From NCBI GenBank assembly GCA_021513695.1, contig CP084166.1, positions 2,912,001 to 2,976,000 on the forward strand: a stretch of DNA of 64,000 bases, given 5' to 3'. A program made the position numbers and the translations under genes. Under the pieces are notes generated by a model, which was given only the letters and a program-made list of their open reading frames with translations, had not been told where the DNA came from and ran no database searches. Source of the stretch: Candidatus Heimdallarchaeum aukensis (GTDB taxonomy: Archaea > Asgardarchaeota > Heimdallarchaeia > Heimdallarchaeales > Heimdallarchaeaceae). Positions 1 to 64,000 of the stretch are shown piece by piece; positions within the stretch are counted from its first letter, which is position 1, and each line of letters opens with the position of its first letter.

Positions 1-14
1 TTCTTATTTCAGAA

Positions 15-356
15 ATGATGAATTACTTCAATGAAAAAGAAGTGAGAGCGATATGTAATAAAGCAACAGAAGAAAGTAAAGCCATTTTTCTCTTTCCTCT
101 GGAAGAAATAGTTTCTCCTTCTGATTTTAATCACATTTTAGAATCATTGAAATCTGAGGGATATTCTTCAAATGAAATAGTGAAAATTTTTGTTGAACCA
201 GTAAAGATAATTAATTCTACACTTCGACAGAGAAACAAAAATAAAAGTGTAAAAATTTTTGCTGCTGTATTCAACAAACTAATAGAAAAACATGGTTTCA
301 CATTGGAAAGAATGGGTTTTCTTCATATTTTCTGCCCTGAAGAATATCTTTCTTAA
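15..356 (+). CDS. hypothetical protein (113 aa)
   Basis: Intact ORF in the track with no recognisable motif. Could be co-transcribed with the next gene. Confidence 0.3.
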   Translation: MMNYFNEKEVRAICNKATEESKAIFLFPLEEIVSPSDFNHILESLKSEGYSSNEIVKIFVEPVKIINSTLRQRNKNKSVKIFAAVFNKLIEKHGFTLERMGFLHIFCPEEYLS

Positions 357-407
357 AAGTTCATTTGAGAAACAATAATCTTTATTACTTCTTTTTCTTA
401 TATCCAA

Positions 408-1148
408 TTGATATTAATGTCTGAACATGATGAGAATAAGAGCCATGAAATTGCCCCTGGAATTTATTGGGTAGGCTTTGCAGATAGAAATGCAGGATTT
501 TCTAATAATCCTTACTTAATAATAGATAGTGACGGGACAGGAATTCTTATTGATCCTGGTTCAAGAGCCGATGAACATTTTAGCATTGTAAAAAGAAAAG
601 TTGAGGAGTTAATACCTTTTGAAAAAATTAAATATATTATAGTCCATCATCAAGATCCTGACCTTTGTGCTTCTATCCCTCTCTTTGAAGAATTAATTGG
701 TGTAGATAATGTTAAGATAATCACATCTCTAAGAACAAGTTTGTTTATTCCTTATTATGGAAGCAAAGCTGAGATCATCATTATTGAAGACGGAGATGAA
801 TTTGAACTTCCTTCTGGACGAATTTTGAAATTCGTCACTACTCCTTACGTTCACTTTGCAGGTTCATTTGTAACCTTTGATACAAAAGAACAAGTTCTTT
901 TCAGTAGTGATATATTTGCAGCCTTCAGTTTTGAATGGAAACTTTATGCTGATGATAATTATGTTCAAGCAGTAAAAGCTTTTACAGAACCATATATAGG
1001 TTGTAAAGAACCGGTAATTTCTGCTGCAAAAAAACTGGCTACTCTTCCAATTAAGATTATTGCTCCTCAACACGGATCTGTAATCAAGCAAGATATAGAG
1101 AAATACGTTAATGCATTATTTGAAATGCAATATGGAGCGTGGTTATAA
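408..1148 (+). CDS. metallo-beta-lactamase-fold protein (flavodiiron-protein-like N-terminal domain type)
   Basis: NPYLIIDSDGTGILIDPG is a typical MBL-fold N-terminus. IIVHHQDPD resembles a degenerate HxExDH di-iron/metal motif. The protein (246 aa) has no flavodoxin domain. Confidence 0.45.
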   Translation: MILMSEHDENKSHEIAPGIYWVGFADRNAGFSNNPYLIIDSDGTGILIDPGSRADEHFSIVKRKVEELIPFEKIKYIIVHHQDPDLCASIPLFEELIGVDNVKIITSLRTSLFIPYYGSKAEIIIIEDGDEFELPSGRILKFVTTPYVHFAGSFVTFDTKEQVLFSSDIFAAFSFEWKLYADDNYVQAVKAFTEPYIGCKEPVISAAKKLATLPIKIIAPQHGSVIKQDIEKYVNALFEMQYGAWL

Positions 1149-1453
1149 TGGTTTCAAAGCAAGAAGCTATTCTCTTAATAATTGAAAGAGGTACAGGTGT
1201 AATAGGACCAGTGAAGATGATGTCTCTAGTTTCTGAAGCAGGAATAACTCTAGAAGACGGCAAAGTTGTCTCTCAAGATATAGATGAAAGTTTTAAAAAA
1301 CTTACAGAGAGATTTGCTTCGATTGCTCCAACTACTAGAATTACGTTGTTATCTTTAGCTAAAATGCATGGATTCAGCATTGAAGAAGATAAGGATAAAA
1401 AAGAAAGAAAAACATTTTTACGATTTAGAAACTGGAAACTTTTTAGACGTTAA
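1139..1453 (+). CDS. hypothetical small protein (the true start is probably the ATG at 1148)
   Basis: ORF overlapping the stop of the upstream gene, with no motif recognised. Confidence 0.3.
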   Translation: MVIMVSKQEAILLIIERGTGVIGPVKMMSLVSEAGITLEDGKVVSQDIDESFKKLTERFASIAPTTRITLLSLAKMHGFSIEEDKDKKERKTFLRFRNWKLFRR

Positions 1454-1574
1454 ATTATAATTTTATATTTTAAACAAATTTTTATCTACTTTAAAGTAAA
1501 ATTCAGTTTTTTCTTGCTTTATCTATTTTTGAGAAAAAACTTATAAGAAACAAAAATATTCTTCCTTACAACTT

Positions 1575-2894
1575 TTGAAAAAGGTTGAAACAATGCAACA
1601 AAAGTTCCAAAGAATCCAAGAACTCGATTTCTTAAGAGGAATTGCAATTTTAGTTATGCTAGTCTTTCACAGTTCTTACTACTGGGATTCAACGATGACT
1701 AGTACAGAGATGAATAATTGGTTGAACAACCCTTTGGCAATTTTTGCTTTATTTATAGGTAAATTTGCGGGTATCTTCGCTGTTATCTCTGGAGCAGCTA
1801 ATGCAATTAGTATCAGTGCAAGAGTAGAAAATAAAAAAAATAAGATAGGAGGAATAATCTATAGTTCTTTTGTTTCAGGTTTGTGGATAATATTTCTAGG
1901 AAGAATACACACATCCATGTTCAATCATACAATTAAAGGTGATCTAGTAACACCCTATCCTGATGGACCAGAACAGTATAGTTTAATTGTTGGGAGTATA
2001 CAAACGGGAGAGCTACAACTTCCATCAGAATTTATTTTAATTTTTAAGAATACAGCTCTATTTGTTATCGGAATGAGTGTAATGTGCTCTGGAGTTTTTC
2101 TTGCATTATTGTCAAGAAAGAATAATCACCAAAAATTAAAAAGAAATTTAATAATAATAGGATCAGTAGCAACAATAGTCATTTTGGTAACAGAACCTTT
2201 AAAAATATGGTTAAGGCCAATTTGGGTTAGTTATGCACTTAATCATCAATATGTCAAAGGTTTTTTGTTAGGTTTTTTAATAGGAGATACTTATCCTTTT
2301 TTCCCTTACGCAGGTTTTGCTTTCTATGGGATGATTTTTGGAATAGCTTATTATCACCAAATAGATAGAAGAAAAGTAGCTAAAATAGGAGGAACTGTAG
2401 GCGGAATTTATTTAATTTCAGGAATAATTCTGTTAATTATTTTAGGCCATCCTGATATTACAGAAGTTTTTCAGACCTTGTCAATACAATGGAATCTCTC
2501 ACAGATCGGGTCAATGATATTAATAATGACACTTGTGTATTGGATACACTTTAACACAAAAATGACAAAAGTTCAAAGAATTTTCCGTTCTAGATTTGTT
2601 CGTAGATTTGGGCTCCAAACATTAACTGTGTTTTTCTTAGAACCAATAGTAGGAACTTCAATTAAAGTATATATCTTGGATAAGATCTTTCCCGGGTGGT
2701 CAATTCATTTATCACTAGCATTCGTTTATGGAATATCACTAATATTTTTATGGTTCTTAATTTTAAGAGGATGGGAAGAAATTGATTTTATTGGCTCTTT
2801 AGAATGGATAACAGCGAAGGTAATAAGCTGGTTAACCTTTAGAGAACCTACAAGATTAAAGATTAAAGAAAATCTATATCTTGAAGCAAAATAA
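1575..2894 (+). CDS. polytopic membrane protein, DUF1624 / acyltransferase-3-like (heparan-alpha-glucosaminide N-acetyltransferase-like)
   Basis: The N-terminus RIQELDFLRGIAILVMLVFH matches the R-x-x-x-L-D-x-L/F-R-G motif that opens that family. Many hydrophobic helices follow. Confidence 0.45.
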   Translation: MKKVETMQQKFQRIQELDFLRGIAILVMLVFHSSYYWDSTMTSTEMNNWLNNPLAIFALFIGKFAGIFAVISGAANAISISARVENKKNKIGGIIYSSFVSGLWIIFLGRIHTSMFNHTIKGDLVTPYPDGPEQYSLIVGSIQTGELQLPSEFILIFKNTALFVIGMSVMCSGVFLALLSRKNNHQKLKRNLIIIGSVATIVILVTEPLKIWLRPIWVSYALNHQYVKGFLLGFLIGDTYPFFPYAGFAFYGMIFGIAYYHQIDRRKVAKIGGTVGGIYLISGIILLIILGHPDITEVFQTLSIQWNLSQIGSMILIMTLVYWIHFNTKMTKVQRIFRSRFVRRFGLQTLTVFFLEPIVGTSIKVYILDKIFPGWSIHLSLAFVYGISLIFLWFLILRGWEEIDFIGSLEWITAKVISWLTFREPTRLKIKENLYLEAK

Positions 2895-2980
2895 ACCTAG
2901 TCTTACTTTCTAAGTTTCTTTAATTACTTTAAATTATTATTTACTTAAAATTTAATAATAACTGTTTTCTATAAGGAATC

Positions 2981-4060
2981 GTGATCAATTTAACATTTAG
3001 TACTTTAATAATGTTTATTTCTACAATACCAGAGTTTATTGCTTTGGTAATGTGTGCAATAAATTTTAGGAAAAAAAGGTATTTGCATTATCTATATATG
3101 TTTGCAACTTGGTTCTTCCTTTGGCTAGGGAACCTTCTATTAGCAATTGGATATTTAACTCTGAATCTGGTTGTTTACAAAGTAGGTTTACTTGTTACTA
3201 TACCTTTAACATTTTTTATAATGTTGCTAGTTGATTCTATCTCTAGAGAATCAATTGAACCCTTTAAATTATCCATTGTTATGATAGTTTCAACTTTAGC
3301 TTTTGCTTTTGGTCTTGAGAAAAATGTAGTAGCATTAAATGTTTCAAAGTTGGGTGAAGTTGGGCCTATCGTGGTTGGAAGGTTCAATTATGCGCTAGCT
3401 GCATCATTTTTAGTCTCTTCTGTGCTTTGGTTTTACTATTTCTTGGTTTTATATTTGAAATCTCCAAAAAATTTGAGAAAAATAGCTTCTATTAATCTAT
3501 TGGGAGCTATTATTGGTGGACCTCTTGCTGGATTAGTTTATGCATCTGGAATTGTATGGTATTTACCAGGGACTGACTATTTCTTAATAGCAATTGGTGC
3601 TTTATTAACTACTTATAGTTTTTCAAAAGAGCCAAAATTAGGTTATATCTTGCCTTTTAAAGTCTCAAGGCTTTTATTAATAGATATAGAATCTGGTTTA
3701 CCTTTATTTTCTCACACTTGGGATAATTCAGGATTAGTTGATAGTTACTTATTTTCTGGAGCAATTCATGGAATTACAAACATATTGAATGAGAGTCTTC
3801 ACAAAGGCCTAGTTAAAGAGATTAGGTTAGAAGAAGCTTCGTTAATTATCAAAGCTTCAGAAGAAAAGGACTATCCAGTTGCTTTTGTTCTGATTACAAA
3901 TAAAACAAGTGCGATATTATCTCAGTCGTTAGATCTTTTGGAAAAAAATATTACAAGAACTATTCCTAAGGAAAAAATAGAGGAAATAACGATTAATCAA
4001 TCATCAAATCTTGAAAGCTATATAGAGTCTGCCTTCCCTTACGTTGTATCCTATACTTGA
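2981..4060 (+). CDS. membrane protein with a C-terminal ~100-aa Roadblock/LC7-like domain
   Basis: GTG start. About 230 aa of TM helices are followed by a soluble domain (LLLIDIESGLPLFSHTWDNSGLVDSYLFSGAIHGITN...). This domain aligns with the C-terminus of the protein encoded at 37035-39077. Confidence 0.4.
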   Translation: MINLTFSTLIMFISTIPEFIALVMCAINFRKKRYLHYLYMFATWFFLWLGNLLLAIGYLTLNLVVYKVGLLVTIPLTFFIMLLVDSISRESIEPFKLSIVMIVSTLAFAFGLEKNVVALNVSKLGEVGPIVVGRFNYALAASFLVSSVLWFYYFLVLYLKSPKNLRKIASINLLGAIIGGPLAGLVYASGIVWYLPGTDYFLIAIGALLTTYSFSKEPKLGYILPFKVSRLLLIDIESGLPLFSHTWDNSGLVDSYLFSGAIHGITNILNESLHKGLVKEIRLEEASLIIKASEEKDYPVAFVLITNKTSAILSQSLDLLEKNITRTIPKEKIEEITINQSSNLESYIESAFPYVVSYT

Positions 4061-4131
4061 ATATCTACAAAGCAAAAAACTGCTTTTAAGATAAAAAAAG
4101 ATAGTAGAAATTCTTACAACATTTCTATTTT

Positions 4132-5268
4132 TTAAATTTCTGTAAAGGATTCAACAACTTGTTTATTTAATCTTTTCAATGCTTCTACTATAAGTTCTAC
4201 TGTATTTTCCATATCATCAACAGAAATAATACCATTGTGACTATGAATGTGTCTAGTTGGGACACAAATAGCAAGAGAAGGACAACCAATTCCCGCTAAA
4301 TGAATGACTCCAGCATCTGTTCCACCAGGTACAGTAGATAATTGATAGGGAATATTTAGTTCTTCAGCTAAATCAATCATGAAATTTCTAAATCTTGGGT
4401 TGGGGATCATTGATCTATCATAAATAAACAAACTTGGGCCTTTACCCATTTTTGCAGGAGCTTTATCTCCAATTCCAGGGACATCTCCAGAGATATCTAC
4501 ATCAATTGCTATAGCCAAGTCAGGTAAAATTTTTTCTGCAGCAGTTCGTGCTCCTCTTAACCCTACCTCTTCTTGTGTAGTTGAGCAACCGTAAACAGTG
4601 TTTGGATGTTTAATATTCTCTTCTTTAAGCCTTCTGATAATTTCAGCAGTTAAAACTGCTCCTACACGATCATCAAAAGCTTTTCCTACTACAAATTTCT
4701 TCATTTCAAATTTCTTTTCCTTACCTTCCCCGTCTTCTGATTCTATTAATCTAGGTCTTTCCCAAATTTCAAACTTAGCATCAGGCATAACAGGATCTCC
4801 TTCACGAATACCAAGTTCTTTTACTTCTTCCTTTGATGTGCATCCAACATCGATATACATTTTATCTTTTACAACTACTTTGTTTCTATCTTCTGGTGAA
4901 AGAACGTGAGGAGGTTTGGCAGTAATAATTCCTGGGATAAACTCTCCTTTATGAGTTCTAATAATTACTCTTTGACTGAGAAGAGTTTGATCCCACCATC
5001 CACCAAGTTGATGAAATTTAAGAAAGCCATCTTTGGTGATAGATTTGATCTGAAAACCTATTTCATCAATATGCCCAGCAATCATTATTTTAGGGCTATC
5101 CTCTGTTCCCTTTTTAGTGAAAATTAGAGAACCAGTTCTATCTTTATCGATGTGATCAGCAAATTTCTCGACATAATTACGCATCTTTTTTTGGACTTCC
5201 CATTCAAAACCTGAAGGACCAAAATCATTAGTTAACTCTTCTAATAGGTTGAGATTTATTTTAGACAT
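4132..5268 (-). CDS. M42 family (TET/FrvX-type) aminopeptidase
   Basis: The IAGHIDEIGF motif (the AHxDEIG M42 signature) and overall M42 layout at 378 aa. Confidence 0.8.
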   Translation of the reverse strand: MSKINLNLLEELTNDFGPSGFEWEVQKKMRNYVEKFADHIDKDRTGSLIFTKKGTEDSPKIMIAGHIDEIGFQIKSITKDGFLKFHQLGGWWDQTLLSQRVIIRTHKGEFIPGIITAKPPHVLSPEDRNKVVVKDKMYIDVGCTSKEEVKELGIREGDPVMPDAKFEIWERPRLIESEDGEGKEKKFEMKKFVVGKAFDDRVGAVLTAEIIRRLKEENIKHPNTVYGCSTTQEEVGLRGARTAAEKILPDLAIAIDVDISGDVPGIGDKAPAKMGKGPSLFIYDRSMIPNPRFRNFMIDLAEELNIPYQLSTVPGGTDAGVIHLAGIGCPSLAICVPTRHIHSHNGIISVDDMENTVELIVEALKRLNKQVVESFTEI

Positions 5269-5344
5269 AAATAAGAAAAAAAGTAAGCACTTTAATATTT
5301 TGTGCTTGTAAGCTCATTCTATTTTAAAACTTGAAGAGTGTAGT

Positions 5345-6544
5345 TTAATCCATTATGTTAAGTTTAAAGTTGTTTAGTATAAAGAAAAAAGGAAGTAATA
5401 AAGTAGCTCCTAACGTTGCAGAAAAGACAGTAGTATCAATGGTTACATTGTAAAAGTTTAGGAATAAACTGTAGATGAAGAAAGCTAAGTTTGTTAATGC
5501 AGAGATAAATGAAGTAAATGTAGCTCGAAGATCCGAACTCAGTTTTCTTTGTATCATTTGACTTATAATTGGTACACGTCCTCCTCTTGTAATCTGCAAG
5601 GCATAGATAGCTGTAAGAATTAATAGTGAATGTAGTTTCCAGATAACAAGGTAACTTATTGTTTCAATAACAAGAAAAGCATAAACTGCCAACAGTTCGA
5701 ACTCTTGTTTTACTTTTCCCATTATTGTAGAGCTCAGAGCAGCAATAAGATTCATTGTGGCGAAAATTAATCCAATTTCAAATGTACTAATGTTTAAGGC
5801 AAATAATTTTGGTTGATATGACCAGAATACTGCTCGTCCAAAGACAGATAGCGAGAATGTAGCAATGAAAATGGATATTAGGAACTTAGAATGGATGAAT
5901 AGTTTAATAGATTTAACAGTAGCTCCGTTAATACTTTCTGCTTTTTTCCTCTCTGGTTCATAAACGAAGAGAAACATAACAGCTTTAAATCCAAAGGAAA
6001 TGCTAATTATTAGCAAAGGAGTATATAGATTATGAAGGGCTATTAATCCTGAGATGGGTAAAGAAATCATTGCAGTTAAGAAACTAAGAGTGGTTGCTTT
6101 GCTGAGGATTTGCTTATATCGTTCAGTTTCATTTATCTCAATCAGACCATCATAGACCAAGCTAACATCCGAGCCTGAAATTACTGCACCTCCAACTCCA
6201 AATAGAGCTTCAGCAAGAGCATAAGCAGTAAAGGATCTTCCTATGAAATATAAGAAACAGGCAACAGTTAGGATAGAATAACCAGTTACTAATACCAGTT
6301 TTCTTTTGAACATATCAGAGAAAGCACCAGAAGGAATCTCAAATATCATTATACTTAATGCAAATATTCCTTGCAATAGTAGCATTTGAGCAAAAGATAG
6401 GTTTGCTAACTCCCAAACTTTTACTATTACAGGAATAACCATTGCAGTAATATCTAACTTAGAAAGGATAAAGAAAAGATTATTTCTTTTAATTAATTTT
6501 TCTTTTTCTTTACCTTTCAATTCATTTGTTGAGGAGCACATCAT
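5345..6544 (-). CDS. MFS-type transporter
   Basis: About 12 predicted TM helices in a two-halves organisation (399 aa). Confidence 0.5.
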   Translation of the reverse strand: MMCSSTNELKGKEKEKLIKRNNLFFILSKLDITAMVIPVIVKVWELANLSFAQMLLLQGIFALSIMIFEIPSGAFSDMFKRKLVLVTGYSILTVACFLYFIGRSFTAYALAEALFGVGGAVISGSDVSLVYDGLIEINETERYKQILSKATTLSFLTAMISLPISGLIALHNLYTPLLIISISFGFKAVMFLFVYEPERKKAESINGATVKSIKLFIHSKFLISIFIATFSLSVFGRAVFWSYQPKLFALNISTFEIGLIFATMNLIAALSSTIMGKVKQEFELLAVYAFLVIETISYLVIWKLHSLLILTAIYALQITRGGRVPIISQMIQRKLSSDLRATFTSFISALTNLAFFIYSLFLNFYNVTIDTTVFSATLGATLLLPFFFILNNFKLNIMD

Positions 6545-6649
6545 TTTTTCACTTCCTTTAATATTTTTGCAACAAGTAGCGAAAGGTTGAAGATAGCGTA
6601 GGCTAACAATTTGGCTAAAAACAAGTCGAGAAATTTCTTATTCACCAGA

Positions 6650-6781
6650 AAGAATGGACGAAAAGCCAGAACAGAGTTAAGACCCTGGTGAAGAAGTAAA
6701 CTTCTACTTTTAATATGGTGTGAGGACGATAGCATACGCTACAAAAAACCAATTATCAAGCGTATGAGTTCGTCCATTCTT
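6650..6781 (-). ncRNA. candidate structured RNA / 5'-UTR regulatory element (riboswitch-like) upstream of the MFS transporter
   Basis: A GC-enriched patch within otherwise extremely AT-rich intergenic DNA. A 13-bp perfect inverted repeat AAGAATGGACGAA (6650-6662) / TTCGTCCATTCTT (6769-6781) closes an internal 8-bp hairpin (6733-6740 with 6759-6766), an AGAAG/CUUCU hairpin and a CCAG/CUGG hairpin. It lies 106-237 nt upstream of the transporter start. Strand and class are unproven. Confidence 0.25.
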
Positions 6782-7194
6782 AAACATCTTAACTCTAAAG
6801 TTTAATTCTTCTGTATTGTATTTAAACGTTTTCAAAATAGTTTTTCAACTTACAGAAAAAAGTAGAAATCTATTTAGGAAAAAACTGTTTGATTATATTT
6901 ATATATTGTATGTCTAATAAATACTCGATAAAATGACTAGCTTCTTTAGAACAATCATTGATTATATAATAGGAAAAATAACACGGGTAGATAAAAATAA
7001 ACTTAAAGTAAAAATGGACATAAAGGAAAAAGAATCAAAGGTATTTCGAGGAATAAAAGGGACAAAAAGTAAAGCAGAAACAGTTGTCCAAATAATGAAC
7101 TCATTTAGAATATAGTGTATCTACATGAAACTTCGCCAAATCTTTTTACATAAAAAAATTAAAAAAGTAGATTTCTAGCTATTTTTGTGCAAAA

Positions 7195-8238
7195 ATGATA
7201 ATAAAAGAAAAAAGGACTTCTTTGATAAAAAATCTTTTTCCTTCACATGTTCCTCAAATATGGTGTCCTCCTCTTACCCATTACAATGAGAATGGAGAGA
7301 TTGATTTTAACAGAATGAAAAAACATATTGAATTCTTGATACCATATATTCACTCTTTTTTAATCCCTGGTTCAACAGGAGATGGTTGGGAATTAAAACT
7401 AAGTGAGTACAAGTCTATTCTTGAATTCATTCACAAAGAATTTGGAACTAAAAACAAGATTAACTTAATCATTGGTTTGTTAAGAGAGGATCCTAAAGAT
7501 AGAATGGAATTTTTAGACCATGCTATAAGTTTCCTTAAAGAGAAAAATATTGAAATCAAAGCAAATGGTTCTAATTTTGGATACTTCAAGGGTTTTGTCA
7601 TATGTCCAAAAAAAGGAAAAGAATTGACTCAAGATGAAATTAAAGAAGATATTATAGAGTTACTCGAAAAAGACTATCCTTTTGTTCTTTATCAACTTCC
7701 TCAAGTTACAGAAAATGAATTAACTCCTGAATTAGTAGAATATCTTGTAAAAAGTTACTATAATGTATATATGCTAAAAGATTCAAGTGGAGCTGATAGA
7801 ATCGCTAACTCCGATAGAGATTATCGCAGTCTAGTGATTTTAAGAGGAGCAGAAGGGAATTATTTTGAACAACTTAAAGTAGTTGGAGGAAGGTATGATG
7901 GTTTTTTACTAAGCACTGGAAATAGTTTTCCTAAAGAACTTTACTCGCTAGTTGATTTAATAAATAAAGGAAAAAACGAACAAGCACAAAAACTTTCAGA
8001 AAGATTAACTAATGCAGTGAATGAAGTGTTTAAACTTGCTCAAACAATCCCGGAAGGAAATGCTTTTACAAATTCTAATAAGCTAATAGATCATTTTAAT
8101 GCCTATGGAGAAAAATGGAGAGACTTTCCAGCTCCTAGACTTCATAGTGGAAAAAGAATTGATGATACTCTATTAGAACAAACTGTAAAAATTCTAATTA
8201 AGTATGAATTTTTGAAAAAAGAAGGATACATGTTCTAA
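7195..8238 (+). CDS. DapA/N-acetylneuraminate-lyase family (class I aldolase)-like protein
   Basis: ENGEIDFNRMKKHIEFLI...IPGSTGDGWELKLSEYKSILEF resembles the DHDPS N-terminus (GTTGE..LS..E). MLKDSSG resembles the Schiff-base Lys motif (IKdssG). Confidence 0.4.
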   Translation: MIIKEKRTSLIKNLFPSHVPQIWCPPLTHYNENGEIDFNRMKKHIEFLIPYIHSFLIPGSTGDGWELKLSEYKSILEFIHKEFGTKNKINLIIGLLREDPKDRMEFLDHAISFLKEKNIEIKANGSNFGYFKGFVICPKKGKELTQDEIKEDIIELLEKDYPFVLYQLPQVTENELTPELVEYLVKSYYNVYMLKDSSGADRIANSDRDYRSLVILRGAEGNYFEQLKVVGGRYDGFLLSTGNSFPKELYSLVDLINKGKNEQAQKLSERLTNAVNEVFKLAQTIPEGNAFTNSNKLIDHFNAYGEKWRDFPAPRLHSGKRIDDTLLEQTVKILIKYEFLKKEGYMF

Positions 8239-8270
8239 AAATTAAAGAAAAAAGGAAAAAAGGAAAAAAG

Positions 8271-11162
8271 CTATGCTTTGAACTTTTTGAACTTTTTAGC
8301 TACAATGGCAACTATAGGCAAAGCAATAAATATACTCCACATATTAAAAGGTAAGTCTAATGTTTGTTTATCTTGTGTCGTAGTTGGTTCTGATGGGTCA
8401 GATGGGTCAGATGGGTCAGTTGGGTCAGTTGGGTCAGTTGGGTCAGTTGGTTGGGAATCGGATGAAGCTTGAACTGTTAATGTTATGTTATTTGAATTTC
8501 CATAAGTGTCTGTAGCTGTAATGAAAATAGTGTGTTTTCCTGAAGTAGTTATGTAGTCTTTTAGATTGGCTGAATATGTATCTCCATTACTGTAGGATCC
8601 TGACAAAATTAGTTTTCCATCTATGTAAAATTCGAACCAGTCTGGGTTATCATCGTAGAGGGTGAAAGTAAATTCTTTATCTGTACCTATTATATAGTCA
8701 AAAGGATCTTCTAGGTTTGTGTAAATTTGAGGTGGATTGTAGTCATATTCATAGCTGCTATTGTAACTGTTTACATAAAATGTTATATTGTTATTATTTC
8801 CCCATTGATCAAATGCTTCGATATAAATCTCATAGGTTCCTTCTTCAAAGATATAGTCACTCAATAAGAAATGTTGCTCATTCTCTGGATACCATCCATA
8901 GCCAACATAAGGAACATCAGAAAGAACAAGTGTGCCATTGATGTAAAGGTTGTATATATCAGGATATTCATCCATTATGTAGAAGGTATAGTTGTAATAA
9001 TCACCTATTGTATAATAGCTTACATTGTATATGTTCTCAAATCTAGGTGGGTCAGTTTCTGGTTGGCTAGAAACAACATTAATTTTCCATTCATAATATC
9101 TTTCATTTCCTGAGGTATCATTAGCAAAGAATGATAAAATATGTCCTCCTGTTTCACTAAATAATTCTTTTCCAGTAAAGTAAAGCTCAAAATAGTTCGG
9201 GTCATAGTTTCCTGAAGAAAGAATTACACCATCTAATGTTATTTGGTAATAATCTGGATTTTGCTCATTAATTGTAAAGCTATACCTCTTTGCACTTCCT
9301 AGTTCATAGTAGGTATCTACACTCCATCCTAAACTTGGTTTTTTAATATCTGTTCCTTCGGGATAAGCTTTTACCCAGAATGATTCTTTTTTGTAATTAT
9401 CAAACATATCGTAAGCTATTACAGTAAGATTATGTAAGCCTGTTCCACTGATTAAATCATTAAAATTATAGTAATAAGTATAAAATTCTGAATAATTTCC
9501 TGTGTCATATATAATTCCATCAACGTAAAACTCAAAGTAATTTGGATTTCCATCCTGTACATCAAACCAGAAGTTTTCATTACTTCCTAGAGCCCATTTA
9601 TAAGGTTCTCCCAAATTTTTCCCTTCATACCAAAGCGTATATAGATATGGAGGATCTACATCTGTTCCACTAGGGTAGATAGTTAAAGGAACAATTTTAG
9701 AATAAGTAGTGTTGACTGCGTCAGTAAAAGTTATGTTAACTGTATAGTCTCCAACTGCCCATGTATTACCAATCCATAAATCTAAAGTTTTGTTTCCATA
9801 ACCTCTATAATAGTTTGAATAATATTGTGTTAAATCTGATTGGTTATAATAGAATTTAACTTCTAATTCCCAAATAGTGTCAGAATAGATATAGATGTAT
9901 TTTAGAGATAGATCTATATCTTCTACCCCTTTATATAATTTATTTGTCTCGATTTGGCTCTTCCATTCAGGAATTGGGTATCTATCATCTTCTATCGATT
10001 GGAACCTTACATATGAATTTCCTTTAGCGTCATAAACTATAATTTTGAAATCTTTCCAAGTAGAATCAAGATTATACTCAAAATAATCTGTTGGAACGGT
10101 GTAATATAGATCTGTACTAGAAATGGGCAGACTGTCAACTAAAACCCAACGCCAATAATTATACTTGTAATTCATTACATAGAATTCTAATTTTACAACA
10201 TCTTCTGAGAATTGTAGTGGAAAAGTTATTTCTATTGTGCTATTGGTTATAGGTTTATTCCAGCTGTAATCCTTGAAAGTGAAATAGGGAACAAAGGAAT
10301 TATCACTTGTAGAATAAAAGTTGCTTGCTTTAGTTAAAGTATAAGAGTACTCTGACTTAGTATTTTCTACACGAGTAAAATTAACATAGGTGCCATAGTC
10401 ATCTAAATATTCATAGAAACTGTAAATATAATCATAATGATAGATTTTTTTGAATTCTAGTAAAGTTCCTGTATTATTGTCAACATAGTAATAATACTCT
10501 TCATAATTATAGTTAAGTGTATCAGCATCAACGCCATACCATGAAGAGGTCCAAGAACTTTGCCAAACTTCTGTTTTATAATAATAAACATCTATTTGCA
10601 AAGTAAAAATAACATTATTTACTGTATATTCTCTAGTTTCTTGGCCTATAAATGATGTTTGATAAAAATAATCTAGAGGATCGAAAACTAGATTAGTGTA
10701 ATTGTTTAAAGTTCTATAATATGCATCACCTGAATCCCATGATTCATAGATTTTTTCGTATTCGTAAGTACTACTTTCGTACCAATCATTATTTTGCCAT
10801 CTATAATATGTATTGGCATAGTAATAAGAATAGTTATTGGTACCTGTAGTAACGTCAAAAACCTCAATATAACTTGAACCTAAGTTTGTATTTGTAATAT
10901 TAAAAGCTCGAAAAGAATTTCTTACATCTCTATTGTAGTAAATATTTTGATAAGCATAACTATCTTTATTCTCATCAGGAAGGAATACCTCACTGGTATT
11001 AGTTTCATAAACTCTCTTATAATTATAAATGAATGTATCTCCATTATTTAACTGATAAATCTCTGCATTCACACATGTCGTTTGAAAACTTATGAAAGAA
11101 GTAAATGTAGCAATCAAGATCAAAGCAATAATTAAATTACTTTTCTTTATCAACATAAACAC
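8271..11162 (-). CDS. giant secreted surface (S-layer/adhesin-like) glycoprotein, paralog A (963 aa)
   Basis: An N-terminal signal peptide (IIALILIATFTSFIS...VNA|E). Extreme Tyr/Asn/Asp/Thr bias with dozens of N-x-S/T sequons. 4-5 tandem ~100-aa repeats of the type NPDYYEFYVDG...SG.Y.....PEGTD. A TDP/SDP linker, a C-terminal TM helix and a KKFKKFKA tail. GTG start preceded by GGGGTG. Confidence 0.7.
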   Translation of the reverse strand: MFMLIKKSNLIIALILIATFTSFISFQTTCVNAEIYQLNNGDTFIYNYKRVYETNTSEVFLPDENKDSYAYQNIYYNRDVRNSFRAFNITNTNLGSSYIEVFDVTTGTNNYSYYYANTYYRWQNNDWYESSTYEYEKIYESWDSGDAYYRTLNNYTNLVFDPLDYFYQTSFIGQETREYTVNNVIFTLQIDVYYYKTEVWQSSWTSSWYGVDADTLNYNYEEYYYYVDNNTGTLLEFKKIYHYDYIYSFYEYLDDYGTYVNFTRVENTKSEYSYTLTKASNFYSTSDNSFVPYFTFKDYSWNKPITNSTIEITFPLQFSEDVVKLEFYVMNYKYNYWRWVLVDSLPISSTDLYYTVPTDYFEYNLDSTWKDFKIIVYDAKGNSYVRFQSIEDDRYPIPEWKSQIETNKLYKGVEDIDLSLKYIYIYSDTIWELEVKFYYNQSDLTQYYSNYYRGYGNKTLDLWIGNTWAVGDYTVNITFTDAVNTTYSKIVPLTIYPSGTDVDPPYLYTLWYEGKNLGEPYKWALGSNENFWFDVQDGNPNYFEFYVDGIIYDTGNYSEFYTYYYNFNDLISGTGLHNLTVIAYDMFDNYKKESFWVKAYPEGTDIKKPSLGWSVDTYYELGSAKRYSFTINEQNPDYYQITLDGVILSSGNYDPNYFELYFTGKELFSETGGHILSFFANDTSGNERYYEWKINVVSSQPETDPPRFENIYNVSYYTIGDYYNYTFYIMDEYPDIYNLYINGTLVLSDVPYVGYGWYPENEQHFLLSDYIFEEGTYEIYIEAFDQWGNNNNITFYVNSYNSSYEYDYNPPQIYTNLEDPFDYIIGTDKEFTFTLYDDNPDWFEFYIDGKLILSGSYSNGDTYSANLKDYITTSGKHTIFITATDTYGNSNNITLTVQASSDSQPTDPTDPTDPTDPSDPSDPSEPTTTQDKQTLDLPFNMWSIFIALPIVAIVAKKFKKFKA
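8396..8467. repeat. 9-bp tandem repeat (about 7 units of GGGTCAGAT/GGGTCAGTT) encoding the TDPTDPTDPTDPSDPSDPSEP linker of paralog A
   Basis: Read directly from the sequence at 8396-8458. Confidence 0.85.
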
Positions 11163-11494
11163 CCCAAAATAAATTTTCTCAGAAATATTATATAAAAATT
11201 ATTTAATATGCAATCGAGTAGAATGCTTGTCTTTATTATCTTCTATAACTTCTTAACTTTGTTTTTTTCTATATTTTTGAAAATTGCTAAAATTGATCAA
11301 TGCGTATTAATTTTAAATTGAATATTGAATAAGTTAAGAATCGAACTTAATATTATCTTTAAACTAACTTAATTTTAATTAATAGAGTTTTTTCAATCTT
11401 ATAATGCCAAACTAAAAAATAGAAGAAATGAATTCTGTTTTAGTTATAGATTCAAAATTAATTCTCGATAAAAAAGAAGAAAAAGTAAGTAAAT

Positions 11495-13140
11495 TTATGT
11501 TTTATACTTTTTGAACTTTTTAGCTATAATAGTTATTACAGGTAAAGCGATAAAAATACTCCATACACTAAATGGTAAATCTATTGTTTGTTTATCTTGT
11601 GTAGTAGTTTCATTAGTATTATCAGAACTTGATTCATAAATTGCTTTTATTGATAATTTTAATTCATTGCTATTTCCAAAAACATCATAAGCAACCATTT
11701 TTATTGTATGTATTCCTTCTTCTGTAATGTAGGTATTAAGGTTAAATGAGATAGTAGTCCCATCAGTGTAACTATCGGTTTTAATCAATTCGTCGTCAAT
11801 GTAGAGTTCATAATAATCAGGATTTGCATCATATAATGTAAATTTCACTGTTTTACTAGTACCTATTACGTATTCAATTGCATGCCAATAGTCCATGTTA
11901 GTATCTATCTGGGGTGCATCATAATCATCTTGATAGGCTTCAGTATAGGCATTAACGTAAATTGTAATATTATTATTGTTTCCCCATTGATCGAAGGCTT
12001 CTATGTAGATTTCATTGGTTCCTTCTTCAAAGATATAATCTCGCAATTGCAAATGTTGCTCATTCTCTGGATACCATCCATAACCTTCATAAGGTACATT
12101 GGAAAGCGTTAGATTTCCATTAATATAAAGATTGTAAGTATCAGGATATTTATCGTTAATGTAGAAGGAAATGTCGTAATAATCCCCAATTCTGTAATAG
12201 TCAACATCATATATATTCTCGAATGTGGGAGGATCAGTCTCCGGTTGACTAGGAACGACATTAATTTCCTTTTCATAATACATTTCATTTCCTGAGGTAT
12301 CATTAGCAAAGAGGGATAAAATATGTCCGCCTGTTTCACTAAATAATTCTTTACCAGTAAAGTATATCTCAAAGTAGTTCTGATCATAGCTGCCTGATGA
12401 AATAATTTCATCGTTTAGTCTAATTTCGTAATAATCAGGGTTTTTCTCATTAAACCAAAAACTATATCGTTCTGCGCTTCCTAATTCATAGTAAGAGTTA
12501 ACATTCCACCATAAATCTGGTCTTTTTAAATCTGTTCCTTCAGGATAAGCTTTTACCCATACTGATTCTTTCCTATAATTTCCAAATTGATCATAGGTTA
12601 TAACAGTAAGGTTGTGCAATCCAACTTCATTAATAAGATCATTAAAGTTGTAGTAATAGTTAATTTGTTCAGAGTAATTTCCTGTATCATATAGAACTCC
12701 ATCAACATAAAATTCATAGTAATTTGGGTTATCATCCCAAGTATTGAACCAGAATTCTTCATAATCTCCGATAGCCCATTTATGTGGTTCTCCAAAATTT
12801 TTTTCTTCATACCAAGGCACATTTAAATCTGGAGGGTCTACATCCGTTCCACTGGGATAGATAGTTACAGGAACAATAGTAGAATAAGTAGTATTGACCG
12901 CGTCAGTAAACGTTATGTTAACTGTATAGTCTCCAACAGCCCATGTACCACCAATCCAAACATATAGTGTCCTATTTCCATAACCCTCATAATAGTTTGA
13001 CCAAAATTGTGTCAAATCTGACTGGTTATAATAGAATCTTGTTTCTACTTTCCAAGTAGTATCAGAATAAATATAAAGACATTTTAAGATCAGTTCCTTG
13101 TCTTCTACTCCTTTATATTCTTTATTTGTTTCTATTTGAC
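11495..13140. repeat. left arm of a ~1.4-1.65-kb near-identical inverted repeat (3' part of paralog B)
   Basis: Identical antisense ORFs occur at mirrored coordinates: 11882-12112 and 36009-36239, 12109-12411 and 35710-36012, 12598-12822 and 35299-35523. Mirrored coordinates sum to 48121. Confidence 0.85.
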
Positions 13141-14338
13141 TCTGCCAATCGGGAATAGGGTACCTGTCATCTTTTAATGAATAGGATTTTACGAATAAGT
13201 TGCCTTTTGCATCGTAAACTATTATTTTAAAATCTTTATGTATATCATACTGTATATATCCAAAGTAGTCAATTGGAGCGGTATAATTCAACTCTGTGCT
13301 AGTAATTGTTTGACTATCTACTAAATCCCATCTCCAAAAGCCATATTGATAGTTATGCACATAAAATTCCATTTTAACAACATCTTTAGAGAATAGGAAT
13401 GGAAAAGTTATTCCTGTTGTACTATTAGTTATAGGTTGAGTCCAGCTATTGTCCTTAAAAATAAAATATGGGACAAAAGAATTATCACTTGTAGAATAGA
13501 ACTTGCTTGCTTTAGTTAGAGTATATGTTTCAGAATTTTGGTTATTTTCCACACGGGTAAAATTAACATATGTATTGTAATCAGGTAAATATTCATAGAA
13601 ACTATAAAAAATATCATTATGATAATTTTTCTTATATTCTAGCAAAATTCCGGTGTTGTTGTCAACATAGTAATAACATTCATCGTAATTATAGCTGTGT
13701 GCTGTAGTCTCAACATCGTACCATGTCGAATTCCATGTGTCTTCCCACTCATTCATTTTACAATAATATATGTCTACTTGTAAAGTAAATACTTCACCAT
13801 TAACAACATATGTTCTAGTTTCTTGAGAAATGAATGTTGATGCTCCAAAATAACCTATTGGATCAAAAACTAGATCAGTGTAATTATTAAGGGTCCTATA
13901 ATCAGTATATCCCGAATCCCAAGAATAATTGATTATATCTTCATATTCATTTGAATTGTCTTTATACCAACCATCTGAATTCCATCTGTAATATGTGCTG
14001 TTCCAATAATAGATATAATCGGTGGCTCCCGTTGCAACATCAAAAACTTCAATATAGCTTGAACTTAGGTTTGTGTTTGTAACATTAAAAGCCCTAAGAA
14101 AATTATATTCTTCTTTCCTAAAGTGTACAGATTTGTAAGCATAATTTTCCTTATTATCATCTGGAAAGAATATTTCATTTGTATTAGATTCATAAACTTT
14201 CTTATAATTATAAACGAATTTATCTCCATTATTTAACTGATAAATCTCGGCATTTACTCCTACAGTTTGCAAACTTATGAAAGAAGTAAATGTAGCAATT
14301 AAGATCAAAGCAATAATTAAATTACTTCTTCTTATCAA
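11495..14338 (-). CDS. giant secreted surface glycoprotein, paralog B (947 aa)
   Basis: Same architecture as paralog A. TTG start preceded by GGGGTG. The C-terminal ~470 aa are identical to paralog C apart from a few residues. Confidence 0.7.
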   Translation of the reverse strand: MIRRSNLIIALILIATFTSFISLQTVGVNAEIYQLNNGDKFVYNYKKVYESNTNEIFFPDDNKENYAYKSVHFRKEEYNFLRAFNVTNTNLSSSYIEVFDVATGATDYIYYWNSTYYRWNSDGWYKDNSNEYEDIINYSWDSGYTDYRTLNNYTDLVFDPIGYFGASTFISQETRTYVVNGEVFTLQVDIYYCKMNEWEDTWNSTWYDVETTAHSYNYDECYYYVDNNTGILLEYKKNYHNDIFYSFYEYLPDYNTYVNFTRVENNQNSETYTLTKASKFYSTSDNSFVPYFIFKDNSWTQPITNSTTGITFPFLFSKDVVKMEFYVHNYQYGFWRWDLVDSQTITSTELNYTAPIDYFGYIQYDIHKDFKIIVYDAKGNLFVKSYSLKDDRYPIPDWQSQIETNKEYKGVEDKELILKCLYIYSDTTWKVETRFYYNQSDLTQFWSNYYEGYGNRTLYVWIGGTWAVGDYTVNITFTDAVNTTYSTIVPVTIYPSGTDVDPPDLNVPWYEEKNFGEPHKWAIGDYEEFWFNTWDDNPNYYEFYVDGVLYDTGNYSEQINYYYNFNDLINEVGLHNLTVITYDQFGNYRKESVWVKAYPEGTDLKRPDLWWNVNSYYELGSAERYSFWFNEKNPDYYEIRLNDEIISSGSYDQNYFEIYFTGKELFSETGGHILSLFANDTSGNEMYYEKEINVVPSQPETDPPTFENIYDVDYYRIGDYYDISFYINDKYPDTYNLYINGNLTLSNVPYEGYGWYPENEQHLQLRDYIFEEGTNEIYIEAFDQWGNNNNITIYVNAYTEAYQDDYDAPQIDTNMDYWHAIEYVIGTSKTVKFTLYDANPDYYELYIDDELIKTDSYTDGTTISFNLNTYITEEGIHTIKMVAYDVFGNSNELKLSIKAIYESSSDNTNETTTQDKQTIDLPFSVWSIFIALPVITIIAKKFKKYKT

Positions 14339-14746
14339 CTTAACACCCCAAAATAAAGTTTCTCAGAAATAATATTTAAAAATTACTAATTAAGTAATCG
14401 AGCTGAAATTTTTTTCTATTCTCTTTTTAGAACTTACTAATGATTCTTTTTTCCTTTTTCAGAAAAATTGTTATAATTGGCTGATGATTATAAATCTTAA
14501 AATCGAATATAGATACATTCAGAACTAAAGTTGTAATTATCTTTTAATTGATTTTATTTCATCTCATTCCACTTCATTTAATTTCATTTAATTTCAGTCT
14601 CAATGTTAAGCTAAAAAAGAGAGAATAGGATTCAATTAAAACAATTTTTCTTTCTTTTTTTAAAGCAGAATTTCTTCATTTTCTTATTAGTTTTAAAAAG
14701 TCTAAGATTCAATATTAGTTCTTTTCACTTTTGTTGAAAGTAAGTG

Positions 14747-15712
14747 TCATTTTTTCTTTTCAGCATTTTTTATGGCTACTATTTCTGCAGCTATACTTAT
14801 TGCTATTTCTTCTGGAGTTATACTGTTAATACTTATTCCTATTGGAGAGTGAACTTTTTCTAGCAATTCATCAGATATTCCTTTTTGCTTTAGATTCTCA
14901 AAAAGTTTCTTTTTCTTTGACTTACTAGCCATTAAGCCTATGTATTTGAATTTTTTATGGATAAGTTTTTCTAAAACCAATTCGTCGTACTTATGTCCAA
15001 ACGACATAATAGTTACATACACATTATTTCCTTCTGGTACATATTTTTCTATTTCTTCATAATCTATTACTTTTTTCACATTTGCGTAGTTATTGTTTTT
15101 CATTGTATCGAGATTTTCTCTATTGTCATAAACCGTAATATGGAAATCCAACGTTTTCATTATTCTAGAAAAGGCTAAAGATACATGTCCTCCTCCTACG
15201 ATTATTAATCTATTTCTCAAGCCTATATTTTCTTTAAATGTCCATTTTTCTCCTTCTTCTATGAATTCGTACTGCTTTTCTGACATTTTATCCAGTTCTA
15301 TTTTTAGTCCTTTTTCATTTATTGTAATTATTGCTTGTTCCGCCTTGTTATAAGCGTTTATTATTTTTTGTACTTCACTTTTATCTTTTTCAACTATAGG
15401 AACTATTGCAAACGTTTGTGTTCCTGAGCATACCATCCCTGATTTATGTTCTCCTCCTTTTTCATTATGTATCATAAACTCTTTTTCTGTAGTAAAGTCA
15501 TTTTTTCTTAGTTTTTCTTTCGCTCTTTCTATTAGTTGATATTCCGATAAGCCTCCACCCACTGTTCCTTCTGCTTTTTCTAGTGTTACAAACATTTTTG
15601 CTCCTTCTGCATTGGGAGCTGAACCTTTTCTTTCTATTATTTCTACTAGAACAACGTTTGAGCCTTTTTGAAGCTCAGATAATACACTTTTCCAAAACTT
15701 TTCATCATTCAC
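14747..15712 (-). CDS. xdhC: XdhC/CoxI-family molybdoenzyme maturation factor
   Basis: N-terminal SAPNAEGAKMFV...GTVGGG (XdhC_CoxI) and a C-terminal Rossmann segment LIIVGGGHVSLAFSRIM. Confidence 0.7.
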   Translation of the reverse strand: MNDEKFWKSVLSELQKGSNVVLVEIIERKGSAPNAEGAKMFVTLEKAEGTVGGGLSEYQLIERAKEKLRKNDFTTEKEFMIHNEKGGEHKSGMVCSGTQTFAIVPIVEKDKSEVQKIINAYNKAEQAIITINEKGLKIELDKMSEKQYEFIEEGEKWTFKENIGLRNRLIIVGGGHVSLAFSRIMKTLDFHITVYDNRENLDTMKNNNYANVKKVIDYEEIEKYVPEGNNVYVTIMSFGHKYDELVLEKLIHKKFKYIGLMASKSKKKKLFENLKQKGISDELLEKVHSPIGISINSITPEEIAISIAAEIVAIKNAEKKK

Positions 15713-15730
15713 GTTTCATCACTTTAGATT

Positions 15731-17989
15731 TTAAGAATTATTTTCATATAGGTAAAGTAAAAGTTTTTCTGGCGTTAATGGAGCCGAGTAAACCCATTCT
15801 TTATCTTTCCTAAATGCTCTTGTAGCGTTTTTTATAGCAAAATATGCTCCGATTCCGTACATGAATGGTGGCTCTCCTATAGCTTTAGATTTTAAAACTG
15901 CTTCTGGATTTTCTGCATTTTCTAGAAACTTCACCTTTATTTCGGGGGTGAATGGAAGATTTGGTACTTTATACGTTGCAAAGGAATTTGTCAAGATATG
16001 TCCTTCTTTGTACATTAGTTGCTCTATTGTCATCCACCCTATTCCTTGAAGTAACCCTCCTTCTGTTTGTCCTAAATCAACCAGATAATTTATACTCTTT
16101 CCTGCATCATGAACAATTGTTACTTTATCTATTGTATATGTTCCTCTTAAGCAATCTATTGTTACTTCTGTTAATGCTGCTCCAAAAACGTGGTAAGCAA
16201 AGGGTTTTCCTTTCTTTTCTTCTTTGTTAAAGAATATTTTAGGTGTAGCATACAAAGCTTGACTTGAAAGATTTACTCTACTCATGTATGCTGAATTTAC
16301 AAGTTCATTCCAACCTAGTTCTGTTTTCTTTCCTTTAACATATACATAATCTTCTTTTATTTCTATTTCCTCTGGTTGAACTTGAAGTTTCTCAGAAGCT
16401 ACTTTTTTCAGTCTTTCTACCAATCTATTACAAGCTATCTCTGCTGCCTTCCCATTCAAATCAGCCCCTGTACTCGCTGCTGTGGGTGAGGTGTTGATCA
16501 CTCTTGTTGTATTCGTACTTTCTATTCTTATTCTTTCAGGGTCTATTCCGAGAGCTAATGAAACTATGTGTCTAATTTTAACATTTACTCCTTGTCCCAT
16601 CTCTATGGCTCCAGTGCTTACACTTACGCTCCCATCTTTGTAAATATTCACTAGCGCTCCTGCTTGATTTAGAAAAGTACTTGTAAACGAAATGCCAAAG
16701 CAAATTGGCATGATTGAGAGACCTTTTTTCATGTACTTGTTCGATTGATTAAATTCTTCTATTTCTTTTTTCTTTTGTTCAAAATTCGTTTCTTTTAGTA
16801 GTTCTTCGAAGCTTCTTCTTGCATTTGATCTTTCTACTTTTTGCCCATAATGAAACTCGTCTCCTTCATTTAACAGATTTTTCTCTTGTAGAACATGTTT
16901 TGGAACACCCATTACTTCTGCAGCTTTGTCAATGGCTGCTTCTATCAAGAACATTCCTTGTGGTCCTCCGAACCCTCTAAAGGCTGTGAAAGGAGGTAAG
17001 TTTGTTTTACATGGATAACCTGTTACTTTTACATTTGGGATATAATATGAATTAGTAGAATGGAAAAGAGTTCTACTTAAGATAGCTGTTGATAGATCAG
17101 CACTTGCTCCAGAGTTCTGGTAAATAGATGCTTCAAAAGCTATAATTTTTCCCTCTTTTGTTAGACCTATTTTGTAATCACTTGAGTAGGGGTGTCTTTT
17201 TCCTGTCATCTGTATATCTTCTTTTCTGTTTAGAACAAGTTTTACTGGCCTTTTTGTATGGTATGCACCTAAAGCGCAAATAGCTGCCCACTGTGTAGCT
17301 TGATCTTCTTTTCCACCAAACCCTCCTCCTATTCTCTTAACATCTACTTCTATCTTATTCATATCTAAACCGAGTATTTTTGCTGTTGTACCTTGAACAG
17401 TAGTGGGAGCTTGAGTGCTGGAATAGATAAGAATCTTATCATTTTCATCAGGAATAGCTAATGCTGCTTGAGTTTCAAGATAAACGTGTTCTTGTCCTCC
17501 ATTTTCTACTGTTCCTTCAATAATAACATCACATTTTTCCCAAGCTGCATCGACATCTCCATTTGAAAGAGTATTAGATGGAGCAATAAAAAGACCTTTT
17601 TCTGCTGCTTCTCTCGGATCAAAAACTGCAGGAAGTTCTTCATACTCTATTTCTACCAACTTACTTGCATTTTTAGCTTGTTCTTTTGTTTCAGCTAAAA
17701 TTATCGCTATCGGTTGTCCTACGAATTCTACTTCGTCTTCTACTAATAGCACTTCATCTTGAATAATTCGCCCTAATTGATTTTCTCCAGGAATATCTTT
17801 AGAAGTAAGAATCTTGCATACTCCGGGGCTCTTTTCAGCTTTTTCTAAATTTAATTTAACTATTTTTCCGTGAGGAATTGTTGAAGTAAAAACAAATGCA
17901 TGTAACAAATTAGATGGTTCTGGTAAATCATCTACATACAAAGATTCTCCTTTTGTATGAGGAGCTAAAAATTCTTTAATTATTTTCAT
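15731..17989 (-). CDS. xdhB: xanthine dehydrogenase/aldehyde oxidoreductase family molybdopterin-binding subunit
   Basis: Contains the RIGGGFGGKED Mo-cofactor motif and an N-terminal a/b hammerhead region (752 aa). The 4-bp overlap with the upstream gene suggests translational coupling. Confidence 0.85.
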   Translation of the reverse strand: MKIIKEFLAPHTKGESLYVDDLPEPSNLLHAFVFTSTIPHGKIVKLNLEKAEKSPGVCKILTSKDIPGENQLGRIIQDEVLLVEDEVEFVGQPIAIILAETKEQAKNASKLVEIEYEELPAVFDPREAAEKGLFIAPSNTLSNGDVDAAWEKCDVIIEGTVENGGQEHVYLETQAALAIPDENDKILIYSSTQAPTTVQGTTAKILGLDMNKIEVDVKRIGGGFGGKEDQATQWAAICALGAYHTKRPVKLVLNRKEDIQMTGKRHPYSSDYKIGLTKEGKIIAFEASIYQNSGASADLSTAILSRTLFHSTNSYYIPNVKVTGYPCKTNLPPFTAFRGFGGPQGMFLIEAAIDKAAEVMGVPKHVLQEKNLLNEGDEFHYGQKVERSNARRSFEELLKETNFEQKKKEIEEFNQSNKYMKKGLSIMPICFGISFTSTFLNQAGALVNIYKDGSVSVSTGAIEMGQGVNVKIRHIVSLALGIDPERIRIESTNTTRVINTSPTAASTGADLNGKAAEIACNRLVERLKKVASEKLQVQPEEIEIKEDYVYVKGKKTELGWNELVNSAYMSRVNLSSQALYATPKIFFNKEEKKGKPFAYHVFGAALTEVTIDCLRGTYTIDKVTIVHDAGKSINYLVDLGQTEGGLLQGIGWMTIEQLMYKEGHILTNSFATYKVPNLPFTPEIKVKFLENAENPEAVLKSKAIGEPPFMYGIGAYFAIKNATRAFRKDKEWVYSAPLTPEKLLLYLYENNS

Positions 17990-19362
17990 AATTTAACCTC
18001 CATTTCAGGAAATAATGTCATAAAATGCGCAATAATTAATTGACGAACTAGTAGTCTTTTGTATTTTGCACTTCCTCTTACATCACTTATAGGACTTATT
18101 TCTGAGTCAGCTATTTCTAACGCTTCTCTAACTACTTCAGAATTAACCTCTTTATCATTTAGAAAGTTTGAAGTTTTTTCTAAATATTTAGGAACGGGAG
18201 CTACTCCTCCTACAGATAAATGGACATTCTTGATCTTATTTTCTTCTTTTTCAAACGATATTGCGCTGTTTACACTTGCTATATCTACATATTTTCGCAT
18301 AGCTACTTTTTCAAAATTGAAAAATCTCTTTTTTGATTTAATTCTTAACGATTCTACCACTTCTCCTTCTTCTAAATCCATTTGTTTGTATCCTTTGTAA
18401 AAATCTTTAAGAGGTAGAATTCTACTTTTTTCTCCTTTTCTCAATGATATTTCTGCTCCTAATCCTAAAAAATAGATTGTTAAATCTCCTATTGGAGACG
18501 CATTAACTAGGTTCCCTCCTAAAGTCGCTCTTATTCTTATTGGTAACGCAGAAACAACTCTTAAATCATTCTTTATATCAAAAAGCTCATTCAACTCTTC
18601 TGATAAGCGAATATCTTCCATACTCGCTAAAGCACCAATGTAAATATACCCATCTTCTTCCCAAATATCGTTTCTAATTTGCAGTTGAGACAGAAAAACA
18701 GGTTTTTCTATTTTCTCTCTTTGAACAAGTAAATCTGTTGCTCCTGCGACATTTGTTCCTTTACCATTTGATTCTAATTTTTCATTTAATTTCTCTAATT
18801 TTTCATGTATATTTTTAAAATATTCAGGAATAACGCCTAATTCAATTAGATAATTAACTCTCGCCGAATAATTAAGATCTTCTACTTTTATTTTTTCAGC
18901 TATTTTTTCTGCAGCACGCTTTATTGCTGCATAAGTTCCACATCTACACAAATTACCTTCAATTGCTGTTAAGATATCTTCTTTTACAAAAATTTCATTT
19001 AAGAAAAATCCAGTCAAACTCATAACAAAACCAGGAGTGCAAAATCCACACTGTGAAGCTCCTTCCTCCACTATTGCTTCTTGAATTGGAGTTAACTTTT
19101 CTTGATTTATTCCTTCAATAGTTACAACATGTTTTCCTATTATTTCTCCTAGAGGTAATATACAAGAAGTAACAGCTTTATATTTTACTGTAGATTCTTC
19201 CATTTCTCCAAGTAAAATCATACAAGCGCCACATTCTCCTTCATGACAAGCTTCTTTTACTCCAGTGAATCCTTTTTTTCTTAAAAAATCTAAAGTTGAA
19301 CTTCCTAAAGGAGCATCTATTTCTTCAATTTTGTTATTTAGTACGAACTTCATTTTTTTCAC
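17986..19362 (-). CDS. xdhA: xanthine dehydrogenase family 2Fe-2S + FAD-binding subunit (fused small/medium subunits)
   Basis: 2Fe-2S motifs CHEGECGACM, QCGFCTPGF and NLCRCGTY are followed by a CO-dehydrogenase-flavoprotein-like FAD domain. Confidence 0.85.
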   Translation of the reverse strand: MKKMKFVLNNKIEEIDAPLGSSTLDFLRKKGFTGVKEACHEGECGACMILLGEMEESTVKYKAVTSCILPLGEIIGKHVVTIEGINQEKLTPIQEAIVEEGASQCGFCTPGFVMSLTGFFLNEIFVKEDILTAIEGNLCRCGTYAAIKRAAEKIAEKIKVEDLNYSARVNYLIELGVIPEYFKNIHEKLEKLNEKLESNGKGTNVAGATDLLVQREKIEKPVFLSQLQIRNDIWEEDGYIYIGALASMEDIRLSEELNELFDIKNDLRVVSALPIRIRATLGGNLVNASPIGDLTIYFLGLGAEISLRKGEKSRILPLKDFYKGYKQMDLEEGEVVESLRIKSKKRFFNFEKVAMRKYVDIASVNSAISFEKEENKIKNVHLSVGGVAPVPKYLEKTSNFLNDKEVNSEVVREALEIADSEISPISDVRGSAKYKRLLVRQLIIAHFMTLFPEMEVKL

Positions 19363-19519
19363 TGTTTTCTATTCTACCAAACATATCATAGCTCAAAGTT
19401 TACCTTTTAATGAGCTATAATATACTCTATTTATTACAAAGTTTCTAATTTTACGATATAAGTCTTATTAATCAAACAATTTATTTTCTTATTTTTTATG
19501 CAAGTGATTTGTTTTTCAA

Positions 19520-20758
19520 TTATTGAGTTTCGAACATCTTAACTATTTCTTCTTTTGAATATGACTTACTTGAGATAACTCCTTCTACAGCTTTAATATC
19601 TTTTAATCCATTTCCAGTTACAGCGACACAGACAGAATCTTCTTTTCTTATTTTTCCTTCTTTTATTAATTTTTTCAATCCTGCATATGGTGCTACAGCA
19701 GCTGGTTCTGCAAATAAGCCTGTTTCTTTTCCTAATTCTGAAATTGCTTCCAATATTTCTTCATCACTTACAGTCACATAGTATCCTCCACTTTCAGCGA
19801 CATATTTACAAGCTTTAATTACATCCCTTGGTGTTCCCACACTTATACTATCGGCAACTGTTGAGCCTTTAATTGGATGAGGAGTATAAGGTTCTCCTTT
19901 GTCAAAAACATGTTTAATTGCAGCTATTCCTTCTGCTTGTACTCCTATTATTTTAGGTATTGATTCTATTAATCCTATTTCCTTAAACTCTTTAAAACCC
20001 TTATACAGAGAACTTACTACTGTTCCATCTCCCACTCCTACAAGAACATAATCTGGAACTTTGAAATCATTTTGTACTGCAATCTCAAAGGCTCCCGTTT
20101 TTTTTCCCTCCAACAAATAAGGATTTATTGCTGCATGTCTGCAATACCACCCTTTCTTCAACCCAAGTTCCAAAGATAGATCATAAACTTCATCATATGT
20201 TCCTTCTACAGCGAAAACTTTTGCTCCTGATATTTCTAGTTGAGCTCTCTTTCCTCCGGGTATAGTTGAGGGGACGAAAATATAAGTTTCCATGGGCGTA
20301 TGAGCATTTAGCATAGCTAAAGAAGAGGCAGCATTACCTGTTGAAGCACAGAAAACAGTATCATTTTTTTCATCCAGAGCCATATTTATTGCTATTGAAC
20401 TTGCTCTATCTTTGTAAGAACTTGAAGGATTAGACCCATCATATTTTAACATTAAATCTTTTAAACCCAGTAAATCGAATTTATATAAGGGAGTTCCTCC
20501 TACATAGGGATCAAATTTTCCTTTTGCCTTTGTTGGTAAAAGAAAATCAAATTGATACATTGAAGCTTTTTTATAGAAATTCTTCTGAACTACGACGGGG
20601 TTCTCTTTTATCTTTTCATAGTCATAGATCACTTCAAGTGTACCCATAATTGGTCCACATTTTTCACAGAAGTATAGTCCTGGTCTAGGTTCATATTCTT
20701 TTTTGCAAGAAATGCAACGAAGGAAGTAGCTGCTCATTTGAATTCCTCTTTTTTTCAT
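19520..20758 (-). CDS. threonine-synthase-like fold-type-II PLP enzyme with an N-terminal Cys4 zinc ribbon
   Basis: N-terminal CISCKKEY...CEKCGP plus the PLP-lysine motif SNPSSSYKDRAS. The position inside the catabolic cluster suggests a non-ThrC role. Confidence 0.55.
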   Translation of the reverse strand: MKKRGIQMSSYFLRCISCKKEYEPRPGLYFCEKCGPIMGTLEVIYDYEKIKENPVVVQKNFYKKASMYQFDFLLPTKAKGKFDPYVGGTPLYKFDLLGLKDLMLKYDGSNPSSSYKDRASSIAINMALDEKNDTVFCASTGNAASSLAMLNAHTPMETYIFVPSTIPGGKRAQLEISGAKVFAVEGTYDEVYDLSLELGLKKGWYCRHAAINPYLLEGKKTGAFEIAVQNDFKVPDYVLVGVGDGTVVSSLYKGFKEFKEIGLIESIPKIIGVQAEGIAAIKHVFDKGEPYTPHPIKGSTVADSISVGTPRDVIKACKYVAESGGYYVTVSDEEILEAISELGKETGLFAEPAAVAPYAGLKKLIKEGKIRKEDSVCVAVTGNGLKDIKAVEGVISSKSYSKEEIVKMFETQ

Positions 20759-21837
20759 GTTAATACTCCACTAATTGCATCATAAGGACAACGAGATTCG
20801 CATAAACCGCACTGGATGCATTTGTTTTTGTCAACAATAATTTTTCCATCCTCTGATAATGCTCCAGCAGGACATATTTTCACGCAAAGACCACATAATG
20901 TGCACTTTTCATTAAATTCTGGAAAATTATTCTCTTTTTCTTCTTCAACTCTGAAAATAGTCTCCTTCCTTACTTTTCTTATTTCCTCAATTGATGAGAA
21001 ACCATACTTTTCCAATGCCTTAGGTAGATCTTTCACTATTTTATCGTAAAGATATCTCCCTTTAATTAAAGCGGAAGAAAGCATTTGAACCAAATCAGCT
21101 CCTGCAAAAATGAACTCTAACACATCTTCAGCTTTTGCTATTCCTCCTACTCCAATAATTGGTAAATCAGGAAAAGCTTTTCTTATATGATATACTCTAT
21201 GCAAAGCTATAGGTTTGATAGCTGGTCCACTGATCCACACTTCATCTCCAAGTAAGAGAGAACGGTTCTTTAGATCTACTGCAGTAGCTGGTCCTAAAGA
21301 GTTTATTGCTACTATTCCTGTAGCTCCAGCGTCAATTACTGTTTTTACGAAACCCAGATAGTCTGTTACATGAGGGCTGAGTTTCATAAAAATAGGTTTA
21401 TCTGTATTTTCCCTTATACTTCTCACGATTCCATCTAGATTTTCTTTGACATAATGTGTTGAAATTTCAAAGAAATCAGCAAAAGGGTCTAGCTTTGGAA
21501 TTAAATATCTAAAGTCTTCTTCTACATATCCTGCACTTATAATCAGTGGTTTATTTTTTTCCGAGTGAACTTTCGGTAGAATAGTTTCTATCCATTCATC
21601 AGAATGAAGTTCTGACCATAATTCTCTGTTATAAATTGTGTTTGATGTACCAGCTATACAAGGTTTCTTTACTACTGCTCCTTTTATTGAAATGGTTTTT
21701 GAGACCATGTAACCACAAGAATTGTTATTAAAAAACAGCATATTCTCTAATCCTTCACATAACGGTCCAGCAGCAGGACCTAAAGGGTTTGAAAATTTTT
21801 TTCCTAATAGTTCTATTGACAGATCCATTTTTTTCAC
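20755..21837 (-). CDS. dihydroorotate/dihydropyrimidine dehydrogenase (PreA/PydA)-family TIM-barrel flavoenzyme with a C-terminal 2x[4Fe-4S] ferredoxin domain
   Basis: A class-1 DHODH-like N-terminus with two CxxCxxCxxxCP motifs (CTLCGLCVKICP and CIQCGLCESRCP). Overlaps the upstream gene by 4 bp. Confidence 0.7.
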   Translation of the reverse strand: MKKMDLSIELLGKKFSNPLGPAAGPLCEGLENMLFFNNNSCGYMVSKTISIKGAVVKKPCIAGTSNTIYNRELWSELHSDEWIETILPKVHSEKNKPLIISAGYVEEDFRYLIPKLDPFADFFEISTHYVKENLDGIVRSIRENTDKPIFMKLSPHVTDYLGFVKTVIDAGATGIVAINSLGPATAVDLKNRSLLLGDEVWISGPAIKPIALHRVYHIRKAFPDLPIIGVGGIAKAEDVLEFIFAGADLVQMLSSALIKGRYLYDKIVKDLPKALEKYGFSSIEEIRKVRKETIFRVEEEKENNFPEFNEKCTLCGLCVKICPAGALSEDGKIIVDKNKCIQCGLCESRCPYDAISGVLT

Positions 21838-21844
21838 TTTCCAA

Positions 21845-23155
21845 TTAATTCATTTTTTCTATTCTTTCCCATAATTTTTTAGAAGCATCAGTTGCTTCTT
21901 TGTAAATCGTTTCTTCTTCAAAAATACTATTGTACTCTTTTATTAGAGGTTTGCCTTTTACAAATACCCAAGAAGGTTTAAGGTTATCAAATATTCCAAA
22001 GAATAAATGGCCAAAAACGTTATTCTCATTCATTGTTGTGGGTTGAATATAGTCAACTAATATAAAGTCAGCAACATAATCTTCTTTTATTTTTCCGATT
22101 TTTATATTCATCATCTTTCCAAAATATTCGTAAGAATGAACAATATGTTCTTTTATCTCATCTAAGCCTATTCCTACAGGATTTTTCATTCCTGCTTTTC
22201 CTAAGTAAAACAGGTTAGTCCATTCTTTGGCTATATTTGTACCTAGACCATCAGTTCCTATCAAAATAGGGATATTGAATTGTTTATAAAGAGAGTAGTT
22301 GAAAAATCCTACAGCGTTGTTTAGATTAGAAGTTGGATTAAGAGCTATATAGGCTCCTTTTTTACTCATTATTTCTGCTTCTTTTTCATTAATATGAACA
22401 CAATGTGCAAAAATCGAGTTTTCATTAATTAAATTGTAATCATCATATCTTTCTACCACTCTTTTACCGTATTTAGATAAAGAATCGTCTTCATCTTCTT
22501 TACTTTCTGCTACATGAACATGTATAGGATTTTTTTCGATTATTTTACTTATTTTCTCCAAAGTTTCATTCGATAAGCTCATCGAAGCATGTAAACCGAA
22601 CATACCTTTAGCATCAGAGGAGTTAAAAGCTAGTCCTGAGAGATTTTCTTCAATACACTCTTCAACATCAAACCTGTCACTTGTTTCAAAGCAAAAAATC
22701 CCTCTCATTCCTAAGGTTTCAACTATTGCTCTTTTTAATTCAGTTAAACTGCCTTTAATATCTATTCCACTTGCATGATGGTCTATAAGAGATGTAACTC
22801 CATTTTTCAGTGATTCTATTCCATAAACTAACCCACTGTAATAGATTGTTGGGTTATCTAATTGACTGTCAAACTTCCACCAAAGTTGTTCTAACAATTC
22901 TTTGAAGCTTGTAGGGTTGAAAGGTATGGAAGCTCCTCTTACTAATGTAGAATAAATATGTGTATGAAAATTGATTAAACCAGGAAGGAGAAGCTTGTTT
23001 TTACCGTCTATTACTTGATCAATCTCATCATTTTTTCTGAAATTATCCATTGAACCTACTTCAACGATTTTTTCATTGAACAAGCAATAACCATCATCAA
23101 TAAATGTATCATAGTCATAGATTTTCACGTTAACAATAGCTTTCATATACATCAC
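21845..23155 (-). CDS. SsnA/chlorohydrolase-type metal-dependent aminohydrolase
   Basis: LLPGLINFHTHIYSTLVRG and HVHVAESKED are typical of the amidohydrolase-1/SsnA/guanine-deaminase-like family. Confidence 0.7.
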   Translation of the reverse strand: MMYMKAIVNVKIYDYDTFIDDGYCLFNEKIVEVGSMDNFRKNDEIDQVIDGKNKLLLPGLINFHTHIYSTLVRGASIPFNPTSFKELLEQLWWKFDSQLDNPTIYYSGLVYGIESLKNGVTSLIDHHASGIDIKGSLTELKRAIVETLGMRGIFCFETSDRFDVEECIEENLSGLAFNSSDAKGMFGLHASMSLSNETLEKISKIIEKNPIHVHVAESKEDEDDSLSKYGKRVVERYDDYNLINENSIFAHCVHINEKEAEIMSKKGAYIALNPTSNLNNAVGFFNYSLYKQFNIPILIGTDGLGTNIAKEWTNLFYLGKAGMKNPVGIGLDEIKEHIVHSYEYFGKMMNIKIGKIKEDYVADFILVDYIQPTTMNENNVFGHLFFGIFDNLKPSWVFVKGKPLIKEYNSIFEEETIYKEATDASKKLWERIEKMN

Positions 23156-23162
23156 AATAGTC

Positions 23163-24494
23163 TTAGAAATTATAATGTTTTCTTTTCAGATAGTTTCCTT
23201 TAACATCTTTTCCTACAAATTTTCTTTCTTTAACTAAAAATTGTCCTCTTTGAATCGTACTTTCTACAATTCCTTTAACTTTTATTCCTTCATATGGACT
23301 ATAATCTGACTTAGAGTGTCCTGCATCTATAGTTAATTCTCTGTTTGGGTCAAATATAACCAAATCAGCATCAGAATCTTCTTGTACAACTCCCTTTTGA
23401 GGATAGAGACCGTGTATTTTTGCAGGATTTATAGTAAACTTATCTATAATGCTTGTACCAAAAAGGTTGTACATCAGTGAGAAGCTATATTCAATTCCTC
23501 CTATTCCTTTTGGGACTTTACTAACTTCAGAATATCTGTACTTTTCTTCCTTTGTGAAAGGGCAATGATCAGTGCCTATAGTATGTATAAGATCAATGTT
23601 TTTCCTTAATCTTCCTTGTTCTTCTTTTGAACGCAGAGGAGGAGCAAGTAAGAACAACCTCCCATCATCTCTTTTGTACACTTCTCGAGTTAACCAAAAA
23701 TACTGAGGGCAACTCTCTAAAAAGAGGTTTTTTCCTAATAAATCATTACAATCTTCTTTCATAAATTCTAAAGCTGTGCCTGTAGTTAAATGAACAATAT
23801 ATGCTCTTCCCTCTGTTTCTTTAACTATAGTTGAAAGTTTCTCAACTTCTTTTAACTCTGCTTCTACAGGCCTAGAGCTCTCATATTGACTTAATATTTC
23901 ATATTTTTTTGAATTTAAAATTATATTGTCGTTCTCTGCATGAATTAAGATTAATAAATTTTCAACCTTGGAAAGTTGTAACAATTCTTTTAGTTTTTCA
24001 TCTGAAATCTTTCTATCACTTTCAGAGTAAGTAGTAAAGAGTTTAATTGAGGGGATACCATGTTTTAGAGAAATTTTTACTAATTCATCCACTTTGTCTT
24101 TATAATTTCCTACTGTTGTATGAAAACTAAAGTCAATATGGGAAAGTTTTGACTCTTCAAGTTTTTGATCAAACTTTTCTTTAAATTCACTAACAAAACT
24201 TATTGGTTCTAAAAAGTCTATAAATGTTGTAACTCCTCCAAAAGCTGCTGCAATAGAACCACTTTCGTAATCGTCTGCAGAGATAAACTCTCCAAGATTT
24301 AAATTTAGATGTACATGAGGATCAATAAAACCTGGAAGAATTATCTTTCCTTCACAATTTATTTCTTCACTACAATCATGCTTTTCCTTGTTAGATGTAA
24401 TTTTTTTGATTTTTTCTCCATCTATGTAAATATTTTCATGAGTTAATGAACCATTTCTATAAACTAAGCCATTTATCAATCCTAAACTATACAT
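23163..24494 (-). CDS. cyclic amidohydrolase (dihydropyrimidinase/hydantoinase/allantoinase family)
   Basis: LPGFIDPHVHLNL, a candidate carbamylated Lys in SIKLFTTYS, and HAEND. Confidence 0.75.
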   Translation of the reverse strand: MYSLGLINGLVYRNGSLTHENIYIDGEKIKKITSNKEKHDCSEEINCEGKIILPGFIDPHVHLNLNLGEFISADDYESGSIAAAFGGVTTFIDFLEPISFVSEFKEKFDQKLEESKLSHIDFSFHTTVGNYKDKVDELVKISLKHGIPSIKLFTTYSESDRKISDEKLKELLQLSKVENLLILIHAENDNIILNSKKYEILSQYESSRPVEAELKEVEKLSTIVKETEGRAYIVHLTTGTALEFMKEDCNDLLGKNLFLESCPQYFWLTREVYKRDDGRLFLLAPPLRSKEEQGRLRKNIDLIHTIGTDHCPFTKEEKYRYSEVSKVPKGIGGIEYSFSLMYNLFGTSIIDKFTINPAKIHGLYPQKGVVQEDSDADLVIFDPNRELTIDAGHSKSDYSPYEGIKVKGIVESTIQRGQFLVKERKFVGKDVKGNYLKRKHYNF

Positions 24495-24588
24495 TAATTT
24501 GATTTTAAATTTTTCACAAATATAGTTTTGGTTGAGTTTCTGTTTTCAATACAAACAATTTAATATATATTTTATTTTTTACTAATTA

Positions 24589-26052
24589 ATGACATTAATT
24601 CCTTTAGATATTAACTCTGAAACCAGAAAAGAGAACATTGAAAGAATAAAAGAGAGAGATATTATTATTCCTACTTTTGCTCAAATGAGGAATCCAGAAC
24701 TTATACCTTCCTCTATTAAAGAAGAATTAAAAGAGATTGGTCTATGGGATATTCATCCACGAAATCTCTTTAGAATAACTTGGAAAAATGAACCTGTTAA
24801 ATTCGGAGGAGGTTTTGGAGAACCTAACTACATTGAGCTTCCTCCTGAATTAACTGGAGTTGAAGCTAGAATCATTGCTTTGGTTGGAAAGTATTTTCCC
24901 ACTGGTGCTCACAAAGTAGGTGCAACTTTTGGTTGTTTAGCACCGCATTTAGTTTCTGGATCTTTTGATGTTAAAAGAATGAAAGCTGTGTGGCCAAGTA
25001 CAGGAAATTACTGTAGAGGAGGAGCTTACGTAGCTTCTTTATTAGCTTGTGAATCTATAGCTATCCTTCCAGAAGAAATGTCTCAAGAAAGGTTTAACTG
25101 GCTCAAAACTGTTGCTGGAGAGATTATTGCAACTCCAGGTTCAGAAAGTAATGTTAAGGAAATTTACGACAAAGTCTGGGAATTAAGAGCAGAGAGAGAA
25201 AATATTTTTGTTTTTAACCAATTTGAAGAATTCGGAAACTCTCTATTCCACTATGATGTCACTGGAAATGCTTTCAAAGAAGTTTTAAACAAAGAACTTG
25301 GTGGAGGAAGGTATCGTGGTGTTACTTTAACAACTGGTTCAGCGGGAACAATTGCCGTTGGAGATTTCCTCAAGGAATTATATCCCTCATCAAAAATTGC
25401 TGCAGGAGAAGCTTTACAATGTCCAACAATGTTACTAAATGGCTTTGGAGCGCATACAATTGAGGGAATAGGTGATAAACACATTCCGTGGATTCATAAC
25501 GTCAAAAACACAGACATGGTTATTGCAATCGATGACAGAGATGTAATGTCAATTATGCGTCTTTTCAATGAAGAAGAAGGAAAGAAATATCTGGTTGAAC
25601 AAGGAGTTTCAGAAGAAATCGTGAATAAACTTGATTTGTTGGGTCTATCCAGTATTGCTAACATGCTTATGGCTATAAAATTCTCAAAGTATTATGAACT
25701 TACAAGAGAAGATGTTGTACTCACAGTATTCACTGATAGCATGGAACTTTACCAATCTAGGATTTTAGAAATGAGACAAAAATATGGAGATTATAATGTT
25801 AGAGATGCAATTAAAGACTTTCATCTCAGTTTACATGGTCAAAAGTTAGATAACTTACTTGAACTTACTTATCCACAAAAAAGAAGGATACACAACCTCA
25901 AATATTTCACTTGGATTGAGCAACAAGGAAGGCAGTTAGAAGAACTTAATGAACAGTGGTACAACGACTCTTACTGGAAAGAATTACGAACTTACCCTGA
26001 TAAAATTGATGAATTAATTAATCAATTCAACGAAGAAGTGGGATTAATATAA
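24589..26052 (+). CDS. fold-type-II (TrpB-like) PLP-dependent enzyme of unknown specificity
   Basis: PTGAHKVGAT resembles the S/A-F/H-K-x-x-G PLP-lysine motif of fold-type-II enzymes (for example DpaL). At 487 aa it carries a C-terminal extension. Confidence 0.4.
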   Translation: MTLIPLDINSETRKENIERIKERDIIIPTFAQMRNPELIPSSIKEELKEIGLWDIHPRNLFRITWKNEPVKFGGGFGEPNYIELPPELTGVEARIIALVGKYFPTGAHKVGATFGCLAPHLVSGSFDVKRMKAVWPSTGNYCRGGAYVASLLACESIAILPEEMSQERFNWLKTVAGEIIATPGSESNVKEIYDKVWELRAERENIFVFNQFEEFGNSLFHYDVTGNAFKEVLNKELGGGRYRGVTLTTGSAGTIAVGDFLKELYPSSKIAAGEALQCPTMLLNGFGAHTIEGIGDKHIPWIHNVKNTDMVIAIDDRDVMSIMRLFNEEEGKKYLVEQGVSEEIVNKLDLLGLSSIANMLMAIKFSKYYELTREDVVLTVFTDSMELYQSRILEMRQKYGDYNVRDAIKDFHLSLHGQKLDNLLELTYPQKRRIHNLKYFTWIEQQGRQLEELNEQWYNDSYWKELRTYPDKIDELINQFNEEVGLI

Positions 26053-26067
26053 ACAAAAAAAGAAAAA

Positions 26068-27924
26068 TTATTTTTTTCTTTTTAATTTTTTAACTCTGGC
26101 CAGTTTGCGAATAAAATAAAGAAATGTCACGAGAAAAACTATCCCAAAAGTTGGTGCATAGAAAATAAAGTCATTAGTATAAATAAAAAGATCAATGTTA
26201 TCATTAAAGCCATCAAAATCTGTATCTTTAGAAAAGGGATTTGTTCTTTTATTATATTCTTTGGCATTCGAAACCCCATCGTCATCAAAATCTTCATTCC
26301 CATCATTAACACCGTTATTATCACTGTCAATACAAGTAGGAGAAGTGTTGAGACATGAAATTTCATAACCATCAGGAAGAGAATCATTATCTGTATCCTT
26401 TTCAGCAACATTAGTTCCGTACAAATGCTCGCTATAATCAGATAAGCAATCATTATCTTGGTCTACTGCTAAAGAGCTCCCTCGTTGTAACGAATTACCT
26501 CTTGCTGTTCCCCAATAGATCCTTTTTCCTGTTAATCCTTGAGAGAAATCGTAGGCATAAATACCTAATCCTGACCAAAGAAGAATGACTTCATTTTCTC
26601 CATCATTATCTAAATCAACAATGGCGCCTGTATCTACAATATCTACAGAATCAAGTCTTTCTTCACTAGATGGATTGCTTATCTTCCATAAAGTTTCACC
26701 TGTTTTACCATTTAAAGCATAGTAAGATTCACATCCACCAATTAGCACATCAAGTCTATTATCATTATTGAGGTCGCCTATTAGAGGAGTTGAAAAAGTA
26801 ATGTAGAAGCAATCACAATCTGGAATATTAAGAGATTTTCCAAATTTAAAAGACCAAATAAGTCTTCCTTTTAAACCATCAAGCACATATAATTTTCCAT
26901 CTTCGCTTGTGAATATTATATCTAGAACGCCATCACAGTTCAAATCTCCTAAAGATGAACGACTACCTATATTACCTCCAGTCATATACTCCCAAATCTT
27001 TCTTCCTGACTCAGCATCTATAGCATAGAAGAAATCATTATTTGATCCAACAAAAATTTCTAGTTTTCCATTCTCATCTACATCTGCAATTAATGGAGTT
27101 TTGAGAGTGTTATCTTTAGAATCTTTTTTCACAAAACTATGTTCCCAAAGTAGAGTATGGGTTTTTCCATCAACCGCTAACAGACTATCTAAATAGGTTC
27201 TAACAATAATATCATCGCATCCATCATCATTCAAATCCGTAACAGCAATAGTTCCAGATATGATTCGATAATCTTCATACTTCCATAATTCTGTTCCATT
27301 TTCAGGAGAAAGGCTAACAATTCCTCCTGGGTTGATTTGTTTATCCTTTTTCGAAGAAGAATAAGAAACTAAAACCTCTTGCTTTAAGTCATTATTTGTA
27401 TCTCCAAGTAGAGCATTACCAATATTATCTCCTGGAGGACTATAAGACCATATATTTGTAGAATCTTTCTCAAAAGCATATACAGTTCCATTTAAACCCA
27501 CGCTTAAAATAATTTCAAGTTCATTGTCCTTGTCTAAATCAAAAAGGTTAGCGCCGTAACACCATACAGTGGGAAACCAACAGCTTTCACATGTAAAGTT
27601 TTTACTCCAAAAAATGGAACCATTTAATCCATTAAGAGCGAATAAACCTAGATCACTAATACCTACTAGAACATCTAAGTTGTTATCATTGTTTATATCA
27701 ACAAATGAAATATCACCATAATTAGGAGATGGATTAATTAATCTCCATAAAACCTTATAATTACTATCGTTGAAAGAGGAGCTTCTAATACCAATGTTAT
27801 GTGTATTATTTGATTTACAAAAAGGAAAATCAAGTGCAACTGTAATATTTTTAATTGAAATAAAAGATAGTAACACAAAAAGTATTGTTGTTAAAAGAAG
27901 AATTTTTCTTTTATATATCGTCAT
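26068..27924 (-). CDS. cell-surface protein with a 7-8-blade FG-GAP (integrin-alpha-like) beta-propeller, thrombospondin-type-3-like Ca-binding repeats and a C-terminal TM anchor
   Basis: A signal peptide. Repeated D-x-N/D-x-D-G-x-x-D/E motifs (DINNDNNLDVLVG, DLDKDNELEIILS, DLNDDGCDDIIV, DVDENGKLEIFVG, DLNCDGVLDIIFT, DLNNDNRLDVLIG, DLDNDGENEVILL). A C-terminal DTDNDSLPDG/DSDNNGVNDGNEDFDDDGVSN/DTDFDGFND stretch is followed by a TM helix and RKLARVKKLKRKK. Confidence 0.65.
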   Translation of the reverse strand: MTIYKRKILLLTTILFVLLSFISIKNITVALDFPFCKSNNTHNIGIRSSSFNDSNYKVLWRLINPSPNYGDISFVDINNDNNLDVLVGISDLGLFALNGLNGSIFWSKNFTCESCWFPTVWCYGANLFDLDKDNELEIILSVGLNGTVYAFEKDSTNIWSYSPPGDNIGNALLGDTNNDLKQEVLVSYSSSKKDKQINPGGIVSLSPENGTELWKYEDYRIISGTIAVTDLNDDGCDDIIVRTYLDSLLAVDGKTHTLLWEHSFVKKDSKDNTLKTPLIADVDENGKLEIFVGSNNDFFYAIDAESGRKIWEYMTGGNIGSRSSLGDLNCDGVLDIIFTSEDGKLYVLDGLKGRLIWSFKFGKSLNIPDCDCFYITFSTPLIGDLNNDNRLDVLIGGCESYYALNGKTGETLWKISNPSSEERLDSVDIVDTGAIVDLDNDGENEVILLWSGLGIYAYDFSQGLTGKRIYWGTARGNSLQRGSSLAVDQDNDCLSDYSEHLYGTNVAEKDTDNDSLPDGYEISCLNTSPTCIDSDNNGVNDGNEDFDDDGVSNAKEYNKRTNPFSKDTDFDGFNDNIDLFIYTNDFIFYAPTFGIVFLVTFLYFIRKLARVKKLKRKK

Positions 27925-28046
27925 TAATCTATTATTAAAAAAAGCGTATATTAATATTAACTATCCAAGCTTACAAATTTAAACTCTTTAAAAAATGAAA
28001 AGAGAATATAAAAAATTTTAATTTACTAGGAAGAAAATTTCTTTTT

Positions 28047-29021
28047 TTATCCCATTGTTAGCCACATAACTGCTTTTGCTGTATGTAACCTATTTTCTGC
28101 TTCATCATAGATAACAGAATTTGGTCCATCTATTACTGAATCTTCTACCTCATTTCCCCTATCAGCTGGTAGAGCGTGCATGTAGATTACATCTTTTTTG
28201 GCTAGTTTCATCATCTCTTCTGTACATTTCCAGTCTTTGAATTGAGAGATATCTACATCTCCTTTTTTACCACTCCAGCTTCCCCAGTTTTTAGGTATGA
28301 CAACGTCTGCGTCTCTATAAGCTTCTTCCATATCATGTGTTATTCTAAATGATCCTCCATTTTCTTCAGCATTCTTTCTTGCTTCTTCTATAACCCAATC
28401 TGGCATCTCAAATCCTTCAGGGTAAGCTAAAGTCACATCCATTCCATATCTTGGGAAAAGTAAACTTTGTGTAAGTGGTACTGAAATGGGTTTCTTATGT
28501 GATGTAGCATAAGCCCAGATTATTGAAACTTTGAGGTTTTTTGTTTCTTTTTTCTTTTCAATAATTGTCATAAGGTCAGCTATTCCTTGCATTGGATGAT
28601 AAAGGTCATCTTGTAGACTCATAATAGGCACTCTTGAGTGTTTAGCCATGTCGTTCAAATATTTATTTCCAATTCCCCAGAAGCAGTTTCTGCAAGCTAT
28701 TGCATGGCCATATCTTGAAAGTACTGAAGCAGTATCTTTTGCTACTTCTCCATGAGATATTTGCATTGTAGAAGTATCAAGATAATTAGCATGTCCTCCC
28801 AACTGAGCTATTCCTGCTTCCATAGAGTTTCTGGTTCTTGTAGATTGTTCAAAAAACATCAAAAAAATCGTTTTATATGGCAGATAAGGTGTAGGTTCTC
28901 CTTTCAAGAATTTCTCTTTTAACTCAAAAGACACTTCTAGTAAAGTATCTATTTCTTCTTTTGTCCAATCACGTAATGTGATGAAATCTTTTCCTCTTAA
29001 TTTAGATCTCATATTTCTCAC
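28047..29021 (-). CDS. YgeW/ornithine-carbamoyltransferase-family carbamoyltransferase
   Basis: STRTR carbamoyl-phosphate motif, HPMQ, and HALP in place of HCLP. Confidence 0.8.
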   Translation of the reverse strand: MRNMRSKLRGKDFITLRDWTKEEIDTLLEVSFELKEKFLKGEPTPYLPYKTIFLMFFEQSTRTRNSMEAGIAQLGGHANYLDTSTMQISHGEVAKDTASVLSRYGHAIACRNCFWGIGNKYLNDMAKHSRVPIMSLQDDLYHPMQGIADLMTIIEKKKETKNLKVSIIWAYATSHKKPISVPLTQSLLFPRYGMDVTLAYPEGFEMPDWVIEEARKNAEENGGSFRITHDMEEAYRDADVVIPKNWGSWSGKKGDVDISQFKDWKCTEEMMKLAKKDVIYMHALPADRGNEVEDSVIDGPNSVIYDEAENRLHTAKAVMWLTMG

Positions 29022-29042
29022 CTATTTTTTTTCTTTTTATTT

Positions 29043-30248
29043 CTATTCTTTCTTCATCATTTCAGAATATTTCATTGGAATTAATGCATAAACCGCTGTA
29101 GCAATATCTAACTCTTTCTTAAACGTTTTTTCGTTAGGTGCATGAGCTTCTTCCTCATGTCCAGGACCAAAGCCTATGCAAGGAACATTGTGCATTCCCA
29201 TAATATATACTCCATTTGTGGAGAATGTCCATTTATCTAAAAGTGGCTTCTTTCCCATTATTTCTTCTGCGGTTTCTACCATCATCCCACAAAGAGGATG
29301 ATCTTCTTCTAAAACCCAAGTGGGGAAATAGCTATCCACTAGAGTGCGATAGCCAGTGTAAGAAGGTTCATTGTATGTGTACATTTCTACTTTTGCATTG
29401 TATTTTTTCACAGAAGGAAGATTTTTGATTTCATTTAGAGCTGTTTCTTTTGTTTCTCCAAAAGTTAACCTTCTATCTACTGATATGCTACATCCATCTG
29501 CTACAGCGCATCTTGATGGTGAACTTGAAAATATTTCTGTTACAGTTAAAGAGCCTTTTCCTAGAAACTCATCATTTTTTAGATCTCCATGTAGTTTTTC
29601 CAACTCTTGAATGATTTTAGCCATTTTATAGATAGCATTTTCTCCTCTTTCTGGAGCAGAACCATGAGCACTTATTCCTGTGGTTGTTACTTTTATTTCC
29701 ATTCTCCCTCTCTGTCCTCTGTTTACTTTCAAGGATGTTGGTTCAGTTAAAACTACAAATTCAGGTTCAATAACTTTTTCAGTCAAAATATGGTGCCAAC
29801 ATAGTCCATCACAGTCTTCTTCCTGAACAGAGCCTACTATCCAAACAGTGGTGTCCCCGACTATATCTAAATCTTTGATTATTTTTCCAGCATAGACCAT
29901 ACAAGCAAAGCCACCCTCTTGATCACTTGCTCCTCTTCCATAGATTATTTCGTCGTCTTCATATCCTTCATAAGGATCGTGTGTCCAGTTTTCTCTATTT
30001 CCCACGTCTACAGTGTCGATATGTGCGTCAAAAGCTATAACATGTTTTCCGTTTCCTATCCTTCCTAGAATGTTACCCATTTTATCTATCTTTATCTCAT
30101 CATAACCTAATTTTTCCATTTCTTGCTTTATACGTTCAATTAGTTCTTTTTCTTTCCCACTTGTACTGGGAATGCGAATCATATCCCTTAGGAATTTATA
30201 CATATCTTTTTTGTATTCTTCAATTTTTTCCATTACTTTATCTTTCAT
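29043..30248 (-). CDS. M20 family metallopeptidase/deacylase (YgeY-like)
   Basis: [12 protein letters not shown] and VQEEDCDGL metal-ligand motifs, and the position next to the carbamoyltransferase. Confidence 0.8.
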
Positions 30249-30257
30249 TTTTAACCC

Positions 30258-32903
30258 TCATCTTTTTTTTCTAGCTATAGGGAGCTCTGTTCTCCACTTT
30301 CCATCATATTGATAGAACGCGCCTGTTACTGCTCCTGCAGTTGGTACTAAACCTATTTCTCCCACACCCTTTGCTCCAAAACCACCAATTTCTTCAGGTT
30401 CTTCAATTATTATTACTTCTATTTCTGGAGTATCTTTAGCCTTTAATATTTGCAGATCTCTAATTTTTAATGAAACTGGAACACTCTTTGTTGTTGGAAA
30501 GTCCTCTGATAAAGTGTGACCTAAACCCATATGTATTCCTCCTTCTATCTGACCTGCAACAGCCAAAGGATTTACTGCTCTACCCACATCGTGAGCAGCC
30601 AGTATTTTCTTCAGTTTCCCGTTTTCATCAAGAAAAGCTACTTGAACTGCATAACTGAAAGCTAAATGTGTAATTGGGTTATCTACTGGGGTACCTGGCT
30701 TAACTGTTATGTTGGTAACATACTCACCATGATACTCTTTTCCTACTAATTCCTTAGGAGAGTGGTTTTTTAGGTCTTCTGCAAGTTTTTCTGCAGCATA
30801 CTTTGCCGCCATAGTATCAAGTGCTGTTGCTCTTGAAGCAGTTGTCATTCCACACTTTGTTTTATCGTAACTTATCGATTTTACATCCATCTTTGAAGGG
30901 TGGATATTTGTTAATTCGCTAACTGCTTGCGTTAAAACAGTAAATAATCCTTGTCCCATTTCAGTAAAACCAGTCAATATTTCCAACCTTTCGTCTTCAA
31001 GAACACGGATTAATACTCTACCTGTATCTTCGAGAGCGTTACCTATTCCTGTGTTTTTGATTCCACAAGCGATACCTTTTGGTCCTTTATAATTCTTATA
31101 CTGCTCTTTAACTGCATCTAAACATTTCTGTAAACCAACAACTGTTTTTGTCATTATTTGTCCAGTAGCAAAACGTTTTCCTTCTCTCAAGATGTTTCGT
31201 TCTCTTATATCAAAATCATCTATTTCCTTTCCATCATCCCTCATCATCGCAGCAATCATGTTTAAACATGTTTCTATTGCAAAAGAGGTTTGATTTACTC
31301 CAAATCCTCTCATAGCTCCACAAGGAGGATTATTAGTGTAAACAGCTGTTGCATCTACATCTATTGCAGGCAAATAATATGGACCGCATGAGTGCCCTGC
31401 AGCACGTTCAACTACAGCTCCTCCAACAGAAGCATAAGCACCAGTATCGCCTATTATCCTTATTCTTGCTCCAGTTAGCTTACCATTTTCATCAGCTCCA
31501 ACTTCATATCGCATAATCATTGGATGGCGTTTAGGATGCATTCTCAAAGATTGCTCCCTAGTTAGAACTGTTTTCACTGGTTTCTTCAAGAGATAAGCTG
31601 CAAGAGCTGTTTGGGCTTGAACAGACAGATCTTCTTTACCTCCAAAAGCTCCCCCATTTGTTACCAGTTCAACTATTACATTCTCTTTTTCTAATCCTAG
31701 CACTTCTGCTATTTGTCTCTGATCTTCATGTACTCCTTGCCCTTGACTATAAACATGTACACCTTTGTCTGTGGGTAAAGCAAGCGAAGCTTCTACTTCT
31801 AGAAAAGCATGTTCTATTCTTTGAGTTCTAAATTCTTGTTTAACAAAATATTTTGAATTCCTAAAAGCTTCTTCCACATCTCCCCTGCTGAAAACAGTTC
31901 GGCTGAGTATATTACCGCTTTCATGTATTTTTTCAGCTGTAGTGTCCATAGCTTTTATAGGGTCATCTAAAGGTTCGAGTACCTCATATTCCACCTTAAT
32001 TTTTTCTACTGCTGCACGTGCATGAAACATACTATCTGCTACTACCATAGCTATTACATCGCCAACATAGCGAGTTGTTTCTCCTTCATCTACAAAAATT
32101 GGCCAATCAGGAATAATATGACCAATGAATCTTTTTCCAGGGACATCTTTAGCAGTAAGTATTTTGACTACACCGCAAGCTTTTTCTGCTTCTGTAAGGT
32201 CAATTTTCTTTATTACTGCTCTAGGGTGTTCACTCAATAAAAATGCTCCATGAAGCATTCCTTCTACTTTCATATCAGCAATATATGGTTTTTGACCTAG
32301 AGCCATGTCTAGACCACGATATCTTTTTGTACTATAACCTACTCCATCTTTCTTTGGTTCATATTCTCTCTTTAAACCATATTTTTCTCCAAAGAAATCT
32401 GCTCTTCGTGGAGGATCATCAACATTAACGGGAGTTTTTGTTTTCCAATGTTCCTCTGCTGTTTCTATCGCATCTATAATACGTTGATAACCTGTACATC
32501 TACATAAATTAGGACTTAATGCCCTAGCTTTCTCTTCTCTTGTAGATTTTGGATGAGTGTCAAGAAAAGACTTTATCCTTAACATAATTCCAGGTGTGCA
32601 GAAACCACATTGTATTCCTCCCTCTTTAACTAATGCGTTAGCTAATAGCAATTTTTCTTCTTTTTCAAGACCTTCTATTGTTATAATGTTTTTTCCTTCT
32701 ACACTTGATGGATCGCGATTACAAGAAGTCATAGCTTTTCCATCGATTAAAACTGTACATGCTCCGCAGTATCCTTGTCCAGAACATCCATCTTTACAAC
32801 TGGTGATATCACATTTTTCTCTTAAAACGTCTAATAAACTCATACCTTCTTCATATTCTATTGTAATTTCTTCTCCATTAAGAATAAATGTTGTTTCTTT
32901 CAT
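30258..32903 (-). CDS. XdhD-like fused 2Fe-2S + molybdopterin-binding xanthine-dehydrogenase-family oxidoreductase
   Basis: An N-terminal CKDGCSGQGYCGACTV / QCGFCTPGIM / NLCRCTGY domain is followed by the Mo domain with GGAFGGKED (881 aa). Confidence 0.85.
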   Translation of the reverse strand: MKETTFILNGEEITIEYEEGMSLLDVLREKCDITSCKDGCSGQGYCGACTVLIDGKAMTSCNRDPSSVEGKNIITIEGLEKEEKLLLANALVKEGGIQCGFCTPGIMLRIKSFLDTHPKSTREEKARALSPNLCRCTGYQRIIDAIETAEEHWKTKTPVNVDDPPRRADFFGEKYGLKREYEPKKDGVGYSTKRYRGLDMALGQKPYIADMKVEGMLHGAFLLSEHPRAVIKKIDLTEAEKACGVVKILTAKDVPGKRFIGHIIPDWPIFVDEGETTRYVGDVIAMVVADSMFHARAAVEKIKVEYEVLEPLDDPIKAMDTTAEKIHESGNILSRTVFSRGDVEEAFRNSKYFVKQEFRTQRIEHAFLEVEASLALPTDKGVHVYSQGQGVHEDQRQIAEVLGLEKENVIVELVTNGGAFGGKEDLSVQAQTALAAYLLKKPVKTVLTREQSLRMHPKRHPMIMRYEVGADENGKLTGARIRIIGDTGAYASVGGAVVERAAGHSCGPYYLPAIDVDATAVYTNNPPCGAMRGFGVNQTSFAIETCLNMIAAMMRDDGKEIDDFDIRERNILREGKRFATGQIMTKTVVGLQKCLDAVKEQYKNYKGPKGIACGIKNTGIGNALEDTGRVLIRVLEDERLEILTGFTEMGQGLFTVLTQAVSELTNIHPSKMDVKSISYDKTKCGMTTASRATALDTMAAKYAAEKLAEDLKNHSPKELVGKEYHGEYVTNITVKPGTPVDNPITHLAFSYAVQVAFLDENGKLKKILAAHDVGRAVNPLAVAGQIEGGIHMGLGHTLSEDFPTTKSVPVSLKIRDLQILKAKDTPEIEVIIIEEPEEIGGFGAKGVGEIGLVPTAGAVTGAFYQYDGKWRTELPIARKKR

Positions 32904-33514
32904 TGTTCATTCACATACTTTTTCCATTCTTCTAAAGTGTTTAGATTAAGTGTAACTTTTCTATCATTAACATTAATAATACGCACTTCATCATTTTTTT
33001 CTATTTTCTTTAATTCATAATCTAACCTATGATCGCTAGAACAAGACAATATATGATCAATAAACTTAGGAGATAGAAAGACAGGATGACCTTTTTTTCC
33101 TTTAAAACTAGGGATTACTGCAGAAACACCTTCAACCGCTTCAAGTATCTTGAACCAAGTCTCCTTATCTGGGCAAGATACATCAATTGGTAAAACAAAG
33201 GCTCCTTCATCACTAAACTCTCTCACTTTTTTTAATCCACATTGAATAGAAAAAAACTGACCTTTTTCTGTTTGTAAATTTCTAACGAGTATTTCTTTTC
33301 TTAATTTTGGAACTAGATCAACATAAAGATCATAATCTTTTCCAAGAACAATAACTATCTTTTCAAAACCAATCTCTTTTAGCTTTTCTATTTGGTTTTG
33401 TATAAAAAAAGTTCCTTTATAATCTAACAATCCTTTAGGTTTTCCCATTCTCCTTGAATCCCCTGCAGCAAGAATAATAACAGGAGGAAAAAAAAGATCT
33501 CTTTTCACATTCAA
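32900..33514 (-). CDS. mocA: MobA-like NTP transferase, molybdenum cofactor cytidylyltransferase (MocA/YgfJ-like)
   Basis: VIILAAGDSRRMGKPKGLL signature. Overlaps the XdhD-like gene by 4 bp. Confidence 0.75.
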   Translation of the reverse strand: MNVKRDLFFPPVIILAAGDSRRMGKPKGLLDYKGTFFIQNQIEKLKEIGFEKIVIVLGKDYDLYVDLVPKLRKEILVRNLQTEKGQFFSIQCGLKKVREFSDEGAFVLPIDVSCPDKETWFKILEAVEGVSAVIPSFKGKKGHPVFLSPKFIDHILSCSSDHRLDYELKKIEKNDEVRIINVNDRKVTLNLNTLEEWKKYVNEQ

Positions 33515-33767
33515 CCTTATCTTTCCAACATTCTTTTTATAGTAGTCATTTTTAAATAAATAAAAAGTTTATGAAATGAAAAAATAACTGATATTATTTA
33601 ACTAAATGCAAGGATTCAGAAAAACAAGTCTTATAATTCTAATGGAAGTAAAAAACAAAAAATTCTTTTTCTTTCTTTTCATCTAATGGAGGTTACAATA
33701 TACGTTTTCAGAATTTTTTAGAAGATAATAAAACAATGTTTAAATAATCCTTCATGCAAATTTAGTT

Positions 33768-36626
33768 TTGAGGTCATTCGTGTTGAAGAAGAAAAAAAGT
33801 TTAATTATAGCTTTAATTTTGGTTGCAACATTCACCTCTTTTGTAAACTTTCAAACAGCAGTTGTGAATGCAGAGAATTATCAGTTAAATAATGGAGATA
33901 CATTCGTCTATGATCATATATACAATTATGAAACTAATACAAGGGAAATATTCTTTCCTGATGAAAATAGAAATGATTATGCATATGAATCTATCTATAT
34001 TAATCAAGAAGAACATAAATACCTTAGAGGTTTTAATGTTACAAATACAGATTTAAGTTCAGATTACATCGAAGTTTTTGAAGTTAAAACAGGTGCCACT
34101 ATTTACTCTTATTATCAAAATAACACGTATTATAGATGGGGAGCAGATGGTTGGTATAAAGACTACTCAAATGAATACAACGATATCACATATTATTCTT
34201 GGGATTCAGGAAATGCTAATTATAGGAATTTAAATAATTATTCCAATCTAGTTTTTGATCCAACTGGTTATTTTGGAATATCAACATTTATCTCACAAGA
34301 AACTAGAGCATATAATGTTAATGGTGAAGTATTTACTTTACAAATAGATGTTTACTATTGTAAAACGAATGAGTGGGAAGATACATGGAATTCGACATGG
34401 TATGGTGTTGAGACTCCAACGCACAGTTTTAATTACGATGAATATTATTACTATGTTGACAACAACACTGGAATCTTGCTAGAATATAAGAAAATTCATC
34501 ACTATGATGTTACTTACAAATTTTATGAATACTTAGCTGATTATAATACTTATGTTAATTTCACACGTGTAAGAAATAAAAAGACTACAGATACATACAC
34601 ACTAATTAAATCTAGTAACTTCTATTCTACTGTTGATAATTCCTTTGTCCCATATTTTATTTTTAAGGACAATAGCTGGACACAACCTATAACAAACAGT
34701 ACAACAGGAATAACTTTTCCATTCCTATTTTCTAAAGACGTCGCGAAACTAGAATTTTATGTGTATAACTACCTATATGGATGTTGGAGATGGGATTTAG
34801 TAAATAGCCAAACAATTACTAGCACAGAGTTGAATTATACTGTCCCAATAGACTACTTTGGATATATACCTAATAATGTAAATAAAAATTTCAGAATTAT
34901 AGTTTATGATACAAAAGGCAACTTATTTATACAGTACCAATCTATTGAGGATGATAGGTACCCTATTCCCGATTGGCAGAGTCAAATAGAAACAAATAAA
35001 GAATATAAAGGAGTAGAAGACAAGGAACTGATCTTAAAATGTCTTTATATTTATTCTGACACTACTTGGAAAGTAGAAACAAGATTCTATTATAATCAGT
35101 CAGATTTAACACAATTTTGGTCAAACTATTATGAGGGTTATGGAAACAGGACATTAAATATTTGGATTAGCGGTATATGGGCTGTTGGAGACTATACAGT
35201 TAACATAACGTTTACTGACGCGGTCAATACTACTTATTCTACTATTGTTCCTGTAACTATCTATCCCAGTGGAACGGATGTAGACCCTCCAGATTTAAAT
35301 GTGCCTTGGTATGAAGAAAAAAATTTTGGAGAACCACATAAATGGGCTATCGGAGATTATGAAGAATTCTGGTTCAATACTTGGGATGATAACCCAAATT
35401 ACTATGAATTTTATGTTGATGGAGTTCTATATGATACAGGAAATTACTCTGAACAAATTAACTATTACTACAACTTTAATGATCTTATTAATGAAGTTGG
35501 ATTGCACAACCTTACTGTTATAACCTATGATCAATTTGGAAATTATAGGAAAGAATCAGTATGGGTAAAAGCTTATCCTGAAGGAACAGATTTAAAAAGA
35601 CCAGATTTATGGTGGAATGTTAACTCTTACTATGAATTAGGAAGCGCAGAACGATATAGTTTTTGGTTTAATGAGAAAAACCCTGATTATTACGAAATTA
35701 GACTAAACGATGAAATTATTTCATCAGGCAGCTATGATCAGAACTACTTTGAGATATACTTTACTGGTAAAGAATTATTTAGTGAAACAGGCGGACATAT
35801 TTTATCCCTCTTTGCTAATGATACCTCAGGAAATGAAATGTATTATGAAAAGGAAATTAATGTCGTTCCTAGTCAACCGGAGACTGATCCTCCCACATTC
35901 GAGAATATATATGATGTTGACTATTACAGAATTGGGGATTATTACGACATTTCCTTCTACATTAACGATAAATATCCTGATACTTACAATCTTTATATTA
36001 ATGGAAATCTAACGCTTTCCAATGTACCTTATGAAGGTTATGGATGGTATCCAGAGAATGAGCAACATTTGCAATTGCGAGATTATATCTTTGAAGAAGG
36101 AACCAATGAAATCTACATAGAAGCCTTCGATCAATGGGGAAACAATAATAATATTACAATTTACGTTAATGCCTATACTGAAGCCTATCAAGATGATTAT
36201 GATGCACCCCAGATAGATACTAACATGGACTATTGGCATGCAATTGAATACGTAATAGGTACTAGTAAAACAGTGAAATTTACATTATATGATGCAAATC
36301 CTGATTATTATGAACTCTACATTGACGACGAATTGATTAAAACCGATAGTTACACTGATGGGACTACTATCTCATTTAACCTTAATACCTACATTACAGA
36401 AGAAGGAATACATACAATAAAAATGGTTGCTTATGATGTTTTTGGAAATAGCAATGAATTAAAATTATCAATAAAAGCAATTTATGAATCAAGTTCTGAT
36501 GATACTAATGAAACTACTACACAAGATAAACAAACAATAGATTTACCATTTAGTGTATGGAGTATTTTTATCGCTTTACCTGTAATAACTATTATAGCTA
36601 AAAAGTTCAAAAAGTATAAAACATAA
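33768..36626 (+). CDS. giant secreted surface glycoprotein, paralog C (952 aa)
   Basis: Same architecture as paralogs A and B. TTG/GTG start after GAGGT. Its 3' ~1.65 kb is the inverted copy of the 3' part of paralog B. Confidence 0.7.
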   Translation: MRSFVLKKKKSLIIALILVATFTSFVNFQTAVVNAENYQLNNGDTFVYDHIYNYETNTREIFFPDENRNDYAYESIYINQEEHKYLRGFNVTNTDLSSDYIEVFEVKTGATIYSYYQNNTYYRWGADGWYKDYSNEYNDITYYSWDSGNANYRNLNNYSNLVFDPTGYFGISTFISQETRAYNVNGEVFTLQIDVYYCKTNEWEDTWNSTWYGVETPTHSFNYDEYYYYVDNNTGILLEYKKIHHYDVTYKFYEYLADYNTYVNFTRVRNKKTTDTYTLIKSSNFYSTVDNSFVPYFIFKDNSWTQPITNSTTGITFPFLFSKDVAKLEFYVYNYLYGCWRWDLVNSQTITSTELNYTVPIDYFGYIPNNVNKNFRIIVYDTKGNLFIQYQSIEDDRYPIPDWQSQIETNKEYKGVEDKELILKCLYIYSDTTWKVETRFYYNQSDLTQFWSNYYEGYGNRTLNIWISGIWAVGDYTVNITFTDAVNTTYSTIVPVTIYPSGTDVDPPDLNVPWYEEKNFGEPHKWAIGDYEEFWFNTWDDNPNYYEFYVDGVLYDTGNYSEQINYYYNFNDLINEVGLHNLTVITYDQFGNYRKESVWVKAYPEGTDLKRPDLWWNVNSYYELGSAERYSFWFNEKNPDYYEIRLNDEIISSGSYDQNYFEIYFTGKELFSETGGHILSLFANDTSGNEMYYEKEINVVPSQPETDPPTFENIYDVDYYRIGDYYDISFYINDKYPDTYNLYINGNLTLSNVPYEGYGWYPENEQHLQLRDYIFEEGTNEIYIEAFDQWGNNNNITIYVNAYTEAYQDDYDAPQIDTNMDYWHAIEYVIGTSKTVKFTLYDANPDYYELYIDDELIKTDSYTDGTTISFNLNTYITEEGIHTIKMVAYDVFGNSNELKLSIKAIYESSSDDTNETTTQDKQTIDLPFSVWSIFIALPVITIIAKKFKKYKT
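34980..36626. repeat. right arm of the inverted repeat (3' part of paralog C)
   Basis: See the left-arm entry. Identity decays about 16 nt past the stop codons. Confidence 0.85.
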
Positions 36627-37034
36627 ATTTACTTACTTTCTTATTTTTTTATTAATGACTAATTTTAGAATAACAACAAAAAATAAGATGGATAGATTCA
36701 AAAATTAATATAAAATGTGAATGGAGATATTCTTGTACATCAGGTAAGCATTTCTAAATGTTTCGTGCATTTAGATATTCTAAAAAGGAGAAAATAAAAG
36801 CGCTGAAACAGGAGAAAAAGTGAGTAAAAAGTATAGATCTCGCAAAAATCATTTCATTCTAGTGAAAATTGAAATTTAGCAAAAGAAGAAAATTTGTTAG
36901 TAATCTTATAGGAAAGATATAAAAGCATCTCAGTTTAGTTGGAATTAAGATTCCATATGTCATTAGTGATTTTTCTATACTTTTTTAAACAGTTTAATTT
37001 TCATTGATTTAAAAAAGTAAAACTTGTGATTTAA

Positions 37035-39077
37035 TTGAATATATTCCCAAAATATCATCGCTTATTTTCTTCTGATGATGCTATACTTTTACCAAATTTT
37101 TCTGAAATTTGTTCTATTTATGATTTTTATGAGACTTTAATAGATAATTGGGACAAGATAATCAGAAAACCTTTAACTTCTCCTCATTTATCCACAATTT
37201 CTTACATTCTAATGAGTTACTCTGACTATGAACGATTAAAGGAATTATTTGACTTATTTTCCTCTCTTGAGGTTGCTAGCAATTATATTAAACTTTTAGC
37301 CAATCAAGGTAAGAAAGACGAAATTGAAAAAATTTTGAACTCTTATAGTCGGCTAAAAGAACCTATTGAATGTTGGTTGGACTTGATTGGTTGGGGGATT
37401 TACCATTTTAGTCAAATGCAACAAAAAAGTAAAATTTACGAGTTTTTAAAACAATTCGAAGAAGGTTTCCAAGAGCTTTCGAAATTAATGGAAAAGACTG
37501 ATCTTTCTTTTATTCATCTGCAAGCTTTTAAATTATTTATTGAGGGTTGCTCTTTGTATCATATGCAAGAGTACACTAAATCTGTTAAATTAGTAAAAAA
37601 AGCTGTTCATCTACTCACTAAAAACGATATTAAAGACAATTTTCTTCTTGGTTCAATATACAATCTTTTAGCAATCAACTACAGGTTTTCAGGTAGGGGA
37701 CCAGAGAAAGAGATGCTATACAAAGCTAGAGATACTTTTAATGAAGAAAAGATGGATAGGGGAGTAGCAATTGCAAAAGGGAATCTAGCCTATTTATTGA
37801 TACGTGAAGGAAAGTTCGAAGAAGCAATGACCTTACTTCTTGAATTTGATGAAATAATGAGAAAATATAGTGAAATAAGGAATTTAATCCTGAATTACAG
37901 TGATATTTACTATTGTTTAAAATCTCTAGGTAAAATGGATGAAGCTGAAAGGAACCTTGAAATTGCCATGCAACTGATGGAAGAATACAATTCTCCTAAT
38001 GAAGATATTTATATAGATGCCACAGAATTTTATGCATTGAAAGGTGAAATAGAAAAAGCAGAATTCTTTCTAAATAAATACATTCAATTTTTAGATGTAG
38101 AAGAAAAAGGAGAAACAGTCAAAAACGCTACTACACTTATTTATCAAGGTTTTATTGATTTTAGAAAGAAAAATTTTTATGATGCGGAAGTGAAATTAAA
38201 GAAAGGTCTAAGTATTGCTAGAAAACAGAATGTTATTCCTCTTGTTTTGCAGGCCCTAATATATTTGATAGAGTTAAACATATCAAAATACAAGATAGAA
38301 GCGAGTTCTTTTGTGAAAGAAGAAATAATAGAAGAAATAGAACTATTAAGCCAAGAAACTATTGTTATCCTGAAATCACACGATAATATATTTCAGATGA
38401 TTAATTATCAACAGTTGCTTGCCTCTGCCTATATCTTGTCAAATAAGGTTTCTCTAGCTATTTCATTACTTGAAGAAGCAGAAAAAATAAGCTTAGAACA
38501 CAATATGATAGGACATGTTGAAAAAATCAAAGAATTGATTGGTTTAGCAAAATCAGTCAATAACTATATGAATGAAGCTAAAATACAAATCCATCGTGAA
38601 CTAGAAAAAGACTTGCAGACCTATTCAACAAAAGCTGTTAGAGAATTAACAATTATTAGAGATCAAGAGGAAGCACCTACTCCATTATCTCTTTTAGTTA
38701 TTCAAGAAAGTGGATTACCTTGCTTTTCCTATAATTTTAAGGATAAAAGTTTTACTACCGATGAACTATTACTTTCAGGATTGATAAACGCTATACAAAA
38801 ATTTGGTTCAGAAATATCTTGGAAGAAAGGAAAATTCAGACTTATGGCGCATTCCGATTATATATTACTAATTGACCCCCATGAAAAATTTTCTATAGCC
38901 TTATTTGTGGAAGGTTATGATTCGAGTTTCAGGGAAAAAATGAGCGAATTTGCAAAATATGTGAAACCATTAATAGATAAATTAGATAGCCAAAAATACC
39001 TTGATGGAGAGACTTATACAGATCTCGATTTTAATCTAAAAGGAATAGTAGAAAGAATATTTATCACGGGCAATTAA
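37035..39077 (+). CDS. TPR-like helical-repeat protein with a C-terminal Roadblock/LC7-like domain
   Basis: Long alpha-helical repeat region (680 aa). The C-terminal LLVIQESGLPCFSYNFKDKSFTTDELLLSGLINAIQKFGSEI... aligns with the C-terminal domain of the protein encoded at 2981-4060. TTG start. Confidence 0.4.
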   Translation: MNIFPKYHRLFSSDDAILLPNFSEICSIYDFYETLIDNWDKIIRKPLTSPHLSTISYILMSYSDYERLKELFDLFSSLEVASNYIKLLANQGKKDEIEKILNSYSRLKEPIECWLDLIGWGIYHFSQMQQKSKIYEFLKQFEEGFQELSKLMEKTDLSFIHLQAFKLFIEGCSLYHMQEYTKSVKLVKKAVHLLTKNDIKDNFLLGSIYNLLAINYRFSGRGPEKEMLYKARDTFNEEKMDRGVAIAKGNLAYLLIREGKFEEAMTLLLEFDEIMRKYSEIRNLILNYSDIYYCLKSLGKMDEAERNLEIAMQLMEEYNSPNEDIYIDATEFYALKGEIEKAEFFLNKYIQFLDVEEKGETVKNATTLIYQGFIDFRKKNFYDAEVKLKKGLSIARKQNVIPLVLQALIYLIELNISKYKIEASSFVKEEIIEEIELLSQETIVILKSHDNIFQMINYQQLLASAYILSNKVSLAISLLEEAEKISLEHNMIGHVEKIKELIGLAKSVNNYMNEAKIQIHRELEKDLQTYSTKAVRELTIIRDQEEAPTPLSLLVIQESGLPCFSYNFKDKSFTTDELLLSGLINAIQKFGSEISWKKGKFRLMAHSDYILLIDPHEKFSIALFVEGYDSSFREKMSEFAKYVKPLIDKLDSQKYLDGETYTDLDFNLKGIVERIFITGN

Positions 39078-39145
39078 AGAAGATTAATATTTCTTTTTTT
39101 TTATTTTGAAAAACGAAAAAAGAGAAAAAAGAATTCTTTATCCAT

Positions 39146-40201
39146 TTATTTTGATAAAATCGATTCTCTAAAGAGCTTATTCAATAATCCTTTGCCAGGT
39201 TTCTTATTTCCTTTTTCGATTTCTTTAATCGTTTTGATAAGCATTTCATTGGTAGGCATCTTTACACCCAGTTTACTGCCTATCTCGTACACTTTTCCGT
39301 TTAGGTAATCAATCTCTGTTGTTTTTCCATTTCTGATATCTTGTAACATTGAGACTATTGCATTCTTGTGAGGAGCAACTATTCTCTTTAGAACGTTTTT
39401 GGCTATTCCAAAACTGATTATGTCGTAAACGTATAACACCTCAGCGAATAAAACTCCTTGAAATGGATTTAACTTTAACCCTAAAGCTTTAGCTACGTCT
39501 ACCATCTCTTTCCAGTTCCATAAGGACAAATAGATGGCTGCCTTTGTTCTTGCAATTTCTCCTAAAGGCATATCTCCTATTGCACAAATAGGGTTGATTG
39601 TGCTGTTTATCATTAGTTTCATCCAAACATCAGAAATGATATTATCCGAAACTTTTGTTGGAGCTACAAATTCTAGCACTTTAGGAATAAAATCTGGCAC
39701 ATCCTCGCTTTTAACTTCTTTTTCTTTTCCTATTCTTCCGATAACCAAGTCTCCTTCTGAAGTTTGCTCTGCTATTCCAATATCTACTAATTTGACATTG
39801 AATCCTACAACACAAGCAATTACTTTTTTGAAGTGTGACTCTTTTGCTATTTCTTCTGCAATTAATCCATTTTGAAGAGAAACTATAGGAACTTCTGGGT
39901 CGTAAATTTGTTCAAGCTGATTTATCACTTCGATTGTAGAGCTAGCTTTTAAGGTAATTAATATCGCGTCAGGTTTCCACTCTTTTTCATCTTGTAAATC
40001 ATCGATTGTCACTCCAACTACTTTTCCTTCTAACTTTCCTTTAGAAGAATTATAAACCATCTTTTTCTTTGAGAAGAATTCTTTGTGTCTTTCTTTACCT
40101 AAAATCCTAACATAAATGTTATTTGCAGCAAGAGGTGTAGCAACAGCTGTTCCTATTGCTCCAGGTCCAACTACTAGTAAATTTATATTTTCTTTATCCA
40201 T
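39146..40201 (-). CDS. ketopantoate reductase (ApbA/PanE) family NAD(P)-dependent oxidoreductase
   Basis: An LLVVGPGAIGTAVATPLA Rossmann N-terminus and a size (351 aa) consistent with the family. Confidence 0.55.
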   Translation of the reverse strand: MDKENINLLVVGPGAIGTAVATPLAANNIYVRILGKERHKEFFSKKKMVYNSSKGKLEGKVVGVTIDDLQDEKEWKPDAILITLKASSTIEVINQLEQIYDPEVPIVSLQNGLIAEEIAKESHFKKVIACVVGFNVKLVDIGIAEQTSEGDLVIGRIGKEKEVKSEDVPDFIPKVLEFVAPTKVSDNIISDVWMKLMINSTINPICAIGDMPLGEIARTKAAIYLSLWNWKEMVDVAKALGLKLNPFQGVLFAEVLYVYDIISFGIAKNVLKRIVAPHKNAIVSMLQDIRNGKTTEIDYLNGKVYEIGSKLGVKMPTNEMLIKTIKEIEKGNKKPGKGLLNKLFRESILSK

Positions 40202-40809
40202 TTTTTACCCTCTTTGAAAGCTTTTTTATTAACTTGAGAAAGAAGAATGTTTTTCCCAAGAAGTTTCTTAACTATTTTTTCTCCAATTTCTTCAGTAATT
40301 CCCAATTCTTCGAAAGTTGTTAAAGCAGAAAATATCCCAACATTGTAAGGAATAAAATTACCTTTGAACTGTTTTTTAAAGTTCTCTCGGTCAAAAATGT
40401 AAAGTTCTTCAGCTCTTTCTTTGATCTCTTTGTCTATTTCTTCCTCTTCAGGAAAAACTTCTAAACCAAAATAGTTAGTATTTCTAATTTCAAAATAATC
40501 GAGTAAGATAACTTTTGGTTTCTGTTCTTTAATTCCATACAAGTATCTAAGAGTTTCCATTTTCTCTAGTCCAACAACTATGTCTACATCAGAACTAGCA
40601 AATAAAGGAGAACTTTCTTCATTTAATCGGAGAAAAGATTGAACTGACCCTCCACGCTGAGAAAGACCGTGTATCTCGTTGTAACAAACTTTTTTACCAG
40701 TATCAAGAGCTGATGTAGCTATCATTTTAGCCAAAGTAATGATTCCCTGACCGCCTAAACCTAAAAAGGCAATATTAACAGTTTCTTTGTTTTCTTTCAT
40801 CTTTCTCAC
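40183..40809 (-). CDS. iorB: indolepyruvate:ferredoxin oxidoreductase beta subunit
   Basis: FLGLGGQGIITLAKMIA matches the POR-gamma/IorB GGQG motif. Lies immediately downstream of iorA. Confidence 0.8.
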   Translation of the reverse strand: MRKMKENKETVNIAFLGLGGQGIITLAKMIATSALDTGKKVCYNEIHGLSQRGGSVQSFLRLNEESSPLFASSDVDIVVGLEKMETLRYLYGIKEQKPKVILLDYFEIRNTNYFGLEVFPEEEEIDKEIKERAEELYIFDRENFKKQFKGNFIPYNVGIFSALTTFEELGITEEIGEKIVKKLLGKNILLSQVNKKAFKEGKKWIKKI

Positions 40810-42699
40810 CTACTTTATTGCATTAACGGGACAAACCATGGCGCAATAACCGCACCCCGTACAAGTGTCCTGTTTGATGATTATTCTTCCATCTTCTTTA
40901 ACTATAGAAGGACAAGCAAAGTCTATTAAACAATTACCGCATCTAGTACAAAGTTCTTGGTCAATAGATAAAGGTTTAACGGGAGTTTTCATATTTCTGA
41001 GTTTATTAACAATACATTCTCCCTTGAAAATTAAAACAGATGGACCTTGATATTCCAAAGCTTCTTTAACTATTTTCACGTTCTCTTTAACGTTTATTGC
41101 TTGGACAGATTTAATCCATTTTACTCCCAATCCCTTAACTACTTCCTCAAGATTGATTGGGTTGAAATCCTTTCTTTTCCAAGTAGTTGAGGAAGGAGAA
41201 GGTTGACCTCCAGTCATGGCTGTCAAAGAGTTATCTAAAATTGCTAAGGTTATGTTGTGGTTGTATTCTACAGCATCAAGAAGAGCAGGCATACCTGCAT
41301 GGAAGAATGTTCCATCACCAATAATAGCAATAACTTTCTTTCCATTGACTTTGGACATGCCTAAAGCTGTTCCTAGTCCTCCCCCCATACATAACCAATA
41401 ATCTCCAACATCTACAGGCTGAACTTGACCAAGAGCATAACAGCCGATATCAGACGGAATAATGAAATCTTCACCAGTAGCCTTCTTAATGGAATAAAAA
41501 GCTCCACGATGAGAGCAACCATCGCACAATCGGGGAAGAGTACGAGGAATTAAAAGCTCTTCACTATCAAAAATCTTCGGAAGAGGAGAAGGATCAGGAA
41601 TCTCATAGAAAACTGAATCATCATTTGGGTCAGCAACTATACGACTAAAAGCTTCCTTTAAGGCATCGGGTCTCAAAGAATTTTCATAAGGAATCTGCAA
41701 CTTCTCTTTACCAAGAACAGTGACATTTAAGTTGTATCTTCCTATAATAGCCAGTATCTCCGTTTCTAAATAAGGTTCAAGCTCTTCAACAAAGTATACG
41801 TATTTGTATTTTTTAACAATTTCAGCAATCTTCTCTTCGTTCAAAGGAAAGATGGCTCCAATTTTCAAAATATCTCCATCAAAGTTGTAGAGTTCAGCCA
41901 TATATTCAACAATAGGATAAATAGCTCCATGGGTGATGATTAATCTCTCAGATGAAGAAGAAGACTCCTTAAGAGAGATAAATTCGTCAAAGAGAGGATC
42001 TTTAACAAGTTCTTTCAAACTCTTATGTAAACCCTTGTGTAATAGATACCTTGCAGGAATTTGATATTTTATCTCCCTAACAAATTCTCCATTCCAGCTA
42101 AGTTTTTCTTCGACAGGCCTATGCTTGACAATTCCAGTGCTTAAAGAAGTAAAATTAGTCATTCGAAGCATACAAAGCATATTGTATTTTTCAGATAAAT
42201 CATAGATCTTAGGAATAAAATCCCTAATTTCCTGAGGAGTGGAGGGCTCAAAAACAGGAATGTGAGCAAATTTGCCCCAGAACCTAGAATCTTGCTCGTT
42301 TTGACTAGACTGACAACCAGGGTCATCAACAGCAACAATAACCATACCTCCTTGAACACCAAAGTAAGCTAAGGCCATCATCGCATCAGAAGCAACATTA
42401 ACTCCAACATGTTTCATAATAACAGCTGAACGAACACCCGATAAAGCTGCAGCGGCAGAAACCTCAAAAGCAACTTTCTCATTAACAGAGTATTCAAAAT
42501 ATAATTGTCCCTTCTCATGAAGCTTAGCCAATCTAACTTGAATTTCAGTACTAGGAGTACCAGGATAAGCAGCAGTAAAACCAACACCAGCTTCAAGTAA
42601 CCCTTGAACAACAGCATGATTTCCCATGAAAAGAGCTTCTTCGGTTTCAGCTATTCCATTATCAATTTTGTTTTTTCTTTTAACAGACATAATAATCAC
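40810..42699 (-). CDS. iorA: indolepyruvate:ferredoxin oxidoreductase alpha subunit (TPP and 2x[4Fe-4S])
   Basis: TPP-binding GDGTFFHAGMPALLDAVEYNHNITLAILDN. C-terminal CTRCGNC...CPS and CTGCGYCAMVCP ferredoxin motifs. Confidence 0.85.
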   Translation of the reverse strand: MIIMSVKRKNKIDNGIAETEEALFMGNHAVVQGLLEAGVGFTAAYPGTPSTEIQVRLAKLHEKGQLYFEYSVNEKVAFEVSAAAALSGVRSAVIMKHVGVNVASDAMMALAYFGVQGGMVIVAVDDPGCQSSQNEQDSRFWGKFAHIPVFEPSTPQEIRDFIPKIYDLSEKYNMLCMLRMTNFTSLSTGIVKHRPVEEKLSWNGEFVREIKYQIPARYLLHKGLHKSLKELVKDPLFDEFISLKESSSSSERLIITHGAIYPIVEYMAELYNFDGDILKIGAIFPLNEEKIAEIVKKYKYVYFVEELEPYLETEILAIIGRYNLNVTVLGKEKLQIPYENSLRPDALKEAFSRIVADPNDDSVFYEIPDPSPLPKIFDSEELLIPRTLPRLCDGCSHRGAFYSIKKATGEDFIIPSDIGCYALGQVQPVDVGDYWLCMGGGLGTALGMSKVNGKKVIAIIGDGTFFHAGMPALLDAVEYNHNITLAILDNSLTAMTGGQPSPSSTTWKRKDFNPINLEEVVKGLGVKWIKSVQAINVKENVKIVKEALEYQGPSVLIFKGECIVNKLRNMKTPVKPLSIDQELCTRCGNCLIDFACPSIVKEDGRIIIKQDTCTGCGYCAMVCPVNAIK

Positions 42700-42839
42700 G
42701 ATATAGAAGTAATAGATGTATCTCTTGAAAGATGAAAGTATAGTTATTTATAAATTTAATTTAGCTAAAATAAAATATACTATTGTAGATTATTGAAATT
42801 TAATTCAGTCTAATCATCAAAAAATAAAGAATATCGTTT

Positions 42840-42868
42840 ATTTCAATTCCACTATGTCTGATTCTAAC
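42840..42868 (-). repeat. solitary degenerate CRISPR repeat (one substitution and a 1-nt deletion versus the consensus), same orientation as the array
   Basis: ATTTCAATTCCACTATGTCTGATTCTAAC versus the consensus ATTTCAATCCCACTATGGTCTGATTCTAAC. It lies 504 bp beyond the last canonical repeat. Confidence 0.6.
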
Positions 42869-42877
42869 GTAATTATC

Positions 42878-43192
42878 TTATTGTGTTTTTAAGAGTTTTA
42901 CCAGAGGTTGAATCAACTTGTCAATTCTATCAAAGGCTTCTTTTATATCTTGTTCATATGCCCAAACGTGTATGTCTCCTAACAGCAGTTCTAAATTTCT
43001 ATCTTTTTCTGTTTTCATTAAGGCAAAACCTAACCAATGTCTAACTAATGCTAAAAACCCATCAATTGAACAATTACCTTTTAAAACTTCATTATATTGT
43101 TTTATTATCAATTGTGCTGCTGCAGTAAGAGTTAGTTCTTCTTTGATTTCCTTTGTGTTAGATTTCATTAAGTATAGATTCCTTATAAACAA
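42878..43192 (-). CDS. hypothetical small alpha-helical protein (104 aa) lying between the array's terminal repeat and the solitary degenerate repeat
   Basis: Intact ORF with no motif recognised. Confidence 0.35.
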   Translation of the reverse strand: MFIRNLYLMKSNTKEIKEELTLTAAAQLIIKQYNEVLKGNCSIDGFLALVRHWLGFALMKTEKDRNLELLLGDIHVWAYEQDIKEAFDRIDKLIQPLVKLLKTQ

Positions 43193-43372
43193 ATAAAGGT
43201 TGTTTTTAGTAGTGTTAAAAATGCATTTAGGTGGTTTTTCAGCTCGTCCCTTTACTTTTTACGATGTTTCTAAACTTTTTAAATCTTCAGAAACGGAAAA
43301 AATTGTTAGAAAAAACGTTTCTTACATAATAAAGAAAGAATTTGAATATGTTATTACTAAACAGCTTAATAT

Positions 43373-45865
43373 ATTTCAATCCCACTATGGTCTGATTCTA
43401 ACAAGATTTAACTGATTTTGCTGCGTGTAATATTCCTAGATTTCAATCCCACTATGGTCTGATTCTAACGATTTTAACGAGGGTAACTCTGACGCTGAGC
43501 ATATAAATTTCAATCCCACTATGGTCTGATTCTAACTAAAATAAAATAAAATACAATAAAGGTGATTAATATAATTTCAATCCCACTATGGTCTGATTCT
43601 AACTATGTGGGTAACTTTATTAACTTTAGATGTTAAAAACATTTCAATCCCACTATGGTCTGATTCTAACGCAATCGAACAAACTGACACAAATATTAAC
43701 CTATACATTTCAATCCCACTATGGTCTGATTCTAACACATTTTTGAACCATTTAACAAGTCTAAATTGTTCTATTTCAATCCCACTATGGTCTGATTCTA
43801 ACATTAGTGTTTGGTTTTTTGCTCTATTATTGTCTTTAATTTCAATCCCACTATGGTCTGATTCTAACACAATGATCAAATTTATACCACAACAATTAAT
43901 GCGAAATTTCAATCCCACTATGGTCTGATTCTAACCTACTAATCATGAAGATATAATCTATTCATTTAGTTAATTTCAATCCCACTATGGTCTGATTCTA
44001 ACAAGATAAATGGTCTGAAATCAAAAAACATCATACTTATTTCAATCCCACTATGGTCTGATTCTAACTTAATCATATTCTTATTAATTATGCTTCTGCT
44101 AGTGCATTTCAATCCCACTATGGTCTGATTCTAACAGACTCTTCCCCATTTGTGTGTGAGCAACTAAACAAAATTTCAATCCCACTATGGTCTGATTCTA
44201 ACGATGATCTAAGAGAATTAAACGAATATATCAGCAGAATTTCAATCCCACTATGGTCTGATTCTAACTATGATCCTACGCTTGCTTTGTAATCCTGATG
44301 ATGAATTTCAATCCCACTATGGTCTGATTCTAACTAAGAAAAGAACGCATCAAGCGTTTTCTTGAAGAATAATTTCAATCCCACTATGGTCTGATTCTAA
44401 CTCATCATCAAAATGCCGACGGCTCGACTGAATTTTAATTTCAATCCCACTATGGTCTGATTCTAACTCATTCCTCAACTTGAGAGCGTCAGAATGAGAA
44501 AAAATTTCAATCCCACTATGGTCTGATTCTAACAGGTTATTAATCTGTGAAATAATATTGCTTTCAGTATATTTCAATCCCACTATGGTCTGATTCTAAC
44601 GCAATCGAACAAACTGACACAAATATTAACCTATACATTTCAATCCCACTATGGTCTGATTCTAACACATTTTTGAACCATTTAACAAGTCTAAATTGTT
44701 CTATTTCAATCCCACTATGGTCTGATTCTAACATTAGTGTTTGGTTTTTTGCTCTATTATTGTCTTTAATTTCAATCCCACTATGGTCTGATTCTAACAC
44801 AATGATCAAATTTATACCACAACAATTAATGCGAAATTTCAATCCCACTATGGTCTGATTCTAACGTGATTTTATTAATGATTTTGTTAATAAGCTTAAT
44901 TCATTTCAATCCCACTATGGTCTGATTCTAACTAACTTAACCATGATTGCTGAAGAAGGCGACCCATTAATTTCAATCCCACTATGGTCTGATTCTAACG
45001 GAATATTATTGTTACTGTTAGGTTTTTTGGCTACTTATTTCAATCCCACTATGGTCTGATTCTAACAAATACGAATATTTAGGTAAATGTATTGCTCGAG
45101 CTAATTTCAATCCCACTATGGTCTGATTCTAACAAATACGAATATTTAGGTAAATGTATTGCTCGAGCTAATTTCAATCCCACTATGGTCTGATTCTAAC
45201 TGATCTACACAGTTTATGCTTTGATTGATCGATATTGATTTCAATCCCACTATGGTCTGATTCTAACAGAATTAGCAAATTCAGAAAGAGAGTTAGTTAC
45301 CTGATTTCAATCCCACTATGGTCTGATTCTAACATATGGTCAGAAGTAAACGCAAGATTAGAATTTATTGATTTCAATCCCACTATGGTCTGATTCTAAC
45401 AGCATTTGCCAAAGTAATTAATGCCGAATTCTTGCTTATTTCAATCCCACTATGGTCTGATTCTAACAAAGCAGTACAAATCAAATACAATAATAGATTG
45501 ATAATTTCAATCCCACTATGGTCTGATTCTAACCCAGGAGTTCCTCGCATTCAAAGCATGGAAAGAAAGATTTCAATCCCACTATGGTCTGATTCTAACG
45601 CTCTATTCCATCGCTGAGGCCTAAGCCTAATGCACATTTCAATCCCACTATGGTCTGATTCTAACATTATGGCCTACATAATTTAACAATTAGTATTGTT
45701 AGATTTCAATCCCACTATGGTCTGATTCTAACAATGTCGTAAATGCAGGAATGGAGATTTCTATATTGAATTTCAATCCCACTATGGTCTGATTCTAACC
45801 CATTTACTGAATTCTCTACACATTTAGATCAACTCATTTCAATCCCACTATGGTCTGATTCTAAC
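43373..45865 (-). CRISPR. CRISPR array of 38 identical 30-bp repeats and 37 spacers of 36-37 bp
   Basis: The direct repeat ATTTCAATCCCACTATGGTCTGATTCTAAC recurs with a 66-67-bp period. Read on the minus strand it is GTTAGAATCAGACCATAGTGGGATTGAAAT, ending in the ATTGAAAT 8-nt handle typical of type I-B repeats. This sets minus-strand transcription, leader at the cas2 side. Confidence 0.97.
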
Positions 45866-45964
45866 ACTTCATATTTCCTATATTTTTGATAATAATAAGG
45901 CTTTTCTTTTTATTTACATTCGTGTTCCTCCCATTTGGTGTTTACTTTATAAATATCTACATTC
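45866..45964 (-). promoter_or_regulatory. CRISPR leader (~99 bp, AT-rich) between the cas2 stop and the first repeat
   Basis: Its position, and a TTTATAAA TATA-like element on the transcribed strand about 70-80 nt upstream of the first repeat. Confidence 0.5.
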
Positions 45965-46228
45965 TTATAATATATTTGATTTATTTCCTTTTTGTATTCC
46001 TATTTCTTTTCTTTCTAAATATTTTTCATCTCTTAATGTATATACTAATATACTATCTTCACTTTTTTTTATCATTTTTTCAATATTTTTTATTATTGAG
46101 CGCAATTCTGCTTTTGTTATTTCTCCTTCAAAAACACTATTTTGTATCCATTCCAGATATGTTTTCAGAAACCTTCTTACTTTGTCTATTCTTTCTACTT
46201 TTATATCATATACTATAATAACATACAT
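45965..46228 (-). CDS. cas2: CRISPR-associated endoribonuclease Cas2
   Basis: MYVIIVYDI...NSVFEGEIT matches the Cas2 signature (87 aa). Confidence 0.9.
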   Translation of the reverse strand: MYVIIVYDIKVERIDKVRRFLKTYLEWIQNSVFEGEITKAELRSIIKNIEKMIKKSEDSILVYTLRDEKYLERKEIGIQKGNKSNIL

Positions 46229-46231
46229 GCA

Positions 46232-47218
46232 TTACCACCACGATATAAGTGGTTTGTATTCTAATTCACCCAAAAAGTGTTTACAAAGCTTATATAATTC
46301 AAGCCTTATTAGCCTTTTGTAACTCACATTTCTTTTTAATTCTTTGTGTTTTATTCTTGTTTTTAATTTTTGGTCCCAAAGTTCAATGAATTTTCTTTTT
46401 CCTGTCTCTGATAGCAACAAGTTTCCTATTTTTCCTTCAAAATCTTTATCGTTGAGTATTTTCTTATTTACCAAAGTTAATATTACTCTATCTGATAATA
46501 TGGGTTTAAAAATCTCACTCACATCAAGAGCAAGAGAAAATCTTCTTTCAAAAGGTTCATGTAAATATGAAATTGTAGGATTCAGTTGTGTATTATATAT
46601 TTCTGAGAGTATTGTAGTGTATAGAAGCGAATTACCAAAACTAATTAAAGCGTTCATTCTATTTGTAGGAGGTCTTCTTTCTCTTTTCACAATCTTAAAT
46701 TCTTTAGGAACAATTTGATCAATAGCTAAGTAATATTTATTTCGAATACTGCCTTCCAATCCCATTATCTTCTTAATTTCTAATATTTCTTGAATTTTTT
46801 TTGTTTCTTCTTCTATTTTTGAAATTATGTCACCAATTATTGAATCTTTTCTTCTACTCTTTAGGATTTTAATTATGTTAAAAGCTGAACCTCGAACAAA
46901 TTTTTTAGCTAATTTCAATCTTTTTGGATAAGATAGATAGTGTGCTGCTTGTTTTATAATCATATCTCCGCTAAGCAGTGTTTCTCGGGGATATAATGTA
47001 CTTTTATACCAACCATAATGATCAAAAAAGTGCACTGGAATTCCTTTTTTTCCAAGAAATAATACCACTCCGCCTGATAGAGAAAGATTTCCATATGCGT
47101 AGATTGCATTTATTCTTTCAACAGGTAAAGCTCTTTTCACATCTTTACAATGGAAATACAATGTATTTTCTTTTCTGTATAAAATTCCATTTTTCACAAT
47201 ATAAAATTCTTTTTTCAT
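46232..47218 (-). CDS. cas1: CRISPR-associated integrase Cas1
   Basis: 328 aa with Cas1-like sequence, between cas4 and cas2. Confidence 0.85.
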   Translation of the reverse strand: MKKEFYIVKNGILYRKENTLYFHCKDVKRALPVERINAIYAYGNLSLSGGVVLFLGKKGIPVHFFDHYGWYKSTLYPRETLLSGDMIIKQAAHYLSYPKRLKLAKKFVRGSAFNIIKILKSRRKDSIIGDIISKIEEETKKIQEILEIKKIMGLEGSIRNKYYLAIDQIVPKEFKIVKRERRPPTNRMNALISFGNSLLYTTILSEIYNTQLNPTISYLHEPFERRFSLALDVSEIFKPILSDRVILTLVNKKILNDKDFEGKIGNLLLSETGKRKFIELWDQKLKTRIKHKELKRNVSYKRLIRLELYKLCKHFLGELEYKPLISWW

Positions 47219-47749
47219 CTAAACCACATAACAAAAGTCTTTATACGCACACTTTGTGCATTTTGATGTTTTGATTTTTTTTGGAAGCGGTTTTTCAATT
47301 ATTTTTTCAATTTTGTTCAAAATTAGAAGAAGTTCTTTTTTATTTTCTTCAGTTAAAGTGACATTTTTCTTTTTATTTTCCTTTGGGTAGCGAATTTCTC
47401 CTTCTGCTTTTACTCCGTATCGATCTAAAAAGTAAAGATAGTAAAGTAGCTGATAGTAGTCAGCTTCTTCGTTGATACTTGATTTTTTAACTTCATTTAA
47501 TATTAATTTGTTCTTTTTATGCAAAAAATCTACATTTATAGCATCTAAGATTGTAATGTTTTTTTTCTCTCTCCGATATGATTCTTCATGTATTTGCCTT
47601 CCAATCAAAACTTCTTCATTTTCATTTTCCAATTGAATATTCCTTGCATACAACCATAGTTTCCTTTTACAAATAAAATAATAAGATACCATTACTCCAG
47701 TTATTTGTTTTGAATGTCCAAATAAGTTATTCATCACGTTCACTTTCAA
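47219..47749 (-). CDS. cas4: CRISPR-associated RecB-like nuclease Cas4
   Basis: An N-terminal Cys (YYFICKRK) plus the C-terminal CTKCAYKDFC Fe-S cysteines. 176 aa. Confidence 0.8.
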   Translation of the reverse strand: MKVNVMNNLFGHSKQITGVMVSYYFICKRKLWLYARNIQLENENEEVLIGRQIHEESYRREKKNITILDAINVDFLHKKNKLILNEVKKSSINEEADYYQLLYYLYFLDRYGVKAEGEIRYPKENKKKNVTLTEENKKELLLILNKIEKIIEKPLPKKIKTSKCTKCAYKDFCYVV

Positions 47750-50577
47750 ATTATAAAACTCTGATCAAAAACTTCATTTAGTTTCCTTATATCCAATCCC
47801 TCTTCATAAGAAAACTTGATTAAGTTTAGAAATTCTTTGTTTACTTTAATGTATCCTCCTAATTCCTCAAATTCTCCTGTTCTGACCTTTTCTTTTATTA
47901 AGTGAATTAAAAGACGACTCTTTGAATCTATTTGTACGTATCTATTTGAAAGAGAGACAGTAAACTTGTTTAAATATTTTTGCAATTTCTTTATTTCAAT
48001 ATATCTCTCATTTTTATTTTGATTATTACAAGTAATTTGTAAAAACTTTTTCCAGACTTTTTCTCCACAAATATTAGAATCTTCAACAATCTCATTTTTC
48101 TCTAAAAACTCTTTTTCACTTTCAGGTAGTAGACTCGGGTTAATTTTTAATGATATAGGTAAAAAAATGCTAATAGTGTCACTGTTAATTACTCTGATTT
48201 TTCCTAATTCTTTAAATCTTAAATAGTTCATTGGTTCAATTATTTGCGATATTGTTATTCCATACTCACTTTCTTCTTTCTTTTTATACTCAATGGTATA
48301 CCTGTAGAACTCAGCAAATCTTTTTTCCTTGATAAATTCTTCTAATTCTTCTTTTCTATTTTCTTGGACCTTAAATCTTGTATCTACACCGTATATCATT
48401 TCCGCAGAATCCATATTGTAGACATAGAGTATGCTCTCTTCTTTACTTCTCTTATTTTCTCGATTGATCCTTCCAGCTATTTGTTCGATTGAATCAAGTA
48501 TTGCATATTCTCTAAATCCGAAATCACAATCAATATCTACACCCGCTTCTACTGATTGAGTTGATACCAAAACAACATTCCTTTCATGTGTTTCCTGATT
48601 CATTAATTGAATGATCTCTTTTCGCCTATCTGGAAGAATAGTTGAATTCAATAGGAGTAATTCAAAATTTTTTTTATCTAGATTGTTTTTTAAGTGCTGA
48701 AAGATGTTTATGGAGTTTTGTATTGTATTAGTCACGCAAAGAATTTTTTTCTTCCTTCTTTTACAACAATTTTCATATATTTTCTCTATGAAAAAGTCTA
48801 AAGAAGCAATTTCTTTAATATAGAAATTCAGAGTGTTACGAAGGAATAACTTGCTTTGAAAATACATATCAGAATTTTTTAAAAGAACTGAACATTTGTT
48901 CTTTTGCTCATTATCAAGAAATAGAGATAAATCAGGAAGCGTTGCACTCATTAAAATAAAATACATATTATAATTCTCTGCTAGTTCTCCTATGAGATTA
49001 ATAAAGGCATTCCAAAGATTTACAGGGATTGATTGTACTTCATCCATGATAATAATACTGTTAACAAAATTGTGCAGTTTTATATTAGCTTTTCTGGAAT
49101 TTCTGAAGAAAGTTTCAATAAAGTTAACACTACTAATGATATTGATCTGATTGTTCAGAAACATCTGATTAAGAAGAATTTTAGTCTCTTCGAATTCTTC
49201 CATAGTAAAATCCCATTCTATAAGTGAATAAATCTCTGAAATTGAAATATGTTCATTTTCACTAGAGAGCGTTTCTTTAATGACTTTTGCATTTTGTTCT
49301 ATAATATTAATGAAAGGAAAAACATAGTTGATTCGTTGTAAATTTTTTGTGTGTTGGTTGTTCAGAATGTCTAATGCCAGTTTTATTGACGTATTTGTTT
49401 TTCCGCTCCCTGTTGGTGATCTAAAAAAGAAAATTCGTTTTGCTTTATTTAACTCCTTCTCTAGAATACTACTACATTCAATCAAAATTCTTGTTCGTAG
49501 CTCATTTATATCTTCGATAAAGTTAATGTTTTTCTTTAACAGTTTATCAACTAAAGTTTTATCTTTAATTTGTTGATTAAATATCTTGTTTTTAAAAAAG
49601 TTAGAAACCAAGTTTTTTTTACATTTTTCATCAATTAAATTGAATTCAAGTTCACTTATATCCCAGTTATTTACAAAAGAAGCTGTAGCATAGCTATCAG
49701 CTGAAATTAAGAGAGAAAATATAAGTTTATAAAAATGAAATAGAGTATTTCCATCTTGTAATTTCTCCAAAGTAAATTTTCTTATCTTCGAATTATTGCA
49801 ATATCTTCTGAAAAGACTTAAGTTATCATCTGATATTTCAATTAATGTGCATTTTTTAATAAAGTTTATGTTCCTCTCTTCTAGTAGTTTTTTTTCTCTC
49901 TCCTCTAAATACTCTTCTATATTCTTTAATCTAGAATGATGTCTATTTACACTACTATTTAGAACTAGACTTAAGAAAAACAATTGAAAAGTTAAAAGAA
50001 GAATCTTTTTTTCTTTTTTTTCTCCCTTTTTTTGCTGAATCCCTTTCATAATGTTAAAGATCTCTTGTATGTTAAAATAATCTAAAAATATCTGCCCAAA
50101 CTCACTGTGATTTTTTGAATTACCAAAGAAATTTTCTACCGTTTCCTTTATTTTTTGATCTAATTGTTGAAATGAAAGATTTAATTTTAACACTTTTCTT
50201 TGATAGTTTGGATTTATTTTTCCAAAGTCGTGAAAATAGATTATTCTTGCAATATTTGTTTTTATGAAATCTCCAAATTTGTTTAAAGAAAGAATATCTT
50301 GATCTATATTTAATGCATTATAAATTTTTGTTATCATGTTATTGAAAATATCTTTTAATTTATACTCCTTAATAATTCTTTCAAAAATTTTTAAAGTAAG
50401 TTCAGAGTGTTGAGATAAACTTTCTACTTCGCCTGTTGGAGACATGTGGGCTTTTATTGAACTTTCAACTAATTTAGAAAACTCTTCTACAAGGAATTTA
50501 TCATAACTATATTCACCTAAAATATTAGAACAGGAAAATTGTTTCTCCATTTTCATCACTAACAAGAATATATTCAT
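47746..50577 (-). CDS. cas3: Cas3 HD-nuclease/helicase fusion
   Basis: HD motif IYFHDFGK, Walker A SPTGSGKTN and DExQ box IIMDEVQ. The 5' end overlaps cas5 by 53 bp; the true start may be the Met 8-10 codons downstream. Confidence 0.85.
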   Translation of the reverse strand: MNIFLLVMKMEKQFSCSNILGEYSYDKFLVEEFSKLVESSIKAHMSPTGEVESLSQHSELTLKIFERIIKEYKLKDIFNNMITKIYNALNIDQDILSLNKFGDFIKTNIARIIYFHDFGKINPNYQRKVLKLNLSFQQLDQKIKETVENFFGNSKNHSEFGQIFLDYFNIQEIFNIMKGIQQKKGEKKEKKILLLTFQLFFLSLVLNSSVNRHHSRLKNIEEYLEEREKKLLEERNINFIKKCTLIEISDDNLSLFRRYCNNSKIRKFTLEKLQDGNTLFHFYKLIFSLLISADSYATASFVNNWDISELEFNLIDEKCKKNLVSNFFKNKIFNQQIKDKTLVDKLLKKNINFIEDINELRTRILIECSSILEKELNKAKRIFFFRSPTGSGKTNTSIKLALDILNNQHTKNLQRINYVFPFINIIEQNAKVIKETLSSENEHISISEIYSLIEWDFTMEEFEETKILLNQMFLNNQINIISSVNFIETFFRNSRKANIKLHNFVNSIIIMDEVQSIPVNLWNAFINLIGELAENYNMYFILMSATLPDLSLFLDNEQKNKCSVLLKNSDMYFQSKLFLRNTLNFYIKEIASLDFFIEKIYENCCKRRKKKILCVTNTIQNSINIFQHLKNNLDKKNFELLLLNSTILPDRRKEIIQLMNQETHERNVVLVSTQSVEAGVDIDCDFGFREYAILDSIEQIAGRINRENKRSKEESILYVYNMDSAEMIYGVDTRFKVQENRKEELEEFIKEKRFAEFYRYTIEYKKKEESEYGITISQIIEPMNYLRFKELGKIRVINSDTISIFLPISLKINPSLLPESEKEFLEKNEIVEDSNICGEKVWKKFLQITCNNQNKNERYIEIKKLQKYLNKFTVSLSNRYVQIDSKSRLLIHLIKEKVRTGEFEELGGYIKVNKEFLNLIKFSYEEGLDIRKLNEVFDQSFII

Positions 50578-51319
50578 GAGTTATTGTTTCTTTCACCAAA
50601 AATTCAGAATTTGAAAAAACAACAGTTTTAAAAACATATTGATTTTCTCTGAAACCAATTGGATAATTTTGATAAAAGAAAAAGTCTATATCTGCATTTA
50701 CAATAAGATCTGTTTCATCTTTTGCTACAATATCATTAAAAACAATTGTTTTAAACCTTGTTTCTGTTTCACTAGTGATTTCTTTGTATTCATATTCTCC
50801 TTCATAAATAATACTTAATGGAAATTCGTTTTTCCCCATATAAGGCATGAAATGAGCTCGATTTTCTTGTAAATTTTTCTTTAGTTGAGCAAAAATGTTA
50901 TCTTGAGCAGTTCCTTTTTCTAAATAAATTCGATAAGCAGGCTTAATGAGAATTTGTTCATTTACAATTAAATTTCCTCCCGTTTCATAGCTTCCATAGC
51001 CATGAAAGTTAATAAATTGAATGAACTCTTTTCTTAAAGGCGAATAACTATTTTCAAAATCAGAGTCTTTATATGGTGCTTTAGAGCCTTTTTTAAGCTT
51101 TAAAGGTGTTATTCCAATTCTAATGCCAGAAAGTTTATCAATAAATTCAGGATTTTGCTTTTTTTCTCGATAACCTTCAAGACCTATCAGTGCTCCAAGA
51201 ATTCCAAGTACTGATGGTTTTGGAATAATATCATAGGTCAACTTTGTTTCAGTAATGTCAGGTTTACTAAAAGTTCCAAAGTCAGAAAAAATAATGAAGG
51301 ATAAAAGATTTCTCTTCAT
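50525..51319 (-). CDS. cas5: Cas5 (type I-B)
   Basis: The N-terminus FGTFSKPDITETKLTYDIIPKPSVLGILGALIGLEG matches the Cas5 signature. Confidence 0.8.
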   Translation of the reverse strand: MKRNLLSFIIFSDFGTFSKPDITETKLTYDIIPKPSVLGILGALIGLEGYREKKQNPEFIDKLSGIRIGITPLKLKKGSKAPYKDSDFENSYSPLRKEFIQFINFHGYGSYETGGNLIVNEQILIKPAYRIYLEKGTAQDNIFAQLKKNLQENRAHFMPYMGKNEFPLSIIYEGEYEYKEITSETETRFKTIVFNDIVAKDETDLIVNADIDFFFYQNYPIGFRENQYVFKTVVFSNSEFLVKETITHEYILVSDENGETIFLF

Positions 51320-51327
51320 ATCCTCAC

Positions 51328-52350
51328 CTAACTACTTAAAATGCTCCCGGTTAAGAGATTTTTTATCTCAAAGGTAATTTTCTCGTTTGTACTACTTTTT
51401 TCGATTTCAGTTTTAGCAGGGTCGATATAAACTTCAACTGTTATAGGATTATTCGGTGATAACACTTCTTTATTTTGGTTGATATAGTCCAATAATCTGT
51501 TTATCTTTATTCTAATTTTTCCTTTTTCTTCTGTATTTTCAAAATCTACAAAGTGTTTAAGGTTTTGAAGACAAATTGGATTATCATATTCAATATAGAT
51601 GAAACACTCTGTTTCAGAACCTATTTTTGTTGTTGAATTAACATTATGGACTCCTAATCTTGCTGCTTCCTTGAATATATCTATATCTGAATTAGATAAA
51701 AGGTATTGTTCTTTTTTTTCTAGTTTTTGAAGAACAAAATCTGACATTAAAGCATTTGGATTAATGATGTAATCAAATACATAGTGTATCTCTAATGCTT
51801 TTGTTTCTTCACCTATAGTTGTGTGCTTTGCTTCCTGTCCTTCTTTATCATCTCTATATGGAGATAATATCTGATTTATGTAATGGATATTCTCTTTTGT
51901 TGCGTTGATCCCATAGGAAATTTGTATTGGTCCTGTTATCGATAAACTTGAAAGATTTTTGCTTTTTGGAGCAAAAGTTACTCCAAACATTCTTACATCA
52001 ATGCAAGAAAGCAAATTTCTTAGGATTTGTCTGTCATCTTCTTTTTTATTTTTGTCATCAGAACTAAATAATGCATAGTAATTTTCCTCTAAGGTCATTG
52101 GACTTAGGTTGTCATTCCTTCTTCTCCAAGCGAAAATCTTAGAATCAGTTTTATTGTCTAGGATATATTTTCTGATGCAGTATTTCAGCGATTTATCTGT
52201 AGCATATATAGTCCCTTTCTCATCAGGAAGTCTTCTTGGCGTTCCTGAAAAGTCAGCATTGAAATTACTGTTTACTGACTTTACAATGATTAAGCCACTT
52301 ACGTGCTTTTCAAAAAGGTTATTTTCTGTATTGTTTTGATTTTCTTTCAA
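51328..52350 (-). CDS. cas7: Cas7 (Csh2/Cst2-type backbone subunit)
   Basis: GLIIVKSVNSNFNADFSGTPRRLPDEKGTIYATDKSLKYCIRKY matches the Cas7 N-terminal signature. Confidence 0.85.
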   Translation of the reverse strand: MKENQNNTENNLFEKHVSGLIIVKSVNSNFNADFSGTPRRLPDEKGTIYATDKSLKYCIRKYILDNKTDSKIFAWRRRNDNLSPMTLEENYYALFSSDDKNKKEDDRQILRNLLSCIDVRMFGVTFAPKSKNLSSLSITGPIQISYGINATKENIHYINQILSPYRDDKEGQEAKHTTIGEETKALEIHYVFDYIINPNALMSDFVLQKLEKKEQYLLSNSDIDIFKEAARLGVHNVNSTTKIGSETECFIYIEYDNPICLQNLKHFVDFENTEEKGKIRIKINRLLDYINQNKEVLSPNNPITVEVYIDPAKTEIEKSSTNEKITFEIKNLLTGSILSS

Positions 52351-52352
52351 TT

Positions 52353-54425
52353 TTAATCCTCCTTTTTCATGAAAAATATATTTTCATCAAAAAATCCAAC
52401 GTAGAAACTCATTTTAATCTCATTAAAGGGTTGTGAAAAGTTATTTGCCAAATAATTCAGTGTCTCAGCAAAAACGATGTGTCTAAAGTCCTTGTATTCA
52501 GAGATTTCATGAAGATATTTTTCTAGATATTTTTCTAACAAAATTCTCTTTAAGTTTATAGGCGATTGTACAGACACTAAAGGTGTTAGTAGTTTCATTT
52601 TTTTATCTGCGTTGGATTTGCTGATTAAGTAGTAAACCATTTGTCCTAAATAATAGGCAAATTTTTCAGGGGAATCGATCTTAAAAGATTCTCCGTTAAT
52701 TATTTTCTTTTTTTCTTCTCTTATTTTGTCTAACATGATCTCACCATTTTTATTTTTTTTAATAAAATTATCATTTACTTTACTAAAAAGATCAGCGTTA
52801 AGATAAAAGTTTAAAATTTCATGTATCTGACTTTTTGTTGAAGTATTTTTTCCAGTTTCACTGTGCATTATAAATTTATTTTCTAATAATTTAGTTGTAA
52901 TTTCAGCAATATCGTTATCTGTTAAACATATCTCGCTTCTATAAATTGTATCAAAGAATTTTTTTCTATACTTGTAGATAAGATATTTTTGTTCTGTTAT
53001 ACCACTTTTTTTCTTTGTGTCTAAATCCCCAAAGAACTTGATCTTAAGATCAAAAATTTTTTTTAACTTTTTCAACAAATCTTCTTTTCCAAATTTCTTA
53101 CTAGATTGTGTTCCAAGATATTCTTTATATTCGGAATTTCCGTTGAAGTACAGACGATAGTTAGATATGTAATCAAAAAAAATGATCGATTTTTTATTTA
53201 TTATATTTACTAATATGATATCAAATGAATTTAGGTTGCTTCTTTTTTGAATTTCCTTTATTGTCAAAAAAAAGAATTTTCTTTTATTTTTATTATCCTT
53301 TTCTAATGATTTTAATGACTTAATAAAGTCTATTTGTTCTTTAACTAAGCTTTCTTTGATAAAAAGTGGAAAAATGTTTATCTTATTTTCTTTAAGAAAA
53401 TAGAGAAAGTTATTAAAATATTCTGCGCATGAAATACAAATTTTTATTGTATGTTTAAGATGCCTGTCAAATTTAATAGAAAAAGGCTTTTTTTCATTAA
53501 ATGATGTATAATTTGAAATATTTCCCATTTCTCCTTTTCTTCCACAAACAGGGCAAGTAGACTCAATAATTGTGTCTCTGGTAACAAACAACTTAAGAAT
53601 AATGTATTGTTCAAAAAGCTCTTCTATAACTTGATAGTTTTTATAGTTTAAGAAAACATATGCTTTGTCACATAATCTCAATAGTATATTTAGTTTTTTT
53701 AGTAAACTATACTCTTGTTCTGATACTTGATTTCTTATATTATCTATGTACTTTTTGCTTTTAATATTCTTATATTCTCCTTCTTGTAAATTAGTTCCAC
53801 CTAAAATATCCTTATTATTTTGGTCTAATAAACCAAATATGTTAAGTAATTCTCGATAAAAATGTTCATAAGTGAGCATAATCTTTGTCTTTTCTTTGTT
53901 TTTGTTTGAAGTAATTATCTCATTGATAAATTCCTTTGTTTTGTTATTTTTGACTGTATTTAAAATTAATTTCAAGTATTCGTTTTTTAAGTTAAGTTTT
54001 GAGATTCTTTCGAGAGGTTTATTTTTTCCCTTTTCATAAAGCGGATTTCTGAATAAACTTCCTAGTTTAAAATGAAATAATGAAAAAGTGTTTAATCCGC
54101 TTGTACTTCCTATGTACTTATTAGAATCTGATATTGTGGAAGTATATTTTTTAAAATCTAGTACTTTTATTAGTTCTTTTTCTTTTCTTAAAAGACTAAA
54201 AGGTTCTTTATTTGGAAAATCTTGAACAAGCTCATCATTTAGATCGGTTATTATTCTAAATCCTTTATATGAATTTTCTAGATTCCAATCTACTTCAATG
54301 AGAAAAATAACAGGAAATTGTTCTTTAATAGAATCAATATCATAATCTTCACTTACTACTAACTGTTGAGTGTTTTTTTCCATCTTTTCAAGTTCTTTCA
54401 TAAATTTAATTGATTCGATTATCAT
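52353..54425 (-). CDS. cas8b: Cas8b (type I-B large subunit)
   Basis: A 690-aa protein between cas6 and cas7 with an internal Zn-finger-like CPVCGRKGE...CISCAEYF. Confidence 0.65.
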   Translation of the reverse strand: MIIESIKFMKELEKMEKNTQQLVVSEDYDIDSIKEQFPVIFLIEVDWNLENSYKGFRIITDLNDELVQDFPNKEPFSLLRKEKELIKVLDFKKYTSTISDSNKYIGSTSGLNTFSLFHFKLGSLFRNPLYEKGKNKPLERISKLNLKNEYLKLILNTVKNNKTKEFINEIITSNKNKEKTKIMLTYEHFYRELLNIFGLLDQNNKDILGGTNLQEGEYKNIKSKKYIDNIRNQVSEQEYSLLKKLNILLRLCDKAYVFLNYKNYQVIEELFEQYIILKLFVTRDTIIESTCPVCGRKGEMGNISNYTSFNEKKPFSIKFDRHLKHTIKICISCAEYFNNFLYFLKENKINIFPLFIKESLVKEQIDFIKSLKSLEKDNKNKRKFFFLTIKEIQKRSNLNSFDIILVNIINKKSIIFFDYISNYRLYFNGNSEYKEYLGTQSSKKFGKEDLLKKLKKIFDLKIKFFGDLDTKKKSGITEQKYLIYKYRKKFFDTIYRSEICLTDNDIAEITTKLLENKFIMHSETGKNTSTKSQIHEILNFYLNADLFSKVNDNFIKKNKNGEIMLDKIREEKKKIINGESFKIDSPEKFAYYLGQMVYYLISKSNADKKMKLLTPLVSVQSPINLKRILLEKYLEKYLHEISEYKDFRHIVFAETLNYLANNFSQPFNEIKMSFYVGFFDENIFFMKKED

Positions 54426-55141
54426 TCAATCACCTCAATACAACCAAATCCCAACCCTGTTTTCTCTCCAAGGCCTGTATTGTATGCAAATTTTAACAAT
54501 TCTCTACTCGCTTGGACATCAAATGTCATCAAAGTACATCTTCTGTAGCTATTTTTTATTAAAACTCTTTTTAGTTTTAAATTGCGAATACTCGTTATTT
54601 CAAAGAAGTCTTGCTTCGGTTTTCTTCCAAAATATCTATAATATCTTTCTAACAGGTTTTTATGTAAATTTTCACTAAATTTAAGATCCCTTGGTGTAAG
54701 GTCATAAGGTTTTAGCTTTCCTTCTTTGTTGCGTCTCAAAGTCTTAACATATATTGGAGAAAGTGTTTTTAAAGTACAATCTGATTTAATATTTTTTTTA
54801 TTTTCAATTTTAATTCTCTTTACTACAAACTGCTGGGTCCCTAAATGGAATTTTAAATCTTTAAAAACGCCTGTTGCTAATCCGTCTAAAAATTCGTTAT
54901 CGATGGATGTAAAGTAAAAGAATGCTTCTTTAAAATATAATCCTTTTTTTGAAAATTTTTTCTCTTCTATTATTAAATTTGAAAAATTGTAATATTTGAA
55001 CTTTGTTTTTCTGTGTAATCTTTGTGAGACTTCTTTCTTTGAATCACTGATTTTTCTTAATATTGCACTAGTTAACCAATGTTGATAATTAAAATTTAAT
55101 GGACCATCAGTGATCTTTTCAACAAAGATTTTTAATCTCAT
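54422..55141 (-). CDS. cas6: Cas6 pre-crRNA endoribonuclease
   Basis: The C-terminal glycine-rich loop GLGEKTGLGFGCIEV. First gene of the operon. Confidence 0.8.
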   Translation of the reverse strand: MRLKIFVEKITDGPLNFNYQHWLTSAILRKISDSKKEVSQRLHRKTKFKYYNFSNLIIEEKKFSKKGLYFKEAFFYFTSIDNEFLDGLATGVFKDLKFHLGTQQFVVKRIKIENKKNIKSDCTLKTLSPIYVKTLRRNKEGKLKPYDLTPRDLKFSENLHKNLLERYYRYFGRKPKQDFFEITSIRNLKLKRVLIKNSYRRCTLMTFDVQASRELLKFAYNTGLGEKTGLGFGCIEVIE

Positions 55142-55306
55142 AATATCACATTTTCATTATATAATTGTCCTACACATATAAAAATATTTCGTATTTTTGC
55201 AACAATGTTATTTTTTTGGGACAGTATCGTATTACTATGACTGTTTTATTATCTATTGACAATCTTTTACCAAAAGATTTATTTTAAATAAATCAAATCT
55301 TTTCAT

Positions 55307-55945
55307 GTGAAGACAATTATAACTCCCTCTGGATTTGAGCCAAAGCCAATTATTTCTTTTATTGTTAAAGAAGGAATTAGTAAAGAAGATAGAATAATCA
55401 TCATAAGACCAAAAGAAGATAAGATGCCTAAAGATGCAAAAGATGCTCTCTCAGAAATTAAAAAATTTATTAGTTTAATATCAGAAGATATTGAAATAGA
55501 TCTTAAATTCGTTGACATTTCTGATTTCGATATTCTTCTAATTGATTTACTTGAAATATTCAAAAATATAAATGGAGAAGTTATTGTAAATACTTATGGA
55601 AGTGTTAGAGAAATTACAATTGGCTTAACAATAATTAATCTTCTTTTTAAAAGAAATATATCAAAAGTTTATCATTATTCGAGAATGGATGAAGAATGCT
55701 TCTTACTAAATCTACCTGCAATTGTCTTCCCATTGGAGGGTATGGAAAAAAAAATACTTTTATTACTGGAAAACTCTGCTATTAATGATTATAACAGTTT
55801 GGCTAAAACTTTAAAAGTTTCAAAAAGTACAATCTCACGCGTAGTCCATATTTTAAATGACAAGAAGCTGGTTTCTGTTACAGAAACAGGGAAGAAAAAA
55901 ATAATAAAATTGTCTGTATCAGGACGATTATTAGCAAATTTATGA
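55307..55945 (+). CDS. csa3: Csa3-like CRISPR-associated transcriptional regulator (CARF-like N-domain plus C-terminal wHTH)
   Basis: 212 aa. The C-terminal SLAKTLKVSKSTISRVVHILNDKKLV is an HTH. Transcribed divergently from cas6. Confidence 0.55.
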   Translation: MKTIITPSGFEPKPIISFIVKEGISKEDRIIIIRPKEDKMPKDAKDALSEIKKFISLISEDIEIDLKFVDISDFDILLIDLLEIFKNINGEVIVNTYGSVREITIGLTIINLLFKRNISKVYHYSRMDEECFLLNLPAIVFPLEGMEKKILLLLENSAINDYNSLAKTLKVSKSTISRVVHILNDKKLVSVTETGKKKIIKLSVSGRLLANL

Positions 55946-55973
55946 AAAAATTTCTTTTCTTAATATTTCACTT

Positions 55974-56003
55974 TTTATAATCAGACCATAGCGGGATTGA
56001 AAT
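55974..56003 (+). repeat. solitary degenerate CRISPR repeat in crRNA orientation on the plus strand (3 mismatches versus the consensus)
   Basis: TTTATAATCAGACCATAGCGGGATTGAAAT versus GTTAGAATCAGACCATAGTGGGATTGAAAT. It lies 29 bp after the csa3 stop. Confidence 0.55.
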
Positions 56004-56324
56004 TATTATTCTATTTAGTTTGACTTATTATACTGGTCTGTTTGTAGAAATTTTCAAAGCAACTTTCGATAGTTACAGAAAAATCGTTATCTAATATCCA
56101 TGCGATGAAGAAACAGATGAAAGACTGATTCAATACTTTTTTGGAGATAAAAATGGAATTTTTTTAAATATCTTTTCTATATGCTTTTTAACAATGTTTT
56201 TAACAACTGCTTCTTTTTTTTGTTCTTTATTTTTAGTTTGTGATGCAAAGTTCTTTTTTCTATAAACTTCTCTGTCTTAAAGAGAATTTTCTTCATTTAT
56301 AAATAATCTTTTGAATTTTTAATT

Positions 56325-57305
56325 ATGACAGTCATACTTCAAACTAGAAATTTGTATAAGACATATGATAAAAAGGTTAAAGCCGTACAAGGAATAGATT
56401 TAGAAATAAAAAATGGAGAAGTTTTTGGATTACTTGGTCCAAATGGCGCAGGAAAAACGACTTTAATAAAGATGCTCGTTGGAATCTTGAAACCTGACAA
56501 AGGAGAAATTTTGTTCAATGGCATTAAATTAAACGGTACGACTGAACTAAAAGGACTGATAGGTTATGCTCCACAAGAATTAGTTTTCTATCCTTTCTTA
56601 ACTGTCTTAGAAAACATGCAACTTTTTGCTAGTCTTTACTCGATTAAAAATGCAAGAAAACGTATAGATGAAATTTTAGAACTTTTTCAACTTACAGAGT
56701 TGTCAAAAAGACAAGCTGAAAAGATGTCAGGAGGTCAGAAGCGTCGATTAAATATTGCTTTAAGTTTACTTCACTCACCACAGATTCTCTTTTTAGATGA
56801 ACCTTCTTCAGGTATGGATCCGCAGAGTAGAAATGTGTTATGGGAAAGTGTAGAACAATTAAAAGAGAAAGAAGGGGTAACCATCCTTTTATCAACTCAT
56901 TTAATGGAAGTAGCTGATAAACTGAGCGATAGAGTTGCGATAATTGATCATGGAAAGGTTCTAACAGTTGGAACACCTGATGAGTTAAAATCAAAACATG
57001 CATCTATTGAGACAGTGGAAATTCAATTTGCAAAAAATATTTCTCCTTTAATACAAGAAAAAATAACTCTTCAGTTGAAAGATAAGTATGAACAGCTTTC
57101 GACAGCAAATGACAGGTTCTTTATTAAAACAAAAAACGGTTTGAAAGCAATATCTGATATTATGAAAACTATTGAAAGTCTAGCAGTTCTTTCCTACTTA
57201 CAAGATATACAACTTCGTCTTGGAACGTTAGAAGATGTATTTTTGAATCTAACAGGAAAAGAACTTAGAGAAAATAATTTTAGTTTTGGAGGTGATAGGA
57301 GATGA
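56325..57305 (+). CDS. ABC transporter ATP-binding protein (ABC-2 exporter type)
   Basis: Walker A GPNGAGKTT, signature LSGGQKRRL and Walker B LFLDEPSSGMD. Confidence 0.9.
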   Translation: MTVILQTRNLYKTYDKKVKAVQGIDLEIKNGEVFGLLGPNGAGKTTLIKMLVGILKPDKGEILFNGIKLNGTTELKGLIGYAPQELVFYPFLTVLENMQLFASLYSIKNARKRIDEILELFQLTELSKRQAEKMSGGQKRRLNIALSLLHSPQILFLDEPSSGMDPQSRNVLWESVEQLKEKEGVTILLSTHLMEVADKLSDRVAIIDHGKVLTVGTPDELKSKHASIETVEIQFAKNISPLIQEKITLQLKDKYEQLSTANDRFFIKTKNGLKAISDIMKTIESLAVLSYLQDIQLRLGTLEDVFLNLTGKELRENNFSFGGDRR

Positions 57306-58603
57306 ATTTGAGAAATAACAAGTTTGTTCAACTATTAAGTGTAAACCTTAAAGCAATTTATAGACAAAGAATGGTTCTTTTCTTTACGCTTCTCTTTCCC
57401 TTGATATTTATTGGTGTTTTCGGTATATCCTATGGTGGAGATGGGGCAACAACTCGTACTATGGATCTTATAGTAATTAACAATGATTTAGGTATTCCTG
57501 AAAACACTGTAGCTTTTTATGGAAATGAAACTGTTTCAGGGACATTTTACTCTGAAAAGTATTTAGAATTACTAGGCAATCTTGTTTACCCGGATTCAAA
57601 AGACAATAAATCTGTTTTTTTTATTACTGTCATCAATGAAACAGAAAGAGACAATGCACTGTTCAAACTTGAACGAAGAGAAATCGTTGCTCTTCTTACT
57701 TTACCTGAAGATTTTAGTTTAGGTATACTCTTTAGTTTTAGAACACAATTTAGCAACGATAGCTTCTTTTCTTTATTGACTAACAATTGGTCTGGTTACC
57801 CAGAAAGCTCACTTTCGGTAGAAATTACTATACTAGGAGACTCAAGTACAGAAGAGTTTGCTATTGCAGGGCCTATTATAAATGAATTCAGTAAAATGTT
57901 TTTTCAGCTAGGAAATGAACAACAAACTGGAGTGAATGTTAACATAATCGGAAACTACCAAACTAAAGGTTTCAGCACATTTTACTATATTGTTCCTGGT
58001 GTTATAATTTTCGGTGTGTTGCAATCCCTCACTTCTGGAGCAAGCAGAACTATGCGCGATGTAGACTCAAAGAATTTGGAAAGAATTCGTTTAACTCGTG
58101 TAGCTTCTTATACTTATGTAAGCGCGCTTATTGTTAGTCAAGCCTTGTTAGTTGCTATTCAAGTACCAATAATGTTTGTAACAGCAATGCTTTTTGGATT
58201 AGAACTATCGATACATGTATTAAGCGGAATAATTGTAGGAATTATTCTTTCTTTCGCCACTACAGGAATAGCCTTTTTGCTTGCTGGACTTGTACGTAAA
58301 GGTGACGAAGCAGAAGGGTTAGCTAATCTTATAGCTGTTCCAATGGCTTTTCTCTCTGGATCTTTTACCGTTATGCCAAACCCTGAAATTCTTCCTAATG
58401 TTGGCTGGTTAGGAGGAAACTCTTTGCGATTGTTTGATTTCTTGCCTTCTACCCCTGCTGTAAGAATATTACGTTCTTTAATTCTTGGACAAAGAACTTT
58501 AGGTGAGAATTGGTTTGATCTATGTCTATTAACTCTGCTAGCCTTTCTCTACCTTGGACTGGGGTTGGGTGTATATATTCAAAAACACTTGAGAATGAAA
58601 TAG
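57302..58603 (+). CDS. ABC-2 type transporter permease
   Basis: An N-terminal TM helix, a large extracytoplasmic loop and a C-terminal multi-TM bundle. Start overlaps the ATPase gene by 4 bp. Confidence 0.75.
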   Translation: MNLRNNKFVQLLSVNLKAIYRQRMVLFFTLLFPLIFIGVFGISYGGDGATTRTMDLIVINNDLGIPENTVAFYGNETVSGTFYSEKYLELLGNLVYPDSKDNKSVFFITVINETERDNALFKLERREIVALLTLPEDFSLGILFSFRTQFSNDSFFSLLTNNWSGYPESSLSVEITILGDSSTEEFAIAGPIINEFSKMFFQLGNEQQTGVNVNIIGNYQTKGFSTFYYIVPGVIIFGVLQSLTSGASRTMRDVDSKNLERIRLTRVASYTYVSALIVSQALLVAIQVPIMFVTAMLFGLELSIHVLSGIIVGIILSFATTGIAFLLAGLVRKGDEAEGLANLIAVPMAFLSGSFTVMPNPEILPNVGWLGGNSLRLFDFLPSTPAVRILRSLILGQRTLGENWFDLCLLTLLAFLYLGLGLGVYIQKHLRMK

Positions 58604-58628
58604 TTCTTTATCTCTTTTTTGAGAATTT

Positions 58629-58976
58629 TTATCCTTCTTTTTTTTCTTCTAGTATGGTTGTTAATGCTGTGGTCATTAGATTTGCATACTCTTGGATAGA
58701 GTTTACCCCTTTCTCTGTTAAATATAAAATAGTTGTAGGTTTGGCTTTAATGAACGCTTTTTGAACTTCAATTAATCCATTCTCTTCTAGTTTCTTAATG
58801 TGAGAAGAAAGATTACCTGCAGTTAAGTCTAAAACCTTTTGAACTTCAGTGAAAAGAGCTTTTCCTTTAGGTAAAAGAAATATCATAATCGCTAGTCTAA
58901 CAGGTGTGTGAATAATATCATTAACACTAGCGACTTCTTTGAGAACATTCTCCTCCTCAGAACTCTCTTCACGCAT
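58629..58976 (-). CDS. ArsR/SmtB-family winged-helix transcriptional regulator
   Basis: PVRLAIMIFLL...FTEV...TAGNLSSHIKKLEENGLI HTH pattern (115 aa). Confidence 0.65.
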   Translation of the reverse strand: MREESSEEENVLKEVASVNDIIHTPVRLAIMIFLLPKGKALFTEVQKVLDLTAGNLSSHIKKLEENGLIEVQKAFIKAKPTTILYLTEKGVNSIQEYANLMTTALTTILEEKKEG

Positions 58977-59055
58977 TCAATACACACTTAATCATTAATA
59001 TTATTAAACTCTTAATTAGTATTTCTGCTGAGAAATTTGTATAATTAATGCAAAG

Positions 59056-59150
59056 TGTTTAAACTAAACTTAGACATGTCAAATGATGCTCATCTTTTCT
59101 AGGAGAAGTTTTATTAGGCATGTTTAAACTAAACTTAGACATGTCAAATG
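59056..59150. promoter_or_regulatory. two 30-bp perfect direct repeats (TGTTTAAACTAAACTTAGACATGTCAAATG at 59056-59085 and 59121-59150) in the divergent promoter region; candidate operator sites
   Basis: Read directly from the sequence. They sit between the ArsR-like gene start (58976) and the start of the gene at 59242. Confidence 0.5.
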
Positions 59151-59241
59151 GCTTACCATATTCTCTTTTTTTACTCTTAAATAGACTTTGTGAAGCAAAC
59201 TTCCTTCTTAGTTTAAATAAACATAAATCAATTACCATATA

Positions 59242-59898
59242 ATGGCAGAGGATATATCATCTAGCGAAATTAGAGAATTATTAAGTTATATGGAAAAAAT
59301 CAAAAATTTTGAGAAAAAGTATAAACTACAACTTGAATCAGTTCAGAAGATGATATGGGGATGTTTACTCCTTATTGCAGGTATTTTAGATTTCGTTTTT
59401 GCAGCTTATCTATTTAGATATGGTCCTGTTTTTATCCCCTGGATATTTATTGTCCCTGTCAGTGTGCTCTTAATGAATTTTGTTAGTAACCGTCCAATTT
59501 TAACAGAAGAAAAAAAGAAGAAAAAGCCATTCTATAAAGAACCAATCTATATTGGGCTTCTTTTAGTTATAGTTGTAATGATCGCTTTTGGAAATGCTAA
59601 CTTATACTATTTAATTATGCCAAGTATAGCAGTAATTATGGGGGTAGCAATCCTTGTTGATCATAAGTTTGTCTTAACAGGTAAAGAAAGGGCAATTGAA
59701 TATCTCACTCCTGTTCTGACCATAGCAACAGCTCTAGTAAATCTTTTAGGTTATTTCTTTATAAAGGAAATCAGTATTCCTGCCCTGGCTATTGAACCTA
59801 CAAACTTTACTATCTTTCACGGGTTAATCTTTGGCTTTGTTTTTGGTATAATGGAGATAATAGAGGCTATCTTGACGAGAAAAAAAACTTTTGCATGA
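59242..59898 (+). CDS. hypothetical polytopic membrane protein
   Basis: 5-6 predicted TM helices and no motif. Confidence 0.4.
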   Translation: MAEDISSSEIRELLSYMEKIKNFEKKYKLQLESVQKMIWGCLLLIAGILDFVFAAYLFRYGPVFIPWIFIVPVSVLLMNFVSNRPILTEEKKKKKPFYKEPIYIGLLLVIVVMIAFGNANLYYLIMPSIAVIMGVAILVDHKFVLTGKERAIEYLTPVLTIATALVNLLGYFFIKEISIPALAIEPTNFTIFHGLIFGFVFGIMEIIEAILTRKKTFA

Positions 59899-59978
59899 CA
59901 AAAGACTTCCTCAAAATAATACCCTTTATCCCTCTCTTTCTCCTCTCGGACAAATAGTTAAAGCTCATCTTTTCTATC

Positions 59979-60251
59979 TTGGTTTTTATCGTCATAATCA
60001 ACATCCCTAGTGTTTTAGTAGTGTTAAACAAGTTTTGCTCTCCTCAAACTCTCTTTTTCTCTTTCCTTGATCGTTTACCTCTACCATCTTTAATTGTGGG
60101 ATTGATTGCTGGAATTGCAACAGGAGGACTTCTTCTTTTTGAACTGTTCCTGAGTTTTGATATGGATGTTTTAAAAAAAATCAGACTGGCTTTTTCAATA
60201 ATTGCAACAATATTGTCGATTATTCTAACGCTTATCAAGTTTTTAATGTGA
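59979..60251 (+). CDS. hypothetical small membrane protein (2-3 TM)
   Basis: Hydrophobic ORF, possibly co-transcribed with the gene at 59242. Confidence 0.25.
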   Translation: MVFIVIINIPSVLVVLNKFCSPQTLFFSFLDRLPLPSLIVGLIAGIATGGLLLFELFLSFDMDVLKKIRLAFSIIATILSIILTLIKFLM

Positions 60252-60901
60252 TAACTTGATCAAATAGAGTTAAAGTTAGGTGTCATTCTCTTTGGAGGAA
60301 GTTTCGGAATTAGTGGAGTAATAAGTAATTTATTCAAGAACAATTAAAAGTTAAAAGATGTAATAGCTTCTTTTATTCCTTTTTTATACATTCCATTTGC
60401 TTACCTGCAATCAATTTACTTTAATTTCTAAAATAATTGTTTTATTCTTATTGACTAAATAAAGAAGATTTGTATTTAACATGTAATCTTGTTAATTTTA
60501 ATTAACAAGTTTTAATAGAAAGAAAACTCATCATCAACTACTACTTTTTATCAAAATAGTTCTTTATTATAAGTTGTTATCTAATAAGGAGATACATACA
60601 AGAAGGAAGATAATTTTACTCATGAAGAGTCCTTTTAACGAATATGAACGTAAAATGAGCTTAAAAAGAATAAATATCAACTTAATTTCGTATAAGGAAT
60701 ACATAAGTATGTACAAATCCAAGATTATGTTGCAAGAATGAAGCTGATTTACTGTAGTTCTCTTTTTTACTAATAATTATTTTTTGAAAAAGAAAAAATG
60801 GCTGTAATAACAAACAGTGATTGTGTGATGATATTAATTTCTTGTTAATGAAAGAGAAAAATTTATAGAAAATTGTCGATTAATCAACTTTGTGAATTTA
60901 T

Positions 60902-61984
60902 ATGAGAAACAAGGTTAGATTTTTCTTTAGTTTCTTATCAATTATAATCACTATTGTTTGTATATTGACCACTTTAGAATATACAACAGTGGGTAACAGA
61001 TCTCCAACTTCGACACAGATAATAATTATGAGTGATAGTGACTTTGATACATATGGTTTTCCTGGTTCTGGTTCATTGAAAGATCCTTATATCATTGAAG
61101 GTCTTAACATCGTAGGTGATGGTGATATAGGTATATACATCGCTAACACTTATATTTCCTATTATATCATTCGCGACTGTGTGATTCAAGGCTATGATTT
61201 CGGGATAGTGATTGACAGTAGTTATAAAACAGCTAGTATTGAAAACTGTGAGATTAACGTTAACTCGGTAGGAATAACCGTTATACAAAGTGCTAGTTTT
61301 TATGTAATAAATAACACTGTTCAAGCAAATTCTGCTGGTATTACTGTTGATGCTGGATATAATGCAATAGTTAATAACACAATTGTCGATACACCTTATG
61401 GTATTACAGCTTCACTTGTAGCAAAAGAAGGATTGATTTTAAATAATACAATCATCAATGCAGAGTGGGGAATAACAACAGATATTGAAGTAAAGAATAC
61501 TCAGATATGCTGGAATAGTATTATTAACGTATACTTTGCAGGTATAGGTATTAATACAGTGGATGATGTAACTAATTTAACAATACATCATAACACAATA
61601 ATTGCTGGAGAACAATTTGATTATAAAACGTTAGGAAGACAAGAAGGCGTTAATGATCAAGTATTTTGGTATGATAGCGAAACAAACGAAGGTAACTATT
61701 GGTCAGATTGGAGTCAAGTTGGTGAGTATGATATTTTAGATATTCAAGATGAAAAAACAAATAGTGATCTATATCCCCTAACAGAAGCACCAACACCACA
61801 AAATGCATTTCCGAGTCTTCCTATAAATCCTGAAGATAAAGTAGAACCAACTACTCCAAGCCCAACTTCAAATGATAACGGCGAAGAAGATACAAATAGT
61901 TTAACAATTAACATTAGTATTATCCTGATATCTTCAGTAATAATTACACTAATTAGGTCTAGAAAACTAAAAAAACGACATTAA
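60902..61984 (+). CDS. secreted right-handed parallel beta-helix (PbH1/NosD-like) repeat protein with a C-terminal TM anchor
   Basis: A signal/TM N-terminus, repeated G-I-x-V...N-N-T-I turns, a Pro/Thr linker, and a C-terminal TM plus RSRKLKKRH. Confidence 0.6.
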   Translation: MRNKVRFFFSFLSIIITIVCILTTLEYTTVGNRSPTSTQIIIMSDSDFDTYGFPGSGSLKDPYIIEGLNIVGDGDIGIYIANTYISYYIIRDCVIQGYDFGIVIDSSYKTASIENCEINVNSVGITVIQSASFYVINNTVQANSAGITVDAGYNAIVNNTIVDTPYGITASLVAKEGLILNNTIINAEWGITTDIEVKNTQICWNSIINVYFAGIGINTVDDVTNLTIHHNTIIAGEQFDYKTLGRQEGVNDQVFWYDSETNEGNYWSDWSQVGEYDILDIQDEKTNSDLYPLTEAPTPQNAFPSLPINPEDKVEPTTPSPTSNDNGEEDTNSLTINISIILISSVIITLIRSRKLKKRH

Positions 61985-62315
61985 TAAGCAAATTCTAATA
62001 ATTTCTTATTTTTAGTTCATTTTTTCAAAATTTTGTCATATTAATAATTTTTTGTAACAAGTTTTATTTTATTAATTTCAGTTAGCAAACACGCAAACAC
62101 GCAAAAAACGAATAGATTAAATCAAAAATAAAAGAAAAAAGAAATTAAGGCAGTGAAACAGCTAAATTTTTCTTCTAGTCTTTAATTTCATTTTAAGATT
62201 GCTGTTATTAAATAGAAAACGATTGAAAAATAAACAAATTTAGCATCTGAATTGAGCAATAGTAATTTTTACAAAAAGAATATTTAAATATCTACAAATA
62301 ATTTTTTATAATGGA

Positions 62316-62501
62316 ATGAGTGAAATAACTGTGAAATTAAATATTTCAGAAAAGATTCTTCAAAAAGTTGATATTGATTCTATAATTAAAAGAATAGAAA
62401 AAGAGATATTGTTAGAATACAATCTAAATGAACTTCAGGGCTCTATGAAAGATAAAAATCTTGATGTTTTATTAGACGAGGTTGAAGAAGAGTGGAGTTA
62501 A
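62316..62501 (+). CDS. small acidic protein (61 aa), possibly an RHH-like partner of the downstream gene
   Basis: Abuts the next ORF. Very tentative. Confidence 0.2.
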   Translation: MSEITVKLNISEKILQKVDIDSIIKRIEKEILLEYNLNELQGSMKDKNLDVLLDEVEEEWS

Positions 62502-63689
62502 TTGATGACTCGCCTTTTTATTACTGAGAACATTTCAAGAGAAGCAGAGGAAGATCTTGAGCGATTGTTGTTGTCAGTTGATAAACGAGCTGAGTTATTT
62601 AATTACTCTCCTTTTATTCTCAGGATAGTTAATGAACTACTATTAGAACAAGGTTATACTGTAGGTCTAGGTTATAAATCTACACGAACAATTATTGACA
62701 ATTATTGGAAAGGCATTCGTCTTCCTATTCAAAGTGATGTTATTATAAGAATTACAGACAGAGTTAACATAGATTATTTTTGGGGTATAGTTGTCCTTCT
62801 AAGAGATAGAGTTGTTCACAATAAGATGTGGGCTGACCTTTACTCAATAACTAAGTTAAAACCTAAAAATGATCTAATTTTCCGCGGGATTTTTTCTAAT
62901 TTTGAAGAAAATGCTCTTAATTCGGTAGTGGAACAAATAAAATCTATAGTTGATAAGCACTCTTTAAGTTGTAAAATTGAGAACTATACTCTCTACAAAA
63001 GAACTAAGATAGTTGAAGATAAGGTTGTAGACCTTTATTTACCTTCAGATACTTCTTTTTCTTGTAAAATGTGCTCGATATGTGAGCTCCCTAGTAATTA
63101 TTCAATTAATCCTATTCCAAACAAATCTACTCAACATTTTCAAAGTTTATTTACTTGTCAAAGAATAGGTTTTCCATCTAATTTAGCATGCCTTACTCTC
63201 CAAGAAGCAATTGAAATCTCGACAAAAAGACAGGAGAGGCTAGAAAAGTTCTGTAAACCTGTTATGTTTTCAAAAAATGAAGAAGGGGTCATAGTAGATT
63301 ACCAATTAGCTCTTAATCAGAATGACGGATTATGTATCTTTTTTGACAAAGACAAAGGATTATGTAAAATTCATGAGTACAAACCTTTGAATTGCTTTAG
63401 TTATCCTTTTCTTATCACGAAGATCAATGATACGCAAATTTCAATTGAGCTGGATTTTTCTTGTCCTGGATTGTTTAAAGGAAAAACTGACAATTTATCT
63501 TCCTTTTTGGAAGCTATTTATTTTCGACTACTTCAAGGAGATAACTCTAGGATTGAGTTTAATAATGTTTATTCACTAAAATGGGATCTATCATCTTATT
63601 TTGGCGATTACGAAAGAGTGAAAGAAGAAGATATTGAAGAAACTTTAGGTTATTTATATCAAAAATACAACCAATTTATTGAGAAATAA
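62502..63689 (+). CDS. YkgJ/UPF0153-like CxxCxxCC metal-chelating domain protein
   Basis: CKMCSICELP and GLCIFFDKDKGLCKIHEYKPLNCFSYPF match the C..C..CC ... C.IYe.RP..Cr.fP pattern. The start is probably the ATG at 62505. Confidence 0.45.
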   Translation: MMTRLFITENISREAEEDLERLLLSVDKRAELFNYSPFILRIVNELLLEQGYTVGLGYKSTRTIIDNYWKGIRLPIQSDVIIRITDRVNIDYFWGIVVLLRDRVVHNKMWADLYSITKLKPKNDLIFRGIFSNFEENALNSVVEQIKSIVDKHSLSCKIENYTLYKRTKIVEDKVVDLYLPSDTSFSCKMCSICELPSNYSINPIPNKSTQHFQSLFTCQRIGFPSNLACLTLQEAIEISTKRQERLEKFCKPVMFSKNEEGVIVDYQLALNQNDGLCIFFDKDKGLCKIHEYKPLNCFSYPFLITKINDTQISIELDFSCPGLFKGKTDNLSSFLEAIYFRLLQGDNSRIEFNNVYSLKWDLSSYFGDYERVKEEDIEETLGYLYQKYNQFIEK

Positions 63690-64000
63690 TTGTATCTATA
63701 CTTTTTGACTTCAAAGAATATAAGTAGAATGTTAAATGAGAAAAAGCTCTTTATTTTCTTTATTTAGAGTTGTTTAAAAAAAAAGAAAAAAATACTTTAC
63801 CAGAACCACAAATATTGGGAAGGAATGAATATATTTACTAATAATCCTAAGATAAGGGTGAGTCCTGAAAGTCGAATTAAATGAAATGCAAATCCTACAT
63901 ACCATAGAGGCCATATAGGCCAATCTTTTGGAGGTTCCTCTGGTTTAGGCTTTAGGTAGTTTTTTGTTACAAATATGTATCTTGGAATTGACAGAAATGT

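Follow-up and report, generated by a model that had tools for sequence, protein, structure and literature searches.

The CRISPR array of the type I-B system of Ca. Heimdallarchaeum aukensis contains two exact internal duplications: a block of four spacers that occurs twice at separate sites of the array, and a single spacer that is immediately repeated. We consider it quite likely that both are real rearrangements of the DNA of the array, brought about by misalignment of its repeats and without a contribution of the acquisition machinery. Intra-array spacer duplication is a kind of event that is already well documented, and the array described here is one more instance of it; its sole slightly unusual trait is that the two copies of the block are dispersed and not adjacent to each other.

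The CRISPR-Cas locus and the polarity of its array

The 64,000-nt stretch of DNA that was analysed (hereafter the window) corresponds to the locus named C2 in Ca. H. aukensis (Wu et al., 2022). This assignment rests on the protein of 96 amino acids that is encoded at the trailer end of the array (Table 1) and matches K9W45_13010 from Ca. Heimdallarchaeum aukensis at 100% identity, and on the matches of two spacers from Ca. H. endolithica PR6. Spacers 1 and 2 of PR6 match positions 58780-58816 and 58169-58204 of the window, respectively, and 5'-CCA precedes both sites. These matches agree with the published report that two spacers from the C1 array of PR6 target HeimM1, the neighbour of the C2 cas operon in Ca. 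H. aukensis (PMC8813620). The spacers of the array under study do not match any other site within the 64,000-nt window, and W5, W8, W24 and W26 (numbering below), when searched against IMG/VR, yielded 0 protospacer matches.

With its identical short repeats and its regularly spaced spacers of like length (36-37 nt), the region is a CRISPR array of 2493 bp, as established by a script that counted exact copies of the repeat. On the plus strand the repeat reads ATTTCAATCCCACTATGGTCTGATTCTAAC, and all 38 copies are exact; we number the spacers W1 to W37 in plus-strand order. In the RNA sense the repeat reads GTTAGAATCAGACCATAGTGGGATTGAAAT, and its terminal ATTGAAAT corresponds to the 8-nt handle that crRNAs of type I-B systems usually carry. 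The repeat RNA is without a significant fold (z = -0.07), and no Rfam family reached its gathering score across positions 42700-46100.

The cas operon that adjoins the array, and to which the array belongs, is of type I-B and is encoded on the minus strand. This operon is complete and comprises cas1, cas2, cas4, cas3, cas5b, cas7, cas8b and cas6, with cas7 recognised at a sub-cut-off score and cas8b assigned by its position; no family matched the 690-aa protein encoded there. One end of the array is marked by a leader whose conservation in Ca. H. endolithica PR6 is evident from an alignment; the oldest spacers and a degenerate repeat are found at the other. The polarity of the array, with the leader beside cas2, is fixed by four features: the retention of the leader in PR6, the far-end location of W1 and W2, the only spacers shared with a near-identical sister strain, the degenerate repeat at this same far end, and the 5'-CCA that precedes both PR6 protospacers of the window in this orientation. 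Since the leader adjoins cas2, the second copy of the four-spacer block (copy B) is the leader-proximal one, 14 units nearer to the leader than copy A.

Table 1. Features of the CRISPR-Cas locus discussed in the text (positions refer to the window)
Feature	Position	Strand	Basis or remark
96-aa protein gene, inside the 504-bp segment	42878-43168		
Degenerate terminal repeat (1 substitution, 1 deletion)	42840-42868	-	positional homologue of the PR6 terminal repeat
504-bp segment at a spacer position, last full repeat to degenerate terminal repeat	42869-43372	-	
CRISPR array, 38 identical 30-nt repeats and 37 spacers	43373-45865	minus-strand transcription	pattern scan
Block copy A, five repeats and W5-W8; trailer-proximal, older position	43641-43935	-	295/295 nt identical to copy B; W5 43671-43706, W6 43737-43772, W7 43803-43838, W8 43869-43905
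W9-W18, ten unique spacers and nine repeats between the block copies	43936-44570	-	635 bp, none duplicated
Block copy B, five repeats and W19-W22 (= W5-W8); leader-proximal	44571-44865	-	295/295 nt identical to copy A; W19 44601-44636, W20 44667-44702, W21 44733-44768, W22 44799-44835
Tandem single unit, repeat-W26-repeat-W27-repeat (W26 = W27)	45037-45200	-	W26 45067-45103, W27 45134-45170; unit 45037-45133 = 45104-45200 (97/97 nt)
Leader, 99 nt, AT-rich, cas2 stop codon to first repeat	45866-45964	-	alignment
cas2	45965-46228	-	TIGR01573, 58 bits (cut-off 24.5)
cas1 (type I-B, cas1b)	46232-47218	-	TIGR03641, 447 bits (cut-off 304)
Rest of the type I-B operon (cas4 to cas6)	47219-55141	-	
cas4	47219-47749	-	above cut-off
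cas3 (HD and helicase)	47746-50577	-	above cut-offs
cas5b	50525-51319	-	TIGR02592, 106 bits (cut-off 97)
cas7	51328-52350	-	score below cut-off
690-aa protein in cas8b position	52353-54425	-	position
cas6	54422-55141	-	above cut-off

A dispersed four-spacer block and a tandem spacer pair

A first-pass annotation of this DNA had described a block of spacers that, together with its repeats, recurs exactly 14 units away between unlike neighbours, and a further spacer that is repeated at once. All of these observations, with every one of their coordinates, were reproduced by our analysis (Table 1). The two copies of the block are offset by 930 bp, which corresponds to 14 repeat-spacer units, and their identity ends sharply at both edges, with 0 additional matching bases on either side. 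The neighbouring spacers are unlike each other, W4 versus W18 on one side of the block and W9 versus W23 on the other. Within the block, the order of the spacers is kept, with W5, W6, W7 and W8 corresponding to W19, W20, W21 and W22, and the lengths of the spacers are identical as well. In the second duplication, a single unit of 97 nt that contains the spacer and its two bordering repeats is found twice in direct succession.

Both duplications consist of whole units of like register and orientation, and in each case the identity ends exactly at spacer borders. The extra copies amount to 5 of the 37 spacers of the array (13.5%). Given that about 1e-19 identical 36-mers would be expected by chance among the 666 possible spacer pairs, the identity of the duplicated spacers is not a matter of chance; no other pair of spacers within the array has more than 16 nt in common.

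Spacer duplications in related arrays

When a species-level genome collection was scanned, PR6 (CP084167.1) proved to be the only genome with the repeat of this array; its flank is about 93% identical to that of the window. A scan of a metagenome contig collection with the repeat retrieved no more than two contigs, in both of which one repeat lies at the edge of an array. Three sister arrays were available for comparison: the C1 array of PR6, a Nanopore genome assembled with Canu, and the arrays of two JGI contigs from different samples, L001 (Ga0366833_1014293) and L008 (Ga0366836_1097960). They possess the identical 30-nt repeat and the type I-B operon, leader and trailer of the window, and each of them carries an exact tandem pair of spacers. 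In PR6 C1, spacer 11 equals spacer 12, while the same pair, A33 and A34, is present in both JGI contigs. Dispersed duplicates of single spacers occur in the JGI contigs as well: A56 equals A66, ten units apart, in L001, and A39 is present twice in L008. In contrast to the window, none of the sister arrays contains a duplicated block of several spacers.

The comparison with arrays of related strains that the first-pass annotation had proposed as a check thus revealed exact tandem pairs in three sister arrays that were assembled by other methods. Since each of the three assemblies carries an exact tandem pair and two of them also contain dispersed duplicates, spacer duplication recurs in this array family. 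Counted over the arrays of the window, L001 and PR6, extra copies make up 8 of 126 spacers, which puts the family towards the upper end of the values published for duplicated spacers.

The spacer content of these arrays turns over fast. L001 differs from the window by 3 mismatches in the 10,393 positions of the cas region that were compared, and its 748-nt trailer is identical; yet the two arrays, with 71 and 37 spacers, respectively, have only the two oldest spacers in common, W1 and W2, which are farthest from cas2, and the 69 other spacers of L001 are absent from the window. Apart from W1 and W2 in the JGI contigs, the only spacer of the window with a counterpart in the sister arrays is W24, which is nearly identical to spacer 17 of PR6. 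These two spacers derive from the same 37-nt protospacer and differ in one base, and they are found in different species and at different positions of the respective arrays. The JGI contig array spacers A47 and A11 have their first 18 nt in common. As such sequence matches show, this type I-B system re-uses protospacers.

Relation to published spacer duplications

A close counterpart of the duplicated block is found in the type III-A array of S. thermophilus JIM8232, in which spacers 3-8 equal spacers 9-14, a block duplication of six spacers (PMC8860593). There, as in the array studied here, several spacers occur together in two exact copies that share register and orientation, and the breakpoints fall within repeats. 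However, the copies in S. thermophilus are adjacent and form a simple tandem, whereas those in Heimdallarchaeum are ten unique spacers apart; moreover, the bacterial type III-A/II-A arrays come with experimental evidence, while the archaeal type I-B array is known from an assembly alone. Zhang et al. found that repeat-spacer duplications arise in cas1 and cas2 deletion strains of S. thermophilus (type II-A/III-A), and they credited homologous recombination or replication slippage, not adaptation, with their formation (PMC8860593).

Broader surveys report the same phenomenon, a spacer present twice per array that breaks with strictly polarised insertion. In an analysis of CRISPRCasdb arrays with SpacerPlacer, 805 of 24,090 spacers (3.3%) were duplication candidates, at least one of which was present in 162 of 333 array groups; 86% were reconstructed as simple duplications, and the candidates were ascribed to repeat misalignment (PMC11472070). 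For E. coli, P. aeruginosa, S. agalactiae and S. thermophilus, Kupczok et al. gave the share of duplicated spacers as 1-11%, depending on the data set (PMC4524480). Where the first-pass annotation speaks of uncommon duplications, a minority event that is seen with regularity would be the better description. The proportion of extra copies in the Heimdallarchaeum array exceeds the overall value of the SpacerPlacer survey.

Repeat misalignment as the probable source of both duplications

We propose that misalignment among the 38 identical 30-nt repeats, in the course of either replication or homologous recombination, would account for both duplications. By analogy with the bacterial type II/III study outlined above, Cas1-Cas2 would not be needed for either of them. 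The tandem pair W26/W27 would result from a slip by one unit or from an unequal exchange of one unit, since a simple one-step tandem duplication leaves adjacent copies. The block does not have this configuration. The first-pass annotation had suggested slippage or unequal recombination between repeats, and the whole, in-register units with breakpoints in the repeats speak for this proposal; one-step slippage, however, fails for the block, because ten unique, single-copy spacers (W9-W18) lie between its copies. A single slip or exchange within one array would have given W5-W18 twice, which does not fit with the single occurrence of W9-W18. If the block was formed within one array, its non-adjacent copies therefore call for either two events or an out-of-register copying process with two switches.

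The conserved order and register of the four spacers show that the block was duplicated at the DNA level and not re-acquired; a renewed acquisition of four spacers with their order, lengths and register kept was accordingly rejected as an explanation. The copied DNA would have been a piece of 265 nt that comprises the four spacers and the intervening repeats, with both junctions located inside repeats, and it would have been transferred from its original trailer-proximal site to a site 14 units closer to the leader. Three routes can be envisioned for this process. (a) Four units might have been copied in a single event of out-of-register repair or gene conversion that involved two switches: a 3' end, either broken or nascent, in the repeat that separates W18 from W23 would pair with the repeat before W5 on another copy of the chromosome, and once four units had been copied, re-annealing through a repeat would end the event. 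(b) The 14 units W5-W18 might first have been duplicated in tandem, and at least the second W9-W18 might then have been deleted. (c) Two diverged versions of the array, both of which had retained W5-W8, might have been joined by one unequal crossover. The data fit all three routes; the sequences show the anatomy of the array, its polarity and the recurrence of duplications in relatives, and the molecular route and the independence from Cas1-Cas2 are what we infer from them. Since route (b) needs a second rare event, (a) or (c) would be the more parsimonious. Block lengths in bacterial arrays were estimated to follow a geometric distribution with a mean of 2.7 units (PMC11472070); if this distribution holds for the Heimdallarchaeum array, a misalignment by 14 units would be rare in every route. 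Neither intermediates of route (b) nor parental arrays of route (c) were seen in the collections searched.

Alternative explanations

The arrangement of W3-W37 rests on one published assembly, because the collections that we searched gave no independent copy of it: a scan of metagenome contigs with spacer W6 was without a match, as were exact-protein look-ups of two spurious open reading frames that traverse block copies A and B and of the flanking IOR-alpha protein. For the Ca. H. aukensis genome, 150-bp paired Illumina reads were assembled with metaSPAdes (k up to 99); LRScaf served for the scaffolding, with Nanopore reads for which the DNA had been MDA-amplified and PCR-barcoded, and Pilon for the polishing at 346x (PMC8813620). 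Wu et al. (2022) de-replicated the spacers, and intra-array duplications go unmentioned in their report (PMC8813620). An assembly artefact was the alternative given in the first-pass annotation, and it is the right one to weigh against a biological origin: the true array could conceivably contain a single block, a single W26, or both, if the repeat resolution of metaSPAdes, chimeric MDA/PCR long reads used in scaffolding or gap filling, or the merging of strain variants had introduced additional copies. With its 295 nt, the block is longer than both k and the 150-bp reads, so that read pairs or Nanopore reads had to resolve it, the latter with their origin in multiple-displacement-amplified DNA. 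Strains with near-identical cas genes but unlike arrays co-exist in related samples, and a run of N and partial spacer units are present inside the arrays of related metagenome contigs. Assemblers, however, usually collapse repeats and do not create them, and all four types of junctions are clean and in register, with every repeat being exact after polishing. We reason that, in the de Bruijn approach published for this genome and with its k of at most 99, the presence of the W18-R-W5, W8-R-W23 and W26-R-W26 junctions (R, repeat) implies that the reads contain them. A merge of strain variants through an overlap at k=99 would duplicate no more than about one spacer plus leader sequence; it cannot give a clean 295-nt in-register copy with a W18-repeat-W5 junction, and a simple artefact of this type was therefore rejected. 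Exact tandem pairs are also present in the sister arrays, which were assembled independently and by three different pipelines, and one of these pairs was recovered from two samples. We consequently regard an artefact of assembly or scaffolding as quite unlikely and favour a real feature of the DNA.

If the DNA is real, the pair W26/W27 could still be the result of two successive, independent acquisitions of one protospacer by Cas1-Cas2-Cas4. The choice of protospacers is constrained in this system, as illustrated by the near-identity of W24 and PR6 spacer 17 and by the common start of A47 and A11; W26 and W27 have the same length and orientation, as would be the case for one PAM-anchored site, and the dispersed duplicates A56/A66 and A39 fit a later re-acquisition at the leader. 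Nevertheless, re-acquisitions made up about 1% of the reconstructed duplication candidates, compared with 86% for duplications (PMC11472070), and an exact adjacent pair in each of three related arrays fits a misalignment by one unit, the most frequent class. Re-acquisition would also leave the four-spacer block unexplained, while this block already attests to copying at the DNA level in the same array. We thus hold a twofold acquisition of W26 to be quite unlikely. For the block, the alternative to an event within one array is recombination between two diverged arrays, as in route (c). One of these would have ended, on its leader side, at W18, and the other would have carried W5-W8 followed by W23-W37, or W5-W8 beside its leader; an unequal crossover in the repeats and a second exchange in the identical leader/cas region would have joined them head-to-tail. 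This scenario takes one event instead of two and accounts for the entirely different spacers that follow the second copy of the block. Suitable substrates exist in nature, given that one strain, which differs at 3 positions in 10.4 kb of cas genes and has an identical trailer, carries a completely different array save for the two oldest spacers. On the other hand, neither of the two predicted parental arrays turned up in any collection searched, recombination between arrays is rare in comparative studies (PMC4524480, PMC11472070), and neither DNA exchange nor heterozygous polyploidy is known for Heimdallarchaeum. An origin of the block from two arrays is unlikely in our assessment.

A gene at the trailer and a solitary repeat

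At the trailer end of the array, a segment that carries the gene for the 96-aa protein takes the position of a spacer, bounded by the last full repeat on one side and by the degenerate terminal repeat on the other (Table 1). A search of 5.8 billion proteins gave no more than two homologues of this protein, both of them Heimdallarchaeum proteins, and it has no match in Pfam or NCBIfam. Its structural model predicts a four-helix bundle (pLDDT 80), for which Foldseek found no match in the PDB at E <= 0.001. In PR6, an orthologue (80% identity) and a paralogue (41% identity) are encoded at the opposite side of the cas operon, next to a solitary repeat. In the window, a solitary repeat is located at 55974-56003; it has 3 mismatches, is inverted with respect to the array, and lies just after csa3 at the border of HeimM1, a position that is conserved in PR6. 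We considered that this repeat might head a crRNA-like regulator but dropped this idea, as the 36 nt that follow it are without a seed-plus-PAM match in the window.

The trailer gene and the solitary repeat hint at a participation of the repeats of this locus in larger rearrangements. One could go further and speculate that the repeats of the type I-B locus are unusually active in out-of-register copy-and-paste recombination, for instance by gene conversion between copies of the chromosome, and that they scatter spacer blocks in this way; we view this as an improbable proposition. If it were true, such activity might also shift gene cassettes between repeat sites, an idea prompted by the location of the 96-aa gene between two repeats at the trailer in Ca. 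H. aukensis and, beyond the cas operon, next to a solitary repeat in Ca. H. endolithica. In an Asgard archaeon, CRISPR repeats would then be portable sites of recombination by which the defence locus is reshaped.

Consequences for the array and its interpretation

Duplicated units inflate spacer counts, and they break the assumption that the order of an array mirrors the order of acquisition, on which array-based strain histories are built. The genome of Ca. H. aukensis is one of the two circularised Heimdallarchaeum genomes, and we flag this stretch of the array for a check at the level of the sequencing reads. For the organism itself, the duplications mean that the crRNAs for five spacers are encoded twice, with no new specificity being gained. 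The two 295-nt copies of the block form a direct repeat that is far longer than the 30 nt of a CRISPR repeat, so that a later loss of the 14 units between them is to be expected. Collectively, the duplications matter little beyond bookkeeping, and we regard them as most likely real but ordinary events in the life of this array.

A gene in spacer position at the trailer end

The trailer end of the type I-B array of Candidatus Heimdallarchaeum aukensis (43373-45865, minus strand) is extended by a segment that occupies the position of a spacer and carries a small gene of its own (42840-43402 with the two bordering repeats; Table). The degenerate repeat forms its outer border; in alignment, it corresponds to the terminal repeat in the array of the sister species Ca. 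Heimdallarchaeum endolithica PR6 (CP084167.1). The encoded 96-amino-acid protein matched no Pfam or NCBIfam model, and only two homologues, both from Heimdallarchaeum, were found among 5.8 billion proteins. Structure modeling predicts a four-helix bundle, and comparison of this predicted fold with the PDB gave no significant match.

In PR6, the orthologue (80% identity) is found beyond the other end of the cas operon, adjoining csa3; the gene has therefore switched sides between the two species. Next to this orthologue and csa3 resides a divergently oriented paralogue of 97 amino acids with 41% identity, and the solitary CRISPR repeat of PR6 (Table) neighbors both genes; the whole region spans 9960-10750 of L013, a PR6 sequence. 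In both species, the 96-amino-acid gene adjoins a CRISPR repeat.

Table. Repeats and neighboring features of Ca. H. aukensis and PR6
Feature	Coordinates	Orientation	Size or mismatches	Context
Segment in spacer position	42869-43372		504 bp	Between last full repeat and degenerate terminal repeat
Gene for 96-aa protein	42878-43168	Minus strand, array direction		Inside 504-bp segment
Degenerate terminal repeat	42840-42868			Outer border of 504-bp segment
Solitary CRISPR repeat, PR6	L013 10721-10750	Sense	2 mismatches	41 nt upstream of 97-aa ORF
Solitary repeat-like unit TTTATAATCAGACCATAGCGGGATTGAAAT	55974-56003	Plus strand, inverted relative to array	3 mismatches
ABC transporter genes of HeimM1	56325-58603

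The border of HeimM1 and its targeting by PR6 spacers

The solitary repeat-like unit of Ca. H. aukensis is located 28 nt past the stop codon of csa3, at the border of the element HeimM1. It is not followed by a second repeat, and the 36 nt downstream of it yielded no seed-plus-PAM match within the window. Within HeimM1, the two oldest PR6 spacers find their counterparts: one matches the ABC-2 permease gene (58169-58204) over 36 of 36 nt, the other the neighboring winged-helix gene (58780-58816) at 33 of 35 aligned nt. These matches reproduce the already published cross-species targeting of HeimM1 by PR6 spacers (PMC8813620). Both protospacers are preceded by 5'-CCA, a trinucleotide that we regard, from these sequences, as a candidate PAM of the type I-B system.

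No NCBIfam or Pfam model matched the 690-amino-acid protein encoded in the cas8b position (52353-54425), and the large subunit residing there is therefore highly divergent. Elsewhere in the window, Tandem Repeats Finder reported 7.7 copies of the 9-bp unit AGTTGGGTC at 8382-8450 (91% matches), possibly an example of the intragenic tandem repeats noted for these genomes.

Spacer sharing and array turnover

Spacer W24 (44933-44969) and PR6 spacer 17 (L010, a further PR6 sequence) have the same 37-nt sequence save for the PAM-proximal base; they are found at different array depths, and nothing else is common to the two arrays. This suggests that the same protospacer was acquired independently, from related elements, in the two species.

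A run of N and irregular units, consisting of a partial spacer and a truncated repeat followed by the complete form of that spacer, interrupt the arrays of the metagenome contigs L001 (Ga0366833_1014293; 12726-12774, 13472-13548) and L008 (Ga0366836_1097960, another sample; 580-654, 1617-1676, 2242-2262), which differ from each other at these sites. Two readings exist: the arrays carry small internal deletions or partial duplications at these sites, or the sites reflect noise of metagenome assembly.

Over 10.4 kb of cas genes, three mismatches separate the strain represented by L001 from that of the window, and the trailers of the two are identical. Its array (10364-15149) comprises 71 spacers versus 37 in the window (43373-45865), and only the two oldest are common to both. 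Judged by this comparison, the array at this locus turns over very quickly when set against the pace of point mutation.

Follow-up and report, generated by a model that had tools for sequence, protein, structure and literature searches.

A crRNA-like regulatory gene of the CreA or CreR kind needs a repeat that keeps its handle, a seed match at a PAM-flanked promoter site, and usually either a second degenerate repeat or a T-rich terminator. In characterised type I-B systems, the 8-nt crRNA handle comes from a repeat 3' end of the ATTGAAAT type (PMC8501985). The seed of CreA is made up of nucleotides 1–5 and 7–11 (seeds of CreA and CreR RNAs can be longer), and there are creA genes that have just one repeat and end in a T-rich terminator (PMC8501985). 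Degenerate mini-arrays of type I-B loci have also been reported, or predicted, to regulate the promoters of cas6 or cas8 (Shmakov et al. 2023, bioRxiv 10.1101/2023.03.03.530964). According to the same study, leaderless mini-arrays and single-repeat units occur in 12–15% of loci, and mini-arrays that have no target are classed as probably degraded and non-functional. Recombination between repeats is a described route of loss (PMC8501985). The CRISPR loci in the genomes of Heimdallarchaeum aukensis and H. endolithica were described by Wu et al. 2022 (PMC8813620), who do not mention the lone repeat that we analyse here.

The window (the whole 64-kb stretch of H. aukensis DNA that was analysed) contains a complete type I-B CRISPR-Cas locus, whose Cas6 is 100% identical to the H. 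aukensis protein. The cas operon is on the minus strand (45965–55141), in the order cas6 (54422–55141), cas8b (52353–54425), cas7 (51328–52350), cas5 (50525–51319), cas3 (47746–50577), cas4 (47219–47749), cas1 (46232–47218), and cas2 (45965–46228). The cas1 product matched TIGR03641, the type I-B Cas1b model, with 447 bits, and the other genes were identified by NCBIfam and Pfam scans. Adjoining cas2 is the leader of the main CRISPR array (45866–45964, minus strand), and then comes the array itself (43373–45865, minus strand), which has 38 identical 30-nt repeats and spacers of 36–37 nt. Read on the minus strand, the repeat consensus is GTTAGAATCAGACCATAGTGGGATTGAAAT, with ATTGAAAT as its 3' end. 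At the other end of the operon, csa3 (55307–55945, plus strand) is transcribed divergently from the cas genes. It encodes a CARF and wHTH regulator (TIGR01884, Csa3, 82.5 bits; PF22662) that shares 90% amino acid identity with Csa3 of H. endolithica.

Within the main array, a block of four spacers is duplicated (43671–43905 is the same as 44601–44835), and another spacer is duplicated in tandem (45067–45103 and 45134–45170). The spacer at 44933–44969 is found in the H. endolithica array as well (36 of 37 positions), and the leader-end spacers of a second H. aukensis-type assembly (L005) differ from those of the window. Both ends of the region between cas6 and csa3 (55142–55306, compared with 9836–10000 in the H. 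endolithica contig L001) are strongly conserved, and the middle ~55 nt are hypervariable, with an extra TTTTTTATAAA element in H. endolithica-type loci. The conserved ends probably hold two promoters of the leaderless type with TATA-like boxes.

We searched both strands of the window for the repeat consensus, allowing up to three mismatches. This returned the 38 perfect minus-strand copies in the array (43373–45865) and exactly one copy on the plus strand (55974–56003), where a further copy is not expected by chance (none in 100 shuffles). The plus-strand copy, TTTATAATCAGACCATAGCGGGATTGAAAT, is in crRNA sense and matches the consensus at 27 of 30 positions, with mismatches G1>T, G5>T, and T19>C; blastn aligned 25 nt of it to the array repeat at 96%. 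Its last eight nucleotides (55996–56003), which would form the crRNA 5' handle, are ATTGAAAT, as in the consensus. The sequence-only reading had reported a lone degenerate repeat downstream of csa3 with a polarity opposite to that of the array, and this is what we find, in the intergenic span (55946–56324) that it had described. The repeat has what is expected of a standalone repeat: it is intergenic in the cas locus, outside the array, and has a match of at least 16 nt to the locus's own repeat.

The repeat begins 28 nt past the csa3 stop codon. The gap (55946–55973, plus strand) is T-rich, with T4 at 55955 and T5 at 55972, and has no similarity to the leader of the main array. With one repeat only and this unrelated upstream sequence, the element does not look like a bona fide array. 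A TATA-like sequence (TTTTTATA, 55972–55979) overlaps the start of the repeat and is the only 7/8 match near it; transcription would start at about 56002–56006, downstream of the handle. Because 7/8 matches occur 3.7 times per kb per strand, we consider this match to be weak evidence either way. A scan with Rfam gave only sub-threshold matches, and a scan for bacterial promoters and terminators is uninformative for an archaeal host.

To compare homologous loci, as the sequence-only reading had proposed, we used contigs that carry the same Csa3 or a 90%-identical one. Two of these are from H. endolithica PR6 (L001 and L002), one is an H. endolithica-like contig (L003), and four are H. aukensis-type assemblies (L004–L007). 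The four H. aukensis-type assemblies are independent and are identical to the window over whatever part of the region each covers. A scan of genome contigs for further relatives found H. endolithica alone, two scans of metagenomes (one for the protein and one for a DNA pattern) found none, and a word-indexed search for Csa3 homologues gave a single one.

L001, L002, and L003 all have a repeat at this site downstream of csa3 (10686–10715 in L001 and 2547–2576 in L003), and the site exists in three states. In L003, there is a two-repeat mini-array: a first repeat that differs from the consensus only by T at position 1, a 37-nt spacer (TATTGTTCTATAGCTTTTTTTGCTGCTGCACGATAGA), and a perfect second repeat. 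In PR6, there is one repeat, TTTAGAATCAGACCATAGTGGGATTAAAAT, with T at position 1 and with G26>A inside the handle. The same 97-aa gene comes directly after the single repeat in PR6 and after the mini-array in L003. The window has the first repeat, again with T at position 1, followed only by TATTATTCTAT (56004–56014, plus strand), which agrees at 10 of 11 positions with the start of the L003 spacer (TATTGTTCTAT). Control comparisons of spacer prefixes with the main array's 37 spacers gave 9/11 at best, so the match appears unusual but not overwhelming. Given this match, the shared T at position 1, and the orthologous position, we regard TATTATTCTAT as homologous to the start of the L003 spacer. 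The two-repeat state would therefore predate the species split. The suggestion in the sequence-only reading that the repeat might be a relic of a second array is thus borne out by an L003 mini-array at the orthologous position whose spacer begins like the sequence in the window.

The boundaries of homology fit with these three states. In a blastn comparison, positions 54000–56003 of the window aligned to 8694–10715 of H. endolithica (86%); the match ends exactly at the 3' end of the repeat and resumes at 60595. Against L003, but not against L001, homology continues for 11 nt beyond the repeat. [quoted passage not shown] The csa3 genes of L001 and L003 are 99.7% identical, which implies that the collapse from two repeats to one was recent and was tolerated.

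Beyond the 11 nt, the sequence up to the ABC-transporter gene (56015–56324, plus strand) is specific to H. aukensis, contains no ORF of over 40 aa, and has no homology to H. endolithica-type loci. We looked for a second degraded repeat, which in a mini-array would be expected 20–60 nt downstream, by semiglobal alignment to 56004–56110. The best score was 6; controls averaged 6.4, and 63% of them scored at least as high. Candidates that had been placed by eye, with MAFFT, or by the semiglobal alignment were likewise not above background. On this account the window has the single-repeat form and L003 has the mini-array form. The sequence-only reading had proposed a pseudo-spacer of ~36 nt. Unique sequence does follow the repeat, but with the second repeat undetectable, the 3' end of any pseudo-spacer (36–37 nt) is undefined. 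It appears from the alignments to be a chimera, with 11 ancestral nucleotides and then unrelated sequence.

Several other candidates in this region were set aside. MAFFT aligned a CAAAGCAACT motif (56055–56064) with the flank after the second repeat of L003. A short CAA(T)AGCAACT match suggested that 56040–56110 might be the conserved block that lies upstream of a family of small genes (see below). The nhmmer profile of this block had no match there even at E = 100, and it recovered the true copy in the window (43154–43206) at E = 3e-12. The similarity of 56034–56100 to the region beyond a degenerate minus-orientation repeat in L001 was not above that of shuffled sequences. Breaks in the assemblies of two read sets at 56141 and 56160, which might have indicated a structural variant, coincide with homopolymer runs of T. 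Three overlapping Rfam matches to C/D-box snoRNAs at 56097–56184 (plus strand) are below threshold (E of 0.1–3; 13–24 bits versus gathering cutoffs of 38–60). This stretch has a C-box-like GCGATGA and a CTGA, the full C/D/C'/D' layout is not evident, and the matches are probably due to chance. On the minus strand, 56177–56296 contains a 39-aa lysine-rich ORF (MKKILFKTEKFIEKRTLHHKLKIKNKKKKQLLKTLLKSI), divergent from the ABC-transporter gene, which may be spurious in such AT-rich DNA.

We think that the lone repeat is probably a decaying remnant of a second CRISPR array that was small and had no leader, a mini-array. The common ancestor of both Heimdallarchaeum species would have had a repeat, a 37-nt spacer, and another repeat downstream of csa3, transcribed away from the cas operon. 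The two-repeat state would survive in the H. endolithica-like strain (L003). In H. endolithica PR6, recombination between the near-identical repeats would have taken out the spacer along with one of them. In H. aukensis, a rearrangement would have removed everything beyond about the 11th nucleotide of the spacer, so that lineage-specific DNA and an ABC-transporter island now follow, and the surviving repeat would have gathered point mutations. Read-through from csa3 and a cut by Cas6 might still yield an orphan guide without a cleavable target, and there is no sign of its use. The orthology, the three states, the breakpoint, and the missing second repeat are observed; how the events followed one another, and that the element has no function today, we infer.

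Repeats on this side of the operon are found in other loci. In two distantly related type I-B loci that come from other samples (L009, 1–28; L010, 1–29; Cas6 35–44% identical), cas6 is directly preceded by a repeat of the same family, oriented relative to the operon as the lone repeat is, and the contig ends inside the repeat in both cases. A repeat or array on the cas6 side is therefore not unusual. The L009 repeat is identical to the Heimdallarchaeum repeat despite the low identity of Cas6.

The gene that follows the mini-array belongs to a family of small proteins (94–97 aa) that is confined to Heimdallarchaeum (2 representatives among 1.84 billion proteins). The window has a 96-aa member at the trailer of the main array (42878–43168, minus strand), and PR6 and L003 have a 97-aa and a 96-aa gene (10757–11050, plus strand, and 11145–11435, minus strand, in L001). 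AlphaFold predicts a four-helix bundle (pLDDT 80), and we found no match to the predicted structure in the PDB. All copies share an upstream block, CAACnnTTATTTGTTTnTAAGGA, and each follows a CRISPR repeat or a degenerate repeat in the same orientation. The distance from repeat to ATG is about 40 nt for the two PR6/L003 copies, and about 180 nt separate the gene in the window from the last perfect repeat. In L001, a degenerate repeat (20/30; 11476–11505, minus strand) precedes the second small gene. Because every gene of this family follows a repeat and has the shared block, the mini-array with its 97-aa gene resembles a former array's trailer end and the gene that comes after it, which agrees with a relic of a second array.

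Is the element under constraint? Main-array repeats are identical at 30 of 30 positions in H. aukensis and H. endolithica, and the lone copies have diverged. We compared three variants of the repeat (from Heimdallarchaeum, L010, and Methanobrevibacter sp. AbM4) and found that T19 and G26 are invariant. The lone copy of H. aukensis has lost T19, which is beside the expected Cas6 cut, and that of PR6 has lost G26, which is inside the handle. These losses and the very recent loss of the PR6 spacer favour relaxed constraint. On the other hand, the repeat and the 11-nt seed are identical between the window and L003 at 38 of 41 positions and form an island between sequences that can no longer be aligned. 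Third codon positions of csa3 are 75% identical between the window and the H. endolithica type. Three differences in 41 nt are below this neutral rate of 25% (p about 0.004 by a binomial estimate), and the seed taken alone (1 difference in 11) does not reach significance. The conservation of the repeat, but not that of the seed, could be due to gene conversion from the 38-copy array. Also against decay, the conserved 11 nt are exactly the length of the CreA seed, with the 8-nt handle intact, and a statistically unusual inverted repeat, described below, is not predicted by a model of pure decay.

This low divergence is why we still give some weight to a functional one-repeat crRNA-like gene of the Haloarcula hispanica creA or CreR kind, even if we think it unlikely. 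Read-through from csa3, or a short promoter, would supply the transcript, cleavage by Cas6 would give it the ATTGAAAT handle, and the RNA would end at a run of T such as 56051–56054. The predicted RNA of ~59 nt would load into Cascade and repress a promoter by seed-only pairing, without cleavage. Consistent with this, 27 of 30 positions of the repeat are retained along with the handle, and the 11 nt after the repeat are shared with the L003 spacer while the rest is unrelated. One-repeat creA genes with a T-rich terminator are known, and here there is a T4 at 56051–56054; regulation of cas6 or cas8 promoters by degenerate mini-arrays also has precedent in type I-B. Finally, L003 has a 10-nt match to nucleotides 2–11 of its spacer in the variable middle of its own cas6–csa3 region. 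That site is mismatched at position 1, has TGC in place of a PAM, and is not conserved in L001 or in the window; moreover, the seeds of the window and L003 differ at position 5.

The search for a target in the window speaks against a regulator. The sequence-only reading had pointed to partial seed matches in promoters as a check, and the local promoters have none of at least 8 nt. The cas6–csa3 region (55142–55306) is the only cas promoter region, and its best run of matches from the start of the seed is 6 nt. No seed match of at least 8 nt was found in this region or in nearby intergenic regions, and no prefix of over 6 nt was found in the leader, upstream of the ABC genes (56041–56324), or in the intergenic regions of the island. 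Neither 56041–56324 nor the nearby intergenic regions offered the pairing of nucleotides 1–5 and 7–11 with the promoter of an adjacent toxin that is seen for CreTA. The best seed matches on either strand of the whole window, with position 6 left free, are 13 nt at 15203 and 12 nt at 3490. Both are inside ORFs and at chance level: 47% of control 37-mers of matched composition reach at least 13 nt, so for such an AT-rich seed, target prediction has no statistical power. A 10-nt match at 54249, inside cas8b, was also discarded, as ~0.7 such matches would be expected by chance in the cas locus (estimated from base frequencies). In six scans of viral contigs for protospacers and a PAM, there was no match for the four leader-proximal spacers of the array, the L003 spacer, or the pseudo-spacer, and the supplements of Wu et al. 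2022 have no usable table of spacers and targets from which to take a PAM.

Other features also weigh against a regulator. T19>C alters a base that is invariant in the repeat family, a T5 run is just upstream of the repeat, and a transcript from the only good TATA-like match would omit the handle. An addictive CreTA module would also be hard to square with PR6, in which the spacer is gone and the handle mutated, with no apparent harm. Near the lone repeat there are only arbitrary ORFs of 20–40 aa; none was recognised as a creT-like partner, and a divergent creT has no recognition model. The CreA-type layout that the sequence-only reading had proposed therefore draws support from the intact handle; a second degenerate repeat and a promoter seed match were not found and no toxin partner was recognised, which leaves it weakened. 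Because the handle and seed are retained, we keep a low probability for a one-repeat guide of this kind. More specifically, the repeat and seed might be a working one-handle guide, older than the split between H. aukensis and H. endolithica, that steers the I-B Cascade to a promoter at some other place in the genome, with a stem-loop and U-run that set its 3' end or couple it to csa3; we consider this quite unlikely. If it were true, it would be the first CreR- or CreA-type regulator in Asgard archaea in the literature that we searched, and it would be physically linked to csa3. It would extend crRNA-guided gene regulation, tied to Csa3, to the archaeal group that is closest to eukaryotes.

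The stem-loop itself suggests another reading. An inverted repeat spans the lone repeat: its left arm (TTTTTATAATCAGACCA, 55972–55988, plus strand) covers the 5' half of the repeat, and its right arm (TGGTCTGTTTGTAGAAA, 56034–56050, plus strand) is followed directly by TTTT (56051–56054). The arms are complementary at 14 of 17 positions, with an exact 7-nt core (CAGACCA/TGGTCTG) and a 45-nt loop. The computed RNA fold has an energy of -18.6 kcal/mol (z = -2.4), and comparable inverted repeats are scarce (8 in 61 kb, or 0.13 per kb). The right arm is similar to the 5' half of the repeat in reverse complement; we looked for homology that would support an inverted copy of the half-repeat and found none. 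The csa3 transcript might end in a stem-loop, followed by UUUU, that has taken over the lone repeat as its 5' arm, and the aukensis-specific G5>T gives the stem an extra G-U pair. Such a stem-loop would act as a terminator, a stabiliser, or a Cas6-sensitive switch on the csa3 mRNA. We judge the co-option to be very unlikely, and the same goes for the predicted role. Because H. endolithica-type loci lack the inverted repeat, it cannot be counted as a conserved feature of csa3. A 45-nt loop is atypical, and archaeal termination requires only runs of T, one of which is already present upstream of the repeat. Also, L004–L007 are identical and represent a single haplotype. The inverted repeat could be a scar of rearrangement, a remnant of an inverted half-repeat, or a stem-loop at the csa3 3' end.

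The least credible reading, which we consider extremely improbable, is that the lone repeat is an attachment or recombination site that was used by, or imported with, the neighbouring island, as might be guessed from homology to H. endolithica that stops exactly at the repeat's 3' end with island DNA next, and from the report of Wu et al. (PMC8813620) that HeimM1 is beside the cas operon. The 4.6-kb segment 56004–60594 is delimited by the break in blastn synteny and is absent from H. endolithica; in PR6, 869 bp with two small genes stand in its place. According to family scans, the proteins that it encodes include an ABC ATPase (56325–57305), an ABC-2 permease (57302–58603), and a wHTH protein (58629–58976, minus strand). 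HeimM1 was described as integrated next to the cas operon in H. aukensis (Wu et al. 2022, PMC8813620). This segment is probably that island, as the ABC ATPase and ABC-2 permease fit the description. We rejected the use of the lone repeat as its attachment site: L001 and L003 lack the island and have the repeat at the same place, so the repeat is the older of the two. The exact break is partly a product of the spacer loss in L001, since homology to L003 extends for 11 nt more, and there is no partial repeat at the right junction. Candidate direct repeats of the island are away from the CRISPR repeat, at 56081–56096 (AAATCGTTATCTAATA) and 60571–60586 (AAGTTGTTATCTAATA), with 4.49 kb between them; at the corresponding site of H. 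endolithica there is just one TTATTTCTAATA. An att site or a duplication of the target could account for them, and their position suggests that the island integrates at sites that have no CRISPR repeat. Between the wHTH gene and the next gene, there is also a perfect 30-nt direct repeat (TGTTTAAACTAAACTTAGACATGTCAAATG; 59056–59085 and 59121–59150, 65 nt apart), which could be a pair of operators.

How does the vestige of a mini-array compare with described elements? It shares with creA (one repeat in Haloarcula hispanica and two in Halobacterium hubeiense; PMC8501985) a degenerate repeat with a conserved 8-nt handle, a conserved part of the spacer of the length of the CreA seed (11 nt), a T-run downstream, and an origin from a minimal CRISPR. 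Unlike creA, it has no adjacent toxin gene or promoter target that we could find, it was lost without consequence in PR6, and it is found past csa3, on the edge of the locus, whereas creA lies between cas6 and cas8. Like CreR (Liu et al. 2023, bioRxiv 10.1101/2023.03.10.532045), it stands alone in a type I locus as a degenerate, crRNA-like element with no recognisable toxin; the complementarity to a PAM-adjacent site in a cas promoter that defines CreR is missing here from the only cas promoter region.

The best likeness is to the single-repeat units and mini-arrays of Shmakov et al. 2023: an intergenic repeat in a type I-B locus, outside the array and with no leader, whose position is kept in close loci. 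As in their mini-arrays, the upstream repeat is well kept and the distal one is degraded beyond recognition, while the sister lineage has two repeats. It differs from their regulatory cases, which in type I-B have a PAM-flanked partial match of at least 10 nt in the cas6 promoter; we found none at this locus. The lone repeat is thus a fairly ordinary feature, a standalone degenerate repeat of a kind that has already been catalogued. It is also a warning that a repeat by itself, if its handle is intact and unique sequence follows, can be taken for a creA gene; here the apparent spacer is chimeric. Arrays usually decay at the trailer end of a large array, and in this respect the locus is different, as the array at this site was never seen with more than two repeats. 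Taken at face value, the Heimdallarchaeum loci form a clean natural series of the loss of a leaderless mini-array, with two repeats, then one, then a mutated repeat and a shortened spacer, in the Heimdallarchaeia, a lineage whose CRISPR biology has barely been explored. The progression across the three lineages is the one that is predicted for the collapse of an array by recombination between its repeats and subsequent mutation.
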